This document shows positions 1 through 64,000 of a DNA stretch of 64,000 nt, piece by piece. Origin of the DNA: Balneola sp. (lineage in GTDB: Bacteria > Bacteroidota > Rhodothermia > Balneolales > Balneolaceae); the NCBI GenBank assembly GCA_965216175.1, contig OZ244140.1, positions 1,167,126 to 1,231,125 of the forward strand, given 5' to 3'. A program made the translations under genes and the position numbers. Under the pieces are notes generated by a model that was not told the origin of the DNA, did not search any database, and saw only the letters and a program-made list of their open reading frames with translations. Positions within the stretch are counted from its first letter, which is position 1, and the number at the start of each line of letters is the position of its first letter.

Positions 1-750
1 AGCACAAAAAATAGCGTCAGGGAATCGTCCCATTTTCTGGTATTTATTAATAGCTTCAAATCCGGCTTCTTCGGTGAAACCGCCATGCTTTTCTGACTCG
101 CCTGTAATAAAAAGAGAGTCATCGATCTTCATTTTGTAGTTCTTTAAAGCGTCTTTAAATCCTCGCTCTCTTTGGCTGGATGATCTGTTTTTAGTTATAG
201 TACTGATCATGCCAATATTCTGAAATCCCTTTTTCACCAAATGCTCACCCGACATATACCCTCCCTGATAGTCGTTAAGCATAAAATAGTTGTAAGATTC
301 GTGAGAAGTATTTACTAAAACAACGGGAGTTTGAGTGGACTGTAAAACTTCATGGATTTTATCTGTTACATCGATGGATAGAAGAATGAGAGCATCAGCT
401 GTACCGCGATCAAAGAAATTGTGAACTGCTTCCTCAGGATTTTTAGAGCCGGTATTGTAAAGTATAATATCGAGATCCATTTTTTTGATCTCATCTTTTA
501 CACCTTTCAGAACTTCATTAAAAAAAGGAGTTGTAAAAGAAGGAACTGCAATTGCGAGCATTTGAGGTTCTTTGCTAGCTAGTTTTCGGGCACTTACCTG
601 TGGACGAAAATTCAACTCTTTAATAGCAGCATTAACTTTTATCTTTGTTTCTTCTGAAACGTTTTCAGAATTGTTTAATACTCTTGATACTGTTGAAATA
701 GCAACACTAGCTTTTTTTGCCACTTCGTAGATTGTCACTTTTTTGTTCAT
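1..750 (-). CDS. LacI-family transcriptional regulator (3' end runs off window)
   Basis: Not in ORF track. ATG at 750; hand translation gives MNKKVTIYEVAKKASVAISTVSRVLNN (LacI HTH) followed by a periplasmic-binding-like domain, open to position 1. Confidence 0.92.
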   Translation of the reverse strand, partial: MNKKVTIYEVAKKASVAISTVSRVLNNSENVSEETKIKVNAAIKELNFRPQVSARKLASKEPQMLAIAVPSFTTPFFNEVLKGVKDEIKKMDLDIILYNTGSKNPEEAVHNFFDRGTADALILLSIDVTDKIHEVLQSTQTPVVLVNTSHESYNYFMLNDYQGGYMSGEHLVKKGFQNIGMISTITKNRSSSQRERGFKDALKNYKMKIDDSLFITGESEKHGGFTEEAGFEAINKYQKMGRFPDAIFCA

Positions 751-922
751 AGATTCTCCTGATGGAAGATGAACTCAACCGTTATTATTAATTTTCAAAG
801 GTTAGAAGTTAACTTTTGAATGCCTCCAAAGATAATGAAGTTTTTAAAACATGTTTGTTACTAGAAATTTAAATCTGAACAGGAACTTTTTGCGTAGAAT
901 TTAGCATTATAGCGATATCAAA

Positions 923-1897
923 ATGACAAACTTTTTTCAAATACCATATTCGCTTTTCAGACCCATTTATGAGATGACTTCGTTTCACAAATCAGTGATT
1001 GAGGATGTTTCTGATGAAGAGCTGAAGCAAGCCTATAGCCATTGTAGAGCTATAACTCGTTATCATGCAAAGACTTTCTATTTGGCGACTCGGTTTTTAC
1101 CAAACGAGAAGCAACGTGGAATTTTTGCTATATACGGGATGTGTCGTTATTTGGATAATCTTGTTGATGACGCAGAAGACCTTATTAAGAATGAAAAACT
1201 TACGCTCTCAGAAGTGGATTTAAAGTTGGATGAATTTAAAAAAAACCTGAGTCTTGTTTACGAGGGTTGTTCTGTAAGCGATCCTATTCTTGTTGCTTAT
1301 TCAGATACTCTGAAGAAATTTAATATTCCCATCGAGCTGCCTCTCACATTGATCGAAGGGGTACGCCAAGATCTTGATAAGACCCGATTCAAAAATTTTG
1401 AGGAGATTTATGATTATTCTTATAAAGTAGCTTCAGTTGTAGGATTGATGACAAGTGAAGTATTCGGGTATTCTTGCAATGACGCGCTCGACAGAGCAGT
1501 CGATTTAGGGATTGCGATGCAACTTACCAACATACTTCGGGATATTGGAGAGGATCTGGAAAGAGGCAGAATATATATACCCAAAGAAGAACTGGAAAAG
1601 TTTAACATTACTGAAGAAGAGCTATTTAACAAAGATAAAAGCGACAAATTCGTTGCGTTGATGAAATTTCAAATTAAGAGAGCTCGTAAATATTATAGCA
1701 ATGCCTTTGAAGGAATAGAAATGTTGAATAAAGACAGTCGATTACCGGTTTATCTGGCTCATAGAAATTATAGTTGTATTCTGGATAAAATTGAGGAAAA
1801 TGATTTTGATGTGTTTAATCAGCGTGCATATTTGAATCAATCAGAAAAACTTTCAATGCTTCCTAAAGTTCTGCTCGACTTAAAAAAAGCCAGTTAA
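923..1897 (+). CDS. crtB: Phytoene synthase
   Basis: HAKTFYLATRFL, DNLVDD, YSYKVASVVG and LGIAMQLTNILRDIGED motifs. Confidence 0.93.
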   Translation: MTNFFQIPYSLFRPIYEMTSFHKSVIEDVSDEELKQAYSHCRAITRYHAKTFYLATRFLPNEKQRGIFAIYGMCRYLDNLVDDAEDLIKNEKLTLSEVDLKLDEFKKNLSLVYEGCSVSDPILVAYSDTLKKFNIPIELPLTLIEGVRQDLDKTRFKNFEEIYDYSYKVASVVGLMTSEVFGYSCNDALDRAVDLGIAMQLTNILRDIGEDLERGRIYIPKEELEKFNITEEELFNKDKSDKFVALMKFQIKRARKYYSNAFEGIEMLNKDSRLPVYLAHRNYSCILDKIEENDFDVFNQRAYLNQSEKLSMLPKVLLDLKKAS

Positions 1898-1959
1898 ATC
1901 CAACTTGGAGAATCTCTCTTTAAAGCGGTATTATTCCTTAAATCTAAAACCGCTATTAC

Positions 1960-3441
1960 ATGCCAGAAATAAAGAAAGTACTTATTGCAAACCGAGGTGA
2001 AATTGCGCTTCGTGTAATTCACTCTTGTAAGGAACTAGGAATTAAAACGGTAGCTGTGTATTCCCGACCTGATGCAGCGTCTCCACATGTGCTCCACGCC
2101 GACGAATCTGTTTTTATAGGTGAAGCCGCTTCATCAGAAAGCTATTTAGTAATGGACAAAATTATAGACGCTGTTAAGAAAACAGGAGCGGATGCTGTAC
2201 ACCCCGGTTACGGATTTTTGAGTGAAAATGCTGCTTTTGCCGAACGCTGTAAAAAAGAGAACATTATTTTTATTGGTCCGGAGCCAAAAGCTATCACGGT
2301 GATGGGTGATAAAACAGCTGCGAGAAAATTAGTTACTCAACTTGGAATTCCAACACCTCCGGGACTTAAGTCAGAGTTAAAAGATCTTGAAGAAGCTTCA
2401 AAAATTGCCGATGAGATCGGGTATCCCATTTTAGTAAAAGCTGCTGCAGGTGGTGGGGGGAAGGGAATGCGCATCGTTAATAAAAAAGAAGAATTTGAGA
2501 GTAGTATAAAAGCAGCTAAATCAGAAGCAAAAAATGCATTTGGTGATGATCGTATTTATATCGAAAAATATTTGGAAGAACCACGACATGTGGAATTTCA
2601 AATTATGGCAGATACTCACGGCAATGTTGTTCATGTTTTTGACAGAGAATGTTCTATTCAGCGTAGGCATCAAAAAGTAATTGAAGAGGCACCTTGTGCT
2701 TTATTAACTCCTGAACTTAGAAGTAAAATGGCAGATGCAGCAATTAAAGCTGCAAAAGGATGTGATTATGTAGGAGCCGGAACTATCGAGTTTTTGGTGG
2801 ATAAGCACTTGGATTTCTATTTTCTGGAAATGAATACCAGATTACAAGTAGAGCATCCTGTGACGGAAATGATATCCGGAGTTGATCTTGTAGCCACACA
2901 GATTTTGGTGGCAGAAGGTAAAGAACTTCCTTTTACTCAGGATGATCTGGAAATAAATGGCCATTCAGTTGAGTGTAGAATTTATGCTGAAGACCCAGAA
3001 GACAACTTTATGCCAAGTACAGGTAAATTATTTAAACATCGTGTGCCAACCGGCGATGGAATTCGTGTAGATTCAGGTGTTGAAGAAGGGCAGGAGATTA
3101 CCATTAATTACGATCCAATGATCTCAAAGTTGACTGTTCATGGAAAAAACAGACAAGCTGCTATAAACAAAATGTTACGTGCATTGGATGAATATGAGAT
3201 CGTGGGCTGTAAAACTACGATACCATTTTGTGAATATACACTTAGGCACGAATCGTTTGTTGAAGCAAAATACGACACTCATTTCGTAAAGGATCATTTC
3301 AATCCTGAAGATACCCAAAGCAAAGTGAATGAAAATATTATAGCTTTGGCTGCTACTTTATTAAAAAATACCGAATCATCTACAACAGAAGCAATAACCA
3401 GTGAAAATAGTGCATCTGATTGGTGGCTAAACAGAAGATAG
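1960..3441 (+). CDS. accC: Acetyl-CoA carboxylase, biotin carboxylase subunit
   Basis: KVLIANRGEIA, HPGYGFLSEN, GGGGKGMR and EMNTRLQVEHPVTE motifs. Confidence 0.93.
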   Translation: MPEIKKVLIANRGEIALRVIHSCKELGIKTVAVYSRPDAASPHVLHADESVFIGEAASSESYLVMDKIIDAVKKTGADAVHPGYGFLSENAAFAERCKKENIIFIGPEPKAITVMGDKTAARKLVTQLGIPTPPGLKSELKDLEEASKIADEIGYPILVKAAAGGGGKGMRIVNKKEEFESSIKAAKSEAKNAFGDDRIYIEKYLEEPRHVEFQIMADTHGNVVHVFDRECSIQRRHQKVIEEAPCALLTPELRSKMADAAIKAAKGCDYVGAGTIEFLVDKHLDFYFLEMNTRLQVEHPVTEMISGVDLVATQILVAEGKELPFTQDDLEINGHSVECRIYAEDPEDNFMPSTGKLFKHRVPTGDGIRVDSGVEEGQEITINYDPMISKLTVHGKNRQAAINKMLRALDEYEIVGCKTTIPFCEYTLRHESFVEAKYDTHFVKDHFNPEDTQSKVNENIIALAATLLKNTESSTTEAITSENSASDWWLNRR

Positions 3442-3455
3442 AAAATTATTAAAAA

Positions 3456-4385
3456 ATGAATCAGGCCGAACAATTATATAAGAAACTGGAAAAGTTAGCT
3501 ACAGAGCAACGAAATGAGTCAAGTTTGGAAATTGATGTTGCCTCAGCTGATGAGATCGTAACAATAATAAATCAGGAGGATCAAAAAGTTGCTCAACTTG
3601 TGTCAAGAAGATTGAATGTAATAGCTGAAGCAGTTGAAATGATTAGTGAATCGTTTAATCTTGGCGGCAGATTGCTTTACTTTGGGGCAGGAACAAGCGG
3701 TCGCCTTGGTGTAGTGGATGCCTCTGAGTGCCCTCCAACTTTCGGGTCAGATCCGGATCAGGTTCAAGGATTTATAGCCGGCGGTAAGGAAGCGATGTAC
3801 ACCGCAAAGGAAGGCGCCGAAGATTTGGAAGAAAATGGAGAAGAAGAAATAAGAGACAGAGAAATTTTTCCTCCTGACGTTGTTTGTGGACTTGCTGCAA
3901 GTGGCAGAACTCCCTACGTAATTGGCGCAATTAATGAAGCCAAAAAAAGAGGCTGTAAAACCATTCTTGTAACTACTGTTCCAAAAGAACAACTAGAGGT
4001 AGAGCCGGATTTTATAATTGACGTACCTGTTGGCCCTGAGGTGGTGATGGGAAGTACAAGAATGAAAAGTGGAACTGCTCAAAAAATGGTACTTAACATG
4101 CTCACAACTGGTGCTATGATCAGGCAGGGTAAAGTTTATGAAAACGTAATGGTAGATCTTCAGCTTACAAATAAAAAGTTGGTAGAGCGAGCTAAAAGAA
4201 TAATTACAATGTTTACAAATCTCAACTATGAAGAGGCTTCATCTTATTTAATTGAGGCGGACAATCATGTTAAAACAGCTTTAGTTATGGCAATCGGTAA
4301 AGTTGAAAAGAATGAGGCTAAAGATGTTTTATCAAGAAATAAAGGGTTTATCAGAAAAGCCATTGAAGAGCTGTCAGTAAAATGA
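3456..4385 (+). CDS. murQ: N-acetylmuramic acid 6-phosphate etherase
   Basis: GAGTSGRLGVVDASECPPTFG and GPEVVMGSTRMKSGTAQKMVLNMLTT motifs. Confidence 0.95.
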   Translation: MNQAEQLYKKLEKLATEQRNESSLEIDVASADEIVTIINQEDQKVAQLVSRRLNVIAEAVEMISESFNLGGRLLYFGAGTSGRLGVVDASECPPTFGSDPDQVQGFIAGGKEAMYTAKEGAEDLEENGEEEIRDREIFPPDVVCGLAASGRTPYVIGAINEAKKRGCKTILVTTVPKEQLEVEPDFIIDVPVGPEVVMGSTRMKSGTAQKMVLNMLTTGAMIRQGKVYENVMVDLQLTNKKLVERAKRIITMFTNLNYEEASSYLIEADNHVKTALVMAIGKVEKNEAKDVLSRNKGFIRKAIEELSVK

Positions 4386-5107
4386 AAACGCTATTCAGTA
4401 TTTTCCTATGGAGCTATTTTGTAGTTCTGTTTGCTGTTTTTTTTATTCTGATTTTAATTGCATTCATTTTTACTTTTCCATTTGACCGGTACAGAAAAAT
4501 ACCTAATCGTATACTTTCAGTAATGGCTAGGTTGATGATGAAGGCGAGCCCAAAGTGGAATATAAAAATAGAAGGAGAGTCTAAATTTAATCCTGAAAAA
4601 CCCACAGTATTTATAGCAAATCATCAAAGTTTTCTAGATATGGCCTTAACATATCATTTGCCATGGCAAATGAAGTGGGTTTCGAAGAGAAGTTTAGCTT
4701 TTATTCCTGTAATGGGGTGGCTAGTTTGGCTAACCGGACACCTTACAATTAACCGGAAAAGTAAATCTGCGCTAAAAAAATTAGATAATCTGGTACAACC
4801 TCTAAAAGATCTGGTTCCTGTGATGATATTCCCGGAAGGTACCCGAACTTTAGACGGTGAACTAAAGCGATTTAAGAACGGAGCCTTTTTACTTGCTCAT
4901 GAATATGGTTTTGATATTCAGCCAATGGTATTAAATGGTGGGCATATAGCTATGAAGTCTGGTTCTAAGATCGTTGAACCGGTAGTCGATTTTACAATTT
5001 CTATCCTGAATCCGATTTCAACAAAAGAATTTGATGATATAAACACATTAAAAGATCATGCACATCAGTTAATAGCTAAAGAATTAAAACGAATTAGAGC
5101 TAATTGA
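4382..5107 (+). CDS. plsC: 1-acyl-sn-glycerol-3-phosphate acyltransferase
   Basis: NHQSFLD (HX4D) and FPEGTR motifs; ATGA overlap with murQ. Confidence 0.85.
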   Translation: MKTLFSIFLWSYFVVLFAVFFILILIAFIFTFPFDRYRKIPNRILSVMARLMMKASPKWNIKIEGESKFNPEKPTVFIANHQSFLDMALTYHLPWQMKWVSKRSLAFIPVMGWLVWLTGHLTINRKSKSALKKLDNLVQPLKDLVPVMIFPEGTRTLDGELKRFKNGAFLLAHEYGFDIQPMVLNGGHIAMKSGSKIVEPVVDFTISILNPISTKEFDDINTLKDHAHQLIAKELKRIRAN

Positions 5108-5784
5108 GTTTTTTTGATAAAAATAAATTTTATAACAACACTAATTATAAGCATAGAATTATGCTTTGTATTATTGGAGTTCAGCTTATCTTTATTGGGA
5201 TTTTTAAATTTTGGCCTTTTGAAATACAGGATAGCGAAGACAAATATTTCGTAGCACCAAACCAGGAAATTTTCGTCGAGCAATCAATCGCCACGAAACA
5301 AGAAACTGCACCGGCTAGTCCTCCCAAACCTCAAATACCTATACCGGTACCTTCAGATGAAGTAATTGAAGAAGACATTGAGATCATGGACTTTAATGAT
5401 TTGCTCTCATTTGAAAAGATAGGAGAAGGAGAAGTAGGGCAGACCGGCGATTCTGATGAAGCAGTGGCAAGTCCTGAAAAACCACCAAGCCCTCTTAAAA
5501 TAACTGAACCTGCAACGCCAAAAGAAGCCCGTGATGCTGATATTATTGCAGAAGTATTTATTACTTTTTTAGTAACTAAAACAGGGGAGGTCGAAGATAT
5601 ATATATATCAAGCATAAGAAAATACAAGCCAAACCGTAAAGACTTTGAAATTGTTGACGACATAGGTTATGGTATTATAAGGGTTTCATTGGATGCGGCT
5701 AACAAGTGGAGATTCAATCCGGCAAAGGATAATGGAGTTGCTGTAAAAGCATATACAACTCAGGTATTTTCTTTCGGATTTTAA
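5104..5784 (+). CDS. TonB-like energy transducer (TM anchor, Pro-rich linker, TonB C-terminal domain)
   Basis: Single TM segment, APASPPKPQIPIPVP linker, C-terminal AANKWRFNPAKDNGVAV. Start may instead be ATG 5161. Confidence 0.75.
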   Translation: MSFFDKNKFYNNTNYKHRIMLCIIGVQLIFIGIFKFWPFEIQDSEDKYFVAPNQEIFVEQSIATKQETAPASPPKPQIPIPVPSDEVIEEDIEIMDFNDLLSFEKIGEGEVGQTGDSDEAVASPEKPPSPLKITEPATPKEARDADIIAEVFITFLVTKTGEVEDIYISSIRKYKPNRKDFEIVDDIGYGIIRVSLDAANKWRFNPAKDNGVAVKAYTTQVFSFGF

Positions 5785-5842
5785 CTGTTGATATACAGTG
5801 ATAATTACTCTATCATTGACGCCCATTCATTATTGAATAAAC

Positions 5843-5930
5843 GGAGAGGTGCCGGAGCGGTCGAACGGGCTCGCCTGGAAAGCGTGTGTGCCTCACAAGG
5901 GTACCGAGGGTTCGAATCCCTCCCTCTCCG
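5843..5930 (+). tRNA. tRNA-Ser (anticodon GGA)
   Basis: Acceptor GGAGAGG/CCTCTCC plus discriminator G; anticodon loop CT-GGA-AA; long variable arm; T-arm GAGGG-TTCGAAT-CCCTC. CCA not encoded; one U-U mismatch in the anticodon stem. Confidence 0.96.
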
Positions 5931-6294
5931 CTCTTATTTTTATGTCAATTCAATGTATCACAATTTTAAGCTTACCGACCTAAACCTTAAGATCTATATA
6001 GGTACTTATGCCTACTAGAATGAGTAATTCTTCCTATAGAAAAATTATATCAAAAAATGAATCTTAGAATCAAAAAAACATTCAAAGAAAAAGAGGTTTT
6101 AGATTATAATCTATTTTCAATAATGGAATGGAATATTATAGTAATAATGTAAGTTTTAGACTTATTTGATATACTACCGAAATATGTAGCGCTTTTATTA
6201 TTACATATTCTTAATATACTTGCTCAAAAAAAAACGTATTATTTCGGCTGTGTTTTAAACACAAAGGAATTCAATTAAAACAAGATCTACATAG

Positions 6295-8544
6295 ATGGCT
6301 AAATTCAAATACATTCTGTGTGCTTTTTTCATATTCGGCTTTTTTGCTTCGTGTGACTTGAGCATTCCGGACAAACCCGATTTTAAAACAGCACAAACGG
6401 TTGAAGTACCACTAATCAATAATAAAACATATGTTTTCTTAGGTGATAGCACAGGAGCTCTTATTGATTCTACTAGTGAGGATTTAGATTCTCTTTTTAT
6501 TGTAGATCCTTCAAGTGGTTTAATTTCAATTACAACAGATGAAGAGTTTGACTTTGGCGACTTAGACGATGCTATTCCTGAGATCGATGGAAGTAACACT
6601 TCTTTCAGTTCGGAAGTAGGTGAAATTGAAATTGGTAGTTTTTCATCAGGTGGCGGAGATTTAGGATCCACTAACTTCTCAGAGATTTCAGGAGGAGCAA
6701 CACCTCCGGCAGGAACTCCGGTGCCTGCAGGTAGCAACGCCGCCATGCCGGTTAATATTAATATTGGAAGTAATACAGATTTCTTCTCCAGTGCGACTAT
6801 ACGAGATGGTGCTTTAGATATCACCGTTACGAATGAACTTGGTTTTGAAATTCAAACTCTTGATGTAACTTTGCTTTCTGATGACTCACAAGTTGGTACT
6901 GTTGCTAGTTTTTCAAATCTTACAGTAGGTGCTACAGAAACAGCTAGTGTTACTTTTACAGATGGCGATCAATTAAGTAACATTGCAGTTGAAGTAGTAT
7001 TGACTTGGGATGGTTTTACTTATCCAGCTAATGATGGTGATTTGATTATTAATACTGCAAATGGTTCTGATCTTTTTGCGTCTTCTGTAACTGCTAATCT
7101 TGAACCACAAGATTTCAGTACTTCCAGTACTTCAACTTTTAGTGATACTGAATTTCGATTTACTGATCCAAGTCATTATGTACAGTTAAACTCAGGACAA
7201 ATCTCAGTTACTAATCTTGTCAATGATATGGGAATCGGAATCGAAACACTTCAGATTTCTTTTCCGGGTATTAGAAATGATGACTTTGGAGTTGAAGATA
7301 GCTTGGTTTTAAACTTTCCTTCCATTCCAAGAAATAGTACAGCTTCAGATGTTACAGTTGACTTAACCGGTTATAGAATTTTCGCCGAGAATAATGAAGT
7401 TTCATATAATATTATTTCGGCTACTGAAAATACGCAAACTGGTCCTAATGCAGGAGCAGTTACAATTGCTGAAACTGATGAAATAACAGCAACAGTTGAT
7501 ATTTCCAACTTAGGGATTGAAACTGCGTTTGGAATTATACTTGCTCAGAATGTTCTTCTTGGGGATAATGATCTAAGTAACGATAATGGTTCTGAAATAC
7601 TTGATGTATTTAATGATAATGAAGCTGAAATAACTAGCATTGATGGTCTGGATGAGCTTTCCGATCAAATTGATGGATTTCAATTCACGAACCCGATTAT
7701 AAATATAAACTACAACTCAAATATTTCAATTGAGACTACTATTTATGCAGCCTTAGTTGGTGTAGATGGACAAGGAAACGAAGTTTATCTTACCGGAAAA
7801 AGCGGAAGTGCTAATGAAGTTGTAGAAGCCGATCGTTCTTCTTTTACTGGGCTTGTTGCTAATGGGGTACAACTAGACCCTAATCAATTGATCAAATTTT
7901 CAATTGATAATAACAGTGATTGTCAAAGTAATACTTGTCAAATTCCTTTCAACACCGCCACTACAAATGTTGACGATTTTTTAAACAACCTGCCAAGTGA
8001 TATACGATTCATTGGTAGAGCTGTGGTAAATGAAGGAGAGAACGAAGCTTCAATTCAAACTCCACTTGAATTCGACCCAAACCTAAACGTCGATCTGCCA
8101 CTAGCATTTAGCACTGAAGTTGGAGCACCGGCTAGTTTTACTGACTCACTAGATTTTAGTATTGACCCCGGAGATGATCTGCAGGAAGGAAGTATATTTA
8201 TTGTGTATTCTAACAATCTTCCAATGGGTTTAAACATCTTTCTATCGTTTCAAGATTCACTTGATAATGAATTGTTTGAACTACCTATTGCCGGAGAAGA
8301 AATAAGGTTAAGAGCAGCTCCTGTAGATGATGTAACCGGCTTTTCAAATGGCAGTACTGATAATTCTTTCAGTTTTACATTAACAGAAAATGAATTAACA
8401 TCACTTAAAGATGTGGATTTTGTCGAGTTTTCGATAAACTTAAGATCATCAGAAAATAAAGCAGTTAAACTAAGAGCGAATGATTCATTCACAATTAGTT
8501 TAGGGGCTCGAATTAAAATACAAACCGAAGTTAAAGGCAAATAG
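6295..8544 (+). CDS. Large acidic beta-rich lipoprotein of unknown function
   Basis: Lipobox-like FFASC after a hydrophobic leader; D/S/T/N-rich, 749 aa. Confidence 0.75.
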   Translation: MAKFKYILCAFFIFGFFASCDLSIPDKPDFKTAQTVEVPLINNKTYVFLGDSTGALIDSTSEDLDSLFIVDPSSGLISITTDEEFDFGDLDDAIPEIDGSNTSFSSEVGEIEIGSFSSGGGDLGSTNFSEISGGATPPAGTPVPAGSNAAMPVNINIGSNTDFFSSATIRDGALDITVTNELGFEIQTLDVTLLSDDSQVGTVASFSNLTVGATETASVTFTDGDQLSNIAVEVVLTWDGFTYPANDGDLIINTANGSDLFASSVTANLEPQDFSTSSTSTFSDTEFRFTDPSHYVQLNSGQISVTNLVNDMGIGIETLQISFPGIRNDDFGVEDSLVLNFPSIPRNSTASDVTVDLTGYRIFAENNEVSYNIISATENTQTGPNAGAVTIAETDEITATVDISNLGIETAFGIILAQNVLLGDNDLSNDNGSEILDVFNDNEAEITSIDGLDELSDQIDGFQFTNPIININYNSNISIETTIYAALVGVDGQGNEVYLTGKSGSANEVVEADRSSFTGLVANGVQLDPNQLIKFSIDNNSDCQSNTCQIPFNTATTNVDDFLNNLPSDIRFIGRAVVNEGENEASIQTPLEFDPNLNVDLPLAFSTEVGAPASFTDSLDFSIDPGDDLQEGSIFIVYSNNLPMGLNIFLSFQDSLDNELFELPIAGEEIRLRAAPVDDVTGFSNGSTDNSFSFTLTENELTSLKDVDFVEFSINLRSSENKAVKLRANDSFTISLGARIKIQTEVKGK

Positions 8545-8555
8545 GAGGTAACAAA

Positions 8556-10067
8556 ATGAAAAAAATAATATCAATAAGTTTATTTGTTATTCTGTTTACC
8601 TCACTAGAGGCAATCAGTCAATCAAGACATTTTAATTCTATGAGTCTTGGAATGGGAGGCGGAGGAACAGCATATGTTGATGGTTACCATGCAAACTTTG
8701 TGAACCCTGCTAACCTGATGATCAATCCAACTAGAAAGAGACCAAAAAGAAGTCTCGGTTTAGCAGGTGGAATTGGTTTAAGAGCTGGAGGTACACTCCT
8801 TAATCTGGATGTATATGATAAATACTTTACAAAAGGATTAACTCTGGAAGGAGAATTAGCCGAGAATATGCTTACAGAGCTATTTGGTGGAACAAATTCT
8901 AATCTTACAAGGGATGCTTCGTCAACATTTAGTTTAGTTCCTTTTGGCTTTTCAAATCGAGGAAAGAAATCATCTGTAAGTCTTGCAACAAGAGTAAGAG
9001 TTACCGAGAGTTTTAATATAAATCGAGGCTTTGCTGAAGTTGGTGTTTATGGATTAGATCCGGAAGAACTGGATGATATTACACCGGTAAATTTCTCTTT
9101 TGGAGCAGTAGCTTATAGTGAAATATCAATTGGGTATGCACGTGAAATTCTAAGCTTACCAGACCTTCTTTTTGCTAAGAATGTGAAGCTTTATGCAGGT
9201 ATTGCACCTAAATATATTATCGGAATTCAGCAATCTACATTAGATTTTAACTCAACTATTCAGTTACAGAGAAATGGAAATAGCCAATATGTAAATAGGA
9301 TTATCCATGACTTTGACTACAGTCTCAACACATCAGGTGCATTAGCACAGGATTTAAGAGACTTTGAAGCTGATTATGATGCAGATAATAGCGTAGTTAT
9401 TGATGATTATATTGGTGACAACGGGAGTGCGGCTGATGTGAATGCTACAGGATTCGGGCTTGATCTAGGAGCGACATTAGAAATGGATATTTCCGGAGTT
9501 CCGATTATTGATGGCTTTTTTGGAAAGACAAAGACATTAAGGGTTTCGATGTCAATTACGGATATTGGAAAACTTGATTTCAATAAAACTCCAACGGCAA
9601 TTACTGCAAATGGTGAATTTGATTTTACCGGAGCAGGAAATGATAAAGAACCGGGAGATTTTTATGATGATCTTGCAGATAGCCTTCAAAATCAAGTCTA
9701 TGGAGATTTCGATGCAGATGACCTAACCGGTTTTGAGTATGAACTTCCGACAATGTACAACTTTGGAGCTTCCTTAGTTATGGGCAAACTTACTACATCT
9801 GTTGATTACGGTTTTGGATTTAATGATAGTGGAACCAATCGTAAAAACAGCGTATTAAACTTAGGTTTAGAATACCGGCTACTTGGGCTTATTCCACTTC
9901 GAGTTGGAACAAGAGTAGGTGGATATTCATCTAATGTCTATTCAGCAGGAGCAGGTATTGATCTCAATTTCCTTGAACTATCTGCAGGACTTTCTATTGT
10001 TGGAAATGACACTGAGAACGGTGGTGCTATTGCTACAGCATTTAGCGGATTGTTACTTCGTTTCTGA
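8556..10067 (+). CDS. Outer-membrane beta-barrel protein, DUF5723-like
   Basis: Signal peptide, SLGMGGGG...NPANL N-terminus, GFGLDLG and PLRVG strands, C-terminal F; AGGAGG RBS upstream. Confidence 0.7.
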   Translation: MKKIISISLFVILFTSLEAISQSRHFNSMSLGMGGGGTAYVDGYHANFVNPANLMINPTRKRPKRSLGLAGGIGLRAGGTLLNLDVYDKYFTKGLTLEGELAENMLTELFGGTNSNLTRDASSTFSLVPFGFSNRGKKSSVSLATRVRVTESFNINRGFAEVGVYGLDPEELDDITPVNFSFGAVAYSEISIGYAREILSLPDLLFAKNVKLYAGIAPKYIIGIQQSTLDFNSTIQLQRNGNSQYVNRIIHDFDYSLNTSGALAQDLRDFEADYDADNSVVIDDYIGDNGSAADVNATGFGLDLGATLEMDISGVPIIDGFFGKTKTLRVSMSITDIGKLDFNKTPTAITANGEFDFTGAGNDKEPGDFYDDLADSLQNQVYGDFDADDLTGFEYELPTMYNFGASLVMGKLTTSVDYGFGFNDSGTNRKNSVLNLGLEYRLLGLIPLRVGTRVGGYSSNVYSAGAGIDLNFLELSAGLSIVGNDTENGGAIATAFSGLLLRF

Positions 10068-10093
10068 TTTTTTTGACTTTATACTTTATTATG

Positions 10094-10127
10094 AAGCCTG
10101 TTATTTTTGTAATAACAGGCTTTTTTT
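10094..10127 (+). terminator. Rho-independent terminator
   Basis: AAGCCTGTTATT / AATAACAGGCTT stem, 5-nt loop, T7 tail. Confidence 0.85.
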
Positions 10128-10148
10128 ATACAAGAGGGTTAAAGCTCT

Positions 10149-11270
10149 TTAGAATCGACCAATAGAAATTTCATTTGAAATGCTGCCTTCATTTCTAAAA
10201 TAACTTACCAGTTCTTTAGCAATCAAACTGCTGTAGAGAAGACCTTTTGATCCCAGAGCTGTAAATACCGTGCAATTTGGAATGGTTGGATGACTTCCAA
10301 CTATTGGCATTCGATCTCGTGTAGAAGCTCTAATTCCGCTCCACTGACTAATGAGTGTAATTTTGTTTTCTAACTGAGGAATAACACGTAACAACCTATT
10401 TTGAACATAATTAAGACCTTTTTCATCAGTTTTCTCATGATCAAAGTTGTGTTCGTATGTGCTTCCTGCAACAAAAGTTTTTTTATCAATGGAAGCAAAA
10501 TAACCTGTGGCTGATACAGCAGAGTCATAAGGGAACTCATTTTCACATTCGAAAACGGCAACTTGTCCTTTAATAGGATGAATCGGCAGATCTTTCCAAA
10601 AATCAAACTCCTGTGTTTTTATTCCCGCTGTTACTACTAAGTTTTTTATGCTGTACTCGATGTTATGTTCTAACTTTAGATTCCAATTTGATTCCAGCAC
10701 CTTATTTTTTGTAGAGGTCTTCTCTGTTTGAACATCATATTGTGTATGAGTTACTATTTCAACTCCATTACGTACAAGCTTTTTAGCTAAAGCTTTCAGA
10801 TAAACCGGGATTGCAACGGTAGAACCCACTGCAATCCAAACCCCACCATCCTTGCAAGTTAAATTTGGGAAATCCCGCTTTATTTCCTCTTCATCCATCC
10901 AATTGCACCATCCCTTTGGCCAAGCCGCTGTATGGATGTTCTCCTTCATTCTCAGGGCTATTTTAGAGTCCATAGCAGGTCTGATGACTCCATTCGATAC
11001 ATAGTATGTTTCTGATGAGTATTCCGATACATCTTTAAGATTGGCTTTGATTGCATTAACAGATTCTTCGGCTTTCCATGATTTGTTAGCAAAACGCCCG
11101 GTTGCGGGGTTTACCAGGCCTATTGGTGACCCTGACGCACCGGCTCCAATTCCATTTGTATCAACCACTAGAATTTTTGTTTCGATTGATGACTCGGATA
11201 GTTCTTTTGCAAGACTTAGTCCTGCAAGCCCGGCACCCAGAATACAGTAATCAAAGTGTGTATTAGTCAT
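10149..11270 (-). CDS. FAD-dependent oxidoreductase (DAO family, resembles the MnmC oxidase domain)
   Basis: ILGAGLAG FAD motif; KGQV, GIRASTRDRMPIVG and ALGSKGL motifs. Confidence 0.8.
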   Translation of the reverse strand: MTNTHFDYCILGAGLAGLSLAKELSESSIETKILVVDTNGIGAGASGSPIGLVNPATGRFANKSWKAEESVNAIKANLKDVSEYSSETYYVSNGVIRPAMDSKIALRMKENIHTAAWPKGWCNWMDEEEIKRDFPNLTCKDGGVWIAVGSTVAIPVYLKALAKKLVRNGVEIVTHTQYDVQTEKTSTKNKVLESNWNLKLEHNIEYSIKNLVVTAGIKTQEFDFWKDLPIHPIKGQVAVFECENEFPYDSAVSATGYFASIDKKTFVAGSTYEHNFDHEKTDEKGLNYVQNRLLRVIPQLENKITLISQWSGIRASTRDRMPIVGSHPTIPNCTVFTALGSKGLLYSSLIAKELVSYFRNEGSISNEISIGRF

Positions 11271-11889
11271 TAAGAAAAGGGACTAAATATGAGGAGTCAA
11301 TAAATTCGACTCCGGCTTCATACATTTCCTTCATCGCTACATCTACAGAGTTCTCAATATCAATTCCTTTCACTGCGTCATTTACTACATATGTTCTGTA
11401 GCCACACTTTATAGCATCTAAAGCGGTCCATTTCACACAAAAATCAGTTGCTAAACCTGTGATAAAGACTGTTTCAATATTGAGGGAATCTAAATACCCT
11501 TTTAATCCTGTTTTGGTGATCTTGTCATTTTCATAGAAAGCAGAATAAGAATCTATTCCGGGTCTGAATCCCTTTCTGATAATCATGTTTGTATTTTTTG
11601 TTTCCAGATCAGGATGAAATTCAGCTCCTCGGCTTTCCTGAACACAGTGATTTGGCCACAGGATTTGCTCTCCATAATCCATAGAAATTGTTTCATTGGG
11701 TTTTTTACCTTTATGATTTGAAGCAAAGCTGCTATGATTTAATGGATGCCAGTCCTGTGTTTGTACCACACAATCAAAGAAGGGAGTGAGTTGGTTTATA
11801 GAGGCGATAATCTGATCACCATCCGGAATTTCAAGGTTGCCTCCCGGGCAAAAATCATTTTGTACATCAATAACTAGGAGTGCATGCAT
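11263..11889 (-). CDS. pncA: Nicotinamidase/pyrazinamidase
   Basis: IDVQNDFCPGG, DWHP, WPNHCVQ and GLATDFCV motifs. Confidence 0.95.
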   Translation of the reverse strand: MHALLVIDVQNDFCPGGNLEIPDGDQIIASINQLTPFFDCVVQTQDWHPLNHSSFASNHKGKKPNETISMDYGEQILWPNHCVQESRGAEFHPDLETKNTNMIIRKGFRPGIDSYSAFYENDKITKTGLKGYLDSLNIETVFITGLATDFCVKWTALDAIKCGYRTYVVNDAVKGIDIENSVDVAMKEMYEAGVEFIDSSYLVPFLND

Positions 11890-11895
11890 AATTAA

Positions 11896-13302
11896 TTATT
11901 TGGAGTTTTTTTGAATCATTGTATCTCTGAGCGATTTTAGCTCAGTACTAATTCCCACTTTATAAACATGAGGGTTATCAAACCTTTTATATTCAGGACT
12001 GAGTTTTTCAATTTGCTGTCTGAAATATGATCTGCTTTTAGTTGCTGAGCAAATATCATTAATAACTTCACCATTTTCTACAACCTTGGATAACAGAGGT
12101 TCCGACTTTAAATCGATTACTTTAGTTTTCTTGGTAGGTAAGAAGGGATGTTCAATATGAGAAACCGGTTTTTGTTCATTTTGCAAAGAAATTCCATCAG
12201 CATAAAAAGTACCGTCTTCATTGAAATATCTAGTAACATTTTTGATTCCGGGCAAAGTGATCTTTTCCACATTCTCTGAAATCTTAAGTGTCGGCTTATC
12301 ATTTACTGAAGCAAGTTTATATACACCATCCAAAGCTGGATTGTCATAAGCAGTAACAAGTTTTGTGCCTACTCCAAAGATATCAATTGGAGCCTTTTGA
12401 TCCAGTAAACTCTTGATAAGATATTCGTCAAGTTGGTTAGATGCGGCAATCTTTACATGGGGAAAACCGGCAGCATCTAGTTTTTTTCTGGCTTTTTTGG
12501 AGAGATATGCAAGGTCACCGCTATCCAACCGGATCGCTTTAAGCGAATATCCTTTTTCTTTAAGTTCCTGTGCTACTGTTATAGCATTTGGAATTCCTTG
12601 CTCTAGAGTGTCATAAGTATCCACCAACAAAATGGTGTTGTTGGGAAAATGCTCGGCATATGTTCTGAAAGCAGCTAGTTCATTAGGAAAAGATTGTATC
12701 CAGGAATGAGCCATTGTACCGCTCACATTTAATCCGAATTCCATTCCTGCATAAACATTTGAGCTGCCATCAAGTCCTCCGATTACCGCTGCTTTGCTTG
12801 CCTGAATTCCTCCAAAGCCTTGAGAGCGTCGTAGCCCAAAATCCAGAACTAAACGCTCGCCCGCAGCTTGTCTTATTCGTGAAGCTTTGGTAGCAATAAG
12901 AGATTCAAAATTGATAATATTGAGTAAGATTGTTTCAATGATCTGAGTTTCAATAATATTACCTTCTATCCTGAGCAGGGGAGTACTCGCAAATACAATT
13001 TCACCTTCTTTAACAGAATGAATATTGCCGGTAAAACTGAAATTTTTTAAGTAATCGAGAAAGGAATCTTTGAAACCTTGAGTGTGCAGATAATCCAATT
13101 CCTCCTGATGGAACCGGTAACCCTTAATGATTTCTAAAAAATCACTTAATCCTGCAAATACCACATAACCTCCTTTAAAAGGTATTTTCCGAAAAAAGTA
13201 GTCAAAAACAGCTGTTTCATTTTTTCTACCAGACAAATAGTAGCCTTGCGCCATGGTGAGTTCATAGAAATCTGTATATATCGCAGGATAATTTTTTAGC
13301 AT
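11896..13302 (-). CDS. pncB: Nicotinate phosphoribosyltransferase
   Basis: TDFYELTM, DFGLRRSQG, GTMAHSW, LVDTYD and IRLDSGDL motifs; in operon with pncA. Confidence 0.95.
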   Translation of the reverse strand: MLKNYPAIYTDFYELTMAQGYYLSGRKNETAVFDYFFRKIPFKGGYVVFAGLSDFLEIIKGYRFHQEELDYLHTQGFKDSFLDYLKNFSFTGNIHSVKEGEIVFASTPLLRIEGNIIETQIIETILLNIINFESLIATKASRIRQAAGERLVLDFGLRRSQGFGGIQASKAAVIGGLDGSSNVYAGMEFGLNVSGTMAHSWIQSFPNELAAFRTYAEHFPNNTILLVDTYDTLEQGIPNAITVAQELKEKGYSLKAIRLDSGDLAYLSKKARKKLDAAGFPHVKIAASNQLDEYLIKSLLDQKAPIDIFGVGTKLVTAYDNPALDGVYKLASVNDKPTLKISENVEKITLPGIKNVTRYFNEDGTFYADGISLQNEQKPVSHIEHPFLPTKKTKVIDLKSEPLLSKVVENGEVINDICSATKSRSYFRQQIEKLSPEYKRFDNPHVYKVGISTELKSLRDTMIQKNSK

Positions 13303-13328
13303 AGCAGTAGTTAGTTCCTTTCAAAATA

Positions 13329-13360
13329 TAAAAAGGCTTTCAGAAACTGAAAGCCTTTTA
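13329..13360 (-). terminator. Rho-independent terminator downstream of lpoB (possibly bidirectional)
   Basis: AAAAGGCTTTCAG-AAA-CTGAAAGCCTTTT perfect 13-bp stem. Confidence 0.8.
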
Positions 13361-13391
13361 GTACTATAATTTTATCGAAATGAGCTAATAA

Positions 13392-14003
13392 TTAAGGAGT
13401 GCCTCGGTAATTTCTTCGTTCGATCAATTTCTTGATCTTTTTATTGCCGATCCAAACTTTCTGATTTGTTTCTACATTAACGAATTCAAGATTAATGGTA
13501 TAAAAAACAGCCAGAGTTTTATTATCAATAGTTTCATCTACAATGGAATTAATATTTCCGATCATCATAAAATCAGCTCCAAGTTCCTGAGCCATTTTCT
13601 TTGTAGTCTCGTATGAAGCATTTGTTTGTTGATCAAGGCGTTCATCTCTGATTTCCTGCCTTTCTTGCGAACTAGCTACTACAGAAATTTCTCCGGAATT
13701 TACAAACGAACGTTCTAATTCTTTTGTGAAAACTTCAGTATCAATATGTTCCATGCTTTCATTTCTGACTCTTCCAACAATTACAACCGGAGGTTTTTGA
13801 TTGTTTCTGTTAAATTGATTCAACCATGGCTTTGACATCGCATCATCAATCATTTCTTCAGCTACTAATCTGGCGTCTGTGTCATTCCATTTGCCTGATA
13901 GATCAGTGGTGGTTCCGGGATCGATTCTGGACACCTTTTGTGATGGTTTGCAACCTACCAGTAAAAAAGAAACCAGCAGAGTAAGTAATAGTGAGTATTT
14001 CAT
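13392..14003 (-). CDS. lpoB: Penicillin-binding protein activator LpoB-family lipoprotein
   Basis: Lipobox LVGC; TTDLSGKWNDTD, NESMEHIDT and GADFMMIGNINS motifs. Confidence 0.85.
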   Translation of the reverse strand: MKYSLLLTLLVSFLLVGCKPSQKVSRIDPGTTTDLSGKWNDTDARLVAEEMIDDAMSKPWLNQFNRNNQKPPVVIVGRVRNESMEHIDTEVFTKELERSFVNSGEISVVASSQERQEIRDERLDQQTNASYETTKKMAQELGADFMMIGNINSIVDETIDNKTLAVFYTINLEFVNVETNQKVWIGNKKIKKLIERRNYRGTP

Positions 14004-14033
14004 AGCAATTGAGTTTTGTTTAAAGTTAATTTG

Positions 14034-15398
14034 TTAATTCGAATAGATAGATTCAATCAATTCTAATTCTGTATTTGGAGTAATTTTAATTTCAAATTCG
14101 TCAAAATATAATGTTCTGCCTCTGTCGCTCATATATTCCAACCGAACGGTATGTGTTCCAACAGGAAGTTTAACTACTTCCATCCATGCTTTCCCGGGCA
14201 TTGTTTGCCAAGCTCTTAAGTCGGCTTTTTCAGTGGCTTCTTGGCTTATAAAACCCAGGAACTTTAAAAAATCACCTAAACCTTCATTTTTTTTCCCAAC
14301 AATTTCTGAGATCAATTTTGTTCCAACTGCTTTTGTACTCGCACGAACCAATGCTCTGGAATATATAATAGGTTGTTTCGCTTTATAAACCTCTGCTGAA
14401 ATTTTGTCCATTTCTTCAATCAGATATAAAGGAATCCTCAATGAATCGTTGACAACAGCTCGAACGTAATCAACATTAGATCGATGTGTTTCTAAAACGG
14501 GGAATGAAAATTTAAGATAAAATTCGTTGTCTTTTTTATCATCATAATCGTCAAAAAAAAGCCTGACATCTTCCTGAACTTTATAAGGAGCTTGCCCGGT
14601 AAACCCTGTTAATAGCACATTATATGAATTGGCATCTCTAAGATGCTTAAAATCTTCATCTCTGTTTTTATTGTATGAAGATATTGAAGCCTGTTCACGA
14701 AGAGCAATATTGAGTTTCTCCTGTTCAATACGAGCATCGTCGAAGTCTCCGGCTTTTGCATATAAAACTGTAGCTAAATAGTGACTAAGGGCGCTGTTCT
14801 GAATATTGATATCACCGGTTTTCCACTCAGCTTTATTTGTCGAGTCTGACTTTGAAAAGGCTTCAGCCAGTCCTTTTATTTTGATATCCAGCTGTTCCAT
14901 CTTATAAGTCATTCTTCTGGTCTCAACTAAAGCTGCTTCCCAATCTTTAAGATGCATATAATTCAAAGCTTTAAAAGTATTGAGATAAAGATCTTCATAA
15001 GGTTCACCATCATATACCAACTTATTGTCGTTAGTTAAGAATGAACCAATTCCGCGACTAATACTTTTTGTATAATTTTCATCGATCTCGTTTTCAGCAG
15101 CTGTAAAGAACACACTACTGGAATCATATTTTCCCGAAAAGTGATAAATGATTCCGCTTTCAAGATTATAAAGCACAGCATCTTTTGACCTGTAGATGTC
15201 TTTCTTTTTGAATTTTTTAAGTAGTTCTTCAGAATACTGATAATCTCCCGCTGTAAAACTATCTCTGAGGTCAAATTGGGCATCATCTAATACATAAGAG
15301 TGGCAGCCAATGCTAAGAATTCCAAAAATATAAAGAATGATAAAGCTGCTCAGTTTCACAGGCAGAAGTATTTTTATATGTTTTTGTATTAGATGCAA
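14034..15398 (-). CDS. COG3014-like TPR lipoprotein (typical LpoB partner)
   Basis: SIGC lipobox; YDGEPYE, ALVETRR and EKADLRAWQTMP motifs; directly upstream of lpoB. Confidence 0.75.
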   Translation of the reverse strand: MHLIQKHIKILLPVKLSSFIILYIFGILSIGCHSYVLDDAQFDLRDSFTAGDYQYSEELLKKFKKKDIYRSKDAVLYNLESGIIYHFSGKYDSSSVFFTAAENEIDENYTKSISRGIGSFLTNDNKLVYDGEPYEDLYLNTFKALNYMHLKDWEAALVETRRMTYKMEQLDIKIKGLAEAFSKSDSTNKAEWKTGDINIQNSALSHYLATVLYAKAGDFDDARIEQEKLNIALREQASISSYNKNRDEDFKHLRDANSYNVLLTGFTGQAPYKVQEDVRLFFDDYDDKKDNEFYLKFSFPVLETHRSNVDYVRAVVNDSLRIPLYLIEEMDKISAEVYKAKQPIIYSRALVRASTKAVGTKLISEIVGKKNEGLGDFLKFLGFISQEATEKADLRAWQTMPGKAWMEVVKLPVGTHTVRLEYMSDRGRTLYFDEFEIKITPNTELELIESIYSN

Positions 15399-15473
15399 TC
15401 TATTTAAAATAAGTTGTTGTTCGCTTAGTATATTTGTTGAAAATAATCATTGAATCTATAGTACGCTAAATCT

Positions 15474-17087
15474 TTGAGATTGATATATCACATAAACGTG
15501 TTACTCGTTGTAACTTTTTTTCTATCATGTGCAACACCAACTGCTCCAACCGGAGGTCCTCCGGATAAAGTTGGTCCAAATATAGAAGAAACTTCACCAA
15601 AAACAGGAACTGTAAATTATAAAGGCAGATCTTTTAGTTTTGAGTTTTCTGAGTTTGTTAACCGATCTTCATTCGAAAAAGAATTGACTATTGAACCTGA
15701 ATTAGGCCTTGATTACAAAGTAAAGTGGAAACGTAAAACTGCAACGGTAGAATTTGAAGAAGAACTCCCCGATTCAACAACTATCATAGTAACTGTTGGA
15801 GGAAAAACCTCAGATACAAGAGGGAATGGCATTGGCGCTCCCAAGCAGTTAGCTATTTCAACCGGAGATAAGATTGATGAAGGTGAAATTTTTGGGAGAA
15901 TCAGAAATGCAGAAACAGGAAAGCCACAAACAAGTGTAAAGGTGTTATTGTACAGGGAGCCTGTAAATTTCGATAATAGAGCAACTTATTCAGCTGAACC
16001 GGATACGGGAGGTTCTTTTAAATTTGGGTATTTAAGAGAAGGGGGATACAGAGCAATTATTCTGGATGATAGAAACAGGAATAAAATCTGGGATAAAGAA
16101 AATGAAACCGCACTCCCCTTTAATAAAGAATATGTAAAATTAGAAGAAAATGGAAAAGATACTTTGGATGTAGCATATTGGTTTCAAGCAGATACAACCA
16201 GTCCAAAATTACAAGCAGTTGGGCTCTTATCTTCACAAAGGCTGAGACTAAGATTTAGTGAAGAAGTTCGTTTTACCTCCTCCACAAATATTACAGTTCT
16301 CGATTCACTCGGTAATTTCCACACTACCGCGTATCCTTTATATATTCCTGAGAAAGAATCTTTTCTTGCTTTTGCATACGCAAATAAACCACTTAAAGCT
16401 GATAGTAGTTACTCAATAGATATTTCAAATATTTTTGATGAATCCGGGAATGAAGCAATAGATCTGCAAGAGTCATTTTTAGGAAGCAATCAGGATGATA
16501 CAGTAACTCAGGATATACTCACTTTTAATGGTGAAAATGGCCTTTTTCCTGATCAAAACCTTGAAGTAGAATTTATTCGGCCGATTACTGAACCGGAGAT
16601 CCTGGATTCATCCGTTGTAGTAGAAGGGGAGGTTGACTTTAAAAATTGGCCCAACATGTCTGTTTTGGATAATAAGCTCACAATATCTCCACAGGGAAAT
16701 TGGTTAGAAGGCGTTGATTATAGATTTCTGATCTGGAATCCTAAAACCAGAAGGCGACAGTTGTTGAATCCAAATATTTGGGACGCAGTAAATTTTGGTG
16801 GGGTAGAAGTGGAAGTTTTATCTGAGGATACAACTGACGTATTTACTTTTAAATTATTTGATGATAATAGTACTTTTGAAATTGATACTACTTTTAACGA
16901 GCGTATTACAATTGATGATATTCCTCCAATTGAATATACTTTGGTGATATATAATGATGTTAATCGGAATGGTATATGGGATTTTGGAGAAATATCTCCC
17001 TTTGTAAAACCCGAGCCTTACTACATTCAACAAAGATTAAAGATACAGCAAGGATTTACTTCAGAAATTAAAATAGATTTTAGATAA
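15474..17087 (+). CDS. Ig-like (Big_5) domain lipoprotein
   Basis: LSCATPTAPTGGPPDKVGP N-terminus typical of this conserved Bacteroidota lipoprotein; TTG start. Confidence 0.75.
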   Translation: MRLIYHINVLLVVTFFLSCATPTAPTGGPPDKVGPNIEETSPKTGTVNYKGRSFSFEFSEFVNRSSFEKELTIEPELGLDYKVKWKRKTATVEFEEELPDSTTIIVTVGGKTSDTRGNGIGAPKQLAISTGDKIDEGEIFGRIRNAETGKPQTSVKVLLYREPVNFDNRATYSAEPDTGGSFKFGYLREGGYRAIILDDRNRNKIWDKENETALPFNKEYVKLEENGKDTLDVAYWFQADTTSPKLQAVGLLSSQRLRLRFSEEVRFTSSTNITVLDSLGNFHTTAYPLYIPEKESFLAFAYANKPLKADSSYSIDISNIFDESGNEAIDLQESFLGSNQDDTVTQDILTFNGENGLFPDQNLEVEFIRPITEPEILDSSVVVEGEVDFKNWPNMSVLDNKLTISPQGNWLEGVDYRFLIWNPKTRRRQLLNPNIWDAVNFGGVEVEVLSEDTTDVFTFKLFDDNSTFEIDTTFNERITIDDIPPIEYTLVIYNDVNRNGIWDFGEISPFVKPEPYYIQQRLKIQQGFTSEIKIDFR

Positions 17088-17947
17088 TGGACGCAATTAG
17101 AAATTTAATTCCTGAGCAATACCTTTTATTGATCTCTATTGGTGTGATCATGGGTTTAACCTTTTTAGCGGGATTGGTTTCTGCTAGTTTATTCCGGAGA
17201 GCTATTAAGCGTTCAGAAATGGAAGAAGGACATTCAGATCTGACGAATTTGAAATTCCTGAAAAGAGGCGTTACTGTACTTATTTATCTTATTGGGATTG
17301 GAGTTTCAATTTATATTATTCCTGAGCTTAGAGGCATTGCCAAGGGTATGTTTGCAAGTGCAGGATTATTAGCTATTGCAGTTGGTTTTGCTGCTCAGCA
17401 AGCGTTAGCAAATATTGTGAGCGGTGTTTTTATAGTGATCTTTAAACCATATAAGATCGGTGATAGAATTTTAGTGAGAACAGATCTAAATGGAGTAGTT
17501 GAGGATATAAACCTCCGTCACACGGTAATCAGGAATTTTGAAAACAAACGAATTATCATTCCAAATTCTGTTATCAGTAATGAAGTACTGATTAATTCTA
17601 ATTACACCGACAGCAAGATCATAAAATGGATAGATATGAGCATCAGCTACGACTCTGATCTGGATTTGGCCCGAGTAATAATGACAGAAGAAGTTGAAAG
17701 CCATCCTAATTTTATAGATGGAAGAACACAACTTCAAATTGATGAGGGAGATCCCTTGGTTCCTGTTCGGCTTATTTCGTTTGGGGAATCATCTGTAAAT
17801 CTACGAGCGTGGGCGTGGGCAGAAGATCCGGGGAAAGCTTTTGTAATGGGAACTGATCTTAACGAAAGCATTAAAAAGCGATTCGATAAAGAAGGAATAG
17901 AAATTCCATTTCCATACAGAACATTGGTTTATAAAGAAAAAAATTAA
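17087..17947 (+). CDS. mscS: Small-conductance mechanosensitive channel
   Basis: VGFAAQQALANIVSG, PYKIGD, IIIPNS and GIEIPFP motifs. Confidence 0.92.
   Translation: MDAIRNLIPEQYLLLISIGVIMGLTFLAGLVSASLFRRAIKRSEMEEGHSDLTNLKFLKRGVTVLIYLIGIGVSIYIIPELRGIAKGMFASAGLLAIAVGFAAQQALANIVSGVFIVIFKPYKIGDRILVRTDLNGVVEDINLRHTVIRNFENKRIIIPNSVISNEVLINSNYTDSKIIKWIDMSISYDSDLDLARVIMTEEVESHPNFIDGRTQLQIDEGDPLVPVRLISFGESSVNLRAWAWAEDPGKAFVMGTDLNESIKKRFDKEGIEIPFPYRTLVYKEKN
17642..17937 (+). repeat. 296-bp direct repeat, copy 1 (3' part of mscS)
   Basis: Matches 20457-20752 with 4 substitutions (read by eye). Confidence 0.95.
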
Positions 17948-17956
17948 TTTTTTTAA

Positions 17957-18160
17957 AAAAGACTAACCGCTCTAATTATTCTAAGTGCTTTTATTTTCTC
18001 ATTAATGGTAACTCAGCAAGACGCATATGCCTTTCGGGACGTTGAGTGTGATTCTCCTGTTTCGTGCGAAGGAGGGGAGGTATACCCATTTTTATGTTCG
18101 GCTGATATTTGCGATAATAGAGATGGAAGTACATGTGCTATTTGTATTGGTGACAGCTAA
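17957..18160 (+). CDS. Unannotated small secreted Cys-rich peptide (start codon uncertain or lost)
   Basis: Open frame KRLTALIILSAFIFSLMVTQQDAYA|FRDVECDSPVSCEGGEVYPFLCSADICDNRDGSTCAICIGDS*: signal-peptide-like leader ending AYA, then a 42-aa mature part with 6 Cys. An in-frame TAA precedes it and the only ATG is at 18005. Confidence 0.7.
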   Translation, partial: KRLTALIILSAFIFSLMVTQQDAYAFRDVECDSPVSCEGGEVYPFLCSADICDNRDGSTCAICIGDS

Positions 18161-18169
18161 AATCAAAAT

Positions 18170-18199
18170 TAAGTAGCTAAGGAAAACCTTAGCTACTTA
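18170..18199 (+). terminator. Intergenic 13-bp hairpin between peptide gene and propeller gene
   Basis: TAAGTAGCTAAGG-AAAA-CCTTAGCTACTTA. Confidence 0.7.
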
Positions 18200-18217
18200 T
18201 TTATTAATCAATTTATA

Positions 18218-19234
18218 ATGAACTTCAGATACTTAATATTAATAATTTTAGTCTTAGTTAGCATTAGCTGTTCTAATAACAAATCTCAAGATAACTCAAG
18301 TAATGATATAGGTTTCAAGGTTTCCTCAGATACTTTACTAACAATATATGATGTAGAGAAAGATTCAATATTAGTAGGTTCTGCGAGAGCTATTGCACTG
18401 GGTACAGAAGGAGATATTTATGTTTTAGATAACAGAAGTAATAAGGTTTTTCGATTTGATAGTATTGGCGCGTTCAAGATGCAATACATATACAATCCTG
18501 GACGGGGACCAGGCGAAATTAACAAACCTAATTCTTTGTTCGTAGATGAGAATAGTTATCTATATCTAACAGATCGTGACAAAAGAAAATTTTTTGTATT
18601 CAATGAAAGAGGCGAATTATTTGCAGAAAAAAAAATAGACTTGATGCCCTCAAAAATTTCTGCTTTTGATACATCAAAAGTATTTATAACTGGATTTAGA
18701 TTTACATTTCAAGATTCCAATATTGTGCAAACATACGAATTGAAAAATTCGGAGTATATAAAACAAGGATCTTTTGGAATAAGAACACCAGTGGAAAATG
18801 AATTAATGGTAAATATGAGTGGCTATTCCGACTTTATTGATGTTGTTGAAAAAAGAATTATTCTAAATAGATTTTACCCCTACCACTTTGAAGTATATGA
18901 TGAAAATTTAATTCTGATACATCAAGAACGAAAAGAACATAGCCAATTTACAGCTCCGTTTAGAGAAGACGGTCTTATAAATTTCAAATCAGTCGGTAGA
19001 GAAATCTTGATTTTAAAAGATTGGGTTCTAGTTCGGTATTTGATTGAAGGAAAAAGCTATTTCGATTTTTACAATAAAGATTTTGAATTAATTAGAACAA
19101 ATTCAGCAGAAGAACTTGGTATGAAGGGAGGGGGGAAGTATTTCGCTAGTTATTCCAAAAAAAACCAAGTTTTAGTTATTTACGAAGATCCGTTATTTAA
19201 CGTAATGAGATATGGCTTTGAAAAAAATAATTGA
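18218..19234 (+). CDS. 6-bladed beta-propeller (NHL/TolB-like) lipoprotein
   Basis: Lipobox ISC; IYVLDNRSNKVFRFD and GRGPGEINKP NHL-type motifs. Confidence 0.8.
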   Translation: MNFRYLILIILVLVSISCSNNKSQDNSSNDIGFKVSSDTLLTIYDVEKDSILVGSARAIALGTEGDIYVLDNRSNKVFRFDSIGAFKMQYIYNPGRGPGEINKPNSLFVDENSYLYLTDRDKRKFFVFNERGELFAEKKIDLMPSKISAFDTSKVFITGFRFTFQDSNIVQTYELKNSEYIKQGSFGIRTPVENELMVNMSGYSDFIDVVEKRIILNRFYPYHFEVYDENLILIHQERKEHSQFTAPFREDGLINFKSVGREILILKDWVLVRYLIEGKSYFDFYNKDFELIRTNSAEELGMKGGGKYFASYSKKNQVLVIYEDPLFNVMRYGFEKNN

Positions 19235-19563
19235 TATTTAGTCAATAGAAAGATTAATAGGGTTATTTCTTTTTATATCGGCTCTTGCTAAACTGTTGGA
19301 ACCTCAACCATTTTCGGATTTATTGATCAGCTAAATATAAATAACAAAGAGAGTTTCGCTTAGTTTAATAGTTTTTTTGAAATTTCATTGGGAGCTCTAG
19401 ATATAATTGGGTTCTATAAAAAAAATGTTTTTTTATTATTTGGTATTTTATTTTTCATTTTATACACTTTTATGCGTTTAGTTTTAAAGGGATTACATCC
19501 TGTGGTTGTTTCGGAGAGATGTTTTTAAGCGATGTTGGTATTCGATCAATCCTTTTAAATTTA

Positions 19564-20298
19564 GGGTCAAGACAACTTAAAGTAATTTAAAAATCCGTAA
19601 GTTGTTGTATGCCATTACGTAACAAGTATATTATTCGTTCACGAATTTCTGAGGCTAAATTCAGACAGATTTTACGTCTTTTTTGCTTGGATCTTACCGC
19701 TACTCAAATCGCTGCTATCACCGGAGTTTCACGAAATTCTATCAACAAATATCTGAAAGGCATCCGAGTAAGAATGGCTCATTATTGTGAATCTGTATCT
19801 CCGGTAGGTGGTCAGGTTGAAGTGGATGAATCATTCTTTGGAGCTCGCCGGGTAAAAGGAAAAAGAGGGAGAGGAGCGTATGGAAAGACGATTGTGTTTG
19901 GCTTGTATAAGCGCCAGGGAAACGTATACACCGAAATTGTAGCTGACGCCTCAAAAAAGACCTTGCAAGCCATTATACGAGGAAAAGTAACCGTAGACAG
20001 CGTTATTCATTCTGATGGCTGGAGGGGCTATAACGGACTTGTAGATGTAGGCTATGCCAAACACTTTCGAGTAGATCATGGCAGGAATGAGTTTGCGACC
20101 GCTCAAAGTCATATTAATGGAATTGAAGGCTTCTGGGGGTTTGCCAAAACCAGGCTTACCAAGTGTCGGGGAATGCATCCTGCTACCTTTTATCTACACT
20201 TGAAGGAATGTGAATTCCGGTTCAATTATCGTAAAGAAAATATCTATCCAAAATTATTATATTTAATCCGTAACAGTCCGCTTAAGTTGTCTTGACCC
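19564..20298 (+). mobile_element. IS1595-family insertion sequence (IS1016-like), 735 bp
   Basis: Perfect 17-bp terminal inverted repeats GGGTCAAGACAACTTAA; 8-bp target duplication TAAATTTA at 19556-19563 and 20299-20306. Confidence 0.95.
19609..20295 (+). CDS. IS1595-family DDE transposase
   Basis: VEVDESFFG, IHSDGWRGY, HINGIEGFW and YLHLKECEFRFN motifs; stop codon lies inside the right TIR. Confidence 0.95.
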   Translation: MPLRNKYIIRSRISEAKFRQILRLFCLDLTATQIAAITGVSRNSINKYLKGIRVRMAHYCESVSPVGGQVEVDESFFGARRVKGKRGRGAYGKTIVFGLYKRQGNVYTEIVADASKKTLQAIIRGKVTVDSVIHSDGWRGYNGLVDVGYAKHFRVDHGRNEFATAQSHINGIEGFWGFAKTRLTKCRGMHPATFYLHLKECEFRFNYRKENIYPKLLYLIRNSPLKLS

Positions 20299-20402
20299 TA
20301 AATTTATTTATAGCTTTTTTAAGCTTATTCTTGTTTTACAGAGAATTAAAAGCTAAAAATAAAGAAGACGAATCAACTTCTGATTCTTAGGCTTTAGAGT
20401 CC

Positions 20403-20771
20403 GTGATCAATTCAAACTATGAGGCTGACAAGACTATTAAGTCGATAGATTTTGGAATCAGCTACGATTCTGATCTGGATTTGGCCCGAGTAATAATGAC
20501 GGAAGAAGTTGAAAGCCATCCTAATTTTATAGATGGAAGAACACAACTTCAAATTGATGAGGGAGATCCCTTGGTTCCTGTTCGGCTTATTTCGTTTGGG
20601 GAATCATCTGTAAATCTACGAGCGTGGGCGTGGGCAGAAGATCCGGGGAAAGCTTTTGTAATGGGAACTGATCTTAACGAAAGCATTAAAAAGCGATTCG
20701 ATAGAGAAGGAATCGAAATTCCATTTCCATACAGAACATTGGTTTATAAAGAGGACAAAAAGCAAGACTAG
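20403..20771 (+). pseudogene. mscS: Orphan 3' fragment of mscS
   Basis: First ~18 codons are a diverged homolog (VINSNYEADKTIKSIDFG vs LINSNYTDSKIIKWIDMS); the rest is near-identical to mscS but ends EDKKQD*. Confidence 0.85.
20457..20752 (+). repeat. 296-bp direct repeat, copy 2
   Basis: Matches 17642-17937 with 4 substitutions. Confidence 0.95.
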
Positions 20772-20812
20772 CTTATTTCTGATAGTTGTTTTAAAAACTC
20801 AGTAGCTTCAAA
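20768..20812 (-). pseudogene. Orphan 3' end of an mfd homolog
   Basis: Encodes FEATEFLKQLSEIS* vs the intact Mfd C-terminus FGATEFLKELAGKV*; its stop overlaps the mscS-fragment stop in CTAG. Confidence 0.65.
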
Positions 20813-21147
20813 ATTTATAATTTGAATAAAAAAATGACATCGATTCATCGGTAAAGGCAGGTTTTACTTTTTGTAGTTGAATCAGGTTCATCCTCCTACC
20901 AATGCCCAGGATCTGAGACTTAATTAAGTCCCAAGTATCTTCAAAAAAATTCAGATTTCCTGCATACGCTAGAAGATGAGTAGTTTCCAAAATCTTAGCT
21001 TATCCATCATTTCGCTGAAAGCGGGGTGATGGAGTTTTTATAAAAGGCAAGTTCTATGCCCTAAACCAAGTTCCAACAGCCGTACAAAGCCAGACAGATG
21101 GAAATTGGGAATAGTTCATCGAACCTCTCGCCGGTTGGTATATTTTG

Positions 21148-21266
21148 ACCTCCTCTGTCTCCTCCTGTAACAGGAGGAGTCAGTTATGGAACCCCAATTA
21201 TTTTAAAAGCTTCAAGCCTTTCCTTGTGAAGGAAAGTTGCTGAGGTCGAAAGTTGGTTGAGGGTTC
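21148..21266. repeat. Degenerate REP-like double-hairpin element
   Basis: CTCCTCCTGT-A-ACAGGAGGAG (21159-21179) and CTTTCCTT-GTG-AAGGAAAG (21218-21236), inside loosely complementary GACCTC/GAGGGTTC arms. Confidence 0.5.
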
Positions 21267-21544
21267 AAATTAAAGAATCTTTATTCATCATTTTGCCATA
21301 GGCGAAGTGATCAATATTGGAGGAGATATAGCCGTTGATAAGCTTCCATCAGCCGTACTTCATCCAACAGATGGATGAGTTGCAACAAATTTTCCGAGCC
21401 TGAAGCCTTTTCTTGTTTAAGTCTTATATTTTGAAAGAAAGTTTAAACATGCAGGACATTTACGTCCGTCTGGTTTGCTAAATTTCCTGTTCAAGCGATA
21501 TCAAAGATTATTTTCTAACTCTGGAAGAGTAAAAGTTTGAGCTA

Positions 21545-24500
21545 TTAAACTTTTCCAGCCAACTCCTTCAAAAACTCTGTAGCGCCAAACACATCAGGGA
21601 TATCCTGAATAGCTAACCGTACGGCTTCATTTTTTTGAATAAGTTGAAATTTGTCGGGCTTAACATTCTCCAATCCCTTAAGAATAGACTGAAACTTACC
21701 ACTTTCATAAAAAGCATCTGCAAGCTTAGAATCTGATTTTGGGCACACCGCCCACATTCTTTGTGATCGAATTGTTACTTTGGTAAATAAGCAACGCGAA
21801 GCGAAAAGCTTAATTTTACTTGCCTCGATCAGATATTTAGCCGCTTTTGGTGCGGAGCCAAACCGATCTTCAATTTCTTCTTTCCAATCTTCAATTTCTT
21901 TTTCAGTTTTAGCCTGCGAGAGTTTTCTGTACAGATTAAGTCGCTCCACGTTATCGTTAACATAGTTGTGTGGTAGTAATGCCGACTCATCAAACTCTAC
22001 AACCGTTTCAGGGAGTTCGATTTCAGCTTCAACACCTTCAAACATATCACTGAACTCAGATTCTTTAAGTTCACGAACGGCATCATTCAGGATCTTGGAA
22101 TAAAGCTCAAAGCCAATATCATTGATAAACCCGCTTTGTTCGCCACCTAGAATATTACCTGCTCCACGGATATCCAAATCTCTCATGGCAATATTAAAGC
22201 CTGAACCTAAGTCTGAGAATTCTTCAAGAGCAAGAAGACGTTTTCTAGCTTCAGGAGTTAATGTTTGAATAGGGCGTGTGATCAAATAACAAAATGCTTT
22301 TCTATTGGATCGCCCAACCCGACCTCTAAGCTGATGAAGTTCTGCCAATCCAAAATTATCTGCTTGATTGATAATGATAGTATTGGCATTGGCGATATCG
22401 ATTCCATTTTCAACAATGTTGGTGGAAACCAGCACATCAAATTTATGAGCATAGAAGTCAGTAATAATTTTTTCAAGCTGAGAACCGCTCATTTGTCCAT
22501 GCCCAAACCGAACACGGACATCCGGAACTAAGCGACGAATCATTTCCGCCACTTCTTCAATATTCTTAACTCTGTTATTTATAAAGAAAACCTGACCGCC
22601 TCTGCTCATCTCCTGAAGGATCGCGTCCTTGATCAACTCCTCGTTAAAGCTGTGAATTTCCGTATAAACAGGTTGACGATTGGGGGGAGGAGTATTTATT
22701 ATACTTAAGTCTCTTGCGCCCATTAAAGAGAATTGTAGCGTTCTGGGAATAGGAGTGGCTGTAAGGGTCAATACATCAACAGCAGCTCTGAACTCTTTGA
22801 GCTTTTCTTTGGCTCTTACACCGAATCGCTGCTCTTCATCAACAACAATTAATCCGAGATCTTTAAATTTGATGTCCTTTGAAAGAATACGATGTGTTCC
22901 AATCAATATATCAACTTCACCGGCATCCAGCTTCTTTAAAACTTTAGTTTGCTCTGCTTTTGATCTGAATCTGGATAGAACTTCTATAGAAACTGGAAAT
23001 TTACCCATTCGTTTCTGAAAAGTCTTTGCATGCTGCTCAGCCAGAATGGTAGTTGGAACCAACACTCCAACCTGTTTATGATCCATTACTGCTTTAAAGG
23101 CAGCTCTCACAGCTACCTCAGTTTTACCGAAGCCAACATCACCGCACACCAAACGGTCCATGGGTTGCTCGCTTTGCATATCTTGCTTAACAGCTTGTAT
23201 AGCCAGATCCTGATCCGGAGTTTCTTCGAACTGAAAATTAGCTTCCATTTCGGTCTGCCAGCTGGTGTCATCGCTGAATGAGTAGGCTGTTTGTGCTTTC
23301 CTCTTTGCATATAGAAGAATAAGCTCACGAGCGATATCCTTTACTTTTTTCTTTGTCTGCGCCTTTTTTCTAGCCCATTCTCCTGATCCAAGTTTAGTAA
23401 TTCTAGGTGCAGATCCTTCTTTTCCTGAATATTTTTGGAGTTTATGAAGGCTGCTGACATTAACATAGAGAACAGAATCATCTTTGTACCGGAGCACAAC
23501 AACTTCCTGTTCCGTTTCTTTGACTTGGATATTTTTGAATCCGGCAAACTTACCAATTCCATAATCTACATGAACAACATAATCGCCGATGTTCAGATCT
23601 TTGAGTTCTTTAAATGAAATTCCGCCTTTATGTTTTCGGCGTTTGATCTTAGGACGATAGTAACGGTTAAAGATCTGATGATCTGTATATACACAAAGTT
23701 TAGCCGGTGGGTAAATGAAACCTTCATGTAACGATTCTATCAATAAGGAGTAATCAAATTCTTTAGTACGTTCACCCAGAAGTTCTTCAAATCTTCTTTT
23801 TTGACCATCGTTATCACAACAGATCAAAACGTGATTTCCAGACTGGGTTTGTTGAGCAATGTCTTTACGCAAAAGCTCGAAATTTCCGTGGAAATCCGGT
23901 TGCGGTTTTGAACCTAGTTTGAAGGATTCTTTATCTGCATTTGACGAACCAAATATGATCTCATTTTTAAACTTACTGATACTCTTAAAATATTCTGTAG
24001 CAGATAGATAAAGATTTTCAACATCAGATACTTCTGAATCTTCCAGTTCATTGTATGCAAGTTCAGATTGATGAAAAAACTCTTCAATATTTGCCGAAAT
24101 GAGCTCCGGATTTATCAGAACAAGGGCAGTATCTTCATCAAAATAAGAAAGGAAACTAGACTTCTCTGAATCAGGCAAATTTGTAAGATCCGGAATAAAT
24201 TTAGCTTGATTTAAGAAAGATACTGAACGCTGAGAATCAGCATCAAATTCACGAATTGATTCCAGTTCATCTCCAAAAAATTCAAGACGAATCGGGTACT
24301 CACCAGCAAAAGGATAGACATCAAAAATACCACCACGAACGGCAAAGTCGCCCGGTTCATCTACAAAACGAGTGGGATTATATCCCTGATCAACAAGCCG
24401 TTCTTTAAGTGTATCAAGCTCTAAGGTATCGCCTTTAGAAACAGAAACACTTACTTTATCCAACACATGAGGAGGAGCCACCTTCTCTGAAATTGCAGTA

Positions 24501-24865
24501 GCAGAAGTCATTACTATTTTTTTTCCTCTGCTTTTAATGTCCTCCAAAGCTTCAGATCGAAGTACAAGCGAGCCTGAGTCTACAATCTGGCCTGAATCGT
24601 ATGGCTTATGATTAGTAGATGGAAAGCTGACCAGTTTAGATTTAGAAATTACATTAAGATCTGCCTTTAAAAATCGCTCGTTTTCCTCTGTATCGGTAAT
24701 CACCAAGATATTTTTAAAAGAACTATTGAGCTCATTTATAGCAAAAGAGGTTAAAGAGCCTACACTTTCTCTTACAAAAACACGATTTTTACTTTCTGTG
24801 TATGATAAAAGCTCTGAAAATAAAGGAGTCTCAGATACTTGTTTAACTAAAGTGGTCTTCTTCAT
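21545..24865 (-). CDS. mfd: Transcription-repair coupling factor
   Basis: CarD-like RID (GDYVVHVDYGIG), CGDVGFGKTEVA, VVDEEQRFGV, QLRGRVGRS and a TRCF C-terminus. Confidence 0.97.
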   Translation of the reverse strand: MKKTTLVKQVSETPLFSELLSYTESKNRVFVRESVGSLTSFAINELNSSFKNILVITDTEENERFLKADLNVISKSKLVSFPSTNHKPYDSGQIVDSGSLVLRSEALEDIKSRGKKIVMTSATAISEKVAPPHVLDKVSVSVSKGDTLELDTLKERLVDQGYNPTRFVDEPGDFAVRGGIFDVYPFAGEYPIRLEFFGDELESIREFDADSQRSVSFLNQAKFIPDLTNLPDSEKSSFLSYFDEDTALVLINPELISANIEEFFHQSELAYNELEDSEVSDVENLYLSATEYFKSISKFKNEIIFGSSNADKESFKLGSKPQPDFHGNFELLRKDIAQQTQSGNHVLICCDNDGQKRRFEELLGERTKEFDYSLLIESLHEGFIYPPAKLCVYTDHQIFNRYYRPKIKRRKHKGGISFKELKDLNIGDYVVHVDYGIGKFAGFKNIQVKETEQEVVVLRYKDDSVLYVNVSSLHKLQKYSGKEGSAPRITKLGSGEWARKKAQTKKKVKDIARELILLYAKRKAQTAYSFSDDTSWQTEMEANFQFEETPDQDLAIQAVKQDMQSEQPMDRLVCGDVGFGKTEVAVRAAFKAVMDHKQVGVLVPTTILAEQHAKTFQKRMGKFPVSIEVLSRFRSKAEQTKVLKKLDAGEVDILIGTHRILSKDIKFKDLGLIVVDEEQRFGVRAKEKLKEFRAAVDVLTLTATPIPRTLQFSLMGARDLSIINTPPPNRQPVYTEIHSFNEELIKDAILQEMSRGGQVFFINNRVKNIEEVAEMIRRLVPDVRVRFGHGQMSGSQLEKIITDFYAHKFDVLVSTNIVENGIDIANANTIIINQADNFGLAELHQLRGRVGRSNRKAFCYLITRPIQTLTPEARKRLLALEEFSDLGSGFNIAMRDLDIRGAGNILGGEQSGFINDIGFELYSKILNDAVRELKESEFSDMFEGVEAEIELPETVVEFDESALLPHNYVNDNVERLNLYRKLSQAKTEKEIEDWKEEIEDRFGSAPKAAKYLIEASKIKLFASRCLFTKVTIRSQRMWAVCPKSDSKLADAFYESGKFQSILKGLENVKPDKFQLIQKNEAVRLAIQDIPDVFGATEFLKELAGKV

Positions 24866-24920
24866 GAATAGGTTAAGGAATACGGAAAACTAATTTATGT
24901 TCAAAGGTACGAAAGAAATT

Positions 24921-25015
24921 GAACCGATGAACAAAGGAACTAATGAACTTTGAATATCCAATATCCAACAAGGAACTTTCAATGTTGGATGTTGAACGTT
25001 GGTGATTGGATATTG
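24921..25015. repeat. Short-period degenerate tandem repeats forming an imperfect inverted repeat
   Basis: GAAC recurs every 8 nt (24921, 24929, 24937, 24945), then AATATCC x2, then five 7-mers AATGTTG/GATGTTG/AACGTTG/GTGATTG/GATATTG. Confidence 0.6.
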
Positions 25016-25018
25016 TAA

Positions 25019-26014
25019 TTACGCTTCAACTACACTTCTCAGTACAAATCGATCGGTTACAAAAGCTGCGGTGAAGAGCAGTAATGAAAGCCCTAAATAC
25101 AATGGATATTCATCTTCATAATCTGTATAGATAAGCTCCTCCACTTCTGATTTTTCCAATTCATCGATCTCATTATATACATTAATAAGTTCTTCGGTAT
25201 CCGTTGCACGGTAATATCTTCCGCCTGTTAGTTGAGCAACAGAAGTAAGCATTTCTTCGTCGATATTAACTTCTATATTTTGGTAACGGCGACCAAATAT
25301 TGGATCTTGAATTGGGTAAGGTGCTGTGCCTCTTGTTCCGGCTCCAATGGTGTAGATTTTAATACCGTATGTAACAGCTAGATCAGCTGCTGTCACAGGA
25401 TCAATTTCACCTGCGTTATTCTGTCCATCAGTTAAAAGTATAATCACTTTACTTTTTGTCTCGCTGTCTTTGAGTCTGTTTACAGCCGTTGCAATTCCCA
25501 TTCCAATGGCAGTTCCGTCTTCAATAATTCCCATTTCAAGATCTTCTAATAACTGAGTAAGTAATTTATAATCTAAAGTGGGAGGGACTACAGTAAAGCT
25601 TTTCATAGCAAAAGTTACCAGTCCAATTCTGTCAGAAACTCTTTTCTCTACAAATTCTTTGGCTACTGTTCGGGCTGCTTCAAACCGGTTAGGTTGCAGA
25701 TCTTCAGCTTTCATAGAAGAAGAGATATCAATAACCATAACTATATCAATTCCTTCGGCATTTCTTTCTATTGTAGTAAGCTTTTCCTGTGGGCGAGCTA
25801 AAGCTATTACAAGAAGAGCGAATCCTATCCAGGAGCACAAAGCAGTAAGCCAGTGAATGTGAGATTTCCAATTTCCCGGAAGATTTTCTGCATCTTTTAA
25901 AGATGAGAAAGAGAGAGCAGCGTGTTTTCTTCCAAATTTTCGGTATAAATACATACCTATCAGAAAAGGAAGTATTGCAAATGCCCAAAACCATTCAGGA
26001 TTAGCCCATTCCAT
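25019..26014 (-). CDS. batA: VWA-domain protein BatA
   Basis: N-terminal BatA TM (WFWAFAILP...LARPQ), MIDAS DISSSM, GTAIG, LLTDGQNNAG and TGGRYYRA motifs. Confidence 0.88.
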   Translation of the reverse strand: MEWANPEWFWAFAILPFLIGMYLYRKFGRKHAALSFSSLKDAENLPGNWKSHIHWLTALCSWIGFALLVIALARPQEKLTTIERNAEGIDIVMVIDISSSMKAEDLQPNRFEAARTVAKEFVEKRVSDRIGLVTFAMKSFTVVPPTLDYKLLTQLLEDLEMGIIEDGTAIGMGIATAVNRLKDSETKSKVIILLTDGQNNAGEIDPVTAADLAVTYGIKIYTIGAGTRGTAPYPIQDPIFGRRYQNIEVNIDEEMLTSVAQLTGGRYYRATDTEELINVYNEIDELEKSEVEELIYTDYEDEYPLYLGLSLLLFTAAFVTDRFVLRSVVEA

Positions 26015-26999
26015 ATGATTCCTCCTGCTCAGTTTTAAATTGATTTTCGAATTCAGATTTCAATCGATCAATTCTTTTGCTATCCACAATTCGAGCTCTG
26101 TCTAGGAAAGAATACCCTTCGTGATACGCTTTCCAGGATTGATCTAAAGTTGGAGTAAATTTTGCAAATTTGATCATATCAGCTTCATTCAATACAATTC
26201 GGGTATGTTTTACCATTTCAACATCTACTCCAAATGCATCCATATAGCGTATAACTTCTCTGGTTGTAGATTCCAGAGCAGGGATCTTGTACAATTCTTC
26301 TATATACCATCGTAAAGCATCACCTAATTCGCTGTAGAATTTCTTGTAATCCTTTTGAGGGGTATTGGTGTGTTCTTCTTTAATTCGATTAAGAATGTTT
26401 TCCAATTCTGATAATGGGTTTTGAAAATCCGGTATTACGAAAGGTTCTGTGTGATCAAGTTCCGTGTCTTTAAAATATTTCCACCAAATAAAAAATACTA
26501 TCGCCAGTAGCAGTAAAAACCCAAGAATATAAGGCCAAATAGCAGTAGGGAAATTAAAATTAGGTTTTAAAGGGTTAAACGGATCTTCTTCAGAGGCGAT
26601 AGTTTGTTTATAGGATAATTTTTGAGGATCCGTAAAAAGAAGAGTTGTGTCTGAATTTGCTACGATCTTAATAGGTAGCGGAGGTACGGTGATGTCTTCA
26701 ATAGCAAAAAACTGGAGGCTTAATTCTGAGCTGTCAGAGTTTTCTGAAATTTTAAAATGTTTGGAGGATAAAAACTCAATATCACCAGAAAAGTTAGAAG
26801 AATCAGGGAATATCACTTTATCAAAAGGAGTTGGACTTTTGATAGTAATAGTATAATAGAACACGTCTCCAACAGTCAGAGAATCTGATGGTACGGTAAC
26901 ATTAATTTGTTGAGAGAATCCTGTTGTTGATGTAAATGATAAACAAACAAGGAATAATAGAACTCGAATATATGCCAAAGGGCGATCAACCTCGATCAT
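26001..26999 (-). CDS. Bat-operon membrane protein (usually between DUF58 and batA)
   Basis: Signal peptide, Ig-like region, one TM, ALESTTRE...ADMIKFAKF C-terminus; overlaps the batA start. Confidence 0.7.
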   Translation of the reverse strand: MIEVDRPLAYIRVLLFLVCLSFTSTTGFSQQINVTVPSDSLTVGDVFYYTITIKSPTPFDKVIFPDSSNFSGDIEFLSSKHFKISENSDSSELSLQFFAIEDITVPPLPIKIVANSDTTLLFTDPQKLSYKQTIASEEDPFNPLKPNFNFPTAIWPYILGFLLLLAIVFFIWWKYFKDTELDHTEPFVIPDFQNPLSELENILNRIKEEHTNTPQKDYKKFYSELGDALRWYIEELYKIPALESTTREVIRYMDAFGVDVEMVKHTRIVLNEADMIKFAKFTPTLDQSWKAYHEGYSFLDRARIVDSKRIDRLKSEFENQFKTEQEESYGMG

Positions 27000-27162
27000 T
27001 AAGTATTTTTTTCAGCTTTAATTTGTGTTGAATATAAAAGATTGAGGATAATATAACGGCTTTTATATGCATTGTTTAATCAAATTTACATCTCAAAGAT
27101 TTTATGAAATAATCAGAAATAGTATTAGTTTTTACCAATCATCTGCAAAATAAATTTAATAC

Positions 27163-28437
27163 ATGATTTGGGTTAGAAATTTTCTAGTAGGAATGAGTTT
27201 GGTGTGTCTTTTTCAAGCATGTTCTGTATTTCAGGAACAGGGTTCGAAGACCACAGAATCGGTGACGGTTGAAAACTTTGAAGAGATAAAAGAGCTTCCC
27301 GGGATTGACAACTATGGATTTGTTAAAAACGAAGCAACTATAAAAGAATCCAAAGTAAGAAGGAATGAAAGCCTGTATATAATCCTGAGGTCTTTAGATG
27401 TAACCCCGGAAGAAATTTATTCCATTGAGCAAAAAGCCAAAGGAAAATTTAATACGCGCAGAATTAAGCAAAATCAGAAGTACTATACATATCACGATAC
27501 TGATACCGGTCGTCCTTTAAGAATGATTTTTCATGAGAATGCTACTGATTATGTGATTTTTGACTGGAATGATGGAATAGATGTTCGAACAGGTGCAAAA
27601 GAAATAAGAAAAGAAGTAGCAACTGCATATGGAACTATTGAATCTTCGCTTTATGAAACGTTGGTAAGCCAGGATGTAAACATTTTGGTAGCTAACGGGT
27701 TGAGTGAGATTTTTGGATGGGAGATAGATTTTTTCCGTTTGTACAAAGGTGACAAGTTTAAAGTTATTTACGAAAAGCGTTTTGTTGATGACAAGCCATA
27801 TGGAATTGGGCAAATCATCGCTGCGGAATTTGAGCATCGAGGAGAAATTTACGACGCCTACTTTTACGAGAGTGATGACGCTTATGGTTATTACGATGGG
27901 GTTGGGAATAGTGTGCAAAAGGCATTATTAAAAGCCCCCTTTAAATATTCACAACGTATCAGTTCCAACTTCTCCTATAACCGTTTTCACCCTGTATTGA
28001 AAAGAAGGATGCCACATTATGGAGTAGATTATGCAGCACCAATGGGAACTCCGGTTATTTCTGTAGGTGATGGTGAAATTATTCAATCAAGATATAACGG
28101 GGCAGCCGGAAACATGGTCAAAATCAGGCACAGCTCTACATATTCGACTGCTTATTTACATTTAAATGGATTTGCTTCCGGAATAAAAGAAGGGAGGAAA
28201 GTAAGGCAAGGTCAGGTCATTGGTTACGTTGGGAAAACAGGAAGGGTTACTGGTGTTCACTTGCATTACAATGTATATAAAAATGATAGCCCTGTAAATC
28301 CTGTAAAATTAGTGTTGCCACCTTCGAAAGGAATTTCCAACGAAGAGTTGAAAGATTATCAAGCTTTTATTCTTAACAAAAAACTTGAACTTCAATTGCT
28401 AGGCGAGGAAGAAAGAGTAGCAGAAGCTTCGCTTTAA
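27163..28437 (+). CDS. M23-family peptidoglycan DD-endopeptidase (MepM-like)
   Basis: HYGVDYAAP (HxxxD), YLHL and GVHLHY (HxH) motifs; lipobox-like FQAC. Confidence 0.92.
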   Translation: MIWVRNFLVGMSLVCLFQACSVFQEQGSKTTESVTVENFEEIKELPGIDNYGFVKNEATIKESKVRRNESLYIILRSLDVTPEEIYSIEQKAKGKFNTRRIKQNQKYYTYHDTDTGRPLRMIFHENATDYVIFDWNDGIDVRTGAKEIRKEVATAYGTIESSLYETLVSQDVNILVANGLSEIFGWEIDFFRLYKGDKFKVIYEKRFVDDKPYGIGQIIAAEFEHRGEIYDAYFYESDDAYGYYDGVGNSVQKALLKAPFKYSQRISSNFSYNRFHPVLKRRMPHYGVDYAAPMGTPVISVGDGEIIQSRYNGAAGNMVKIRHSSTYSTAYLHLNGFASGIKEGRKVRQGQVIGYVGKTGRVTGVHLHYNVYKNDSPVNPVKLVLPPSKGISNEELKDYQAFILNKKLELQLLGEEERVAEASL

Positions 28438-29313
28438 TTAATACCTTTTAACTCGTCTTAAAAAGAAATTCATCAGAGGTTGAACGTAAGATTGGTTTGT
28501 GTTCACCTCAACCGAATCTATCTTCATTTTCAATAACTTATCGGAAAATTCCTGCTTTAATTTCATCCGTTTTGATTTGTAAGATGATCGTACTTTTTTG
28601 TTTGAAGTGTCTAATAAAACTTCCTGTCCTGATTCCGAATCCCTGAACGGAATCAAGCCAAGATCAGGTAAATTATCTTCATGTTCATCATTTACAATGA
28701 TACTAACTAAATCATGTTTTTGGTTAGTAATTTTTAATTGTTTGTCAAAGTTCGAATCTTGAAAATCAGAGGCCAAAACAACTATTGCTTTTCTGTCTAG
28801 CAGGCGGTTGATATAAGAGAGCGCATTAGCAATACTTGTGCCTTTACCTGTGGGTTTGGTAGTGTACAATTCTCTTATCAAACGCAGAACATGAGTTCGT
28901 CCTTTTTTGGGAGGAACCACTTTTTCAATATGATCACTAAATAAAACCAGGCCCACTTTGTCACTGTTTTTTATAGCGCTAAAGGCTAATACTGCACAAA
29001 TCTCAATGGCAAGATCCATTTTTGTTTGATTTAATGTCCCAAAAGCACCACTTGGTGATATATCAACACAAAGCATAAGTGTTTGTTCCCGCTCTTCTTC
29101 GAATATTTTTATATAAGGATCGCCGGTTCGGGCAGTAACATTCCAATCAATTTGCCTGATATCATCCCCATAATTATATGCTCGAACTTCAGAGAATTCC
29201 ATTCCACGGCCTTTAAAAGCTGACTGATATTCACCTCCAAATAAAGTATTTACAATGCCTTTAGTCTGTACTTCAAGCTTTCTGATCTTTTTGAGTACTT
29301 CTTTTGAAACCAT
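28438..29313 (-). CDS. DUF58 (MoxR-associated, VWA-like) protein
   Basis: SAFKGRGMEFSEVRAYNYGDDIRQIDWNVTAR motif. Confidence 0.92.
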   Translation of the reverse strand: MVSKEVLKKIRKLEVQTKGIVNTLFGGEYQSAFKGRGMEFSEVRAYNYGDDIRQIDWNVTARTGDPYIKIFEEEREQTLMLCVDISPSGAFGTLNQTKMDLAIEICAVLAFSAIKNSDKVGLVLFSDHIEKVVPPKKGRTHVLRLIRELYTTKPTGKGTSIANALSYINRLLDRKAIVVLASDFQDSNFDKQLKITNQKHDLVSIIVNDEHEDNLPDLGLIPFRDSESGQEVLLDTSNKKVRSSYKSKRMKLKQEFSDKLLKMKIDSVEVNTNQSYVQPLMNFFLRRVKRY

Positions 29314-29615
29314 GCGAATGTTTTACAATGAAAATAGGAGAGATCTATGAAAAACTCTAAAATATTTTAATATAAATTATAACGACCATTATTATTATTA
29401 TTAATAAAAGTTAAAGCTATTTTTAGAATAAAAAGGCTGTGATGCATAATCCTATCTTAACACAGCGAGAACACGTATTTAAACATTAGGAAGCTCTAAT
29501 CTTATCATAGAAATTAGTTGATTTTACATTAAAGCTATTTAACGGTGTTTTTGGGGTGCGGTGGGTATCTTTTCACAGCGCAAAAAGCGCTTAATAACTA
29601 AAAATAAATACACTT

Positions 29616-30095
29616 ATGAAACATAAGTACATATTTTTATTCGTTTTATTTCTGGGTTTATCTGTAAACACATTTGCACAAAGTGGTGAAGTTTCTTCAG
29701 TATTGAAGGCTTACAAAATAACTTTTGATGCAGATAGTAACGAGGTTGCTAATGAAGTAACTGAGGTAAAACCGGGAGATATCATTGAATATCGACTTAC
29801 TTACCAGAATGGAACAGGCGGAGACATATCTCAACTCATGCCTGTTTTGCCAATTCCGCTAGAGATGTTCTATCTCGAAAGCACTGCATCGCCAGAGCTA
29901 AGTGGGGCAAGTGTTAGCACTATTGCTAATGACTTCAGACAACCTCCTTTGACACGTCAGGTTACATTACCGGATGGGTCGCAGGTGAACCGCGTGATTC
30001 CTGCACAGGAATATCGACGCTTACAATGGCTAGTTCCTGCTCTTGCGGCAGGAGAAAGTATAACTCTAACCGCAAGAGTTGAGGTCCGATCATGA
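29616..30095 (+). CDS. Small secreted single-DUF11-domain protein (C-terminally truncated domain)
   Basis: Signal peptide (TFA|Q); VKPGDIIEYRLTYQN, LPIP and LAAGESITLTARVEV* motifs; ATGA-coupled to the next gene. Confidence 0.8.
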   Translation: MKHKYIFLFVLFLGLSVNTFAQSGEVSSVLKAYKITFDADSNEVANEVTEVKPGDIIEYRLTYQNGTGGDISQLMPVLPIPLEMFYLESTASPELSGASVSTIANDFRQPPLTRQVTLPDGSQVNRVIPAQEYRRLQWLVPALAAGESITLTARVEVRS

Positions 30096-32836
30096 CCAGA
30101 ACTAAAACACAATTTCAAAATTCAAATCTAAACAGTGTTCAAAAAAACAATCAATTGAACCATAATAATAGGATTCAAACAATGAAAACAACACATAAAC
30201 TACGACAAAGGGTACAAGCTTTTGTAGGGTTACTTATGGTTTTCGCAGTGGTACTGGGTACATCTTCGGGTGTGTTCGCACAGGTTCCACCTGCAACTTC
30301 TTCCATCGGTAACCAAGCAACTGCTACGTACATTGATAACGGGAGTAACAATCAATCAGTTACTTCTAATACTGTTGTTACTACGGTACAACAAGTAGCA
30401 GGTGTTACAATTACTGCCGGAGTAACCAAGCAGGTTAGTATTGGCGGTCAGGTAACATTTAGTCACATTATTGCTAACACAGGAAACGGAGCAGATTCGT
30501 TTACTCTTACTGCTGTAGATGCTAATAATGGAGCTTACAATTTCACAAACATCAGGATTTATCCGGATGCGAATGGAGATGGTATTGCTGATAACTTTAC
30601 AGAAATAACAAGCACTCCTAGTATAGATCGTTCAGGCTTACCTAATAATACCTTCGGGATCGTGATAGTAGCTGATATACCTGCTTCTGCTCAGGATGGA
30701 CAATTCGAAGATATTACTGTAACAGCTACCAGTGTATTTGACACGAATGAATCTGCTTCTGCAACTGATAAAGCTCAAGTTGATGAAGATGCAGTTATTT
30801 CTGTAAGTAAAGCTGTTAGCCAAACTACAGCTGATGTAGCCGATACGCTTACCTACACAATCAACTATTCTGAAAATGGTAATGCTGCGGCTTCGAATCT
30901 CGTATTGAAAGATCCAATCCCAACTGGTATGTCATACGTTCCTAACTCTGCAATATGGAGTGGTGGTGGTGCGCTTACAGATGCCTCAGGTGGAGATCCT
31001 TCCGGGATTACTTTTGAAAGAATAACCGGCGGTATTCAGGATACATTATCTGCTGTAGTTGCTAATGTGGCAAACGGTTCTTCAGGTACTCTTTCTTTTA
31101 AGGTGGTTGTTGATGCAGGACAAGAAGGAGAGACTATCACTAATACAGTATTAACAACCCATGATGATATTGTAGGTGAAAATACTGTGAACGGTCAAGC
31201 TGTTACAATCAATGAGAACTATGACATCGAATTAGTTGATGCTCAAATAGTAGTTGTTGATTCAACTGAACAAGGTTCAACGGTTAATTTCATAAACCGC
31301 TATGTAAATACAGGTAGTACTGCGGATACATATAACATTGAGTTAGGAACAGATAATTACCCAAGTGGTAGACAATTCTTTCTCTATAAGGCGGATGGTA
31401 ATAACAACCCTACCAGTACCTACCAGGATACCGGATCAGATGGAAAACCAGATACTGGAAATATCCAACCCGGAGATACAGTAGTTGTAATCTTACAGGT
31501 TCAATTGCCTTCAGGAATAAGTGGTGTTGGGCCATTTTCTGTTGATAAGACTCTTACTTCCATAGGAGATCCTAATGAAAGCGCAACTCATACAGATCAA
31601 TTAAATACAATTGTCGCGCCAACTGTGGACTTAACTAACGATGCTGCTGCCGGTCTTGCTGGCGCCCTAGGTGAAGGCTTTGGTCCTGAAACCAATGTTG
31701 TTGTGAACGAAACAACAAATCCAAATGCTACTGTATCGTTTACACTTTTCGTGAAAAATACAAGTGCTGGTCAGGATGCTTACGATTTAGGTTTCGCAGC
31801 TGACACAAATGCTTCAGGAAATCTGTTAAATGCAGGTACTTTACCTACTGGTTGGACGGTTACTTTCCGTGACCCTAATGCCGGTAACAGTGTGATTTCG
31901 CAAACGGGTAATTTAGCAGCTGGTGCCAGTAAAGAGATTACTGCGGAAGTTTTCGTTCCTGCTGGGTATCAGCCAGGGGCACAAGCTATATATTTCCGTG
32001 CTCTATCGGCTACTACAAATGCGATTGATATTATCCATGACCAGGTAACTGTTAATACACTTCAGAATATGCAGTTAACTGCAAATGGATCAGGTCAAAT
32101 TGCTCCGGGTGGTTCTCGAAACTATCTCCATACGCTTACTATACTTAGTAACGTAACTGAAAATGATAGTGTAAACTCCAATCTTGAGATTGAATTAACT
32201 AATTCAAAACCTGTAGGTTGGACTTCAAATGTTTACTGGGATTCCAATAATAGTGGAACTATTGACGCAGGCGATTCACTGTTAACTTCAGGGGCTTCTC
32301 CTGGAACTTATAACCTACCTGAAGAAGTGGGTAATCTTGTATTTAATGATCAAGTGAAATTCATTGTTAAAGTTACCGGTTTGGCCGGACTTGATGATGG
32401 GGAAACGAATACCACTACAATAACAATAAGTGATAATATTGAGAACTTGGCTGATAGGTTTAATACTGATATCACCGAAGTTCAGGCTGGTCTTGTAGTA
32501 GTAGATAAATTTCAGGCACCCGATGTAAGCGGTACTGCAGGTACATATACTAAGAACCCTTTCAATGTGCTTCCTGGTGATACGGTGTACTACAAAATCA
32601 CAGTAAGAAATGATGGTTCCCAGCCGGTAACAAGCATTTCACTTACGGATGATACTCCTTCATTTACTAAAATGTTAGTGGCCGTTGTTACCAATGTAAA
32701 TTCAGGTACAGTAGGAACGGTGACTATTACATCTCAACCTTCTGTTGGTACGGCCGGAACTATCCAGGTTGATATTGATCAGTTGGATCCAACCGAAGAA
32801 GTCCAATTTACTTTTGCAGTTAAAGTAGATAGCTGA
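30092..32836 (+). CDS. Secreted multi-Ig/DUF11 protein, putative fibre shaft subunit
   Basis: Signal peptide (VFA|Q; start may be ATG 30182), N-terminal PPATSSIGNQATATY, one internal complete DUF11, terminal DUF11 ending FTFAVKVDS*. Confidence 0.85.
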   Translation: MTRTKTQFQNSNLNSVQKNNQLNHNNRIQTMKTTHKLRQRVQAFVGLLMVFAVVLGTSSGVFAQVPPATSSIGNQATATYIDNGSNNQSVTSNTVVTTVQQVAGVTITAGVTKQVSIGGQVTFSHIIANTGNGADSFTLTAVDANNGAYNFTNIRIYPDANGDGIADNFTEITSTPSIDRSGLPNNTFGIVIVADIPASAQDGQFEDITVTATSVFDTNESASATDKAQVDEDAVISVSKAVSQTTADVADTLTYTINYSENGNAAASNLVLKDPIPTGMSYVPNSAIWSGGGALTDASGGDPSGITFERITGGIQDTLSAVVANVANGSSGTLSFKVVVDAGQEGETITNTVLTTHDDIVGENTVNGQAVTINENYDIELVDAQIVVVDSTEQGSTVNFINRYVNTGSTADTYNIELGTDNYPSGRQFFLYKADGNNNPTSTYQDTGSDGKPDTGNIQPGDTVVVILQVQLPSGISGVGPFSVDKTLTSIGDPNESATHTDQLNTIVAPTVDLTNDAAAGLAGALGEGFGPETNVVVNETTNPNATVSFTLFVKNTSAGQDAYDLGFAADTNASGNLLNAGTLPTGWTVTFRDPNAGNSVISQTGNLAAGASKEITAEVFVPAGYQPGAQAIYFRALSATTNAIDIIHDQVTVNTLQNMQLTANGSGQIAPGGSRNYLHTLTILSNVTENDSVNSNLEIELTNSKPVGWTSNVYWDSNNSGTIDAGDSLLTSGASPGTYNLPEEVGNLVFNDQVKFIVKVTGLAGLDDGETNTTTITISDNIENLADRFNTDITEVQAGLVVVDKFQAPDVSGTAGTYTKNPFNVLPGDTVYYKITVRNDGSQPVTSISLTDDTPSFTKMLVAVVTNVNSGTVGTVTITSQPSVGTAGTIQVDIDQLDPTEEVQFTFAVKVDS

Positions 32837-32869
32837 CCTAAAAAATATACATAACCCAGATTTATGTGA

Positions 32870-35800
32870 ATGAGGCTGACCCCTCATTCACCTTTTAAAA
32901 AATTATACATACACGTTTTGAACATTAACACTCTCATATCATTCTTGATTCTTCTGCTTGTAGCAGGAATGGGAGAGGTTCGTGCTCAAAATGCTCCGCC
33001 GTCCGGCACAACTATTGTCAATCAGGCTACTACTTCATTTTCCGTATCTGGAGAAACAGAAAGAACAGAAATCTTATCCAATGCAGTAAATGTAATTGTG
33101 GAAAATGATCTGGATTTCTCTCTTGAAATAAGTAATTCGCTCAAACAATTTAAAGGTCAAAGTGTAGAATTTGATCACTATCTAGTTAATAGCGGAAATA
33201 CCATCAGTACTTTTGACATCAATGTCTATAATTGGGAAGGGGGCGAATATGCTTTAGAAAACTTAGAATGGCAAAACGGCTCTAAATCAAAAACATTTAC
33301 GTCTGATACTTTAAGCCAAGTAGTAACTTTGAACCCGGGTGAGAGATTTGATTTCACTTATTCAGGAGCTATAAACAGAGCTGAAGAAGATTCCATTACT
33401 TCTATATTAAATATTGAAGCAACTTCAAGAGAGTTTGGGTTCACGCTCCAAAAAAGAGATTCTGTTTATATTTTAACCGGATCCAGAATAGAACTGAACA
33501 AAACTCAGTCTGGAGCTGACGATCTTAAACCCGGCGATAACTTTACATATTCTATTGAAGGTGAAAACACGGGTGATGCCGACGCACTACCAAGAACGGT
33601 AATCATTGATGGAGTAACAACTGAGAAGGTTATTATGTTGGATTCTATTCCAAACAATTTGAACTTTGTTCGATTTGTAGAATCTGATAAAGGTATAAGA
33701 CTATTTGGTTACGAAGGAAATGATAAGCTTGAGTTTACTTCTGAAGTTCCAACCGATCCGGCTCTGGTATCTGTTATTGCAATTGGGTTTGATAAATTAG
33801 CATCCGGAGAAACATTCAACACTACTTTTGAAGTAAAAGTAAATCCGGGAGCAAATGGCACAATTGAAAATACGGCTGAAGCATTTTACACAAATCCGGA
33901 TGGGGATGAAGAAAGTGCTGCTGCATCAAATGATGTTGCTGCAGAAATCTCAGGCGGTGCCGAGATTGACTACTTTACAGATGATAGTTTTGGAAAGAAA
34001 ACAGGAACCTCCAGTATTGGTAAAAACCTCTTTTTACAAGCCACAGCATCAGCATGTAATCAGTTTAGAACTGTTGTTGAGCAAGTAGAAATAACATTAG
34101 TATCTGCAGAAACGGGCGATACTGAAATATTTTTAGCAACTGAAACAGGACCAAATACTAGTATTTATAGAATTGATGGAGGAGTGCCAACTCGTAATGC
34201 AGTCGATTTTGAGATAGTAAAAGGTAATAGCATACTTGAAACAGTTGAAGATGACTTGATCGAAGCGATACTTGATTGTAAGGGCTTGCCTGCTACAGGC
34301 AGTGGGGGTGGAAACAGAATCAGAACTAATATTGTTGTGGATCCTTATGGTATTGTTTTTGACAGTGAAACTAATCAGCCTATTTCAAATGCAATAGTAA
34401 GCATATTTGATACTAACACTGGTAGTTTAGCTCAAGTATTCTTGGCAGATGGTACTACTCCTGCACCCAGCGAATATACAACAGGAACTGATGGTAGATT
34501 CAACTTTCCATACTTGGAACTTGGAACATATAAAGTAGAAGTTGAAACTCCTGAAGGGTATACATTTACTTCTCAAGTGCCATTAGGTTTATTACCTACC
34601 GGTCGTAAGATTGATACTCTTGCTTCTTATGGTAATGAATGGACAATTTCTAATGTACCTATTGGTAGCAATTTTGATATACCTTTAGATCCACAAGCAA
34701 GAGGAGTATTATTTACTGATAAAACAGTTGACCGTGCAGTAGCGGAAATTGGCGATTATGTTAACTATACAATCACTATTAAAAGTGAGGCAATTAACAC
34801 AGTTCGAAATCTTTTCATTGACGATCTACTTCCATTTGGTTTTGAGTATCAATTAGGATCAACAAAATTAGATGGTGTACAGCTACCAGATCCTGAAGGC
34901 GGGAAGGGGCCAAGTCTTAAGTTTGATGTTGGAGATATTGAAACAGGAACTACTAAAAAACTAACATATCGAGTATTTGTAGGCCCAGGCTCTGAAAAAG
35001 GAAAGGGAATCAATGTTGCGATTGCAAAAAGTGATGAAGTCGTTGTTAAAAGTAGTAATCAGGCAAAGGTTAAGGTCGAAGTTCGTGGCGGTTTATTCAA
35101 CGATAATGCATATGTGATAGGTAAAGTATTTCAGGACTGCAACGAAAACGATATACAAGATTCCGGCGAAGTTGGAGTACCCGGTGTTCGTTTATATATG
35201 GAGAATGGAACCTTTGTAGTTACTGATAGCGAAGGTAAGTACACATTCTATGCTGTTAAGCCGAATAAACATGTTCTTAAAGTGGATAACTATTCATTAC
35301 CTGAAGGAAGTAAGCTTTCAGTTTTAGACAACCGACATGCCAATGATCCTTCCAGTAGATTTGTGGATGTTAAGAAAGGACAGCTTCATAGAGCGGATTT
35401 TGCAATTTGTGAGTGTACTCCTAATGTAAATGACGAAATAGATGCCAGAAGAGAGCTTTTATCTCAATCTTCAGAAGATGGTCTTACAGGCTCACTAAAG
35501 AGAAGCTTTTCTCTTGACGAGAGCAATTCATCTTCAGGTAAAGGAAGGTTTGAGGATGCCAGCGGTACTATTGGTGGAGCTAAAGAGTCTTCAAATAAAA
35601 TTACTTCAAGTCCGGATGGAAAAGTTGATCCAAAAGCAGTCAATGAACTTCAAAATGATAATATAATTTCACAAACTCAGAAACTAGAAGATGCTTTATT
35701 AGGAGCTGAGGATGGTCTCGGGTTCTTAAATATTGCTAACAATGATACTCTGAGAACAAATGATTTCACAATTTGGACGAAAGGCAGATTAGGTGCAAAG

Positions 35801-38800
35801 TTCTTACTTACAGTAAATGGAGAATTAATTGATGATTCTAAAGTGGGGCAATCATCTGTATCACCTACTAACAATCTGCAAGGTTGGGAATATGTGAGTA
35901 TTGATTTTAAAGCAGGTGTAAATACTCTGGTTCTGGAAGAAATAGATCCGTTTGGAAATGTAAGAGGTCGTGAAGAAATTAACGTACTTGCTCCGGGTGA
36001 AGCTACTAAACTGAAAGTTACAGCTCCAATAGATTATGCCCCTGCAGATGGAGTTTCTAGTGTATTGATTAGTGTTGAAATTCTTGATGAGAATGGCATT
36101 AGAGTTGGTGATTCAGCACCAATCATGCTTGATACAGAGTTCGGAAAATGGAAAGTAAAGGATAACAATTCGAGCGAGCCCGGAACACAAACACTATTAG
36201 AAAACGGGTTTGGTGAATTTGAACTTATTTCTACTAATGAACCGAAGTCAAGTTTAGTAAGAGCACATTTAGGTATAATAAAAGGAGAAACGAAAGTTGA
36301 ATTCCTGCCGGATCTTAGACCTCTGATTGCAGCCGGTATTATCGAAGGTACACTTCGATTTAATGAAGCAATCAATATAAGTTCTTCAAAAGAAGCTGAT
36401 GGGTTTGAAAGAGAGTTGAAACAGCTTTCATACAACTTTAACCGGTTTACCGGAGATGCAAGATTAGCTTTCTTCATTAAAGGTAAAGTAAGTGGAAAAA
36501 CACTTTTAACAGCTGGTTTTGATTCAGAAAAAGATAAAGAAGAACGGTTATTCCGAGATATTCGACCAGATGAATTCTACCCTGTATATGGAGAGTCTTC
36601 AATCAAAGGTTTTGATGCTCAGTCATCAAGTCGTTTATATGTTAGAGTTGATCGAGGAAAAACATATGCTCTTTATGGCGATTTTATTACTCAGGAAAGA
36701 AATCAGGATGTGCAACTTGGAACCTACAGTCGTGCTCAAACAGGATTAAAAGCAAATTTTGAGCAAGGTAAAGTGAAAGCTCAGGCATTTGGAATAAATG
36801 CATTCTCAAGTAGAAGAGTAAGAGAATTTCAGGGACAAGGAATTTCAAGGTATGATCTTCCTGATCAGGATATCGTGGATAACAGCGAGATCATTGAGAT
36901 TATAACTTACGACAGAGAACAGCCTGAAATAATTTTAAGTGTTGAAAAACTTACTCGTTTCAGAGACTATGTGATCGATCCTTTCTCAGGTGTTATTACC
37001 TTTAAAACACCGGTTTCAAGTGTTGATTCTGAATTCAATCCTGTATTTATTCGCACTACTTATGAAGTAACAAATAATCAAGATCGTTACTTAATTGGTG
37101 GAGTAAAGGCAGAAACAGATATCTCAGAAGGAATAAAAGTTGGTGCAAGCGCTGTACAGGACAATAACCCCGAAAACCAGTTCAGATTACTATCAGGTAA
37201 CGTTTCTGCCGATCTAACCAAAAACACGAAAGTAGTTGGTGAATTTGCTAACACAAATACTGATAACGACGGTAACGGGAATGCAGTAAGGGTAGAGTTA
37301 AATCATAAAGGATCAAAGCTTGATGTATTTGCCCAGGCAGGTAAATCGGGTGAAAACTTTAGAAATGAAGGTTCAACTTTAGGACAGGGACGAACAGAAG
37401 CAAGAGCAAGAACCAGATACAAATTGAATAACTCTACTTCCATTAAAAATGAACTTATCTATACGAGAAATGATACTACCAGTGATCGTACATTCGGAGG
37501 TTTAATTTCAGCAAACAGAACATTCGCTAATAATGTGAATGCTGAAGTAGGATTCAGATATTCAGAAAATTATAAATCAGCGCAAGATACTACCAGCTAT
37601 AACACAAATATCAGAGGTAAGATAAAAGCAGATCTTCCTTTCTTATCTGGTGCTTCTGCTTTCGGTGAAATTGAACAGGATCTAAATGAAGCTGACAAAA
37701 GATTGATAGCAGTTGGTGCAGATTATAGATTAAGAAAAATTGCTAAAGTTTACGCGCGTCATGAGTTTATTTCAAGTGCTGGTGGCATTAATACATTAAG
37801 TGGTAGCCAACAAAAGAATAACACCGTAGTTGGTATCGATGCTAGCTATATGAAAAACGGCCAAGTGTATAGTGAATATAGATTGAATGATTCATTCGAT
37901 GGGAGAAGTGGTCAGGCAGCTATTGGATTGAGAAACCAGTTCAGAATTTCTGAAGGACTTGGTTTAAATTTCGGTTTTGAGCGAGTATTTACACTAGAAG
38001 GTCAGGCAATTAATGATGGAACAGCTATTACATCTGCCGTAGATTACACAGGAAGCGATAACTGGAAAGCAACGGCAAGAGCTGAAGCCAGATTCACGTC
38101 CAAAACCAACACTTACTTAAATAGCTTAGGATATGGACTGAAGTTAAATTCAGACTGGACTCTGTTAACTAAAAATATTATTTCTGTAAATACTATTGAC
38201 GGAGCGTCTGGACTAAACAAACTTCAAGAACGATTACAGGTTGGTGCTGCATATAGAGGTACGGCAACGAATAAATTCGACGCGTTATTCAGATATGAGT
38301 TTAAACATGAAATCGATAAAAACGTGGATGCGGATTTCTTTAGAACAGCTCATGTACTTTCAAGTCATGGTAACTACCATCCAACTCGTGATCTTACTTT
38401 ATCAGGTAGACTTGCTGCAAAATATTCACTTGAATCTGACAGTCAGTTAAGAACATCAACTTTCCTAGAGCTATTGTCAGGTAGAGTTCTTTATGATATT
38501 GATGAGAAATGGGACGTTGGAGTTAACGCAAGCATATTAGCAAATAGTGATTTTACAACTAAAGATTATGGCTTTGGTATTGAAGCCGGATTCCTTATTG
38601 CAACAAACCTAAGACTTGCAGCCGGGTATAATTTCTTCGGATATGATGACGAAGATTTAACTGCAAATAACTATACACAGCAAGGCACCTACTTAGGATT
38701 CAGTTATAAATTTGATGAGCGTTTATTTGATAATCTGATTCCTGATCGAATTAAGAAAACTCCAATTGTAGATGCTAGTAATTACCTAACTTGTGAAGAA

Positions 38801-40081
38801 GAATGCTTCACTGTTGACACAACTCCTGTTGATATAAACTCCTACAGCCTGGAGTTGATTCCTCACGACTTAGCTATTGTTAACCCTACTTTAAGACCTT
38901 ACGTAGAAAGAAAACTAGAAACGTTAACCGTATTGCCGAAGCATATTCACTTTAACAACAACAGTACTTACATCAATCAATCTGCGGCACAAATGCTTGA
39001 TAAAGTGGCTAAATTCCTAATGGAAAGAGAGGAAGATTACTTCATAAAAGTAACAGGACATACAGATAGTAAGAGCTCACCTGCTTATAACCTGAAATTA
39101 TCAGAACGTAGAGCAAAAGCTGTAAGGGCGTATTTGGTAGCTGCCGGTGTGGATGCATACAGACTTCAATTCGAAGGATTGAGCTATACTCGAAATGCAG
39201 CTCCTGAAAAAGATCGTATTGATATGGCTAGAAACAGACGTGTTGAGCTGGAATTAAGTGTGGATAATCGAAATATCAGGTTTATTTCACAAATTGAAGA
39301 TCTTCAGGTTAATCCTAGCATAAGAGGTATTGCTAGTTGGGATTATGTATTTAATGCTGAGCATAACGGCGTTCCTTCACACTTGAATATGAAAGGTATT
39401 TCCTTGAATGATGTTCACGATTATTTAGTAAGAAGAGTAGCATTTGCATTGGCTTTCTACCCTCAAATGGATATTGTAATTACAGCACCTAATTCCGATC
39501 TAGCCGGAAATGTTGTAGCAATCCTCAATAGTGAGGGAATAGATACAGAGCGAATTTCAACGGAAATTGATGAAAGTAGTAAGAAAGTAGTATTTGGCTA
39601 TTCAAATAATAATGAGCTGGTAAATGTATATGAGCAAAACGATGATGTGAAGCTTGTAAATAACAGAGTTGCTCTTTCAATGATGGATAACTTGCTTAAC
39701 ATTTTACGTGAGCGTGAAGATTTGATCCTTCTAAGAGACTTCTCACAAAGTTATTCAGTTCCAAACTCCATTAAATTTTCGGGCAATACAACCAATTTGA
39801 GTAACGAAACGCAAGCCATCTTATCAAGAGTAGGTTCATATCTAAAGAATACAAGAGCTGTAACTCTTAAACTTTCGAGTGATGGAAGCCAAAGAGCTGA
39901 CTTGAGATTGAAGGCTATAAAAGCTTACTTAACAGATTGGGGTTTAAATAGTAATAGAATAGAAATTAGCTCATCAGCTAATTCAAACAAAGATCAGATT
40001 ATTTTGGATTATATGAATGCAGATTCTATCAACCTGCTGGAACTAGACTTGATCAATGACGGCAAAGGTGGGGGTAAATAA
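32870..40081 (+). CDS. 2403-aa protein: DUF11 and SdrD-B-like Ig domains, predicted outer-membrane beta-barrel, C-terminal OmpA-like domains
   Basis: Signal peptide (VRA|Q); two DUF11; VIGKVFQDCNENDIQD SdrD-B motif; long amphipathic strand region; GHTDS...NLKLSERRAKAV...RNRRVEL OmpA motif. Confidence 0.85.
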   Translation: MRLTPHSPFKKLYIHVLNINTLISFLILLLVAGMGEVRAQNAPPSGTTIVNQATTSFSVSGETERTEILSNAVNVIVENDLDFSLEISNSLKQFKGQSVEFDHYLVNSGNTISTFDINVYNWEGGEYALENLEWQNGSKSKTFTSDTLSQVVTLNPGERFDFTYSGAINRAEEDSITSILNIEATSREFGFTLQKRDSVYILTGSRIELNKTQSGADDLKPGDNFTYSIEGENTGDADALPRTVIIDGVTTEKVIMLDSIPNNLNFVRFVESDKGIRLFGYEGNDKLEFTSEVPTDPALVSVIAIGFDKLASGETFNTTFEVKVNPGANGTIENTAEAFYTNPDGDEESAAASNDVAAEISGGAEIDYFTDDSFGKKTGTSSIGKNLFLQATASACNQFRTVVEQVEITLVSAETGDTEIFLATETGPNTSIYRIDGGVPTRNAVDFEIVKGNSILETVEDDLIEAILDCKGLPATGSGGGNRIRTNIVVDPYGIVFDSETNQPISNAIVSIFDTNTGSLAQVFLADGTTPAPSEYTTGTDGRFNFPYLELGTYKVEVETPEGYTFTSQVPLGLLPTGRKIDTLASYGNEWTISNVPIGSNFDIPLDPQARGVLFTDKTVDRAVAEIGDYVNYTITIKSEAINTVRNLFIDDLLPFGFEYQLGSTKLDGVQLPDPEGGKGPSLKFDVGDIETGTTKKLTYRVFVGPGSEKGKGINVAIAKSDEVVVKSSNQAKVKVEVRGGLFNDNAYVIGKVFQDCNENDIQDSGEVGVPGVRLYMENGTFVVTDSEGKYTFYAVKPNKHVLKVDNYSLPEGSKLSVLDNRHANDPSSRFVDVKKGQLHRADFAICECTPNVNDEIDARRELLSQSSEDGLTGSLKRSFSLDESNSSSGKGRFEDASGTIGGAKESSNKITSSPDGKVDPKAVNELQNDNIISQTQKLEDALLGAEDGLGFLNIANNDTLRTNDFTIWTKGRLGAKFLLTVNGELIDDSKVGQSSVSPTNNLQGWEYVSIDFKAGVNTLVLEEIDPFGNVRGREEINVLAPGEATKLKVTAPIDYAPADGVSSVLISVEILDENGIRVGDSAPIMLDTEFGKWKVKDNNSSEPGTQTLLENGFGEFELISTNEPKSSLVRAHLGIIKGETKVEFLPDLRPLIAAGIIEGTLRFNEAINISSSKEADGFERELKQLSYNFNRFTGDARLAFFIKGKVSGKTLLTAGFDSEKDKEERLFRDIRPDEFYPVYGESSIKGFDAQSSSRLYVRVDRGKTYALYGDFITQERNQDVQLGTYSRAQTGLKANFEQGKVKAQAFGINAFSSRRVREFQGQGISRYDLPDQDIVDNSEIIEIITYDREQPEIILSVEKLTRFRDYVIDPFSGVITFKTPVSSVDSEFNPVFIRTTYEVTNNQDRYLIGGVKAETDISEGIKVGASAVQDNNPENQFRLLSGNVSADLTKNTKVVGEFANTNTDNDGNGNAVRVELNHKGSKLDVFAQAGKSGENFRNEGSTLGQGRTEARARTRYKLNNSTSIKNELIYTRNDTTSDRTFGGLISANRTFANNVNAEVGFRYSENYKSAQDTTSYNTNIRGKIKADLPFLSGASAFGEIEQDLNEADKRLIAVGADYRLRKIAKVYARHEFISSAGGINTLSGSQQKNNTVVGIDASYMKNGQVYSEYRLNDSFDGRSGQAAIGLRNQFRISEGLGLNFGFERVFTLEGQAINDGTAITSAVDYTGSDNWKATARAEARFTSKTNTYLNSLGYGLKLNSDWTLLTKNIISVNTIDGASGLNKLQERLQVGAAYRGTATNKFDALFRYEFKHEIDKNVDADFFRTAHVLSSHGNYHPTRDLTLSGRLAAKYSLESDSQLRTSTFLELLSGRVLYDIDEKWDVGVNASILANSDFTTKDYGFGIEAGFLIATNLRLAAGYNFFGYDDEDLTANNYTQQGTYLGFSYKFDERLFDNLIPDRIKKTPIVDASNYLTCEEECFTVDTTPVDINSYSLELIPHDLAIVNPTLRPYVERKLETLTVLPKHIHFNNNSTYINQSAAQMLDKVAKFLMEREEDYFIKVTGHTDSKSSPAYNLKLSERRAKAVRAYLVAAGVDAYRLQFEGLSYTRNAAPEKDRIDMARNRRVELELSVDNRNIRFISQIEDLQVNPSIRGIASWDYVFNAEHNGVPSHLNMKGISLNDVHDYLVRRVAFALAFYPQMDIVITAPNSDLAGNVVAILNSEGIDTERISTEIDESSKKVVFGYSNNNELVNVYEQNDDVKLVNNRVALSMMDNLLNILREREDLILLRDFSQSYSVPNSIKFSGNTTNLSNETQAILSRVGSYLKNTRAVTLKLSSDGSQRADLRLKAIKAYLTDWGLNSNRIEISSSANSNKDQIILDYMNADSINLLELDLINDGKGGGK

Positions 40082-43000
40082 TTGAGTATTAGAAATTATA
40101 TAACACAGTTTTTCGCAGCTTTGCTGGTAATTTTTATAGTTACAGCATCAGGGTACGCTCAACCAACGGGTTACGGTTATTACAAGCAAATTACTTTAAA
40201 TACAGCTCAGATAACGGGTACGCACTCAAACTTTCCAATTCTAATTAGTATTACGGACAGTGACCTTGTAGGTAAAACTCAGGGTGATGGTGATGACATT
40301 ATCTTTGCTTCTGATACAAATGGATCAACGATCTATGATCATCAAATGGAAAGTTATAATTCATCTACAGGGACGTATCGTGCGTGGGTAAGAATACCGA
40401 CATTATCTGACGCAAATAACACGCTGGTAATGTTTTATGGAAATTCATCTGCTACAAATACATCTTCAACAAATACCTGGGATAATAATTACCAATTGGT
40501 AATGCACATGAATGATGTAAATGATCAATCAGGTAATGGTAATAATGGTACTAATAACGGAACAGTCTCAATAGCGGGTAAGATTGGCAATGCGAGGGAT
40601 TTCGAAAGAGGAGACAGCGATTTTATAACTGTGGCTGATGATAATACATTAGATATCACTGGAAGTATTACTATATCGTTTTGGTTCAGACAGGAAAGTG
40701 CACAGGCCCCGGATTATATTACAAAAGGTCAAAATGAGTCGTATGAAGCAACTTCCAGAGGAGGGATAAGAACAAGGTTTGCAAAAAATGGAGGGAACAA
40801 TTTAACAACTCCAAACACCGATGACCTTGTAAACGGTGCGTGGGTTTATTTGACATTTGTACAAAGTAATTCAGGTAGAAATATTTACCAAGATGCAATT
40901 TCCGTCGCTAATGATAACAATACCGATGCGTTTAATACCAACAATAACGATTTGCAAATTTCAAGAAGCGGGGATGCTGTAGATGGGATTATGGATGAGA
41001 TCAGAATCTCAAATGTCGCCAGATCTGCAAATTGGATATCAACAGAGTATAATAATCAAAATACTCCGGGTACTTTCCACACTTTTGGAGCAGAAATGGA
41101 AGCTGTACCACCAACGGCACCACAGAATGTAGCTGCATTAGCTCTGCCTGGTGGTAATATTCGAATTACATTCGATGATGTTGACGAAACTGGAAGCGGA
41201 GTTGCCTCATATTCAGTAGAAAGATCAACTGTTTCAGGTAGTGGTTATACTCAGGTTGGTACTGTAACTGATGATGAGAGTGTTGATTATACATTTACTG
41301 ATAACACAGCAAATGACGGTACTACTTACTATTACATTGTTACTGCAATTGACGCCAATGGAAATGAAAGCGTTAATTCGAGTGAAGTTTCCGCAACCTC
41401 AGATGGAACTGCCCCAAGCTTACAAACAGCTTCTGTTAATGGAAATTCTCTTGCCCTTAATTATGATGAAGTTCTGGATAATGGTTCAGTACCTGCGTTT
41501 GGTGATTATACTATAACAGTAAATAGTTCATCTGTTTCTATTTCTAATATTACAGTTAGTAATGACTCTGTATTGATTACTTTGAATAATGCCGTTATCG
41601 CAGGAGATAATATTGTACTTAATTATAACTCCGGATCAAATCCTGTTCAGGATAATACCGGAAATAATGCCTCAAATCTGAGCAATCAAAATATTACGAA
41701 TAATACCCCTGATATTACTGCACCTGGTATTCCTCAAAATATAGAAGCAATTGCGGTAGCAGGCGGAAGTATTGAAGTTACATTTGATGATTTAGACGAA
41801 ATTGGAAGTGGTGTTTCTAGTTATTCCGTAAAACGTTCCACTGTTCAGGGGGGCTCTTATGTTCAGGTTGGAACAGTAAATGATAATGAAAGTGCTGTTT
41901 ATACTTATCAGGATAATTCAACCACAAATGACATTATATATTACTATGTAGTATCAGCCATTGATGCATCAAGTAACGAAGGAGCTAATTCTTCAGAAGT
42001 ATTTGCAACTGCTGATTCGGATCTTCCACAAATTCAAACAGTCACCGTAAATGGAGAACTGTTAAGATTAGACTATAACGAAACACTAGATAATACTTCA
42101 ATACCTGCAACAACAGATTTTACAGTTTCAGTAAATAGTTCAACTCGTTCGGTTACAAATGTTTCTATAAGTACCAGTCTTGTTACCCTAACGCTAAATC
42201 CTGAAGTAGAGGAAGGCGATGTAGTTGTTGTAAGCTATACACCGGGATCTAATCGCATTCAAGATCCGGCAGGAAATGAGGCGGCTTCTTTATCAAATCA
42301 ATCGGTTACAAATAACACAACGGCATTTAATGTAACACCGCCTTCGGTTATTATTGCTACTGCTATTGCTGATGCTGACATTCAAATTGAGTTTTCTGAT
42401 GTAGGAGAATCAGGTGAGGTTAGTTCTTATTCGGTGAAGAGATCAACCACTGAAAACGGAACTTACTCAGAAATAGGAACTCTATCAGATAATGAAAGCA
42501 GTAATTATACATTTACAGATAACACTTCTGTTGATGGAACTCTCTATTACTATGTAGTAACAGCTATTGATGATAACTCGAATGAAAGTACTCAATCTTC
42601 AAAAGTATCTGCAACTGCAGACGGAACTGATCCAAGCGTAGAATCGATACTATCGGGCGAAGCTTCAGTATTACTTGATTATGATGAATTGCTTGATATT
42701 AATTCAGTTCCTTCAACTTCAGATTTCGTAGTTAGCGTTAATGGTAGTTCCGTTTCTATATCATCAGTAACAGTCAGTAATGTGCGGGTAGTTGTTGAGC
42801 TGGTTAATTCAATCCAATCAGGTGATAATGTAACACTTAGTTATACCTCAGGATCTAATCCAATCAAAGATATAGCTGGAAATAATGCCGCTAATTTCTC
42901 AAATCAGAGTACAGTGAATTATGCCAAAACAAATATTGCTTTTGGTCCGGATCCATGCCCGATTGTAAACGGAAATGATGCTAGCTGGGCTTGTTTTGAT

Positions 43001-46000
43001 GGTGTTAATAACGGAACATCAATGACAGCAAGAGTTGGAGATCTTGATTTAGCAACGGTAACAGCAGCTTCAGGAAGCCAAACAATTTTTGCGCCAAATG
43101 CACTTCAGGAATGGTCAAGTGGTACTTTTTCAGGTGATGAGTTCAATGGTCCACAAATAAACCCTACTGGAAATGCTAATAATGCAACATCATTTGATAT
43201 TAACATCCCAAGTACTGTACCATCTGATGCGATAATTTTAAGTTTAAATAAATTGCGTCCTGAGTCAGGAGGAACTTCATATACCCTGGAAGCATTTGAC
43301 GGTACGAATACCAAAGTACCGGTAAATGGCTGGATAACGGGGCAGGGAGGTGATGGTGGAATTTGTTCAAATTCTATAAACCTGAATTATACAAACTCCA
43401 ATACAACCATTGAATTTCAACCAACGGTTTCCGGAAATCAGGCTTGTGCATCTTCATCTAATCCGATTTGGTTCCGTATTAACAATACAGGAATAGAAAG
43501 AATCGAAATAAGAAAAACTTCAACAAACCCGGATAATATTCATTTGGGGCTGGCATTGGTAGCTGATTATGGAGATGCACCGAATTCATACCGAACCAAC
43601 TACAATTCAAGAGGTACCGCTCCGGCTTTTCATCTTTTAAGCAATACCGGAGTAAATAATGTGTATTTAGGTGCCGGAGTAGATGGCGATGGAAATGGAG
43701 CTTCTGGCACAAACGCAAATGGCGATGACAGCGAAAGTACAGGTATTGGTTCAGGAGATGATGAAGATGGAAGTTCTGCATTACCAACCCTCAGAACTAA
43801 TGATCAAACTTACAGTATTGATTTGGTATGTACCGATGGTGGAAAAGTTGGTGGATGGATAGATATCAACCAGAATGGCGTTTTTGATTCTAACGAGTAT
43901 GCCTTTAACGAATGTTCGGGAGGAGTTGCAACCTTAAACTGGGGAGGTTTATCAGGGTTGATAACAGGTAGTACTTTTGCCAGATTCAGAATAGCATCTA
44001 ATGCGTCCGAAATAGCAAATCCTTTTGGTGTAGCATTTGATGGGGAAGTAGAAGATTACACTATTACAATTGATGAACCTGCGACTCCGGATTTAGGGAT
44101 CGTTAAAACGGTTGATAATTCAAATCCGATTGAAGGCGAAGAAATTGAATTTACTGTTTCGGTAACAAATCCGGGAGAATTTACAGCTACCGGTATTCAG
44201 GTTACAGATCAGTTACCACCAGGAATAACATATGTAAGTCATTCGGTTTCTCAGGGTACATACAACAATTCTACTGGTGTTTGGAACATCGGAACTCTGG
44301 CTGAGGGAGACACAACAACAGTTTCATTAACACTTACAGCTACAGTTAATAATGGAACAGTTGGCAGTACAATTACCAATTCAGCTAGTATAACAGGCTT
44401 AAATGAGAATGATCCTGATTTAAGTAATAATTCTGAATCTGCCGGGATAACAGTAGTAAATCAAAGTACAGATATAGGAATTACAAAAATTGCAGATAAG
44501 TCTCAGGCAATTGAGGGTGAGAATATTACCTACACGATCGTTGCTACAAATAATGGTCCGAGAAATGCCACTAATGTTAAGCTTATAGATCAAATTCCAT
44601 CCGGTTTATCATTTGAATCATCAAACCCGAGTGTAGGTAGTTATATAAGTTCAACAGGAATCTGGGATGTTGGAAGTTTAAATAATTCCGCTCAGGCATC
44701 ATTAGTATTAGTTCTTTCTGTTGATGTAGGCTCTGAAAACAGCACAATTACAAATACAGCCAGTTTAAATAGTATTGATCAAACAGACACAAATACAGGA
44801 AATAACACGGCATCGGCGGATGTGGATATTGTGGCGGCCGGATTCCCTGCTACTTGTTCAGAAGTGACAAGTCTGAATTTTGATAATGCTACGTTGATAA
44901 GTGGTTCTGCAGGGCAGGTTGGAGCTATTTATCGATTTCTTGGCGTAACGAGCGGAGTAAATGCAGAAATTGAGATAGTTACTAATTTGAATGCAAATCT
45001 GGTAAACTTTGATCAATCAACCTCAGGTACGTCGCAAAACTTTCAGCCTCAAATTGAAGCTGTAGATAAAAATGCTGCTGAGGCATACATTGATTTTGAG
45101 GTAAGATTTCTTGATTCATTAAGTGGAAATCCTAGATTTTTAACTTTTACAGCAACTGCCGTTGATGTTGATGGGGATAACAATGATACTCGTGAGTTTG
45201 TTGGATTTCAACGATTAACCTCTTTCACAGTAGAAGATGCAACAAGCTTAGTTGTAGGAAGCTCAGGTATATACACAACATTTGAGTCTGCTACATCTCA
45301 GGTGGTAAACGGCATTGATCCTACTGATACAGATAATATTGCGTACACAACTTATACTAATGAGCCTCAGTTCAGAATCAGAGGCGGTATAAAAGATCCT
45401 ACAAACACGACGGGTGGAGCTGCTCAGCGACTTTTTTCAATAAATTTTGAACCTTGCTTAATAAATAACTTTTCAGACCCTTCTTCTGAAAACATTGTAG
45501 AAGTTGGAGTTACAAAAACAGTGGATAATAATAATCCTTCTGTTGGTGAAAACATTACTTATACAGTAACTGCAACGAACAATCAGGGTAATTCAGTAGG
45601 AAATGTCAAAATTACAGATCAATTACCATCAGGATTAACTCCTGTTTCTGCGACTCCAAGTACTGGAACATACTCAGGAAATATATGGGATATTGGAACT
45701 TTAAATGGCTTACAGTCTGCTAATCTGGTTATTACAGCAACTGTAAATAGTGGCACGGAAGGAAATACAATTACCAATACAGCTACAATAACTGACTTTA
45801 CAGGCACTGATGGTAATACAAACAACAATACATCGTCAATTAATATATTTGTAAATGACCCGGGGAGCACTGTTTGTAGCGAACCACCATTGTTTAACTT
45901 TAACAATTTTAACCTCGAGCAAGGGGTAACCGGGCAAGTAAATTCGATATATCGTTTCTCCGCAATTTCACCGGGTTTAGACGCTCTTGTGAAAGTTAAA

Positions 46001-49000
46001 GCCATTAGTAATGCAACCATAGATCAAATTGATGACAATGGTTTGGGTAATAGTGCCGCAAACTTTAGTCCGCTTTTTACTGCGACACAAAGCGGGGGCT
46101 ATATAGATTGGGAAATCAGATTTGTACAAGCCGGTACAAATAACCCTGTAAAACGAAATTTCTCAATGACAGCCTTAGATATTGATGGATCTGATCAGGG
46201 AGGAGGACAAACTATTCGTGACTTTTTAGGATTCTCTCAGAATCAGTCAAATACTGTCCAGTCCGGGAATAATCTTACTGAAACAACATCAGGAGCATTT
46301 CAATTTTTCACTTCTAATGTTTCAACAGATGGGTCAGGATCATTTGATATTGACCATATGGCGTACATTTTATACCGATATACTTCCGTTTTAGAATTCA
46401 GAATGGGATCAAATACAACTGGAGGATATACAGATGACAGATTGGTCGATATTGATTTTACCCAGTGTAGAAATCAGGACTTTACAAATCCGGTTACCAC
46501 GACCAGAAATGCAGATATTTCGGTTGTTAAAACGGTAGATAATCCAAATCCGTTGGCAAATGAAAATGTAAATTTCACAATTACAGTAGCAAATAACGGT
46601 CCTGAAAATGCAACTGAGGTTGATGTTAATGAAACTTTACCTTCTGGATTGACTCTGGTACAGGCAACGCCAAGTAAAGGTACTTATAACCAGATTTCTA
46701 AAATTTGGGCAATTGGAAGTTTAGCAAACAATACTTCGGCTACACTTTTAATTGAAGCGTCAGTGAATAGTGGAGTAACAGCTGATTCTTTAGTAAATAA
46801 GGCATTTTTGTTAGGGTTAAATCAATTTGATAATAATGCTACAAATGACACATCTACCGCAGTGGTTAAAATTAGTGATCAAATTGATGGTGTTGTTTTC
46901 AGAGACAGAACAGGAAATGGAATAACAGACGGAGATAATAATTTCGGAGACGCTTCAGGCGATCAAACTGCACTTGCTGATGTAGTAGTACATCTCTTTA
47001 AAGATGGAGGTGATGGAAACCCAAATGGAACGGATGATACTTATTTGCGAGCAGATACTACAGATATTTCCGGATTTTATTCTTTTCAGATTGGCGAAGA
47101 TGCAGATTACTGGGTAGTTGTAAATTCTAAAACAGGTAGCTTGTCAAATGGAAGTACCTGGGGTGAACAAGTGTACGCTCCAAAGGGAGGAATTTGTTCT
47201 GATGGAAATGGAACTAGTACTACCAAAACTAGTGCAGGGAACTGCTTTGGCGGTAGAAGAGGTAATCAGTCTGATAATCTACCAACAGGTTCAGCGCCGC
47301 TAGCTACAGATCTTGCTAATGCGGAACATGTAGCAAAAATCACTTTAAATTCCGCGGCTATTACCGATATTGATTTCGGATTTAGTTTTAACGTGGTAAC
47401 TGATACCAGAGATGGCGATGACGATGGTTCTTCAAATAGAAGTATTCAGGGTTCATTAAGACAGTTTATTTCTAATGCCAATGCAATTTCCGGAGCAAAT
47501 ACGATGAGATTTGTACCATCTATTGCAACCAATGAAATCGGTAGTGGTGGCAATTGGTGGAAAATTACTTTGAATTCTGAACTTCCTGCGATAACAGATC
47601 CATTAACTACTCTCGATGGACGCTCTTTCAATTTGAATTCGCCACTTGCTGTATTAAATCCTAATTCAGGGACGATAGGTACAGGTAGTACTGTTGGTAT
47701 TGATGGAATTTCACTAACTGCTTTTGAAAGAAAGGAACTGGAAGTTGACCTAAATGATGTTGGTAATGATGCACTTTCCATAAACAGTACAGGAGCAGTT
47801 GTAATAAGACATTTTGCCCTGTTCAATAACAGCAGAACTATAGTTCTTACTAATATTTCTGGTGGAACGGTTGAAAACAACATGATTGGTTCAAGAGCTG
47901 ATGGTACAGACCCAACCGGCGTAAATCAATCAAATCTTGGTATTTTGATCACTGGATCAAGTTCTCAAACTCCGTTGATTCAAAGAAATTACATTGCTTA
48001 CACAAAAGACAGTGGCCTTCGGTCAGATAATGCAAATGCTACTATTCAATTCACTAAAAATGAAGTGTATCGGGCGGGTAACTTAGAAAATAATGCAGAT
48101 GGATTAGAAGGTATTGGTACGTGGTTTATCACTCAAAACCTGTTTCACGAAAACGGAAAGTCAAATGGAAGTGACATTTATGGAGGAAGTGGTATAGAGC
48201 TAGGCAATAGTGCCGGAACTGTAACTTCAGGAAATACCATTAGAAATAACACAATAAGAGATCATCGCACAACAGGGATTAATGTACTGAATCAAGTTTC
48301 AAGTACATTAATTGAGAAAAATATTATTACCGGAAATGGGACTGATTATCTTTCGGCACCGTTTAAAGGAGCCGGGGTACGTTTAAGCTTTCCTGATGCT
48401 CAACCTCAGCAAGGTGTGTTTATTACTAAAAACAGCTTCTCAAACAACAAAGGTTTGGCAATCGATATAGTAACTTCAGGAAATGGAGAAGCTGACGGAG
48501 TTTCGCCAAATGATGGGGTAATAGAAACTTCATCTACGGAGCCAAATCGAGGATTAGACTATCCCGTATTTACTTTAGCAACTATTGATGGAACTCAATT
48601 AACTGTTGAGGGTTATATCGGTAAGAATGCAACCAGAATTACAGGTTCATATTCAATTGAGATTTACAAAGCAGCTAACGATAATAACCAAGATGGTTTA
48701 ATAGAAGAAGGTGGTTCTCTGATTCGTCCTCATGGTGAAGGGCAGACTTTAATCGGAACTATTACTACAAATGCTAATGGTACGTTTAGCGAAACATTTA
48801 CTGTTTCATCTACAAGCATTGTTGTTAATGATAGAATAACTGCTCTCACATTCGATTCAGAGAACAATACGTCAGAATTCTCCTCAAATCAGCGAGTTGT
48901 AAATACGGGTGTTACTATAAATGGATATGTATATGAAGATGTTAATCACAATGCTTTGCGGGAAGGCAATGAAAATGGTATTGAGAGCGTAACAATCGTT

Positions 49001-50311
49001 TTATTCAACAAGAACCTGAATAACTGTAAGAGTGTACTTACAGATGCGAATGGATTCTACCAGTTCTCTAATGTACTTAACGGTGAATACGATCTGATCG
49101 AATCATTTGGCCAAAGTGTACCAACTCCTGATGTATGTACTCCGGCAGAAGTTGATCCTACCGATCATATTTCAACAACTCCCAATCTTAGAACAGTCAT
49201 TGTAAATAACCTGCCTGCTCAACAAAATTTCGGAGACTTTGAAGGATCAAAAATCACGGGAACTGTTTTTAACGATAATGGTATTGGAGGAGGAGCGGCA
49301 AATGACGGAACTAAAAATGGTACAGAAACTGGAATTGCAACTATTGTAAAGGCTCTCACTGGTTCAGACGTTTTGATAGAACAAACCTCTACAAATCCCA
49401 ATGGCATTTATACATTATTTGTTCCTAAATCAGCAGTAGCAAACGGAGGAACTATAAAAATACAAGAAGTAAATAATCCTTCATTTATTACTATTGATGG
49501 TGCAGTTGGTACTACAGGTGGGTCTTACAGTAAAACTGCGGATGTAACAACGTTTACTAATATTCTTGGTACATCTTTTACAGGTGTAGATTTTGCTGAT
49601 GTTCAAGAAAGTGTATTTAATACCGATGGAAGCCAGAATGTATTGCCAGGAGCCATCGCGGTTTTCCAACATACTTTCAATGCAAAAACATCCGGAAATG
49701 TAATTTTTACAACAAGTTCAATAAATAATCCATCAAATGTTAGTTGGCCTGTTATTCTTTACAACGATCTGAATTGTAATGGAAATATAGATAGTGGTGA
49801 AACAATTCTGGATGGTAGTACTCCTGTATCTGTGGTAGCGGAACAAACTGTTTGCCTGTTGCTAAAAGTTAATGTTCCACAAGGCTTAGACAATGGTTCA
49901 ACAAGTAATACAACAATTTCAGCTGTGATGGACTATTTAAATACTTCACCGGTTATTCAACAAAACTTATCTAGAGGAGACTTGGTTACTGTTAGTAATG
50001 AAGAAGCCGGATTAGTTTTGACAAAATCTGTGGATCAGGCTCAGGCTCTACCTGGATCTATATTGACATATTCAGTTAGTTACCAAAATAATGGAGATGA
50101 ACCGATAAGTTCTCTGGAAATCATTGATAATACACCAAATTATACTTCTTTTAATACGGCAGCGTGTGGGGCATTGCCGAATAATTTAACGGCGTGTACA
50201 ATTACAAGTCCTGCTGTGGGAAGTGCAGGCGGAATTAAATGGACATTTACAGGAACGTTGCAACCTGGTGGGTCAGGTACAGTAACATTTACTGTTAAAA
50301 TTGATAATTGA
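40082..50311 (+). CDS. 3409-aa giant adhesin (DUF2341/LamG, 3x FN3+SwmB-like, GEVED, 4 complete DUF11, beta-helix, SdrD-B-like, terminal truncated DUF11)
   Basis: TTG start abutting the previous stop; signal peptide (GYA|Q); motifs DEIRISNVARSANWI, DYGDAP...GEVEDY and repeated KTVD...GE.I.YT; ends TVTFTVKIDN*. Confidence 0.88.
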   Translation: MSIRNYITQFFAALLVIFIVTASGYAQPTGYGYYKQITLNTAQITGTHSNFPILISITDSDLVGKTQGDGDDIIFASDTNGSTIYDHQMESYNSSTGTYRAWVRIPTLSDANNTLVMFYGNSSATNTSSTNTWDNNYQLVMHMNDVNDQSGNGNNGTNNGTVSIAGKIGNARDFERGDSDFITVADDNTLDITGSITISFWFRQESAQAPDYITKGQNESYEATSRGGIRTRFAKNGGNNLTTPNTDDLVNGAWVYLTFVQSNSGRNIYQDAISVANDNNTDAFNTNNNDLQISRSGDAVDGIMDEIRISNVARSANWISTEYNNQNTPGTFHTFGAEMEAVPPTAPQNVAALALPGGNIRITFDDVDETGSGVASYSVERSTVSGSGYTQVGTVTDDESVDYTFTDNTANDGTTYYYIVTAIDANGNESVNSSEVSATSDGTAPSLQTASVNGNSLALNYDEVLDNGSVPAFGDYTITVNSSSVSISNITVSNDSVLITLNNAVIAGDNIVLNYNSGSNPVQDNTGNNASNLSNQNITNNTPDITAPGIPQNIEAIAVAGGSIEVTFDDLDEIGSGVSSYSVKRSTVQGGSYVQVGTVNDNESAVYTYQDNSTTNDIIYYYVVSAIDASSNEGANSSEVFATADSDLPQIQTVTVNGELLRLDYNETLDNTSIPATTDFTVSVNSSTRSVTNVSISTSLVTLTLNPEVEEGDVVVVSYTPGSNRIQDPAGNEAASLSNQSVTNNTTAFNVTPPSVIIATAIADADIQIEFSDVGESGEVSSYSVKRSTTENGTYSEIGTLSDNESSNYTFTDNTSVDGTLYYYVVTAIDDNSNESTQSSKVSATADGTDPSVESILSGEASVLLDYDELLDINSVPSTSDFVVSVNGSSVSISSVTVSNVRVVVELVNSIQSGDNVTLSYTSGSNPIKDIAGNNAANFSNQSTVNYAKTNIAFGPDPCPIVNGNDASWACFDGVNNGTSMTARVGDLDLATVTAASGSQTIFAPNALQEWSSGTFSGDEFNGPQINPTGNANNATSFDINIPSTVPSDAIILSLNKLRPESGGTSYTLEAFDGTNTKVPVNGWITGQGGDGGICSNSINLNYTNSNTTIEFQPTVSGNQACASSSNPIWFRINNTGIERIEIRKTSTNPDNIHLGLALVADYGDAPNSYRTNYNSRGTAPAFHLLSNTGVNNVYLGAGVDGDGNGASGTNANGDDSESTGIGSGDDEDGSSALPTLRTNDQTYSIDLVCTDGGKVGGWIDINQNGVFDSNEYAFNECSGGVATLNWGGLSGLITGSTFARFRIASNASEIANPFGVAFDGEVEDYTITIDEPATPDLGIVKTVDNSNPIEGEEIEFTVSVTNPGEFTATGIQVTDQLPPGITYVSHSVSQGTYNNSTGVWNIGTLAEGDTTTVSLTLTATVNNGTVGSTITNSASITGLNENDPDLSNNSESAGITVVNQSTDIGITKIADKSQAIEGENITYTIVATNNGPRNATNVKLIDQIPSGLSFESSNPSVGSYISSTGIWDVGSLNNSAQASLVLVLSVDVGSENSTITNTASLNSIDQTDTNTGNNTASADVDIVAAGFPATCSEVTSLNFDNATLISGSAGQVGAIYRFLGVTSGVNAEIEIVTNLNANLVNFDQSTSGTSQNFQPQIEAVDKNAAEAYIDFEVRFLDSLSGNPRFLTFTATAVDVDGDNNDTREFVGFQRLTSFTVEDATSLVVGSSGIYTTFESATSQVVNGIDPTDTDNIAYTTYTNEPQFRIRGGIKDPTNTTGGAAQRLFSINFEPCLINNFSDPSSENIVEVGVTKTVDNNNPSVGENITYTVTATNNQGNSVGNVKITDQLPSGLTPVSATPSTGTYSGNIWDIGTLNGLQSANLVITATVNSGTEGNTITNTATITDFTGTDGNTNNNTSSINIFVNDPGSTVCSEPPLFNFNNFNLEQGVTGQVNSIYRFSAISPGLDALVKVKAISNATIDQIDDNGLGNSAANFSPLFTATQSGGYIDWEIRFVQAGTNNPVKRNFSMTALDIDGSDQGGGQTIRDFLGFSQNQSNTVQSGNNLTETTSGAFQFFTSNVSTDGSGSFDIDHMAYILYRYTSVLEFRMGSNTTGGYTDDRLVDIDFTQCRNQDFTNPVTTTRNADISVVKTVDNPNPLANENVNFTITVANNGPENATEVDVNETLPSGLTLVQATPSKGTYNQISKIWAIGSLANNTSATLLIEASVNSGVTADSLVNKAFLLGLNQFDNNATNDTSTAVVKISDQIDGVVFRDRTGNGITDGDNNFGDASGDQTALADVVVHLFKDGGDGNPNGTDDTYLRADTTDISGFYSFQIGEDADYWVVVNSKTGSLSNGSTWGEQVYAPKGGICSDGNGTSTTKTSAGNCFGGRRGNQSDNLPTGSAPLATDLANAEHVAKITLNSAAITDIDFGFSFNVVTDTRDGDDDGSSNRSIQGSLRQFISNANAISGANTMRFVPSIATNEIGSGGNWWKITLNSELPAITDPLTTLDGRSFNLNSPLAVLNPNSGTIGTGSTVGIDGISLTAFERKELEVDLNDVGNDALSINSTGAVVIRHFALFNNSRTIVLTNISGGTVENNMIGSRADGTDPTGVNQSNLGILITGSSSQTPLIQRNYIAYTKDSGLRSDNANATIQFTKNEVYRAGNLENNADGLEGIGTWFITQNLFHENGKSNGSDIYGGSGIELGNSAGTVTSGNTIRNNTIRDHRTTGINVLNQVSSTLIEKNIITGNGTDYLSAPFKGAGVRLSFPDAQPQQGVFITKNSFSNNKGLAIDIVTSGNGEADGVSPNDGVIETSSTEPNRGLDYPVFTLATIDGTQLTVEGYIGKNATRITGSYSIEIYKAANDNNQDGLIEEGGSLIRPHGEGQTLIGTITTNANGTFSETFTVSSTSIVVNDRITALTFDSENNTSEFSSNQRVVNTGVTINGYVYEDVNHNALREGNENGIESVTIVLFNKNLNNCKSVLTDANGFYQFSNVLNGEYDLIESFGQSVPTPDVCTPAEVDPTDHISTTPNLRTVIVNNLPAQQNFGDFEGSKITGTVFNDNGIGGGAANDGTKNGTETGIATIVKALTGSDVLIEQTSTNPNGIYTLFVPKSAVANGGTIKIQEVNNPSFITIDGAVGTTGGSYSKTADVTTFTNILGTSFTGVDFADVQESVFNTDGSQNVLPGAIAVFQHTFNAKTSGNVIFTTSSINNPSNVSWPVILYNDLNCNGNIDSGETILDGSTPVSVVAEQTVCLLLKVNVPQGLDNGSTSNTTISAVMDYLNTSPVIQQNLSRGDLVTVSNEEAGLVLTKSVDQAQALPGSILTYSVSYQNNGDEPISSLEIIDNTPNYTSFNTAACGALPNNLTACTITSPAVGSAGGIKWTFTGTLQPGGSGTVTFTVKIDN

Positions 50312-50318
50312 GATTAAA

Positions 50319-50714
50319 ATGAATAGAGAAGAAAAAAGACCAATTGTATTCATAGTAGAAGATAATGATGCCTATAGAATACTAACTGGACGCATGTTAG
50401 AACAGAGAGGCTTTTTGGTGCTTATGTTTGCCGATGGATATAAAGCAATTGAAATGCTGGAATATATTGTACCGAGCATAATCCTTTCTGACATTCAAAT
50501 GCCCGGGATGGATGGGTTTTTACTTCATGAAAAGATTGGAGACCTTTATCCTGAGTTAAATATTCCATTTCAGTATATATCATCCACAAAAGAAAAGCAG
50601 CTTATTGATAGAGCAAACACATTAAGCATTGAAAAGTTAGTTCAAAAACCCGCAAGAGCTGAAGAATTATCTTTAATTCTCAAAAATGCTATATCTAAAT
50701 TTGCCGCCGCATAA
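50319..50714 (+). CDS. Single-domain response regulator (CheY-like receiver)
   Basis: IVEDND, ILSDIQMPGMDG and VQKP motifs; ATG 50319 preferred over the overlapping track start 50301. Confidence 0.88.
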   Translation: MNREEKRPIVFIVEDNDAYRILTGRMLEQRGFLVLMFADGYKAIEMLEYIVPSIILSDIQMPGMDGFLLHEKIGDLYPELNIPFQYISSTKEKQLIDRANTLSIEKLVQKPARAEELSLILKNAISKFAAA

Positions 50715-50765
50715 ATAGTACGAATAAAAGTTTCATTTTATAGCTTGATGGAATAGATTCCGTCC

Positions 50766-51503
50766 ATGATTTCAACTTCAAAAGCTATAATACTTCGCTG
50801 TATTGATTATCAGAATTCCAGTAAAATCATTACAGCATTTTCTCAAACCCACGGAAAAATATCGCTCATTGCCAAAGGCGTTAAAAAGCCAAAGAGTAAA
50901 TTAGCAGGAGTTATTGAAGTTGGTAACATTCTGGAGGTAACCTATTATTATAAAGCTTCACGAAACATTCAAACTTTGTCAGATGCTTCTATCATTTATC
51001 AATCTCTTAATTTTAGAAAAGATTTTGAGAAGGCATCAATTCTATATTCATCTTTAGAATTATTAGCACAGCTTGTGCACGAAAACGAAGAGAATGATAT
51101 GACTTTTGCTTTTGCTCACAACTTCATAAAGTGGCTGGGAGAATCACAAAAAACACAAGCATCAATTTTTGCATATGTTCAGCTACGATTAGCCCAAATT
51201 GCCGGCATTGGTTTGATCGATGAATCCACAAATTCAGATGAAACAGTTTATTTAAATATAAGTAGTGGAACAATAGCAGGAGAACCTGACTCAGAATTAG
51301 CATATAAGTTAACTCAAAAGCAGGCGTTATTTTTAAGAATGGGGATTAACTCCAGAAATACAGACATTTTTAATATTGATTTAAAAAATTCAGAACTAAA
51401 ACAGCTGATTTTCCATTTAGATGTGTACTTTAAATATCATATTGATGGATTTAAAGACCGACGTTCTGATACAATTTTTGAACAAATGATACAGGAGCAA
51501 TAA
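50766..51503 (+). CDS. recO: DNA repair protein RecO
   Basis: KAIILRCIDYQNSSKIITAFSQTHGKISLIAKGVKKPKSK OB-fold N-terminus. Confidence 0.92.
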   Translation: MISTSKAIILRCIDYQNSSKIITAFSQTHGKISLIAKGVKKPKSKLAGVIEVGNILEVTYYYKASRNIQTLSDASIIYQSLNFRKDFEKASILYSSLELLAQLVHENEENDMTFAFAHNFIKWLGESQKTQASIFAYVQLRLAQIAGIGLIDESTNSDETVYLNISSGTIAGEPDSELAYKLTQKQALFLRMGINSRNTDIFNIDLKNSELKQLIFHLDVYFKYHIDGFKDRRSDTIFEQMIQEQ

Positions 51504-51507
51504 TATT

Positions 51508-53019
51508 ATGAGAAAAAGGGATAGATTTTTAACAAGTGTTCTACTGATCCTTATTGGTGTTTCTATTGGTACACTGATAGCTCTTTATACTATTAATGAT
51601 GACCTAGCTCCACTTTCAGAAGTTAGATATACAGAAATTAATAAAAGTGAATCTCCTTTTTTTGAAGATGAAGAATTAGCTGATATTGATCCCCGATTTG
51701 TATTCAAAAACATTGCAAGTTCGGTAACTCCCTCAGTAGTTTATATAGAAACCATCATACCCGTTTCAGGGTCCGAAAGCGGAGAGAGTGGTAATTTTTG
51801 GAACAGGGTAATCCCCCGAAGAGCAAGAACAGTAGGTTCGGGGGTATTGATAACGAAAGACGGATACATTCTTACAAATAATCACGTTATTCAAGATGCT
51901 GTGGATAAAGGTATAAAAGTTGTACTCAATGATAAGCGTGAATATCCTGCTAAGATTGTAGGGTTAGATCCCAGTACAGATCTTGCCGTAATAAAAATTA
52001 ACGGAGATGATCATTCGGCAATCACAGTTGGTAACTCAGAAAGTGTAGATGTAGGAGAATGGGTACTGGCAATTGGTAACCCGTTCAGATTGCGATCTAC
52101 TGTAACAGCAGGAATTGTAAGTGCGTTAAGCAGAGATGTCCAGATTATTGAGGACAATTTTAGAATCGAAAGTTTTATTCAAACAGACGCTGCCATCAAC
52201 AAAGGAAATAGTGGAGGAGCTTTAGTAAATACCAGTGGCCAGCTAGTAGGGATCAATACAGCCATTGCCTCACAAAGTGGAAGTTATCAGGGATATGGTT
52301 TTGCTGTTCCAATTAACCTGGCAATTAAGGTTGCAACAGATCTAATAGAGTTCGGTGAGGTACGCCGAGCTTTGCTTGGAGTTAGCATTGCATCAGTAGA
52401 TTATGATCGTGCCGTTCAGGTAGGATTGGATGAAGTAAAAGGGGTAGAAATTGTTGTGATTACTGAAAATGGAGCAGCGTTTAATGCCGGGCTTGAATTA
52501 GGCGATATAATTCTTGAAGTAAATAAGTTTGAAGTAAATGAGTCAAACCAATTACAGGAAAAGATAGCTATTGTCAGGCCCGGAGAGAATGTCGAGCTTT
52601 TGATCTGGAGAAATGGAAAAGAATTCACGCAAAATGTAGAATTAAAAATGTTGGAGCAACAACAGATCAATGATTTAGTTGGAGTTCCTGAATCTGAAAC
52701 AGAAAATCCGGATTCTGAAATCTTTGAATTTGATGTCGATTTCCATGAGTTTGATTTGGGTTTCAGGGTTTTAGAAATTCCTTCTGCCACCGGCGGAAAT
52801 CCCCAACTAATAATTTCTAAAGTGTATAAATACTCAGAGGCTTGGAATCGTGGGTTGAAAAAAGATCAAACTATTTTAGAAGTAGATGAAATTGAAGTTG
52901 AAGATCTCCAAACTTTAAAAGAACTTGTCGCAGAAAATTTAACAAAAAACGGATCGATAACTTTAGAGGTAATTGATGAAGACAATGCCCGGGGTTATAT
53001 AGAATTGAAAGATAATTAA
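51508..53019 (+). CDS. degP: DegP/HtrA serine protease with PDZ domains
   Basis: LTNNHV, TDLAVIK and TDAAINKGNSGGAL motifs, followed by PDZ domains. Confidence 0.9.
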   Translation: MRKRDRFLTSVLLILIGVSIGTLIALYTINDDLAPLSEVRYTEINKSESPFFEDEELADIDPRFVFKNIASSVTPSVVYIETIIPVSGSESGESGNFWNRVIPRRARTVGSGVLITKDGYILTNNHVIQDAVDKGIKVVLNDKREYPAKIVGLDPSTDLAVIKINGDDHSAITVGNSESVDVGEWVLAIGNPFRLRSTVTAGIVSALSRDVQIIEDNFRIESFIQTDAAINKGNSGGALVNTSGQLVGINTAIASQSGSYQGYGFAVPINLAIKVATDLIEFGEVRRALLGVSIASVDYDRAVQVGLDEVKGVEIVVITENGAAFNAGLELGDIILEVNKFEVNESNQLQEKIAIVRPGENVELLIWRNGKEFTQNVELKMLEQQQINDLVGVPESETENPDSEIFEFDVDFHEFDLGFRVLEIPSATGGNPQLIISKVYKYSEAWNRGLKKDQTILEVDEIEVEDLQTLKELVAENLTKNGSITLEVIDEDNARGYIELKDN

Positions 53020-53555
53020 TGAAAAATTATTCCAGGATTGCACTACTGAGCTTGTTAACATTAACCATAGCATGCTCAGGAGCTAAAGAAACAACTACAA
53101 ATAGTAGTACAACAACATCAAGCAGTTCAATGTATCCTGTATGGTATGGCTCGTTTGAATTCTCCGCAGATAGTTCAAGTTTTCATGCGCGTGCAACTGC
53201 TGTAGCTTCTAATGCAAACACAGCAAAAATACGTGCAGAGAAAGAAGCCAGAGCTTTATTGGAAAGTTACATTGCTAAAGAACTTGAAAATGTACGATCT
53301 GAATTAGAAAGAGATGGATCTGATATTGTGTCAGAACCAGCGTTTATATTGAAGCTTCGGAATGCACATCTTAAAGTTGAGGAAGAAGCTACCGTACTAC
53401 AATCCGATTCAAAACAAAGTGAAGGAGTGTTCCGGGGTTTTGCAAAAGTAGAGATAAATAAGCAGACTCTACACAGATTGTTGGAACAGGGATTTTCGGG
53501 GAATAGAGCCTATTGGAATACCTTTTCTTCAAGCAAATCTTTTACAGAGCTATAG
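53019..53555 (+). CDS. Hypothetical lipoprotein
   Basis: Lipobox TIAC followed by an S/T-rich linker. Confidence 0.7.
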   Translation: MKNYSRIALLSLLTLTIACSGAKETTTNSSTTTSSSSMYPVWYGSFEFSADSSSFHARATAVASNANTAKIRAEKEARALLESYIAKELENVRSELERDGSDIVSEPAFILKLRNAHLKVEEEATVLQSDSKQSEGVFRGFAKVEINKQTLHRLLEQGFSGNRAYWNTFSSSKSFTEL

Positions 53556-53613
53556 TGCTATCTTCATAAGAACCAGATTCTAATTTGTATTTTTAATTGC
53601 AGAATATTTAATT

Positions 53614-53646
53614 AAAGCTCGTTTTATAATAAAACGAGCTTTTTTT
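53614..53646 (+). terminator. Rho-independent terminator
   Basis: AAAGCTCGTTTTA-TAA-TAAAACGAGCTTT stem followed by a T run. Confidence 0.85.
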
Positions 53647-53669
53647 ATAGGTTGAATATGCAGTGAAAT

Positions 53670-53687
53670 ACCACATGGATATGTGGT
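53670..53687. promoter_or_regulatory. Palindromic operator-like site 1
   Basis: ACCACAT-GGAT-ATGTGGT, about 50 nt upstream of ATG 53738. Confidence 0.7.
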
Positions 53688-53737
53688 GTAAGGGTTAGAA
53701 AAAAAAGTAAAATTTCTATACAAACAATTAACTAATT

Positions 53738-54196
53738 ATGGGAAGAAAAATGAGCGATCCTGTCAATGATCATCCAACAAATATGCACAATAAATTATGC
53801 ATAAATATGTACTTATGGAATAAAAATTATAAAGGCGAAGGTTTTGAAACTCCCGTTATAATTCCACCTGGAGAGAAAAGACCAATTAAAACGATTGAAA
53901 TCCATAAAAAAAAATCAACGGCCGAAGAGGAATGGTGTCATTTTAAAATTGGAATTAATAAAAGAGATTTAGATAGCATAAAGAAATTAGAGGAAACTAA
54001 AGACGATACTAATTCAAGTATGGAATATAATATACCTGAACATTTTAAAGTTGAATCATTGGTTTTTAGAAATGAAGAGGGATTAATAAACTATGAATTC
54101 GAAATAAAAGCTTCTATAAAACACAAAGGCCCTATTACTGATGTAGATCCTAATGTTGAACACCCCAATGACCCCCCACCATCAGGAGGAGGATAA
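53738..54196 (+). CDS. Hypothetical cytoplasmic protein, 152 aa
   Basis: No signal peptide; ends DVDPNVEHPNDPPPSGGG*. Confidence 0.65.
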   Translation: MGRKMSDPVNDHPTNMHNKLCINMYLWNKNYKGEGFETPVIIPPGEKRPIKTIEIHKKKSTAEEEWCHFKIGINKRDLDSIKKLEETKDDTNSSMEYNIPEHFKVESLVFRNEEGLINYEFEIKASIKHKGPITDVDPNVEHPNDPPPSGGG

Positions 54197-54203
54197 TAAA
54201 CGG

Positions 54204-55181
54204 ATGATGAATCTAGAAATTACATTTCGAGCTCTTAAGGAAAATGGAATATCTGGTTCTAGTGATAATCCTAAAAAATTAAGTCTGTTTAATGACTTTA
54301 ATCATGCAATTGAATTATATGGTAATGACGACAATGTTAGCGGAATAACTATTGCTAAAGAAGAAAATTCCGATGAACTTAATGTTTTAGTTCATTCTCC
54401 AAATCCTGAAATATTAAAAAATATTGGATTTAAAGTTGTAAAGAGAGAATATACTATTCAAGAAGAAGGTTCTGATCTTATTGATTCTAAAGTTGAATCA
54501 ATAACTTTGGCACAATGTAACAGAAGAATGAAACAAGCTTTAAAACCGGGTATAAGTATTGGAGATAGTTCTAGCACGGGAACTCTTGGGATGATTGTAA
54601 AAACAAGAATGGTAAGAACCGGAAAATCAGTCAAAGCTTTGCTTACCTGTGATCATGTATTAAATGATGATCCGGTAATTCAGCCGGGGTTTGCTGATGG
54701 AGGTGATGAAAAAAAGAATATGGTGGCCACACTGTTACAAGAAAAGAGAATATTTGATGAGAGGGGAGATATAGTTTTAGCTAAACTCAATTCCGATATA
54801 AAATATGATCTTGGAATTTGTGGGGAGAACCGACTTAGATTTAAAGATAAAAGATTCGTAAAAATTGGAGAGGCAGTTAAAAAATCGGGGAGAACAACTA
54901 ACATATCAAGGTTAAAGGTAAATGAAATAGGTGTTTTTTATATCAATTATGGAAATAGAAAATATAAATTTAACGCATTTAGCTTGATAAGAGGGGAAGG
55001 TGAGACGCTTCCAAATATTTATGCATCAATGGATAGTGGTAGTGTTGTTTATGCTGAAAGCTCAAGGTCAGGAATGGCAACAGCTGCTGGGGTTTTATTT
55101 GCAATAGAAAAAAACACAAAACATGGTATTGCTTGCCATATAACTCCCATATTTGAAGACTTAGAGATAGATTTCATTTGA
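54204..55181 (+). CDS. Trypsin-like (Nal1-like) serine protease
   Basis: GISIG...GTLG, LLTCDHVL (His), QPGFADGG, DIVLAKL (Asp), ASMDSGS (Ser). ATG 54204 preferred over the track start 54153. Confidence 0.75.
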   Translation: MMNLEITFRALKENGISGSSDNPKKLSLFNDFNHAIELYGNDDNVSGITIAKEENSDELNVLVHSPNPEILKNIGFKVVKREYTIQEEGSDLIDSKVESITLAQCNRRMKQALKPGISIGDSSSTGTLGMIVKTRMVRTGKSVKALLTCDHVLNDDPVIQPGFADGGDEKKNMVATLLQEKRIFDERGDIVLAKLNSDIKYDLGICGENRLRFKDKRFVKIGEAVKKSGRTTNISRLKVNEIGVFYINYGNRKYKFNAFSLIRGEGETLPNIYASMDSGSVVYAESSRSGMATAAGVLFAIEKNTKHGIACHITPIFEDLEIDFI

Positions 55182-58126
55182 AAACACTGAAAAATATCAT
55201 CGTTCCAATATTAGTTATCTTTTTTTGGAATAAGATTTCAGTAGCACAAAATACACATATCAATACCGAAATTGGTTTTTCGTACTTTAAAGCTTTTAAA
55301 CCGAATGACTATGAACCCAAGAATTGTTATCCAAAACTTGATAAGTTTGATTTTTCGGATTGTGGAACTCCCAGTAGCCAGAACTGGGTAATAACTCAAG
55401 ATAGTAGTGGCATAATTTATGTAGGGAACTCCAGTGGTCTACTTTGGTACAATAGTTCAGACTGGAATTTCTTACATATGCCTAATCAAGATGTTGTTAG
55501 ATCTATTATTTATGATAACAGCACTTTATTTATAGGTGGGCAAAGAGAATTTGGCTTTCTTGTCTCTGATTCTTTAAATGTCAGTGAGTATAAATCACTG
55601 GTTGAAAACTTACCAGAAGGCTTGAAGGACTTTACAGATGTATGGCAAATTAACAATTATCAAAAAGTCACTTATTTTACTACTAGGGAGGGGGTATATA
55701 AGTTGGAAGATCATTCCGTTGATAAGCTAATTGATGAAAATATTTATAAGTCTTATTTGGCAGGTAATAAACTTTTAGTTTCTAAATATGATTCTGTAGG
55801 AGGCTTATTTGAACTGGAAGGTGATTCTTTAACTTCAGTTGATGAAAGAAAATTTTTTCATAAAAAATATGTATCCGGATTTCAAAAACTTAATGACGGT
55901 AGTTATTTACTTGGGACATTTAGAAGTGGTGACCTATATAAATATGATGGTCAAAATTTTCAGGTTTTTCAAACTGAGATCAAAGACAGTCTCGAACTAG
56001 GTCTACTGTCTGGGATTGATACTTTCTCAAATGGATATTTGGCATTTTCTACTAGATATCGAGGTATTTTTATTACAAATAGTAGAGGTGATTACATTAA
56101 AACCATAGACAAAAGCCATGGTATGCTAAGTAATAATGTTTATGATATTTATATAGATAATGAAGATAATTTATGGGCTGCTCAGGATGGGGGAATTAAT
56201 AAAATACAAGCTCTTTCCCCAATTACTTTTTTTGATAATCAACCTGAATTACAAAGAAGAGTTACATCAATACAGAGATTTCAAAAAGAGCTATACATAG
56301 GAACCAAAGAAGGTTTATTTAAGCTCAAAAACGAAAAGCACAATTCAAGTTATTTAGAAGAAACTTCTGTAGAACCTATTAATGATCTATTAGAATCGGA
56401 AAATGAGCTTTTAGTTGCCACAAATCAGAATCTCTATGTTTATAAAGGGCAAATACTGTATTCAGATAAAGTTTTTCATCTTTCAAAGTCTAAAAGTGTA
56501 GATAACAGAATTTATGCAGTAGCAGAAAATAGGTTACTAATTATTGAAAGAGGAAGCGATAATAGGTTGATCATACAAAAGACAATTTATCTTGATGAGC
56601 TAAGAGAACTTTCTAAATTGATAGAGTTTAACAGTGATGTACTATATGTTTTTTCAAGTACTGCTGCTGCGGTTCATAGAATAGAGCTTGAAACAGGTCG
56701 ACAAAATATCACAAAAATAGAATTAAAAAGTAGTTACGGAAATAAGATTCAGGACATTTCTTTAATTAATAACGATCTCTACGCAGGCACCGATAAAGGA
56801 TTACATATTTTCAATTCAAAGATAAACGGTTTCGAAAAAACAGATTTTCTTTTCGATAGTATTGACAAGCAAGTTTCTTTTATTGAATTAGATAAAACAG
56901 GTAGAATTTGGACTAGATTTGATAAAAAAAATATTTCCGCTACTCTGAAAAATAATAAGTATGTGTTAACTACAATTCCGTTTACTCAAATTAATGAGTA
57001 TAAATTAAATGAGGTTTATGTTGAAGACAATGGGATAACCTGGTTTGGTACTGAAAAAGGTTTATTTCATTATGACCCTACAATTCAGTATCAATATAAA
57101 ACCGGTTTCAAAACCAATATCACAGGAATTTATGTAGAAAATGATTCTTTGATATACGGAGGCTTTGGCGAACCGAATAATCCAATAGTTCTTCCTTACA
57201 AGGATAATGAACTGAGGTTTTCTTATGCTGCTGCAAGTTATATTGATGAAAGCAGGAACACCTATCAATATAAACTAGACGGATATGATCAAAACTGGAG
57301 CAACTGGAGTTTAGAGACTCAAAAAGATTATACTAATCTTCGGGAAGGGGAATACACTTTTATGGTTCGTAGCCGAAATGTGTACGAAGTGGATGGTAAG
57401 GTTGATACAATTCGTTTTTCTATCCTGCCTCCTTGGTATCGTACATGGTGGGCTTATAGCTTGTATGCTATATTTTTTGCAGGTTTTTTATATCTGGCCT
57501 ACAAAGTCCGACTTAATCAAATTTTAAAAGTGCATCGGGTTCGCAATCGTATAGCGGATGATTTACATGATGACATTACCGGAACTTTGGTAGGTATAAG
57601 TAATTTTGCCAATGCAGCTCAGATAACTAAAGATGAAGAATCAAGAAAAAGATTTATCGATCTTATAAAAGAAAATGCGGATGACACCAAAGAGAAAATT
57701 ACAGATATAGTTTGGGCAATAAATCCTGAACACGATGATTGGAAAAGCTTTTTGGCAAAATGCAGGCGGTATGCCTCAGATATGTGCGAATCAGTAAACA
57801 TTGAATATGATTTAGCTATTGTTGAAAATATTCATACAAAGCTAACTATGGAAATCAGGCAACAACTTTGGATGGTATATAAAGAATTGATTACAAATGT
57901 AATTCGGCATTCTGATGCAACTCATTTAAAAGTAATTTTAAAAGAAACGGAGGGAATATTAGTACTTAATGTAACAGATAATGGTTCCGGTTTTGATAGT
58001 AATTCTACAGTAGATGGAAATGGAGTTCGTAACATATATAAACGGAGCGAAAAAATTAAAGCAAAGGTTCAGTTACTATCCAATGAACAATCCGGTACTC
58101 AATGGGAAATAAAAATCCCTTTATAA
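55178..58126 (+). CDS. Sensor histidine kinase (beta-propeller sensor, Y_Y_Y domain, TM, HisKA_3, HATPase)
   Basis: YQYKLDGYDQNWSNW...YTNLREGEYTFMV, PPWYRTWWAY, IADDLHD and DNGSGF...GNGVRN motifs. Confidence 0.92.
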   Translation: MKTLKNIIVPILVIFFWNKISVAQNTHINTEIGFSYFKAFKPNDYEPKNCYPKLDKFDFSDCGTPSSQNWVITQDSSGIIYVGNSSGLLWYNSSDWNFLHMPNQDVVRSIIYDNSTLFIGGQREFGFLVSDSLNVSEYKSLVENLPEGLKDFTDVWQINNYQKVTYFTTREGVYKLEDHSVDKLIDENIYKSYLAGNKLLVSKYDSVGGLFELEGDSLTSVDERKFFHKKYVSGFQKLNDGSYLLGTFRSGDLYKYDGQNFQVFQTEIKDSLELGLLSGIDTFSNGYLAFSTRYRGIFITNSRGDYIKTIDKSHGMLSNNVYDIYIDNEDNLWAAQDGGINKIQALSPITFFDNQPELQRRVTSIQRFQKELYIGTKEGLFKLKNEKHNSSYLEETSVEPINDLLESENELLVATNQNLYVYKGQILYSDKVFHLSKSKSVDNRIYAVAENRLLIIERGSDNRLIIQKTIYLDELRELSKLIEFNSDVLYVFSSTAAAVHRIELETGRQNITKIELKSSYGNKIQDISLINNDLYAGTDKGLHIFNSKINGFEKTDFLFDSIDKQVSFIELDKTGRIWTRFDKKNISATLKNNKYVLTTIPFTQINEYKLNEVYVEDNGITWFGTEKGLFHYDPTIQYQYKTGFKTNITGIYVENDSLIYGGFGEPNNPIVLPYKDNELRFSYAAASYIDESRNTYQYKLDGYDQNWSNWSLETQKDYTNLREGEYTFMVRSRNVYEVDGKVDTIRFSILPPWYRTWWAYSLYAIFFAGFLYLAYKVRLNQILKVHRVRNRIADDLHDDITGTLVGISNFANAAQITKDEESRKRFIDLIKENADDTKEKITDIVWAINPEHDDWKSFLAKCRRYASDMCESVNIEYDLAIVENIHTKLTMEIRQQLWMVYKELITNVIRHSDATHLKVILKETEGILVLNVTDNGSGFDSNSTVDGNGVRNIYKRSEKIKAKVQLLSNEQSGTQWEIKIPL

Positions 58127-58137
58127 CCGGCATATTT

Positions 58138-58153
58138 CTACATGTTTATGTAG
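58138..58153. promoter_or_regulatory. Palindromic operator-like site 2
   Basis: CTACAT-GTTT-ATGTAG, about 43 nt upstream of the response-regulator ATG. Confidence 0.6.
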
Positions 58154-58195
58154 GTCATTAAATTTCCAAAAATCGTACAATAAACTTAAAAGAGA

Positions 58196-58843
58196 ATGGA
58201 TAAGTTAATTAAAGTAGGGATAGTTGAAGATAATCAGGGAATGAGAGAAAGCTGGGAGCTATTTATTGACGCCGCCCCCGATATGGTTGTTTTGGAAACT
58301 GCACATTCGTGTGAGGCTATGCTGGAGTCAAAAGAATTGCAAAAATGTGATTTATTAATCATGGATATTGGTTTACCGGGAATGAGCGGAATTGAAGGAG
58401 TTACCGAAATTAAAAAAATACATCCTGATATGTACTTTATTATGGCAAGTGTACATGATGATGACAGCTATGTATTTGAAGCATTAAAAGCCGGAGCCAT
58501 TGGCTATCTGATGAAAAAGGTAACACCTGATGAATTGGTTGAAGCGATACGGGATGCCATTAATGGTGGTTCGCCGATTACACCAAATATTGCAAGAAAA
58601 GTAATAGAGACTTTTCATACGGTAAGACCAAAAAGTAAAGAAAATGAGCTAACTGAAAGAGAGCTTCAAATCCTTAAAGAGTTAGCTACCGGAAGATCTT
58701 ATGCTGCAATTGGCAAAGAAATATTTCTATCAATAGATGGAGTACGACATCATATTCGTGGAATATATCGGAAATTACAGGTGCATTCGCGTTCGGAGGC
58801 TGTATCAAAAGGAATTTCTCACAAACTCATAAAACCTTCATAG
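58196..58843 (+). CDS. NarL/LuxR-family response regulator
   Basis: IVEDN and MDIGLPGMSG receiver motifs; LTERELQIL...HIRGIYRKLQV LuxR HTH. Confidence 0.94.
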   Translation: MDKLIKVGIVEDNQGMRESWELFIDAAPDMVVLETAHSCEAMLESKELQKCDLLIMDIGLPGMSGIEGVTEIKKIHPDMYFIMASVHDDDSYVFEALKAGAIGYLMKKVTPDELVEAIRDAINGGSPITPNIARKVIETFHTVRPKSKENELTERELQILKELATGRSYAAIGKEIFLSIDGVRHHIRGIYRKLQVHSRSEAVSKGISHKLIKPS

Positions 58844-58845
58844 AT

Positions 58846-59391
58846 ATGGATAATATTAAGCAGTGGCTCACGCTGGGAGTTGGTCTTATAATTGTTGTTA
58901 TGCTGGGAATTCAAATGTGTAACGGACCTGTGTTCACTAGTTTTGAAGTTACTCCGGTTGCTCCTGAAAATGACAACGAGCAACAGGGAATCAGGTATTA
59001 TCAGCCTATTCCATTATTGGTAGTGCCTGAAAATAATGAGTCGTCTAAAATTATTTGGATGCCTAATTACTCAAAAGCTTTTGCCATCGAATACGAGCCA
59101 GGTATTTTTGGATCTTCAGCCATAGAAATAGAGCTTGAACAAGGCTGGATGTTAACATCTTTAAACGGAAAAGCAGATCAAAAAGGAACTAATCTAATCA
59201 CAGAACTCGGTAAAATATCCGGTAACGTATTTTCACAGACCGATGAAATGTTTCTAAATGCTAAAACAGGTAAGGTTGAAAAGAATACGTCTGATAGTAC
59301 TGTTGTGAGTAAACTAACTGCAGGTATATACCGGATTGTAATTTCTGATAGCAGTTTTAAACTTGTCAGCTTGAATATTTCAATGAATTGA
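58846..59391 (+). CDS. Hypothetical membrane-anchored or exported protein
   Basis: N-terminal TM; GIRYYQP and GWMLTSLN motifs. Confidence 0.65.
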   Translation: MDNIKQWLTLGVGLIIVVMLGIQMCNGPVFTSFEVTPVAPENDNEQQGIRYYQPIPLLVVPENNESSKIIWMPNYSKAFAIEYEPGIFGSSAIEIELEQGWMLTSLNGKADQKGTNLITELGKISGNVFSQTDEMFLNAKTGKVEKNTSDSTVVSKLTAGIYRIVISDSSFKLVSLNISMN

Positions 59392-59471
59392 TTTTTATAA
59401 GCTGATCTTTTACCAAATTTTCTTTTTTAAAAATTTCTCTGCTATACCGGCATGTAGTAAGTTAGTCGGAA

Positions 59472-59489
59472 ACCACATTGTCATGTGGT
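59472..59489. promoter_or_regulatory. Palindromic operator-like site 3
   Basis: ACCACAT-TGTC-ATGTGGT, about 58 nt upstream of ATG 59547. Confidence 0.7.
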
Positions 59490-59546
59490 GTATTTATTTA
59501 AGGCTTACTACACATTTCATGGAATCCAAAAACTAACTCGGGTACC

Positions 59547-60548
59547 ATGAAAACTTCACTACTATTTCTAAGCTTTTTATTCTTAACAGCAACAGCTTTT
59601 GCACAAAATACACTCATCGTTGATAATACAGGTAGCGCACCAACCGGCGACCACATTTATACCGATTTACAGGAAGCTATTGATGCCGCTCAAGAAGGGG
59701 ATATTATTCAGGTGATGCCGAGTCCGAATAGTTATGGCAGTATAATTTTTGAAACCGATATTACAGGAATAACTATTTTTGGGAGTGGGTATTTGCCAAA
59801 TAATATTGGAGTAAGTCAATTGGGAACAGTAATAGTAAAAGGTGATGAAATTAGAATTTCTGGATTTGAGATTTCCTCACTAGATATTGACTCTGAGTCT
59901 GCAACTGATAAAGCTTCAAATATTTTTATAGAAAATTCAGAGTTGAATCGGTTACAAGTTTTTAATGCAGCTTCAATTGTTTTTAATAGTTGCTTTATTA
60001 ATCCAGCTCTAACATCTGCAGTTTATCCTGATTTCCATCGTAGCTCGTCTGGTATTGTTATATCTAATAGCGTAATCTTAGCACGTTTTGATAATTTTAA
60101 CAATACAGAGGCCATTAATTCTATTTTTGCGTCATCTAATGGTATTGCCAATGATATATCTGGAAATACCTTTAAAGACAACATAATTCTGACTTCTATA
60201 CAAAGTAGCTCGGATAATCAATTCATAAATAATTTTTCAATTGTTCAGCTTTCAATTGGGATAGATGGTAACACAGGCTCAGATAATATTATTGATGAAA
60301 ATGCAACAGTAGAGAATGTTTTTGAAACTGATGGAACAAACTGGTTAAACGAGTTTAATCCAAATTTACCAGAAGGTAGTAGTTTAATTGGTGCGGCTTC
60401 GGATGGTTCAGACTTAGGTGTATTTGGTGGATCAAGCCCATACAGTCAAACAGGAATTCCTTTACCATACATCCAAGAACTCATTGCTCCACTCACCATT
60501 AAAAAAGGATCTGATACAGAAGTCACCATAAAAGCAAAAGGCAATTAA
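59547..60548 (+). CDS. Secreted right-handed beta-helix-like protein
   Basis: Signal peptide (AFA|Q); LQEAIDAAQEGDII, N/I-rich coils and GSDLGVFGG motifs. Confidence 0.7.
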   Translation: MKTSLLFLSFLFLTATAFAQNTLIVDNTGSAPTGDHIYTDLQEAIDAAQEGDIIQVMPSPNSYGSIIFETDITGITIFGSGYLPNNIGVSQLGTVIVKGDEIRISGFEISSLDIDSESATDKASNIFIENSELNRLQVFNAASIVFNSCFINPALTSAVYPDFHRSSSGIVISNSVILARFDNFNNTEAINSIFASSNGIANDISGNTFKDNIILTSIQSSSDNQFINNFSIVQLSIGIDGNTGSDNIIDENATVENVFETDGTNWLNEFNPNLPEGSSLIGAASDGSDLGVFGGSSPYSQTGIPLPYIQELIAPLTIKKGSDTEVTIKAKGN

Positions 60549-60581
60549 GCCTCATATTTAAAATTTTAAAGGAGGTTTATT

Positions 60582-63500
60582 ATGCAATCTAATCATAGGT
60601 CAGGATTATTTCATAGTCACTCAGAACGAGGTTTACAGAGCTTTAGCGGAGTAAGCCGAAGTGAAGAGTCTTCACATCTAAATAAATGGCTTACCAAAGT
60701 AGTGCAGATCCTTCGCAAGTATGCTCAGGATGACGTCTTTAAGAGAGTTAGCTTTTGGATTATCATGTTGGTATTCATAAATGGGAATATTCAGGCACAA
60801 AGTATTACCGAGTTAGAATATTTCTTTAATGCAGATCCGGGAGTTGGCGCAGCTACATCGCTTAGTACTTTTACAGCAAGCGAAGAAATTACCTTTACCG
60901 GAGATTTAGAAACTACATCGCTTAACAGGGGAATTCATACGCTTTTTATCAGAGCAAAAAACAGTGATGAAGAATGGGGACTTCCTATCAAAAAACTGGT
61001 ACTGGTTGATGCGGGTGAAATAGTAGAAGTAGAACAACTGGAATATTTTTTTGATTCAGATCCCGGAGTTGGACAAGCAAATTTGTTATCGGTTACATCA
61101 GGAACTGAAATTGATCTCACAACAAACTTGTCAACTAATTCATTAACAGAAGGGATTCATACGCTGTTTATTCGTGCTAAAGCAGTAGCAGGAGGCTGGG
61201 GACTTCCCATTAAAAAACTGATTTTGATTGATAAAGATGATCCAAATACAGTAAGTATAATTACAGAGGCAGAATACTTTATTGATGCCGATCCGGGATT
61301 CGGAAACGGAATTTCTATCGACCTTGAGGACGGTACAGAAATCGAAGAAAATATCGAACTAAATACTTCAGAACTGAGCGAAGGAAATTACATCGCTTTT
61401 ATAAGAGTAAAAGATGAAGATGGAGAATGGAGTTTAATTGCTAAACAAGCTTTTGAAGTTGTTGATCCTTTAATAACCATTGCAGAAGCTCGAAGCTTAG
61501 AAAACGGCACGGAAGTTACGGTAAAAGGGCTAATCACCAGAACTTCTAAAAACTTTGTGTATCTGCAGCAAGAGCAGTCCGCATTGATGATTTTCAGCAA
61601 CGAATCTTCCAGTACCGATTTCTTTAATTCACTTCAGGCTGATTCTTTAAATGAAGGTGATTCTTTATTGGTAACCGGTTCGTTAGCTGAGTTTGAAGGA
61701 CTTAAAGAAATATTAGATGTCACTGAGTTTTTAGTTATTTCATCAGGGCATGATTTGCCTGAGTCCCAGGAAGTTACAATAACTGAAATTATAAATAATG
61801 CAGAAAGTTATGAAAGTGAGATTGTGTATGTGCGTGATTTAGAATTTACAGGAAATTCGTCAGGTGCTTTTGCATCTGCAACCTTTTATACGGTTCAGAA
61901 AGAAGGAACTGACAGTACCTTTTTATTTTTTGTGCATGGAACCGGTAACAGCGAGATAGTCGGAGAGTCCATTCCACAAACTACATTCGATTACGAAGGG
62001 ATTCTAAAGCAGGTTTTAGCAGAAGGGGATTCCATGTATGTGCTAGCACCACACAATCCCACAGATATTACAAATGTTGCGGCTCCGGTTTATCCTACAA
62101 TCGCAGAAATACGGGAATTACCTTTGGGAGAAGTAGTAACGGTAAAAGCGTTGGTAACTAAAGCGAAGGGAAGATTTGCTTATATCCAGCAGGATACCAC
62201 TGCTGTGAATATGTTTAACCCGAGCGGCACCTTTTTTGATGCCATTGCGGATGGATCAGTTAAATCCGGTGATTCGCTTATTGTAACCGGAGAGGTTTCT
62301 GAGTTTTCAGGATTACGACAATTGAATAATGTGTCTGATTTTGAAATTCTTTCCTCAGGAAATGATTTACCTGATCCCATTTTCTTAACAATGGATGAGT
62401 TGGTTTCATCCGGTTATAAATATCAGGCAGAGCTGGTAAAATTAGACAGCTTATTTATTACAGAATCAACAACGTTTAACTTTGGCATTGGCTATGAGGT
62501 CTTTCAAAGAAACAGTTCTTCATCTGCGCAATTGTATATCCCTAATTCCGGGGATACAAATTTAGAGGAAGTACTTATTCCTGAATTATTCAGTTACGAA
62601 GGAATTTTAGGGCAATTTGATCCAGATGGAAATGAGACTGGGCATCAGTTACGACCAATCAATCAAGAGGATATTATTGAACTAGTACCTCCCGTTGAGA
62701 TTACAGCAATTACTTTTAAAGTAGATATGTCGGTTCAGGTTGATAACGGAAGTTTTAACCCCGATTCTTTGACAGCACAAATAGCCGGAAATTTCACAGG
62801 ATGGAGCACTCCGATTGATATGCAAATTGTTGGTGATCAAAATTATGATGTAAATCTACAATTTTTTGACCCTGTTCAGGGAGATACCGCATTCTATAAG
62901 TTCGTATATACAAATAATGATTCCATTATATATGAAGACCCAGATCCCGAAATTTCTGCTGTAGCCACTGAATTTAATAACAGATTCTATGTATTTACCG
63001 GTCAAGAAGCAGATACTGATGGTGATGGAATAAAAGATGTTATGCTCGATCGTGTATTCTTCAGCGATGATGATGGAAGCATTCCGTTAGGAGAAAGTAT
63101 CTCTGTTTCAATCGATTCCGTGTTTGCATTTATAACTGATACTATAACAATCCCTGTTTCAATTTCAGGACTGGCCGAATTACCAATGGAATCTATGGAA
63201 ATAGAATTTAATTTCAATTCGGGCTTTATAGATATCGAGATTGCAGAAAATCAGACAGGTACCATTCTAGAGAACTTTCTGTATGAATCTTCTAAACCTG
63301 TGGATGGATCGTTAATTGTCTCTGGGGCAACCACTACTGCGGTAGAAGAGGATGGAGATTTATTATTTTTAAACATATTTCCACAGTCTGCTGGTACCGG
63401 CGGAATTGAAGTAACAAATTTAAAGATAAATGAGGATGCAGAACTTAATAATCCAGCGACAAATTTCATTTCTATTATAGAAAGACTGTGCGGAGATGTT

Positions 63501-64000
63501 ACCAACGATATGACCGTGAGCACGCTGGATGCTTCGTATGTGCTTCGGCATACAGTTTTACTTGCCCCTCAATACCCTCTGATGGGATTGGACTCACTAG
63601 CCGCTGATGTAACCGGAAACGGAGATATAAGTGCGTTTGATGCTTCCAAAATCCTTCAATTTGAAGTAGGTTTTATTGACAATCTAAGCTGTAAACCCAT
63701 CAATGCTAAGAAAAAGCAACTATTTACCAAAGCAAATTGGAATATGGTTGAATCAAATAATGATCTTAAACTTAACATTGATATTTCAGCCACTGACTTT
63801 GATGTTTATTCAGCTCAGCTGGAACTGGATATCTCTGCTGAATTTTCTTTCAATGGAGTGAAAAACGTACCTAAAAACTGGCAGGTTATCACTAATAAAG
63901 TAAATGGGAAAACTAAAATTTCAATGTTTGGAATACAGCCTTTAAAACAAAAAGAGCTGGAGATTTCAATTCGTAAGAATAATGAATTCCTGAATTCGAA
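60582..64000 (+). CDS. Large secreted modular protein (3x EYFFDxDPG domains, 3x OB-fold-like modules, CBM20-like, cohesin, dockerin); 3' end runs off window
   Basis: Not in ORF track. GGAGG RBS at 60571, ATG 60582; frame spot-checked at RLCGDVTND (63483) and at the window end; dockerin motifs GDVTND...LDASYVL and ADVTGNG.ISAFDAS.IL. Confidence 0.85.
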   Translation, partial: MQSNHRSGLFHSHSERGLQSFSGVSRSEESSHLNKWLTKVVQILRKYAQDDVFKRVSFWIIMLVFINGNIQAQSITELEYFFNADPGVGAATSLSTFTASEEITFTGDLETTSLNRGIHTLFIRAKNSDEEWGLPIKKLVLVDAGEIVEVEQLEYFFDSDPGVGQANLLSVTSGTEIDLTTNLSTNSLTEGIHTLFIRAKAVAGGWGLPIKKLILIDKDDPNTVSIITEAEYFIDADPGFGNGISIDLEDGTEIEENIELNTSELSEGNYIAFIRVKDEDGEWSLIAKQAFEVVDPLITIAEARSLENGTEVTVKGLITRTSKNFVYLQQEQSALMIFSNESSSTDFFNSLQADSLNEGDSLLVTGSLAEFEGLKEILDVTEFLVISSGHDLPESQEVTITEIINNAESYESEIVYVRDLEFTGNSSGAFASATFYTVQKEGTDSTFLFFVHGTGNSEIVGESIPQTTFDYEGILKQVLAEGDSMYVLAPHNPTDITNVAAPVYPTIAEIRELPLGEVVTVKALVTKAKGRFAYIQQDTTAVNMFNPSGTFFDAIADGSVKSGDSLIVTGEVSEFSGLRQLNNVSDFEILSSGNDLPDPIFLTMDELVSSGYKYQAELVKLDSLFITESTTFNFGIGYEVFQRNSSSSAQLYIPNSGDTNLEEVLIPELFSYEGILGQFDPDGNETGHQLRPINQEDIIELVPPVEITAITFKVDMSVQVDNGSFNPDSLTAQIAGNFTGWSTPIDMQIVGDQNYDVNLQFFDPVQGDTAFYKFVYTNNDSIIYEDPDPEISAVATEFNNRFYVFTGQEADTDGDGIKDVMLDRVFFSDDDGSIPLGESISVSIDSVFAFITDTITIPVSISGLAELPMESMEIEFNFNSGFIDIEIAENQTGTILENFLYESSKPVDGSLIVSGATTTAVEEDGDLLFLNIFPQSAGTGGIEVTNLKINEDAELNNPATNFISIIERLCGDVTNDMTVSTLDASYVLRHTVLLAPQYPLMGLDSLAADVTGNGDISAFDASKILQFEVGFIDNLSCKPINAKKKQLFTKANWNMVESNNDLKLNIDISATDFDVYSAQLELDISAEFSFNGVKNVPKNWQVITNKVNGKTKISMFGIQPLKQKELEISIRKNNEFLNS
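60616..60734. repeat. REP-like imperfect inverted repeat inside the 5' end of the CDS
   Basis: Left arm GTCACTCAGAACG...GTGAAGAGTCT; right arm AGATCCTTCGCAAGTATGCTCAGGATGAC. Confidence 0.7.

Follow-up and report, generated by a model that had tools for sequence, protein, structure and literature searches.

A truncated, triad-null CLIPPER (DUF11) protein encoded beside the shaft gene of a predicted split-CLIPPER fibre cassette in Balneola: a possible reversible acceptor of the donor hairpin

Introduction

Domains of the DUF11 family have been renamed CLIPPER, and crystal structure 9IFR demonstrates their intramolecular Lys-Asp-Asn isopeptide triad (Costa et al. 2025, PMC12617251), in which Lys715 is located on the first strand and Asn806 on the last strand, with Asp748 as the third member (PMC12617251). 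Fibres that combine donor-strand complementation with intermolecular isopeptide bonds have been described for archaeal thread filaments (PMC9715654) and for BsaA of Clostridium perfringens (PMC11580942), and the abstracts of these reports make no mention of a dedicated non-reactive acceptor protein. This fibre-joining logic would be shared with the locus analysed here, whereas the folds and the organisms differ (an archaeon and a monoderm, respectively). Isopeptide domains in which the catalytic acid is mutated still bind their partner but do not react with it. SpyDock, an engineered dead SpyCatcher, binds SpyTag reversibly (PMC6465384). Split self-ligating domains react spontaneously, and a cell that builds fibres from them must therefore block the reaction in the wrong compartment.

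Here, these systems are compared with a gene cassette in the window, the 64,000-nucleotide stretch of Balneola sp. DNA that was analysed. The first gene of the cassette encodes a small protein that a first-pass annotation had described as a truncated DUF11 acceptor, and as a possible non-covalent chaperone of the donor strand. The literature retrieved on DUF11/CLIPPER in connection with isopeptide, donor strand, Gram-negative pilus or OmpA consisted of the CLIPPER survey, the archaeal threads, BsaA, and reviews, and described neither the cassette nor the small protein. The split-CLIPPER fibre system appears to be undescribed, and its new point would be a family-wide triad-null acceptor that takes a hairpin in silico.

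Materials and Methods

An exhaustive HMM search of 1.84 billion proteins returned 2507 matches to the small family at E<=1e-3. Representatives of this search were combined with 80 genomic loci, which had been gathered with a 6-row sub-alignment of the small family, and with 32 Balneolales loci to give 278 distinct small-protein sequences. The donor hairpin of the shaft was recognised by comparison with the complete internal domains of the 3409-aa protein. Hairpin binding was modelled on a Balneola sp. chromosome (locus L122) in which the small and shaft ORFs lie in the same frame and are parted by a single TAG. The resulting read-through construct of 239 residues consisted of the mature small domain, a 65-residue linker (intergenic region and shaft signal peptide) and the donor hairpin, and its alignment was composed of 19 natural same-frame read-throughs together with small-only and hairpin-only rows.

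Results

Architecture of the Cassette

The cassette contained the genes for the small protein, the shaft, the base and the tip in this order (Table 1), which was also found in Variovorax paradoxus NBRC 15149, Thiobacillus denitrificans RG, and Rivibacter subsaxonicus DSM 19570. Neither the small protein nor the 3409-aa tip protein carried a donor hairpin at its N-terminus. From the distribution of hairpins and acceptor domains, it follows that the small protein and the tip are acceptor-only, that the shaft is both donor and acceptor, and that the base, with its barrel-like region and OmpA domain, is donor-only. The base architecture was repeated at loci L001, L002, L061-L065, and L146-L148. 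The suggestion that the small protein merely substitutes for a missing tip was rejected, since in the window the base gene precedes a tip gene whose product carries a Lys/Asp acceptor; it is also contradicted by tip-like genes after the base in three distant cassettes, the products of which end at the same acceptor strand.

The shaft hairpin had the consensus IGNQAxAty.D...SN.V.T.V.QV in 58 loci. Its mean pairwise identity (62.5%) exceeded that of the small protein (42%) and of the shaft acceptor (40.5%); no other element of the system is as conserved, which would fit a hairpin that has several partners to fit. Across phyla, the shaft donor hairpin was nearly invariant (xPxAGTxIGNQAxATYxD…SNxVxTxVxQVxSFTL; loci L066-L145). 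The base donor hairpin at these loci (L066-L145) shared only IxNQAxAxY with the shaft and carried D, N, or T, not Gly, before the Asn. This pattern suggests two donor classes, from shaft and base hairpins, that may differ in acceptor specificity.

A stand-alone gene for a response-regulator receiver (137 aa, TTG start), located at 50301-50714 of the window, overlapped the end of the tip gene and may be a local regulator of the cassette.

Table 1. Positions of the cassette genes and of their main features in the window.
Feature	Position	Strand	Basis or remark
Small gene, 159 aa, first of the cassette	29616..30095	+	ORF; CLIPPER-like acceptor domain, triad-null, without hairpin
Sec (SPase I) signal peptide, residues 1-22 of the small protein	29616..29681	+	Read from the sequence; no lipobox Cys
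K34 codon, position equivalent to the isopeptide Lys, strand A, pattern L30-x-A32-x-K34	29715..29717	+	278 homologues
L78 codon, catalytic-Asp position, PVLPIP instead of x-x-D-x-L/T-P	29847..29849	+	hhalign against the invariant shaft Asp
Shaft gene, 884 aa from the conserved start M31 (914 aa from ATG 30092)	30182..32836	+	Homologue matches begin at M31 in 43 genomes; 32-locus start survey
Shaft N-terminal donor hairpin SSIGNQATATY...SNTVVTTVQQV, Asn at 30311-30313	30299..30397	+	Counterpart of the two final strands in complete CLIPPER domains
Shaft C-terminal covalent-type acceptor; Lys 32507-32509, Asp 32648-32650; ends two residues after strand F	32489..32833	+	
Base gene, 2403 aa: donor hairpin, Ig-like stalk, large barrel-like region, OmpA domain	32870..40081	+	Pfam and NCBIfam
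Base N-terminal donor hairpin TIVNQATTSF...LSNAVNVIVE, Asn51	33008-33103	+	
Tip adhesin gene, 3409 aa, no donor hairpin	40082..50311	+	
Tip C-terminal covalent-type acceptor; Lys 50024-50026, Asp 50126-50128	from 50009	+	

The Small Protein Is a Secreted, Divergent, and Truncated Domain

The small ORF is a real gene on which purifying selection acts: its dN/dS ranged from 0.06 to 0.12 against four same-genus orthologues. It was present as one copy in the complete 3.89-Mb genome, and 29 close homologues were found in Balneola and Balneolaceae assemblies. The N-terminus (MKHKYIFLFVLFLGLSVNTFA, with cleavage before QSGE) was of the Sec type, residues 1-23 had an AF2 pLDDT of <50, and the mature domain formed a single unit of 137 aa. 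In the family of V. paradoxus genome G483, one homologue (G513:C6:77343-77831) was interrupted by two in-frame TGA codons, which may reflect a decaying cassette or a sequencing problem.

A DUF11 core, which had been proposed from the letters of the sequence, was present in the small protein, although it was divergent. The window protein had no PF01345 match at E<=0.1, and its TIGR01451 match (14.3 bits, E 0.031, residues 49-68) remained below the cutoff of 24. Among diverse members of the small family, 33 of 54 matched PF01345 at E<=0.01, with a best value of 9.5e-8; when nine members were scanned singly, P0109 alone (26.0 bits) exceeded the 24.6-bit cutoff. Alignment by hhalign of the small-family profile with a profile of 32 shaft C-terminal domains gave a probability of 95.9% and an E-value of 5e-9, matched small-protein residues 48-158 to residues 34-124 of the shaft segment, which has 125 residues, and reached the last residue on both sides. 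At the level of sequence profiles, the kinship of the small family to CLIPPER/DUF11 is thus divergent but solid. With the CLIPPER domain of 9IFR, the small protein shares the beta-sandwich family and the motifs PGDxxxYxxxYxN, an LPxP strand, a Trp strand, and a final xTxxVxV strand. A profile search of PDB sequences returned nothing meaningful.

The hhalign endpoints also bear out the proposed truncation before the Asn strand, as do the PF01345 matches, which ended at profile positions 86-96 of 114 in small-family members and at position 84 of 114 in the shaft acceptor. Missing from the small protein were the last 25-30 or so profile positions, which correspond to the two final strands and the Asn. 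The small protein stopped two residues after strand F (SITLTARVEVRS, then the stop codon), and similar ends were observed in the 914-aa protein (VQFTFAVKVDS, then stop) and the 3409-aa protein (TVTFTVKIDN, then stop). The complete internal CLIPPER domains of the 3409-aa protein continued from strand F (VSLTLTATV) to the Asn strand (TITNSASIT) and then to SAGITVV. In all 278 small-protein sequences, the C-terminal boundary was that of the covalent acceptors, and none of them contained an Asn strand or had regained the last strand. Shaft acceptors ended 1-3 residues past the last strand (up to 8 in a few), and some members of the small family carried C-terminal extensions in the form of Ala/Pro/Ser-rich low-complexity tails. 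The small protein fits the split-CLIPPER acceptor type: it is Sec-exported and cassette-encoded, and its domain is C-terminal and ends straight after strand F.

Loss of the Catalytic Triad

As the first-pass annotation had stated, Leu78 replaces the catalytic Asp, and hhalign placed it opposite the invariant Asp of the shaft acceptors. The loss of the Asp was conserved: among the 278 homologues, the position was occupied by Leu in 258, Val in 11, Ile in eight, and Met in one, and D or E was found in none of them (0/278), so the idea that homologues mostly retain the Asp is clearly contradicted. The flanking prolines were invariant. The Lys position contained Lys in 58%, Arg in 26%, and other residues in 16% of the homologues. 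In contrast, shaft acceptor domains (n = 97) retained the Asp in 97/97 and the Lys in 94/97. The small family extended over at least seven phyla. Of the 150 top-scoring entries among the 2507 matches, about 130 were stand-alone proteins of 133-257 aa that covered the whole profile. The catcher domains of the shaft and the tip have the truncation, the C-terminal boundary, and the operon in common with the small protein, which differs from them in never having the Asp and in lacking both a stalk and a donor hairpin. The CLIPPER domain of 9IFR is a stalk repeat with an intact triad, whereas the small protein is a stand-alone secreted protein with Leu in place of Asp, no conserved Lys, and no Asn strand. 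Judged by its residues, the small protein is a secreted, cut-short, divergent CLIPPER/DUF11 domain that has lost the residues for covalent self-locking.

Lys34 is present in the window protein, position 77 was D or E in 21 of the 278 homologues, and E58 was conserved in most members, which could be taken as signs of a covalent acceptor with another catalytic acid or another chemistry. Such an acceptor is nevertheless most improbable. The Lys position was Arg or non-basic in 42% of the homologues, and since the small family has no conserved Lys, a covalent bond is impossible as a general mechanism; for the same reason, E58 and the D/E at position 77 were rejected as alternative catalytic acids. 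Position 77 is mostly T or V and points to the other side of its strand, and E58 alternates with the core residues Y59, L61, and Y63, so it should face away from the core. Furthermore, characterised domains no longer form the isopeptide once the catalytic acid is removed (PMC12617251, PMC6465384).

Predicted Complementation by the Shaft Hairpin

When the small protein was modelled alone, AF2 gave an all-beta model with a pLDDT of about 96. Its Foldseek matches were weak and non-specific beta-sandwiches (best E 5.6e-3), among which 9IFR ranked 40 (E 0.12, TMt 0.47, rmsd 9.3). In the tethered construct, the small domain mostly reached a pLDDT of 94-98 and the linker 41-59, whereas the hairpin scored 91, 97, 97, and 85 per ten-residue block and formed the strands SIGN, SATYT, VRNTT, and VNTIV; mean pLDDT of the five models was 80.9-81.9. 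The tethered model matched 9IFR with an E-value of 1.2e-3, a TMt of 0.67, and an rmsd of 6.7 over 234 columns. An alignment of this length implies that the match spans the linker into the hairpin. The TMt to 9IFR thus changed from 0.47 for the small protein alone to 0.67 with the hairpin tethered, and the other Foldseek matches included the isopeptide pilins BcpA, the C-terminal domain of SpaP, and CNA.

This modelling indicates that the hairpin would complete the fold of the small protein in the canonical position, in a groove that would not be filled in cis. The placement was read from pLDDT, DSSP, and the span of the Foldseek alignment for a single hairpin sequence in one construct, and AF2 tends to complete familiar folds. 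The earlier claim that the small protein could bind the N-terminal donor hairpin is accordingly supported in silico only, by a hairpin pLDDT of 91-97 and the completion of a CLIPPER-like fold. Within these models, the small protein is well supported as a candidate non-covalent acceptor of the shaft donor hairpin, the same hairpin that the shaft and tip catcher domains are predicted to take. An extra internal hairpin (residues 111-127 approximately, PLxRxV...DG) was considered as a filler of the groove in cis; it was tentatively set aside, since the tethered model keeps these strands and still docks the donor hairpin at very high confidence.

The confident fold of the small protein by itself could also mean that the truncated sandwich is stable as it stands. 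The small protein would then be an accessory Ig-like protein with no part in hairpin binding, and its conserved surface (E43, E58, R114, Y133/R134, and R154) would bind the giant barrel, as a plug or docking factor, or peptidoglycan or a regulator. Between strands C and E, the small protein had about 20-30 residues more than shaft acceptors, as well as additional strands, and several of the family-specific conserved residues (E43, E58, R114, Y133, R134, R154), charged or aromatic, were invariant and absent from the covalent acceptors. These residues hint, at the sequence level, at another, unexplained interface. However, an accessory function of this kind is quite unlikely: the shared C-terminal boundary was kept in 278/278 sequences and the last strand was never regained, and in the tethered model the extra strands persist, the hairpin docks with high confidence, and the predicted fold moves nearer to a complete CLIPPER domain.

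Co-occurrence of the Small and Shaft Genes

In Balneolales, the small and shaft genes were found in the same 43 of 151 genomes, in which they were always adjacent and matched in copy number; one of the genomes carried two cassettes. Both genes also occurred in the same 5 of 121 genomes in the family of V. paradoxus genome G483. Taken together, the small gene was present in 48 of 48 shaft-bearing genomes and absent from the other 224. With few exceptions, the 80 loci, which came from Candidatus Eisenbacteria, Acidobacteriota, Verrucomicrobiota, Armatimonadota, Beta-, Gamma- and Zetaproteobacteria, and Balneola, contained the small gene followed by a shaft gene (IGNQAxAxY donor, C-terminal acceptor) and then by a giant gene with an IxNQA donor. 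A tip gene was located beside the small gene in 4 of the 4 complete cassettes that were examined.

These distributions bear on a further role, in which the small protein would be a permanent structural cap or minimal tip that stays plugged non-covalently onto a free hairpin, either that of the distal-most shaft subunit or that of a base without a fibre, on fibres that lack an adhesin. The constant presence of the small gene with the shaft is unexpected for a merely optional cap, and the neighbouring tip gene likewise speaks against it. Because a free end bears no tensile load, the covalent lock could have been lost there, but relaxed selection predicts variable triad sites, whereas the Asp position was hydrophobic in 278/278 homologues and its flanking prolines did not vary. 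A cap is unlikely, even though the small protein has a tip-like, acceptor-only topology with no donor hairpin, AF2 docked the shaft hairpin confidently, and the Ala/Pro/Ser-rich tails of some members are typical of surface-exposed proteins. It is also general knowledge that, in chaperone-usher pili, complementation by a donor strand is extremely stable by itself.

The neighbours of the cassette varied. In Balneolaceae, they included genes for a BatA-like vWA protein, a DUF58 protein, and an M23 peptidase (25019-29313 of the window; loci L002, L064, and L065), while a homologue with 42% identity (L001/L061) had a Y_Y_Y/AraC hybrid regulator upstream instead. This difference implies that the cassette moves between neighbourhoods as a unit. 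A second, divergent cassette type was observed in the same family at L017 (G005:C1:2057500-2077000) and L018 (G136:C1:1889000-1908500), with a small protein of 154-158 aa, a shaft of 855-888 aa, a base of about 2120 aa, and a short tip of about 940 aa. Its donor/acceptor logic was unchanged, its small protein had Leu at the Asp position, and both cassette types were present in one Balneola genome.

Start of the Shaft Gene

The small and shaft genes had been described as translationally coupled through an ATGA overlap. The overlap exists (30092-30095), but its ATG precedes M31 (nt 30182), the Met of the signal peptide, by 30 codons, and conservation of the coupling did not hold: among 32 related loci, the -4 overlap was limited to the window and its three nearest relatives. 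All 43 orthologous shaft matches began at M31, which was the sole start conserved in all 32 related loci, and stop codons were found upstream of the signal-peptide Met at the same-genus loci L029 and L030 and at several others. An in-frame ATG occurred within 12 nt of the small-gene stop in about half of the 32 loci, and no terminator was found between the two genes. The small and shaft genes clearly form one operon, and translational coupling between them is lineage-specific at best.

The region at 30092-30181 encoded an Asn/Gln-rich, polar stretch of 30 codons, A-rich in its DNA, ahead of the canonical shaft signal peptide. A similar in-frame stretch (…NKSIILNLNRIETM…) was conserved in several genera and interrupted by stops in others. 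It could be an A-rich leader for translation initiation, a regulatory element under conservation, or an N-terminal extension that some lineages have added to the signal peptide.

Discussion

A reversible placeholder or chaperone is the role proposed here for the small protein, with a probability somewhat short of even. The small protein would be exported to the periplasm as one CLIPPER-type (DUF11) beta-sandwich without its last two strands. In the catcher domains of the shaft and the tip, the retained Lys and Asp would serve to ligate the Asn of an arriving N-terminal hairpin through an isopeptide bond, whereas the small protein would act as a natural dead catcher that engages the shaft's donor hairpin, and possibly that of the base, through two-strand complementation with no ligation. 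The reactive hairpin would be masked in the periplasm, so that self-ligating subunits would neither polymerise nor cyclise before export, and the small protein would be displaced once a covalent acceptor traps the hairpin irreversibly. We infer that the binding would be non-covalent in vivo, that it would be timed to the periplasm, and that it would end with displacement of the small protein.

No hairpin of a tip-(shaft)n-base chain is left without a covalent acceptor, and this points to a role of the small protein outside the final covalent chain. The same is implied by the small gene being kept universally with the shaft and beside the tip. Subunits that ligate spontaneously need a guard that keeps them from reacting too early in the periplasm, for which reversible masking of the hairpin would be the simplest solution. 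In a more specific form of this proposal, the small protein would be a dedicated chaperone of undescribed self-ligating Gram-negative pili, the first acceptor-type pilus chaperone, and its masking of the hairpin would provide spatial control over spontaneous isopeptide polymerisation without a sortase, a protease, or a PapD-type chaperone. This form is conceivable but doubtful. Several points speak against reversible masking in general. A short unstructured donor hairpin may have no need of a chaperone; the open acceptor domains should be the species prone to aggregation, and the small protein is itself one and cannot protect them. Furthermore, if the binding were as kinetically stable as complementation in chaperone-usher pili, slow displacement would, by analogy, favour a permanent cap.

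SpyDock may be regarded as the closest functional analogue, since it is a split isopeptide domain minus its reactive residues that docks its partner reversibly, and the small protein would, by analogy, do the same. SpyDock is engineered, derived from CnaB2, and binds a one-strand tag, whereas the small protein is natural, descends from a CnaA-like CLIPPER domain, and is predicted to bind a two-strand hairpin. The likeness to chaperone-usher systems that had been drawn earlier stands as an analogy of role, but its polarity is reversed. PapD and FimC would resemble the small protein insofar as a chaperone is a dedicated small periplasmic Ig-fold protein, encoded beside the major subunit, that caps the polymerisation interface until the outer-membrane assembly site is reached. 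They consist of two domains and donate one strand to the groove of the subunit, whereas the small protein has one domain and would accept the two strands of a hairpin. PF00345 and PF02753 had no Pfam match in the small protein, which has no homology to PapD. The terminator subunit PapH is similar to the small protein in being subunit-like and excluded from the next joining step.

A triad-null copy of an acceptor beside a polymerising subunit, in at least seven phyla, is a candidate control element or fibre cap. The cassette is present in cultured hosts, including V. paradoxus NBRC 15149, T. denitrificans RG, and R. subsaxonicus DSM 19570, and the proposal is directly testable in them. If reversible masking proves true, the small protein would provide a natural reversible binder, tuned by evolution, for a CLIPPER-derived tag/catcher pair, that is, a natural SpyDock for biotechnology. 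It would also explain how an enzyme-free covalent pilus is regulated, and would represent a third answer to premature polymerisation, beside the chaperones of chaperone-usher systems and the protease-removed prosegments of type V pili.
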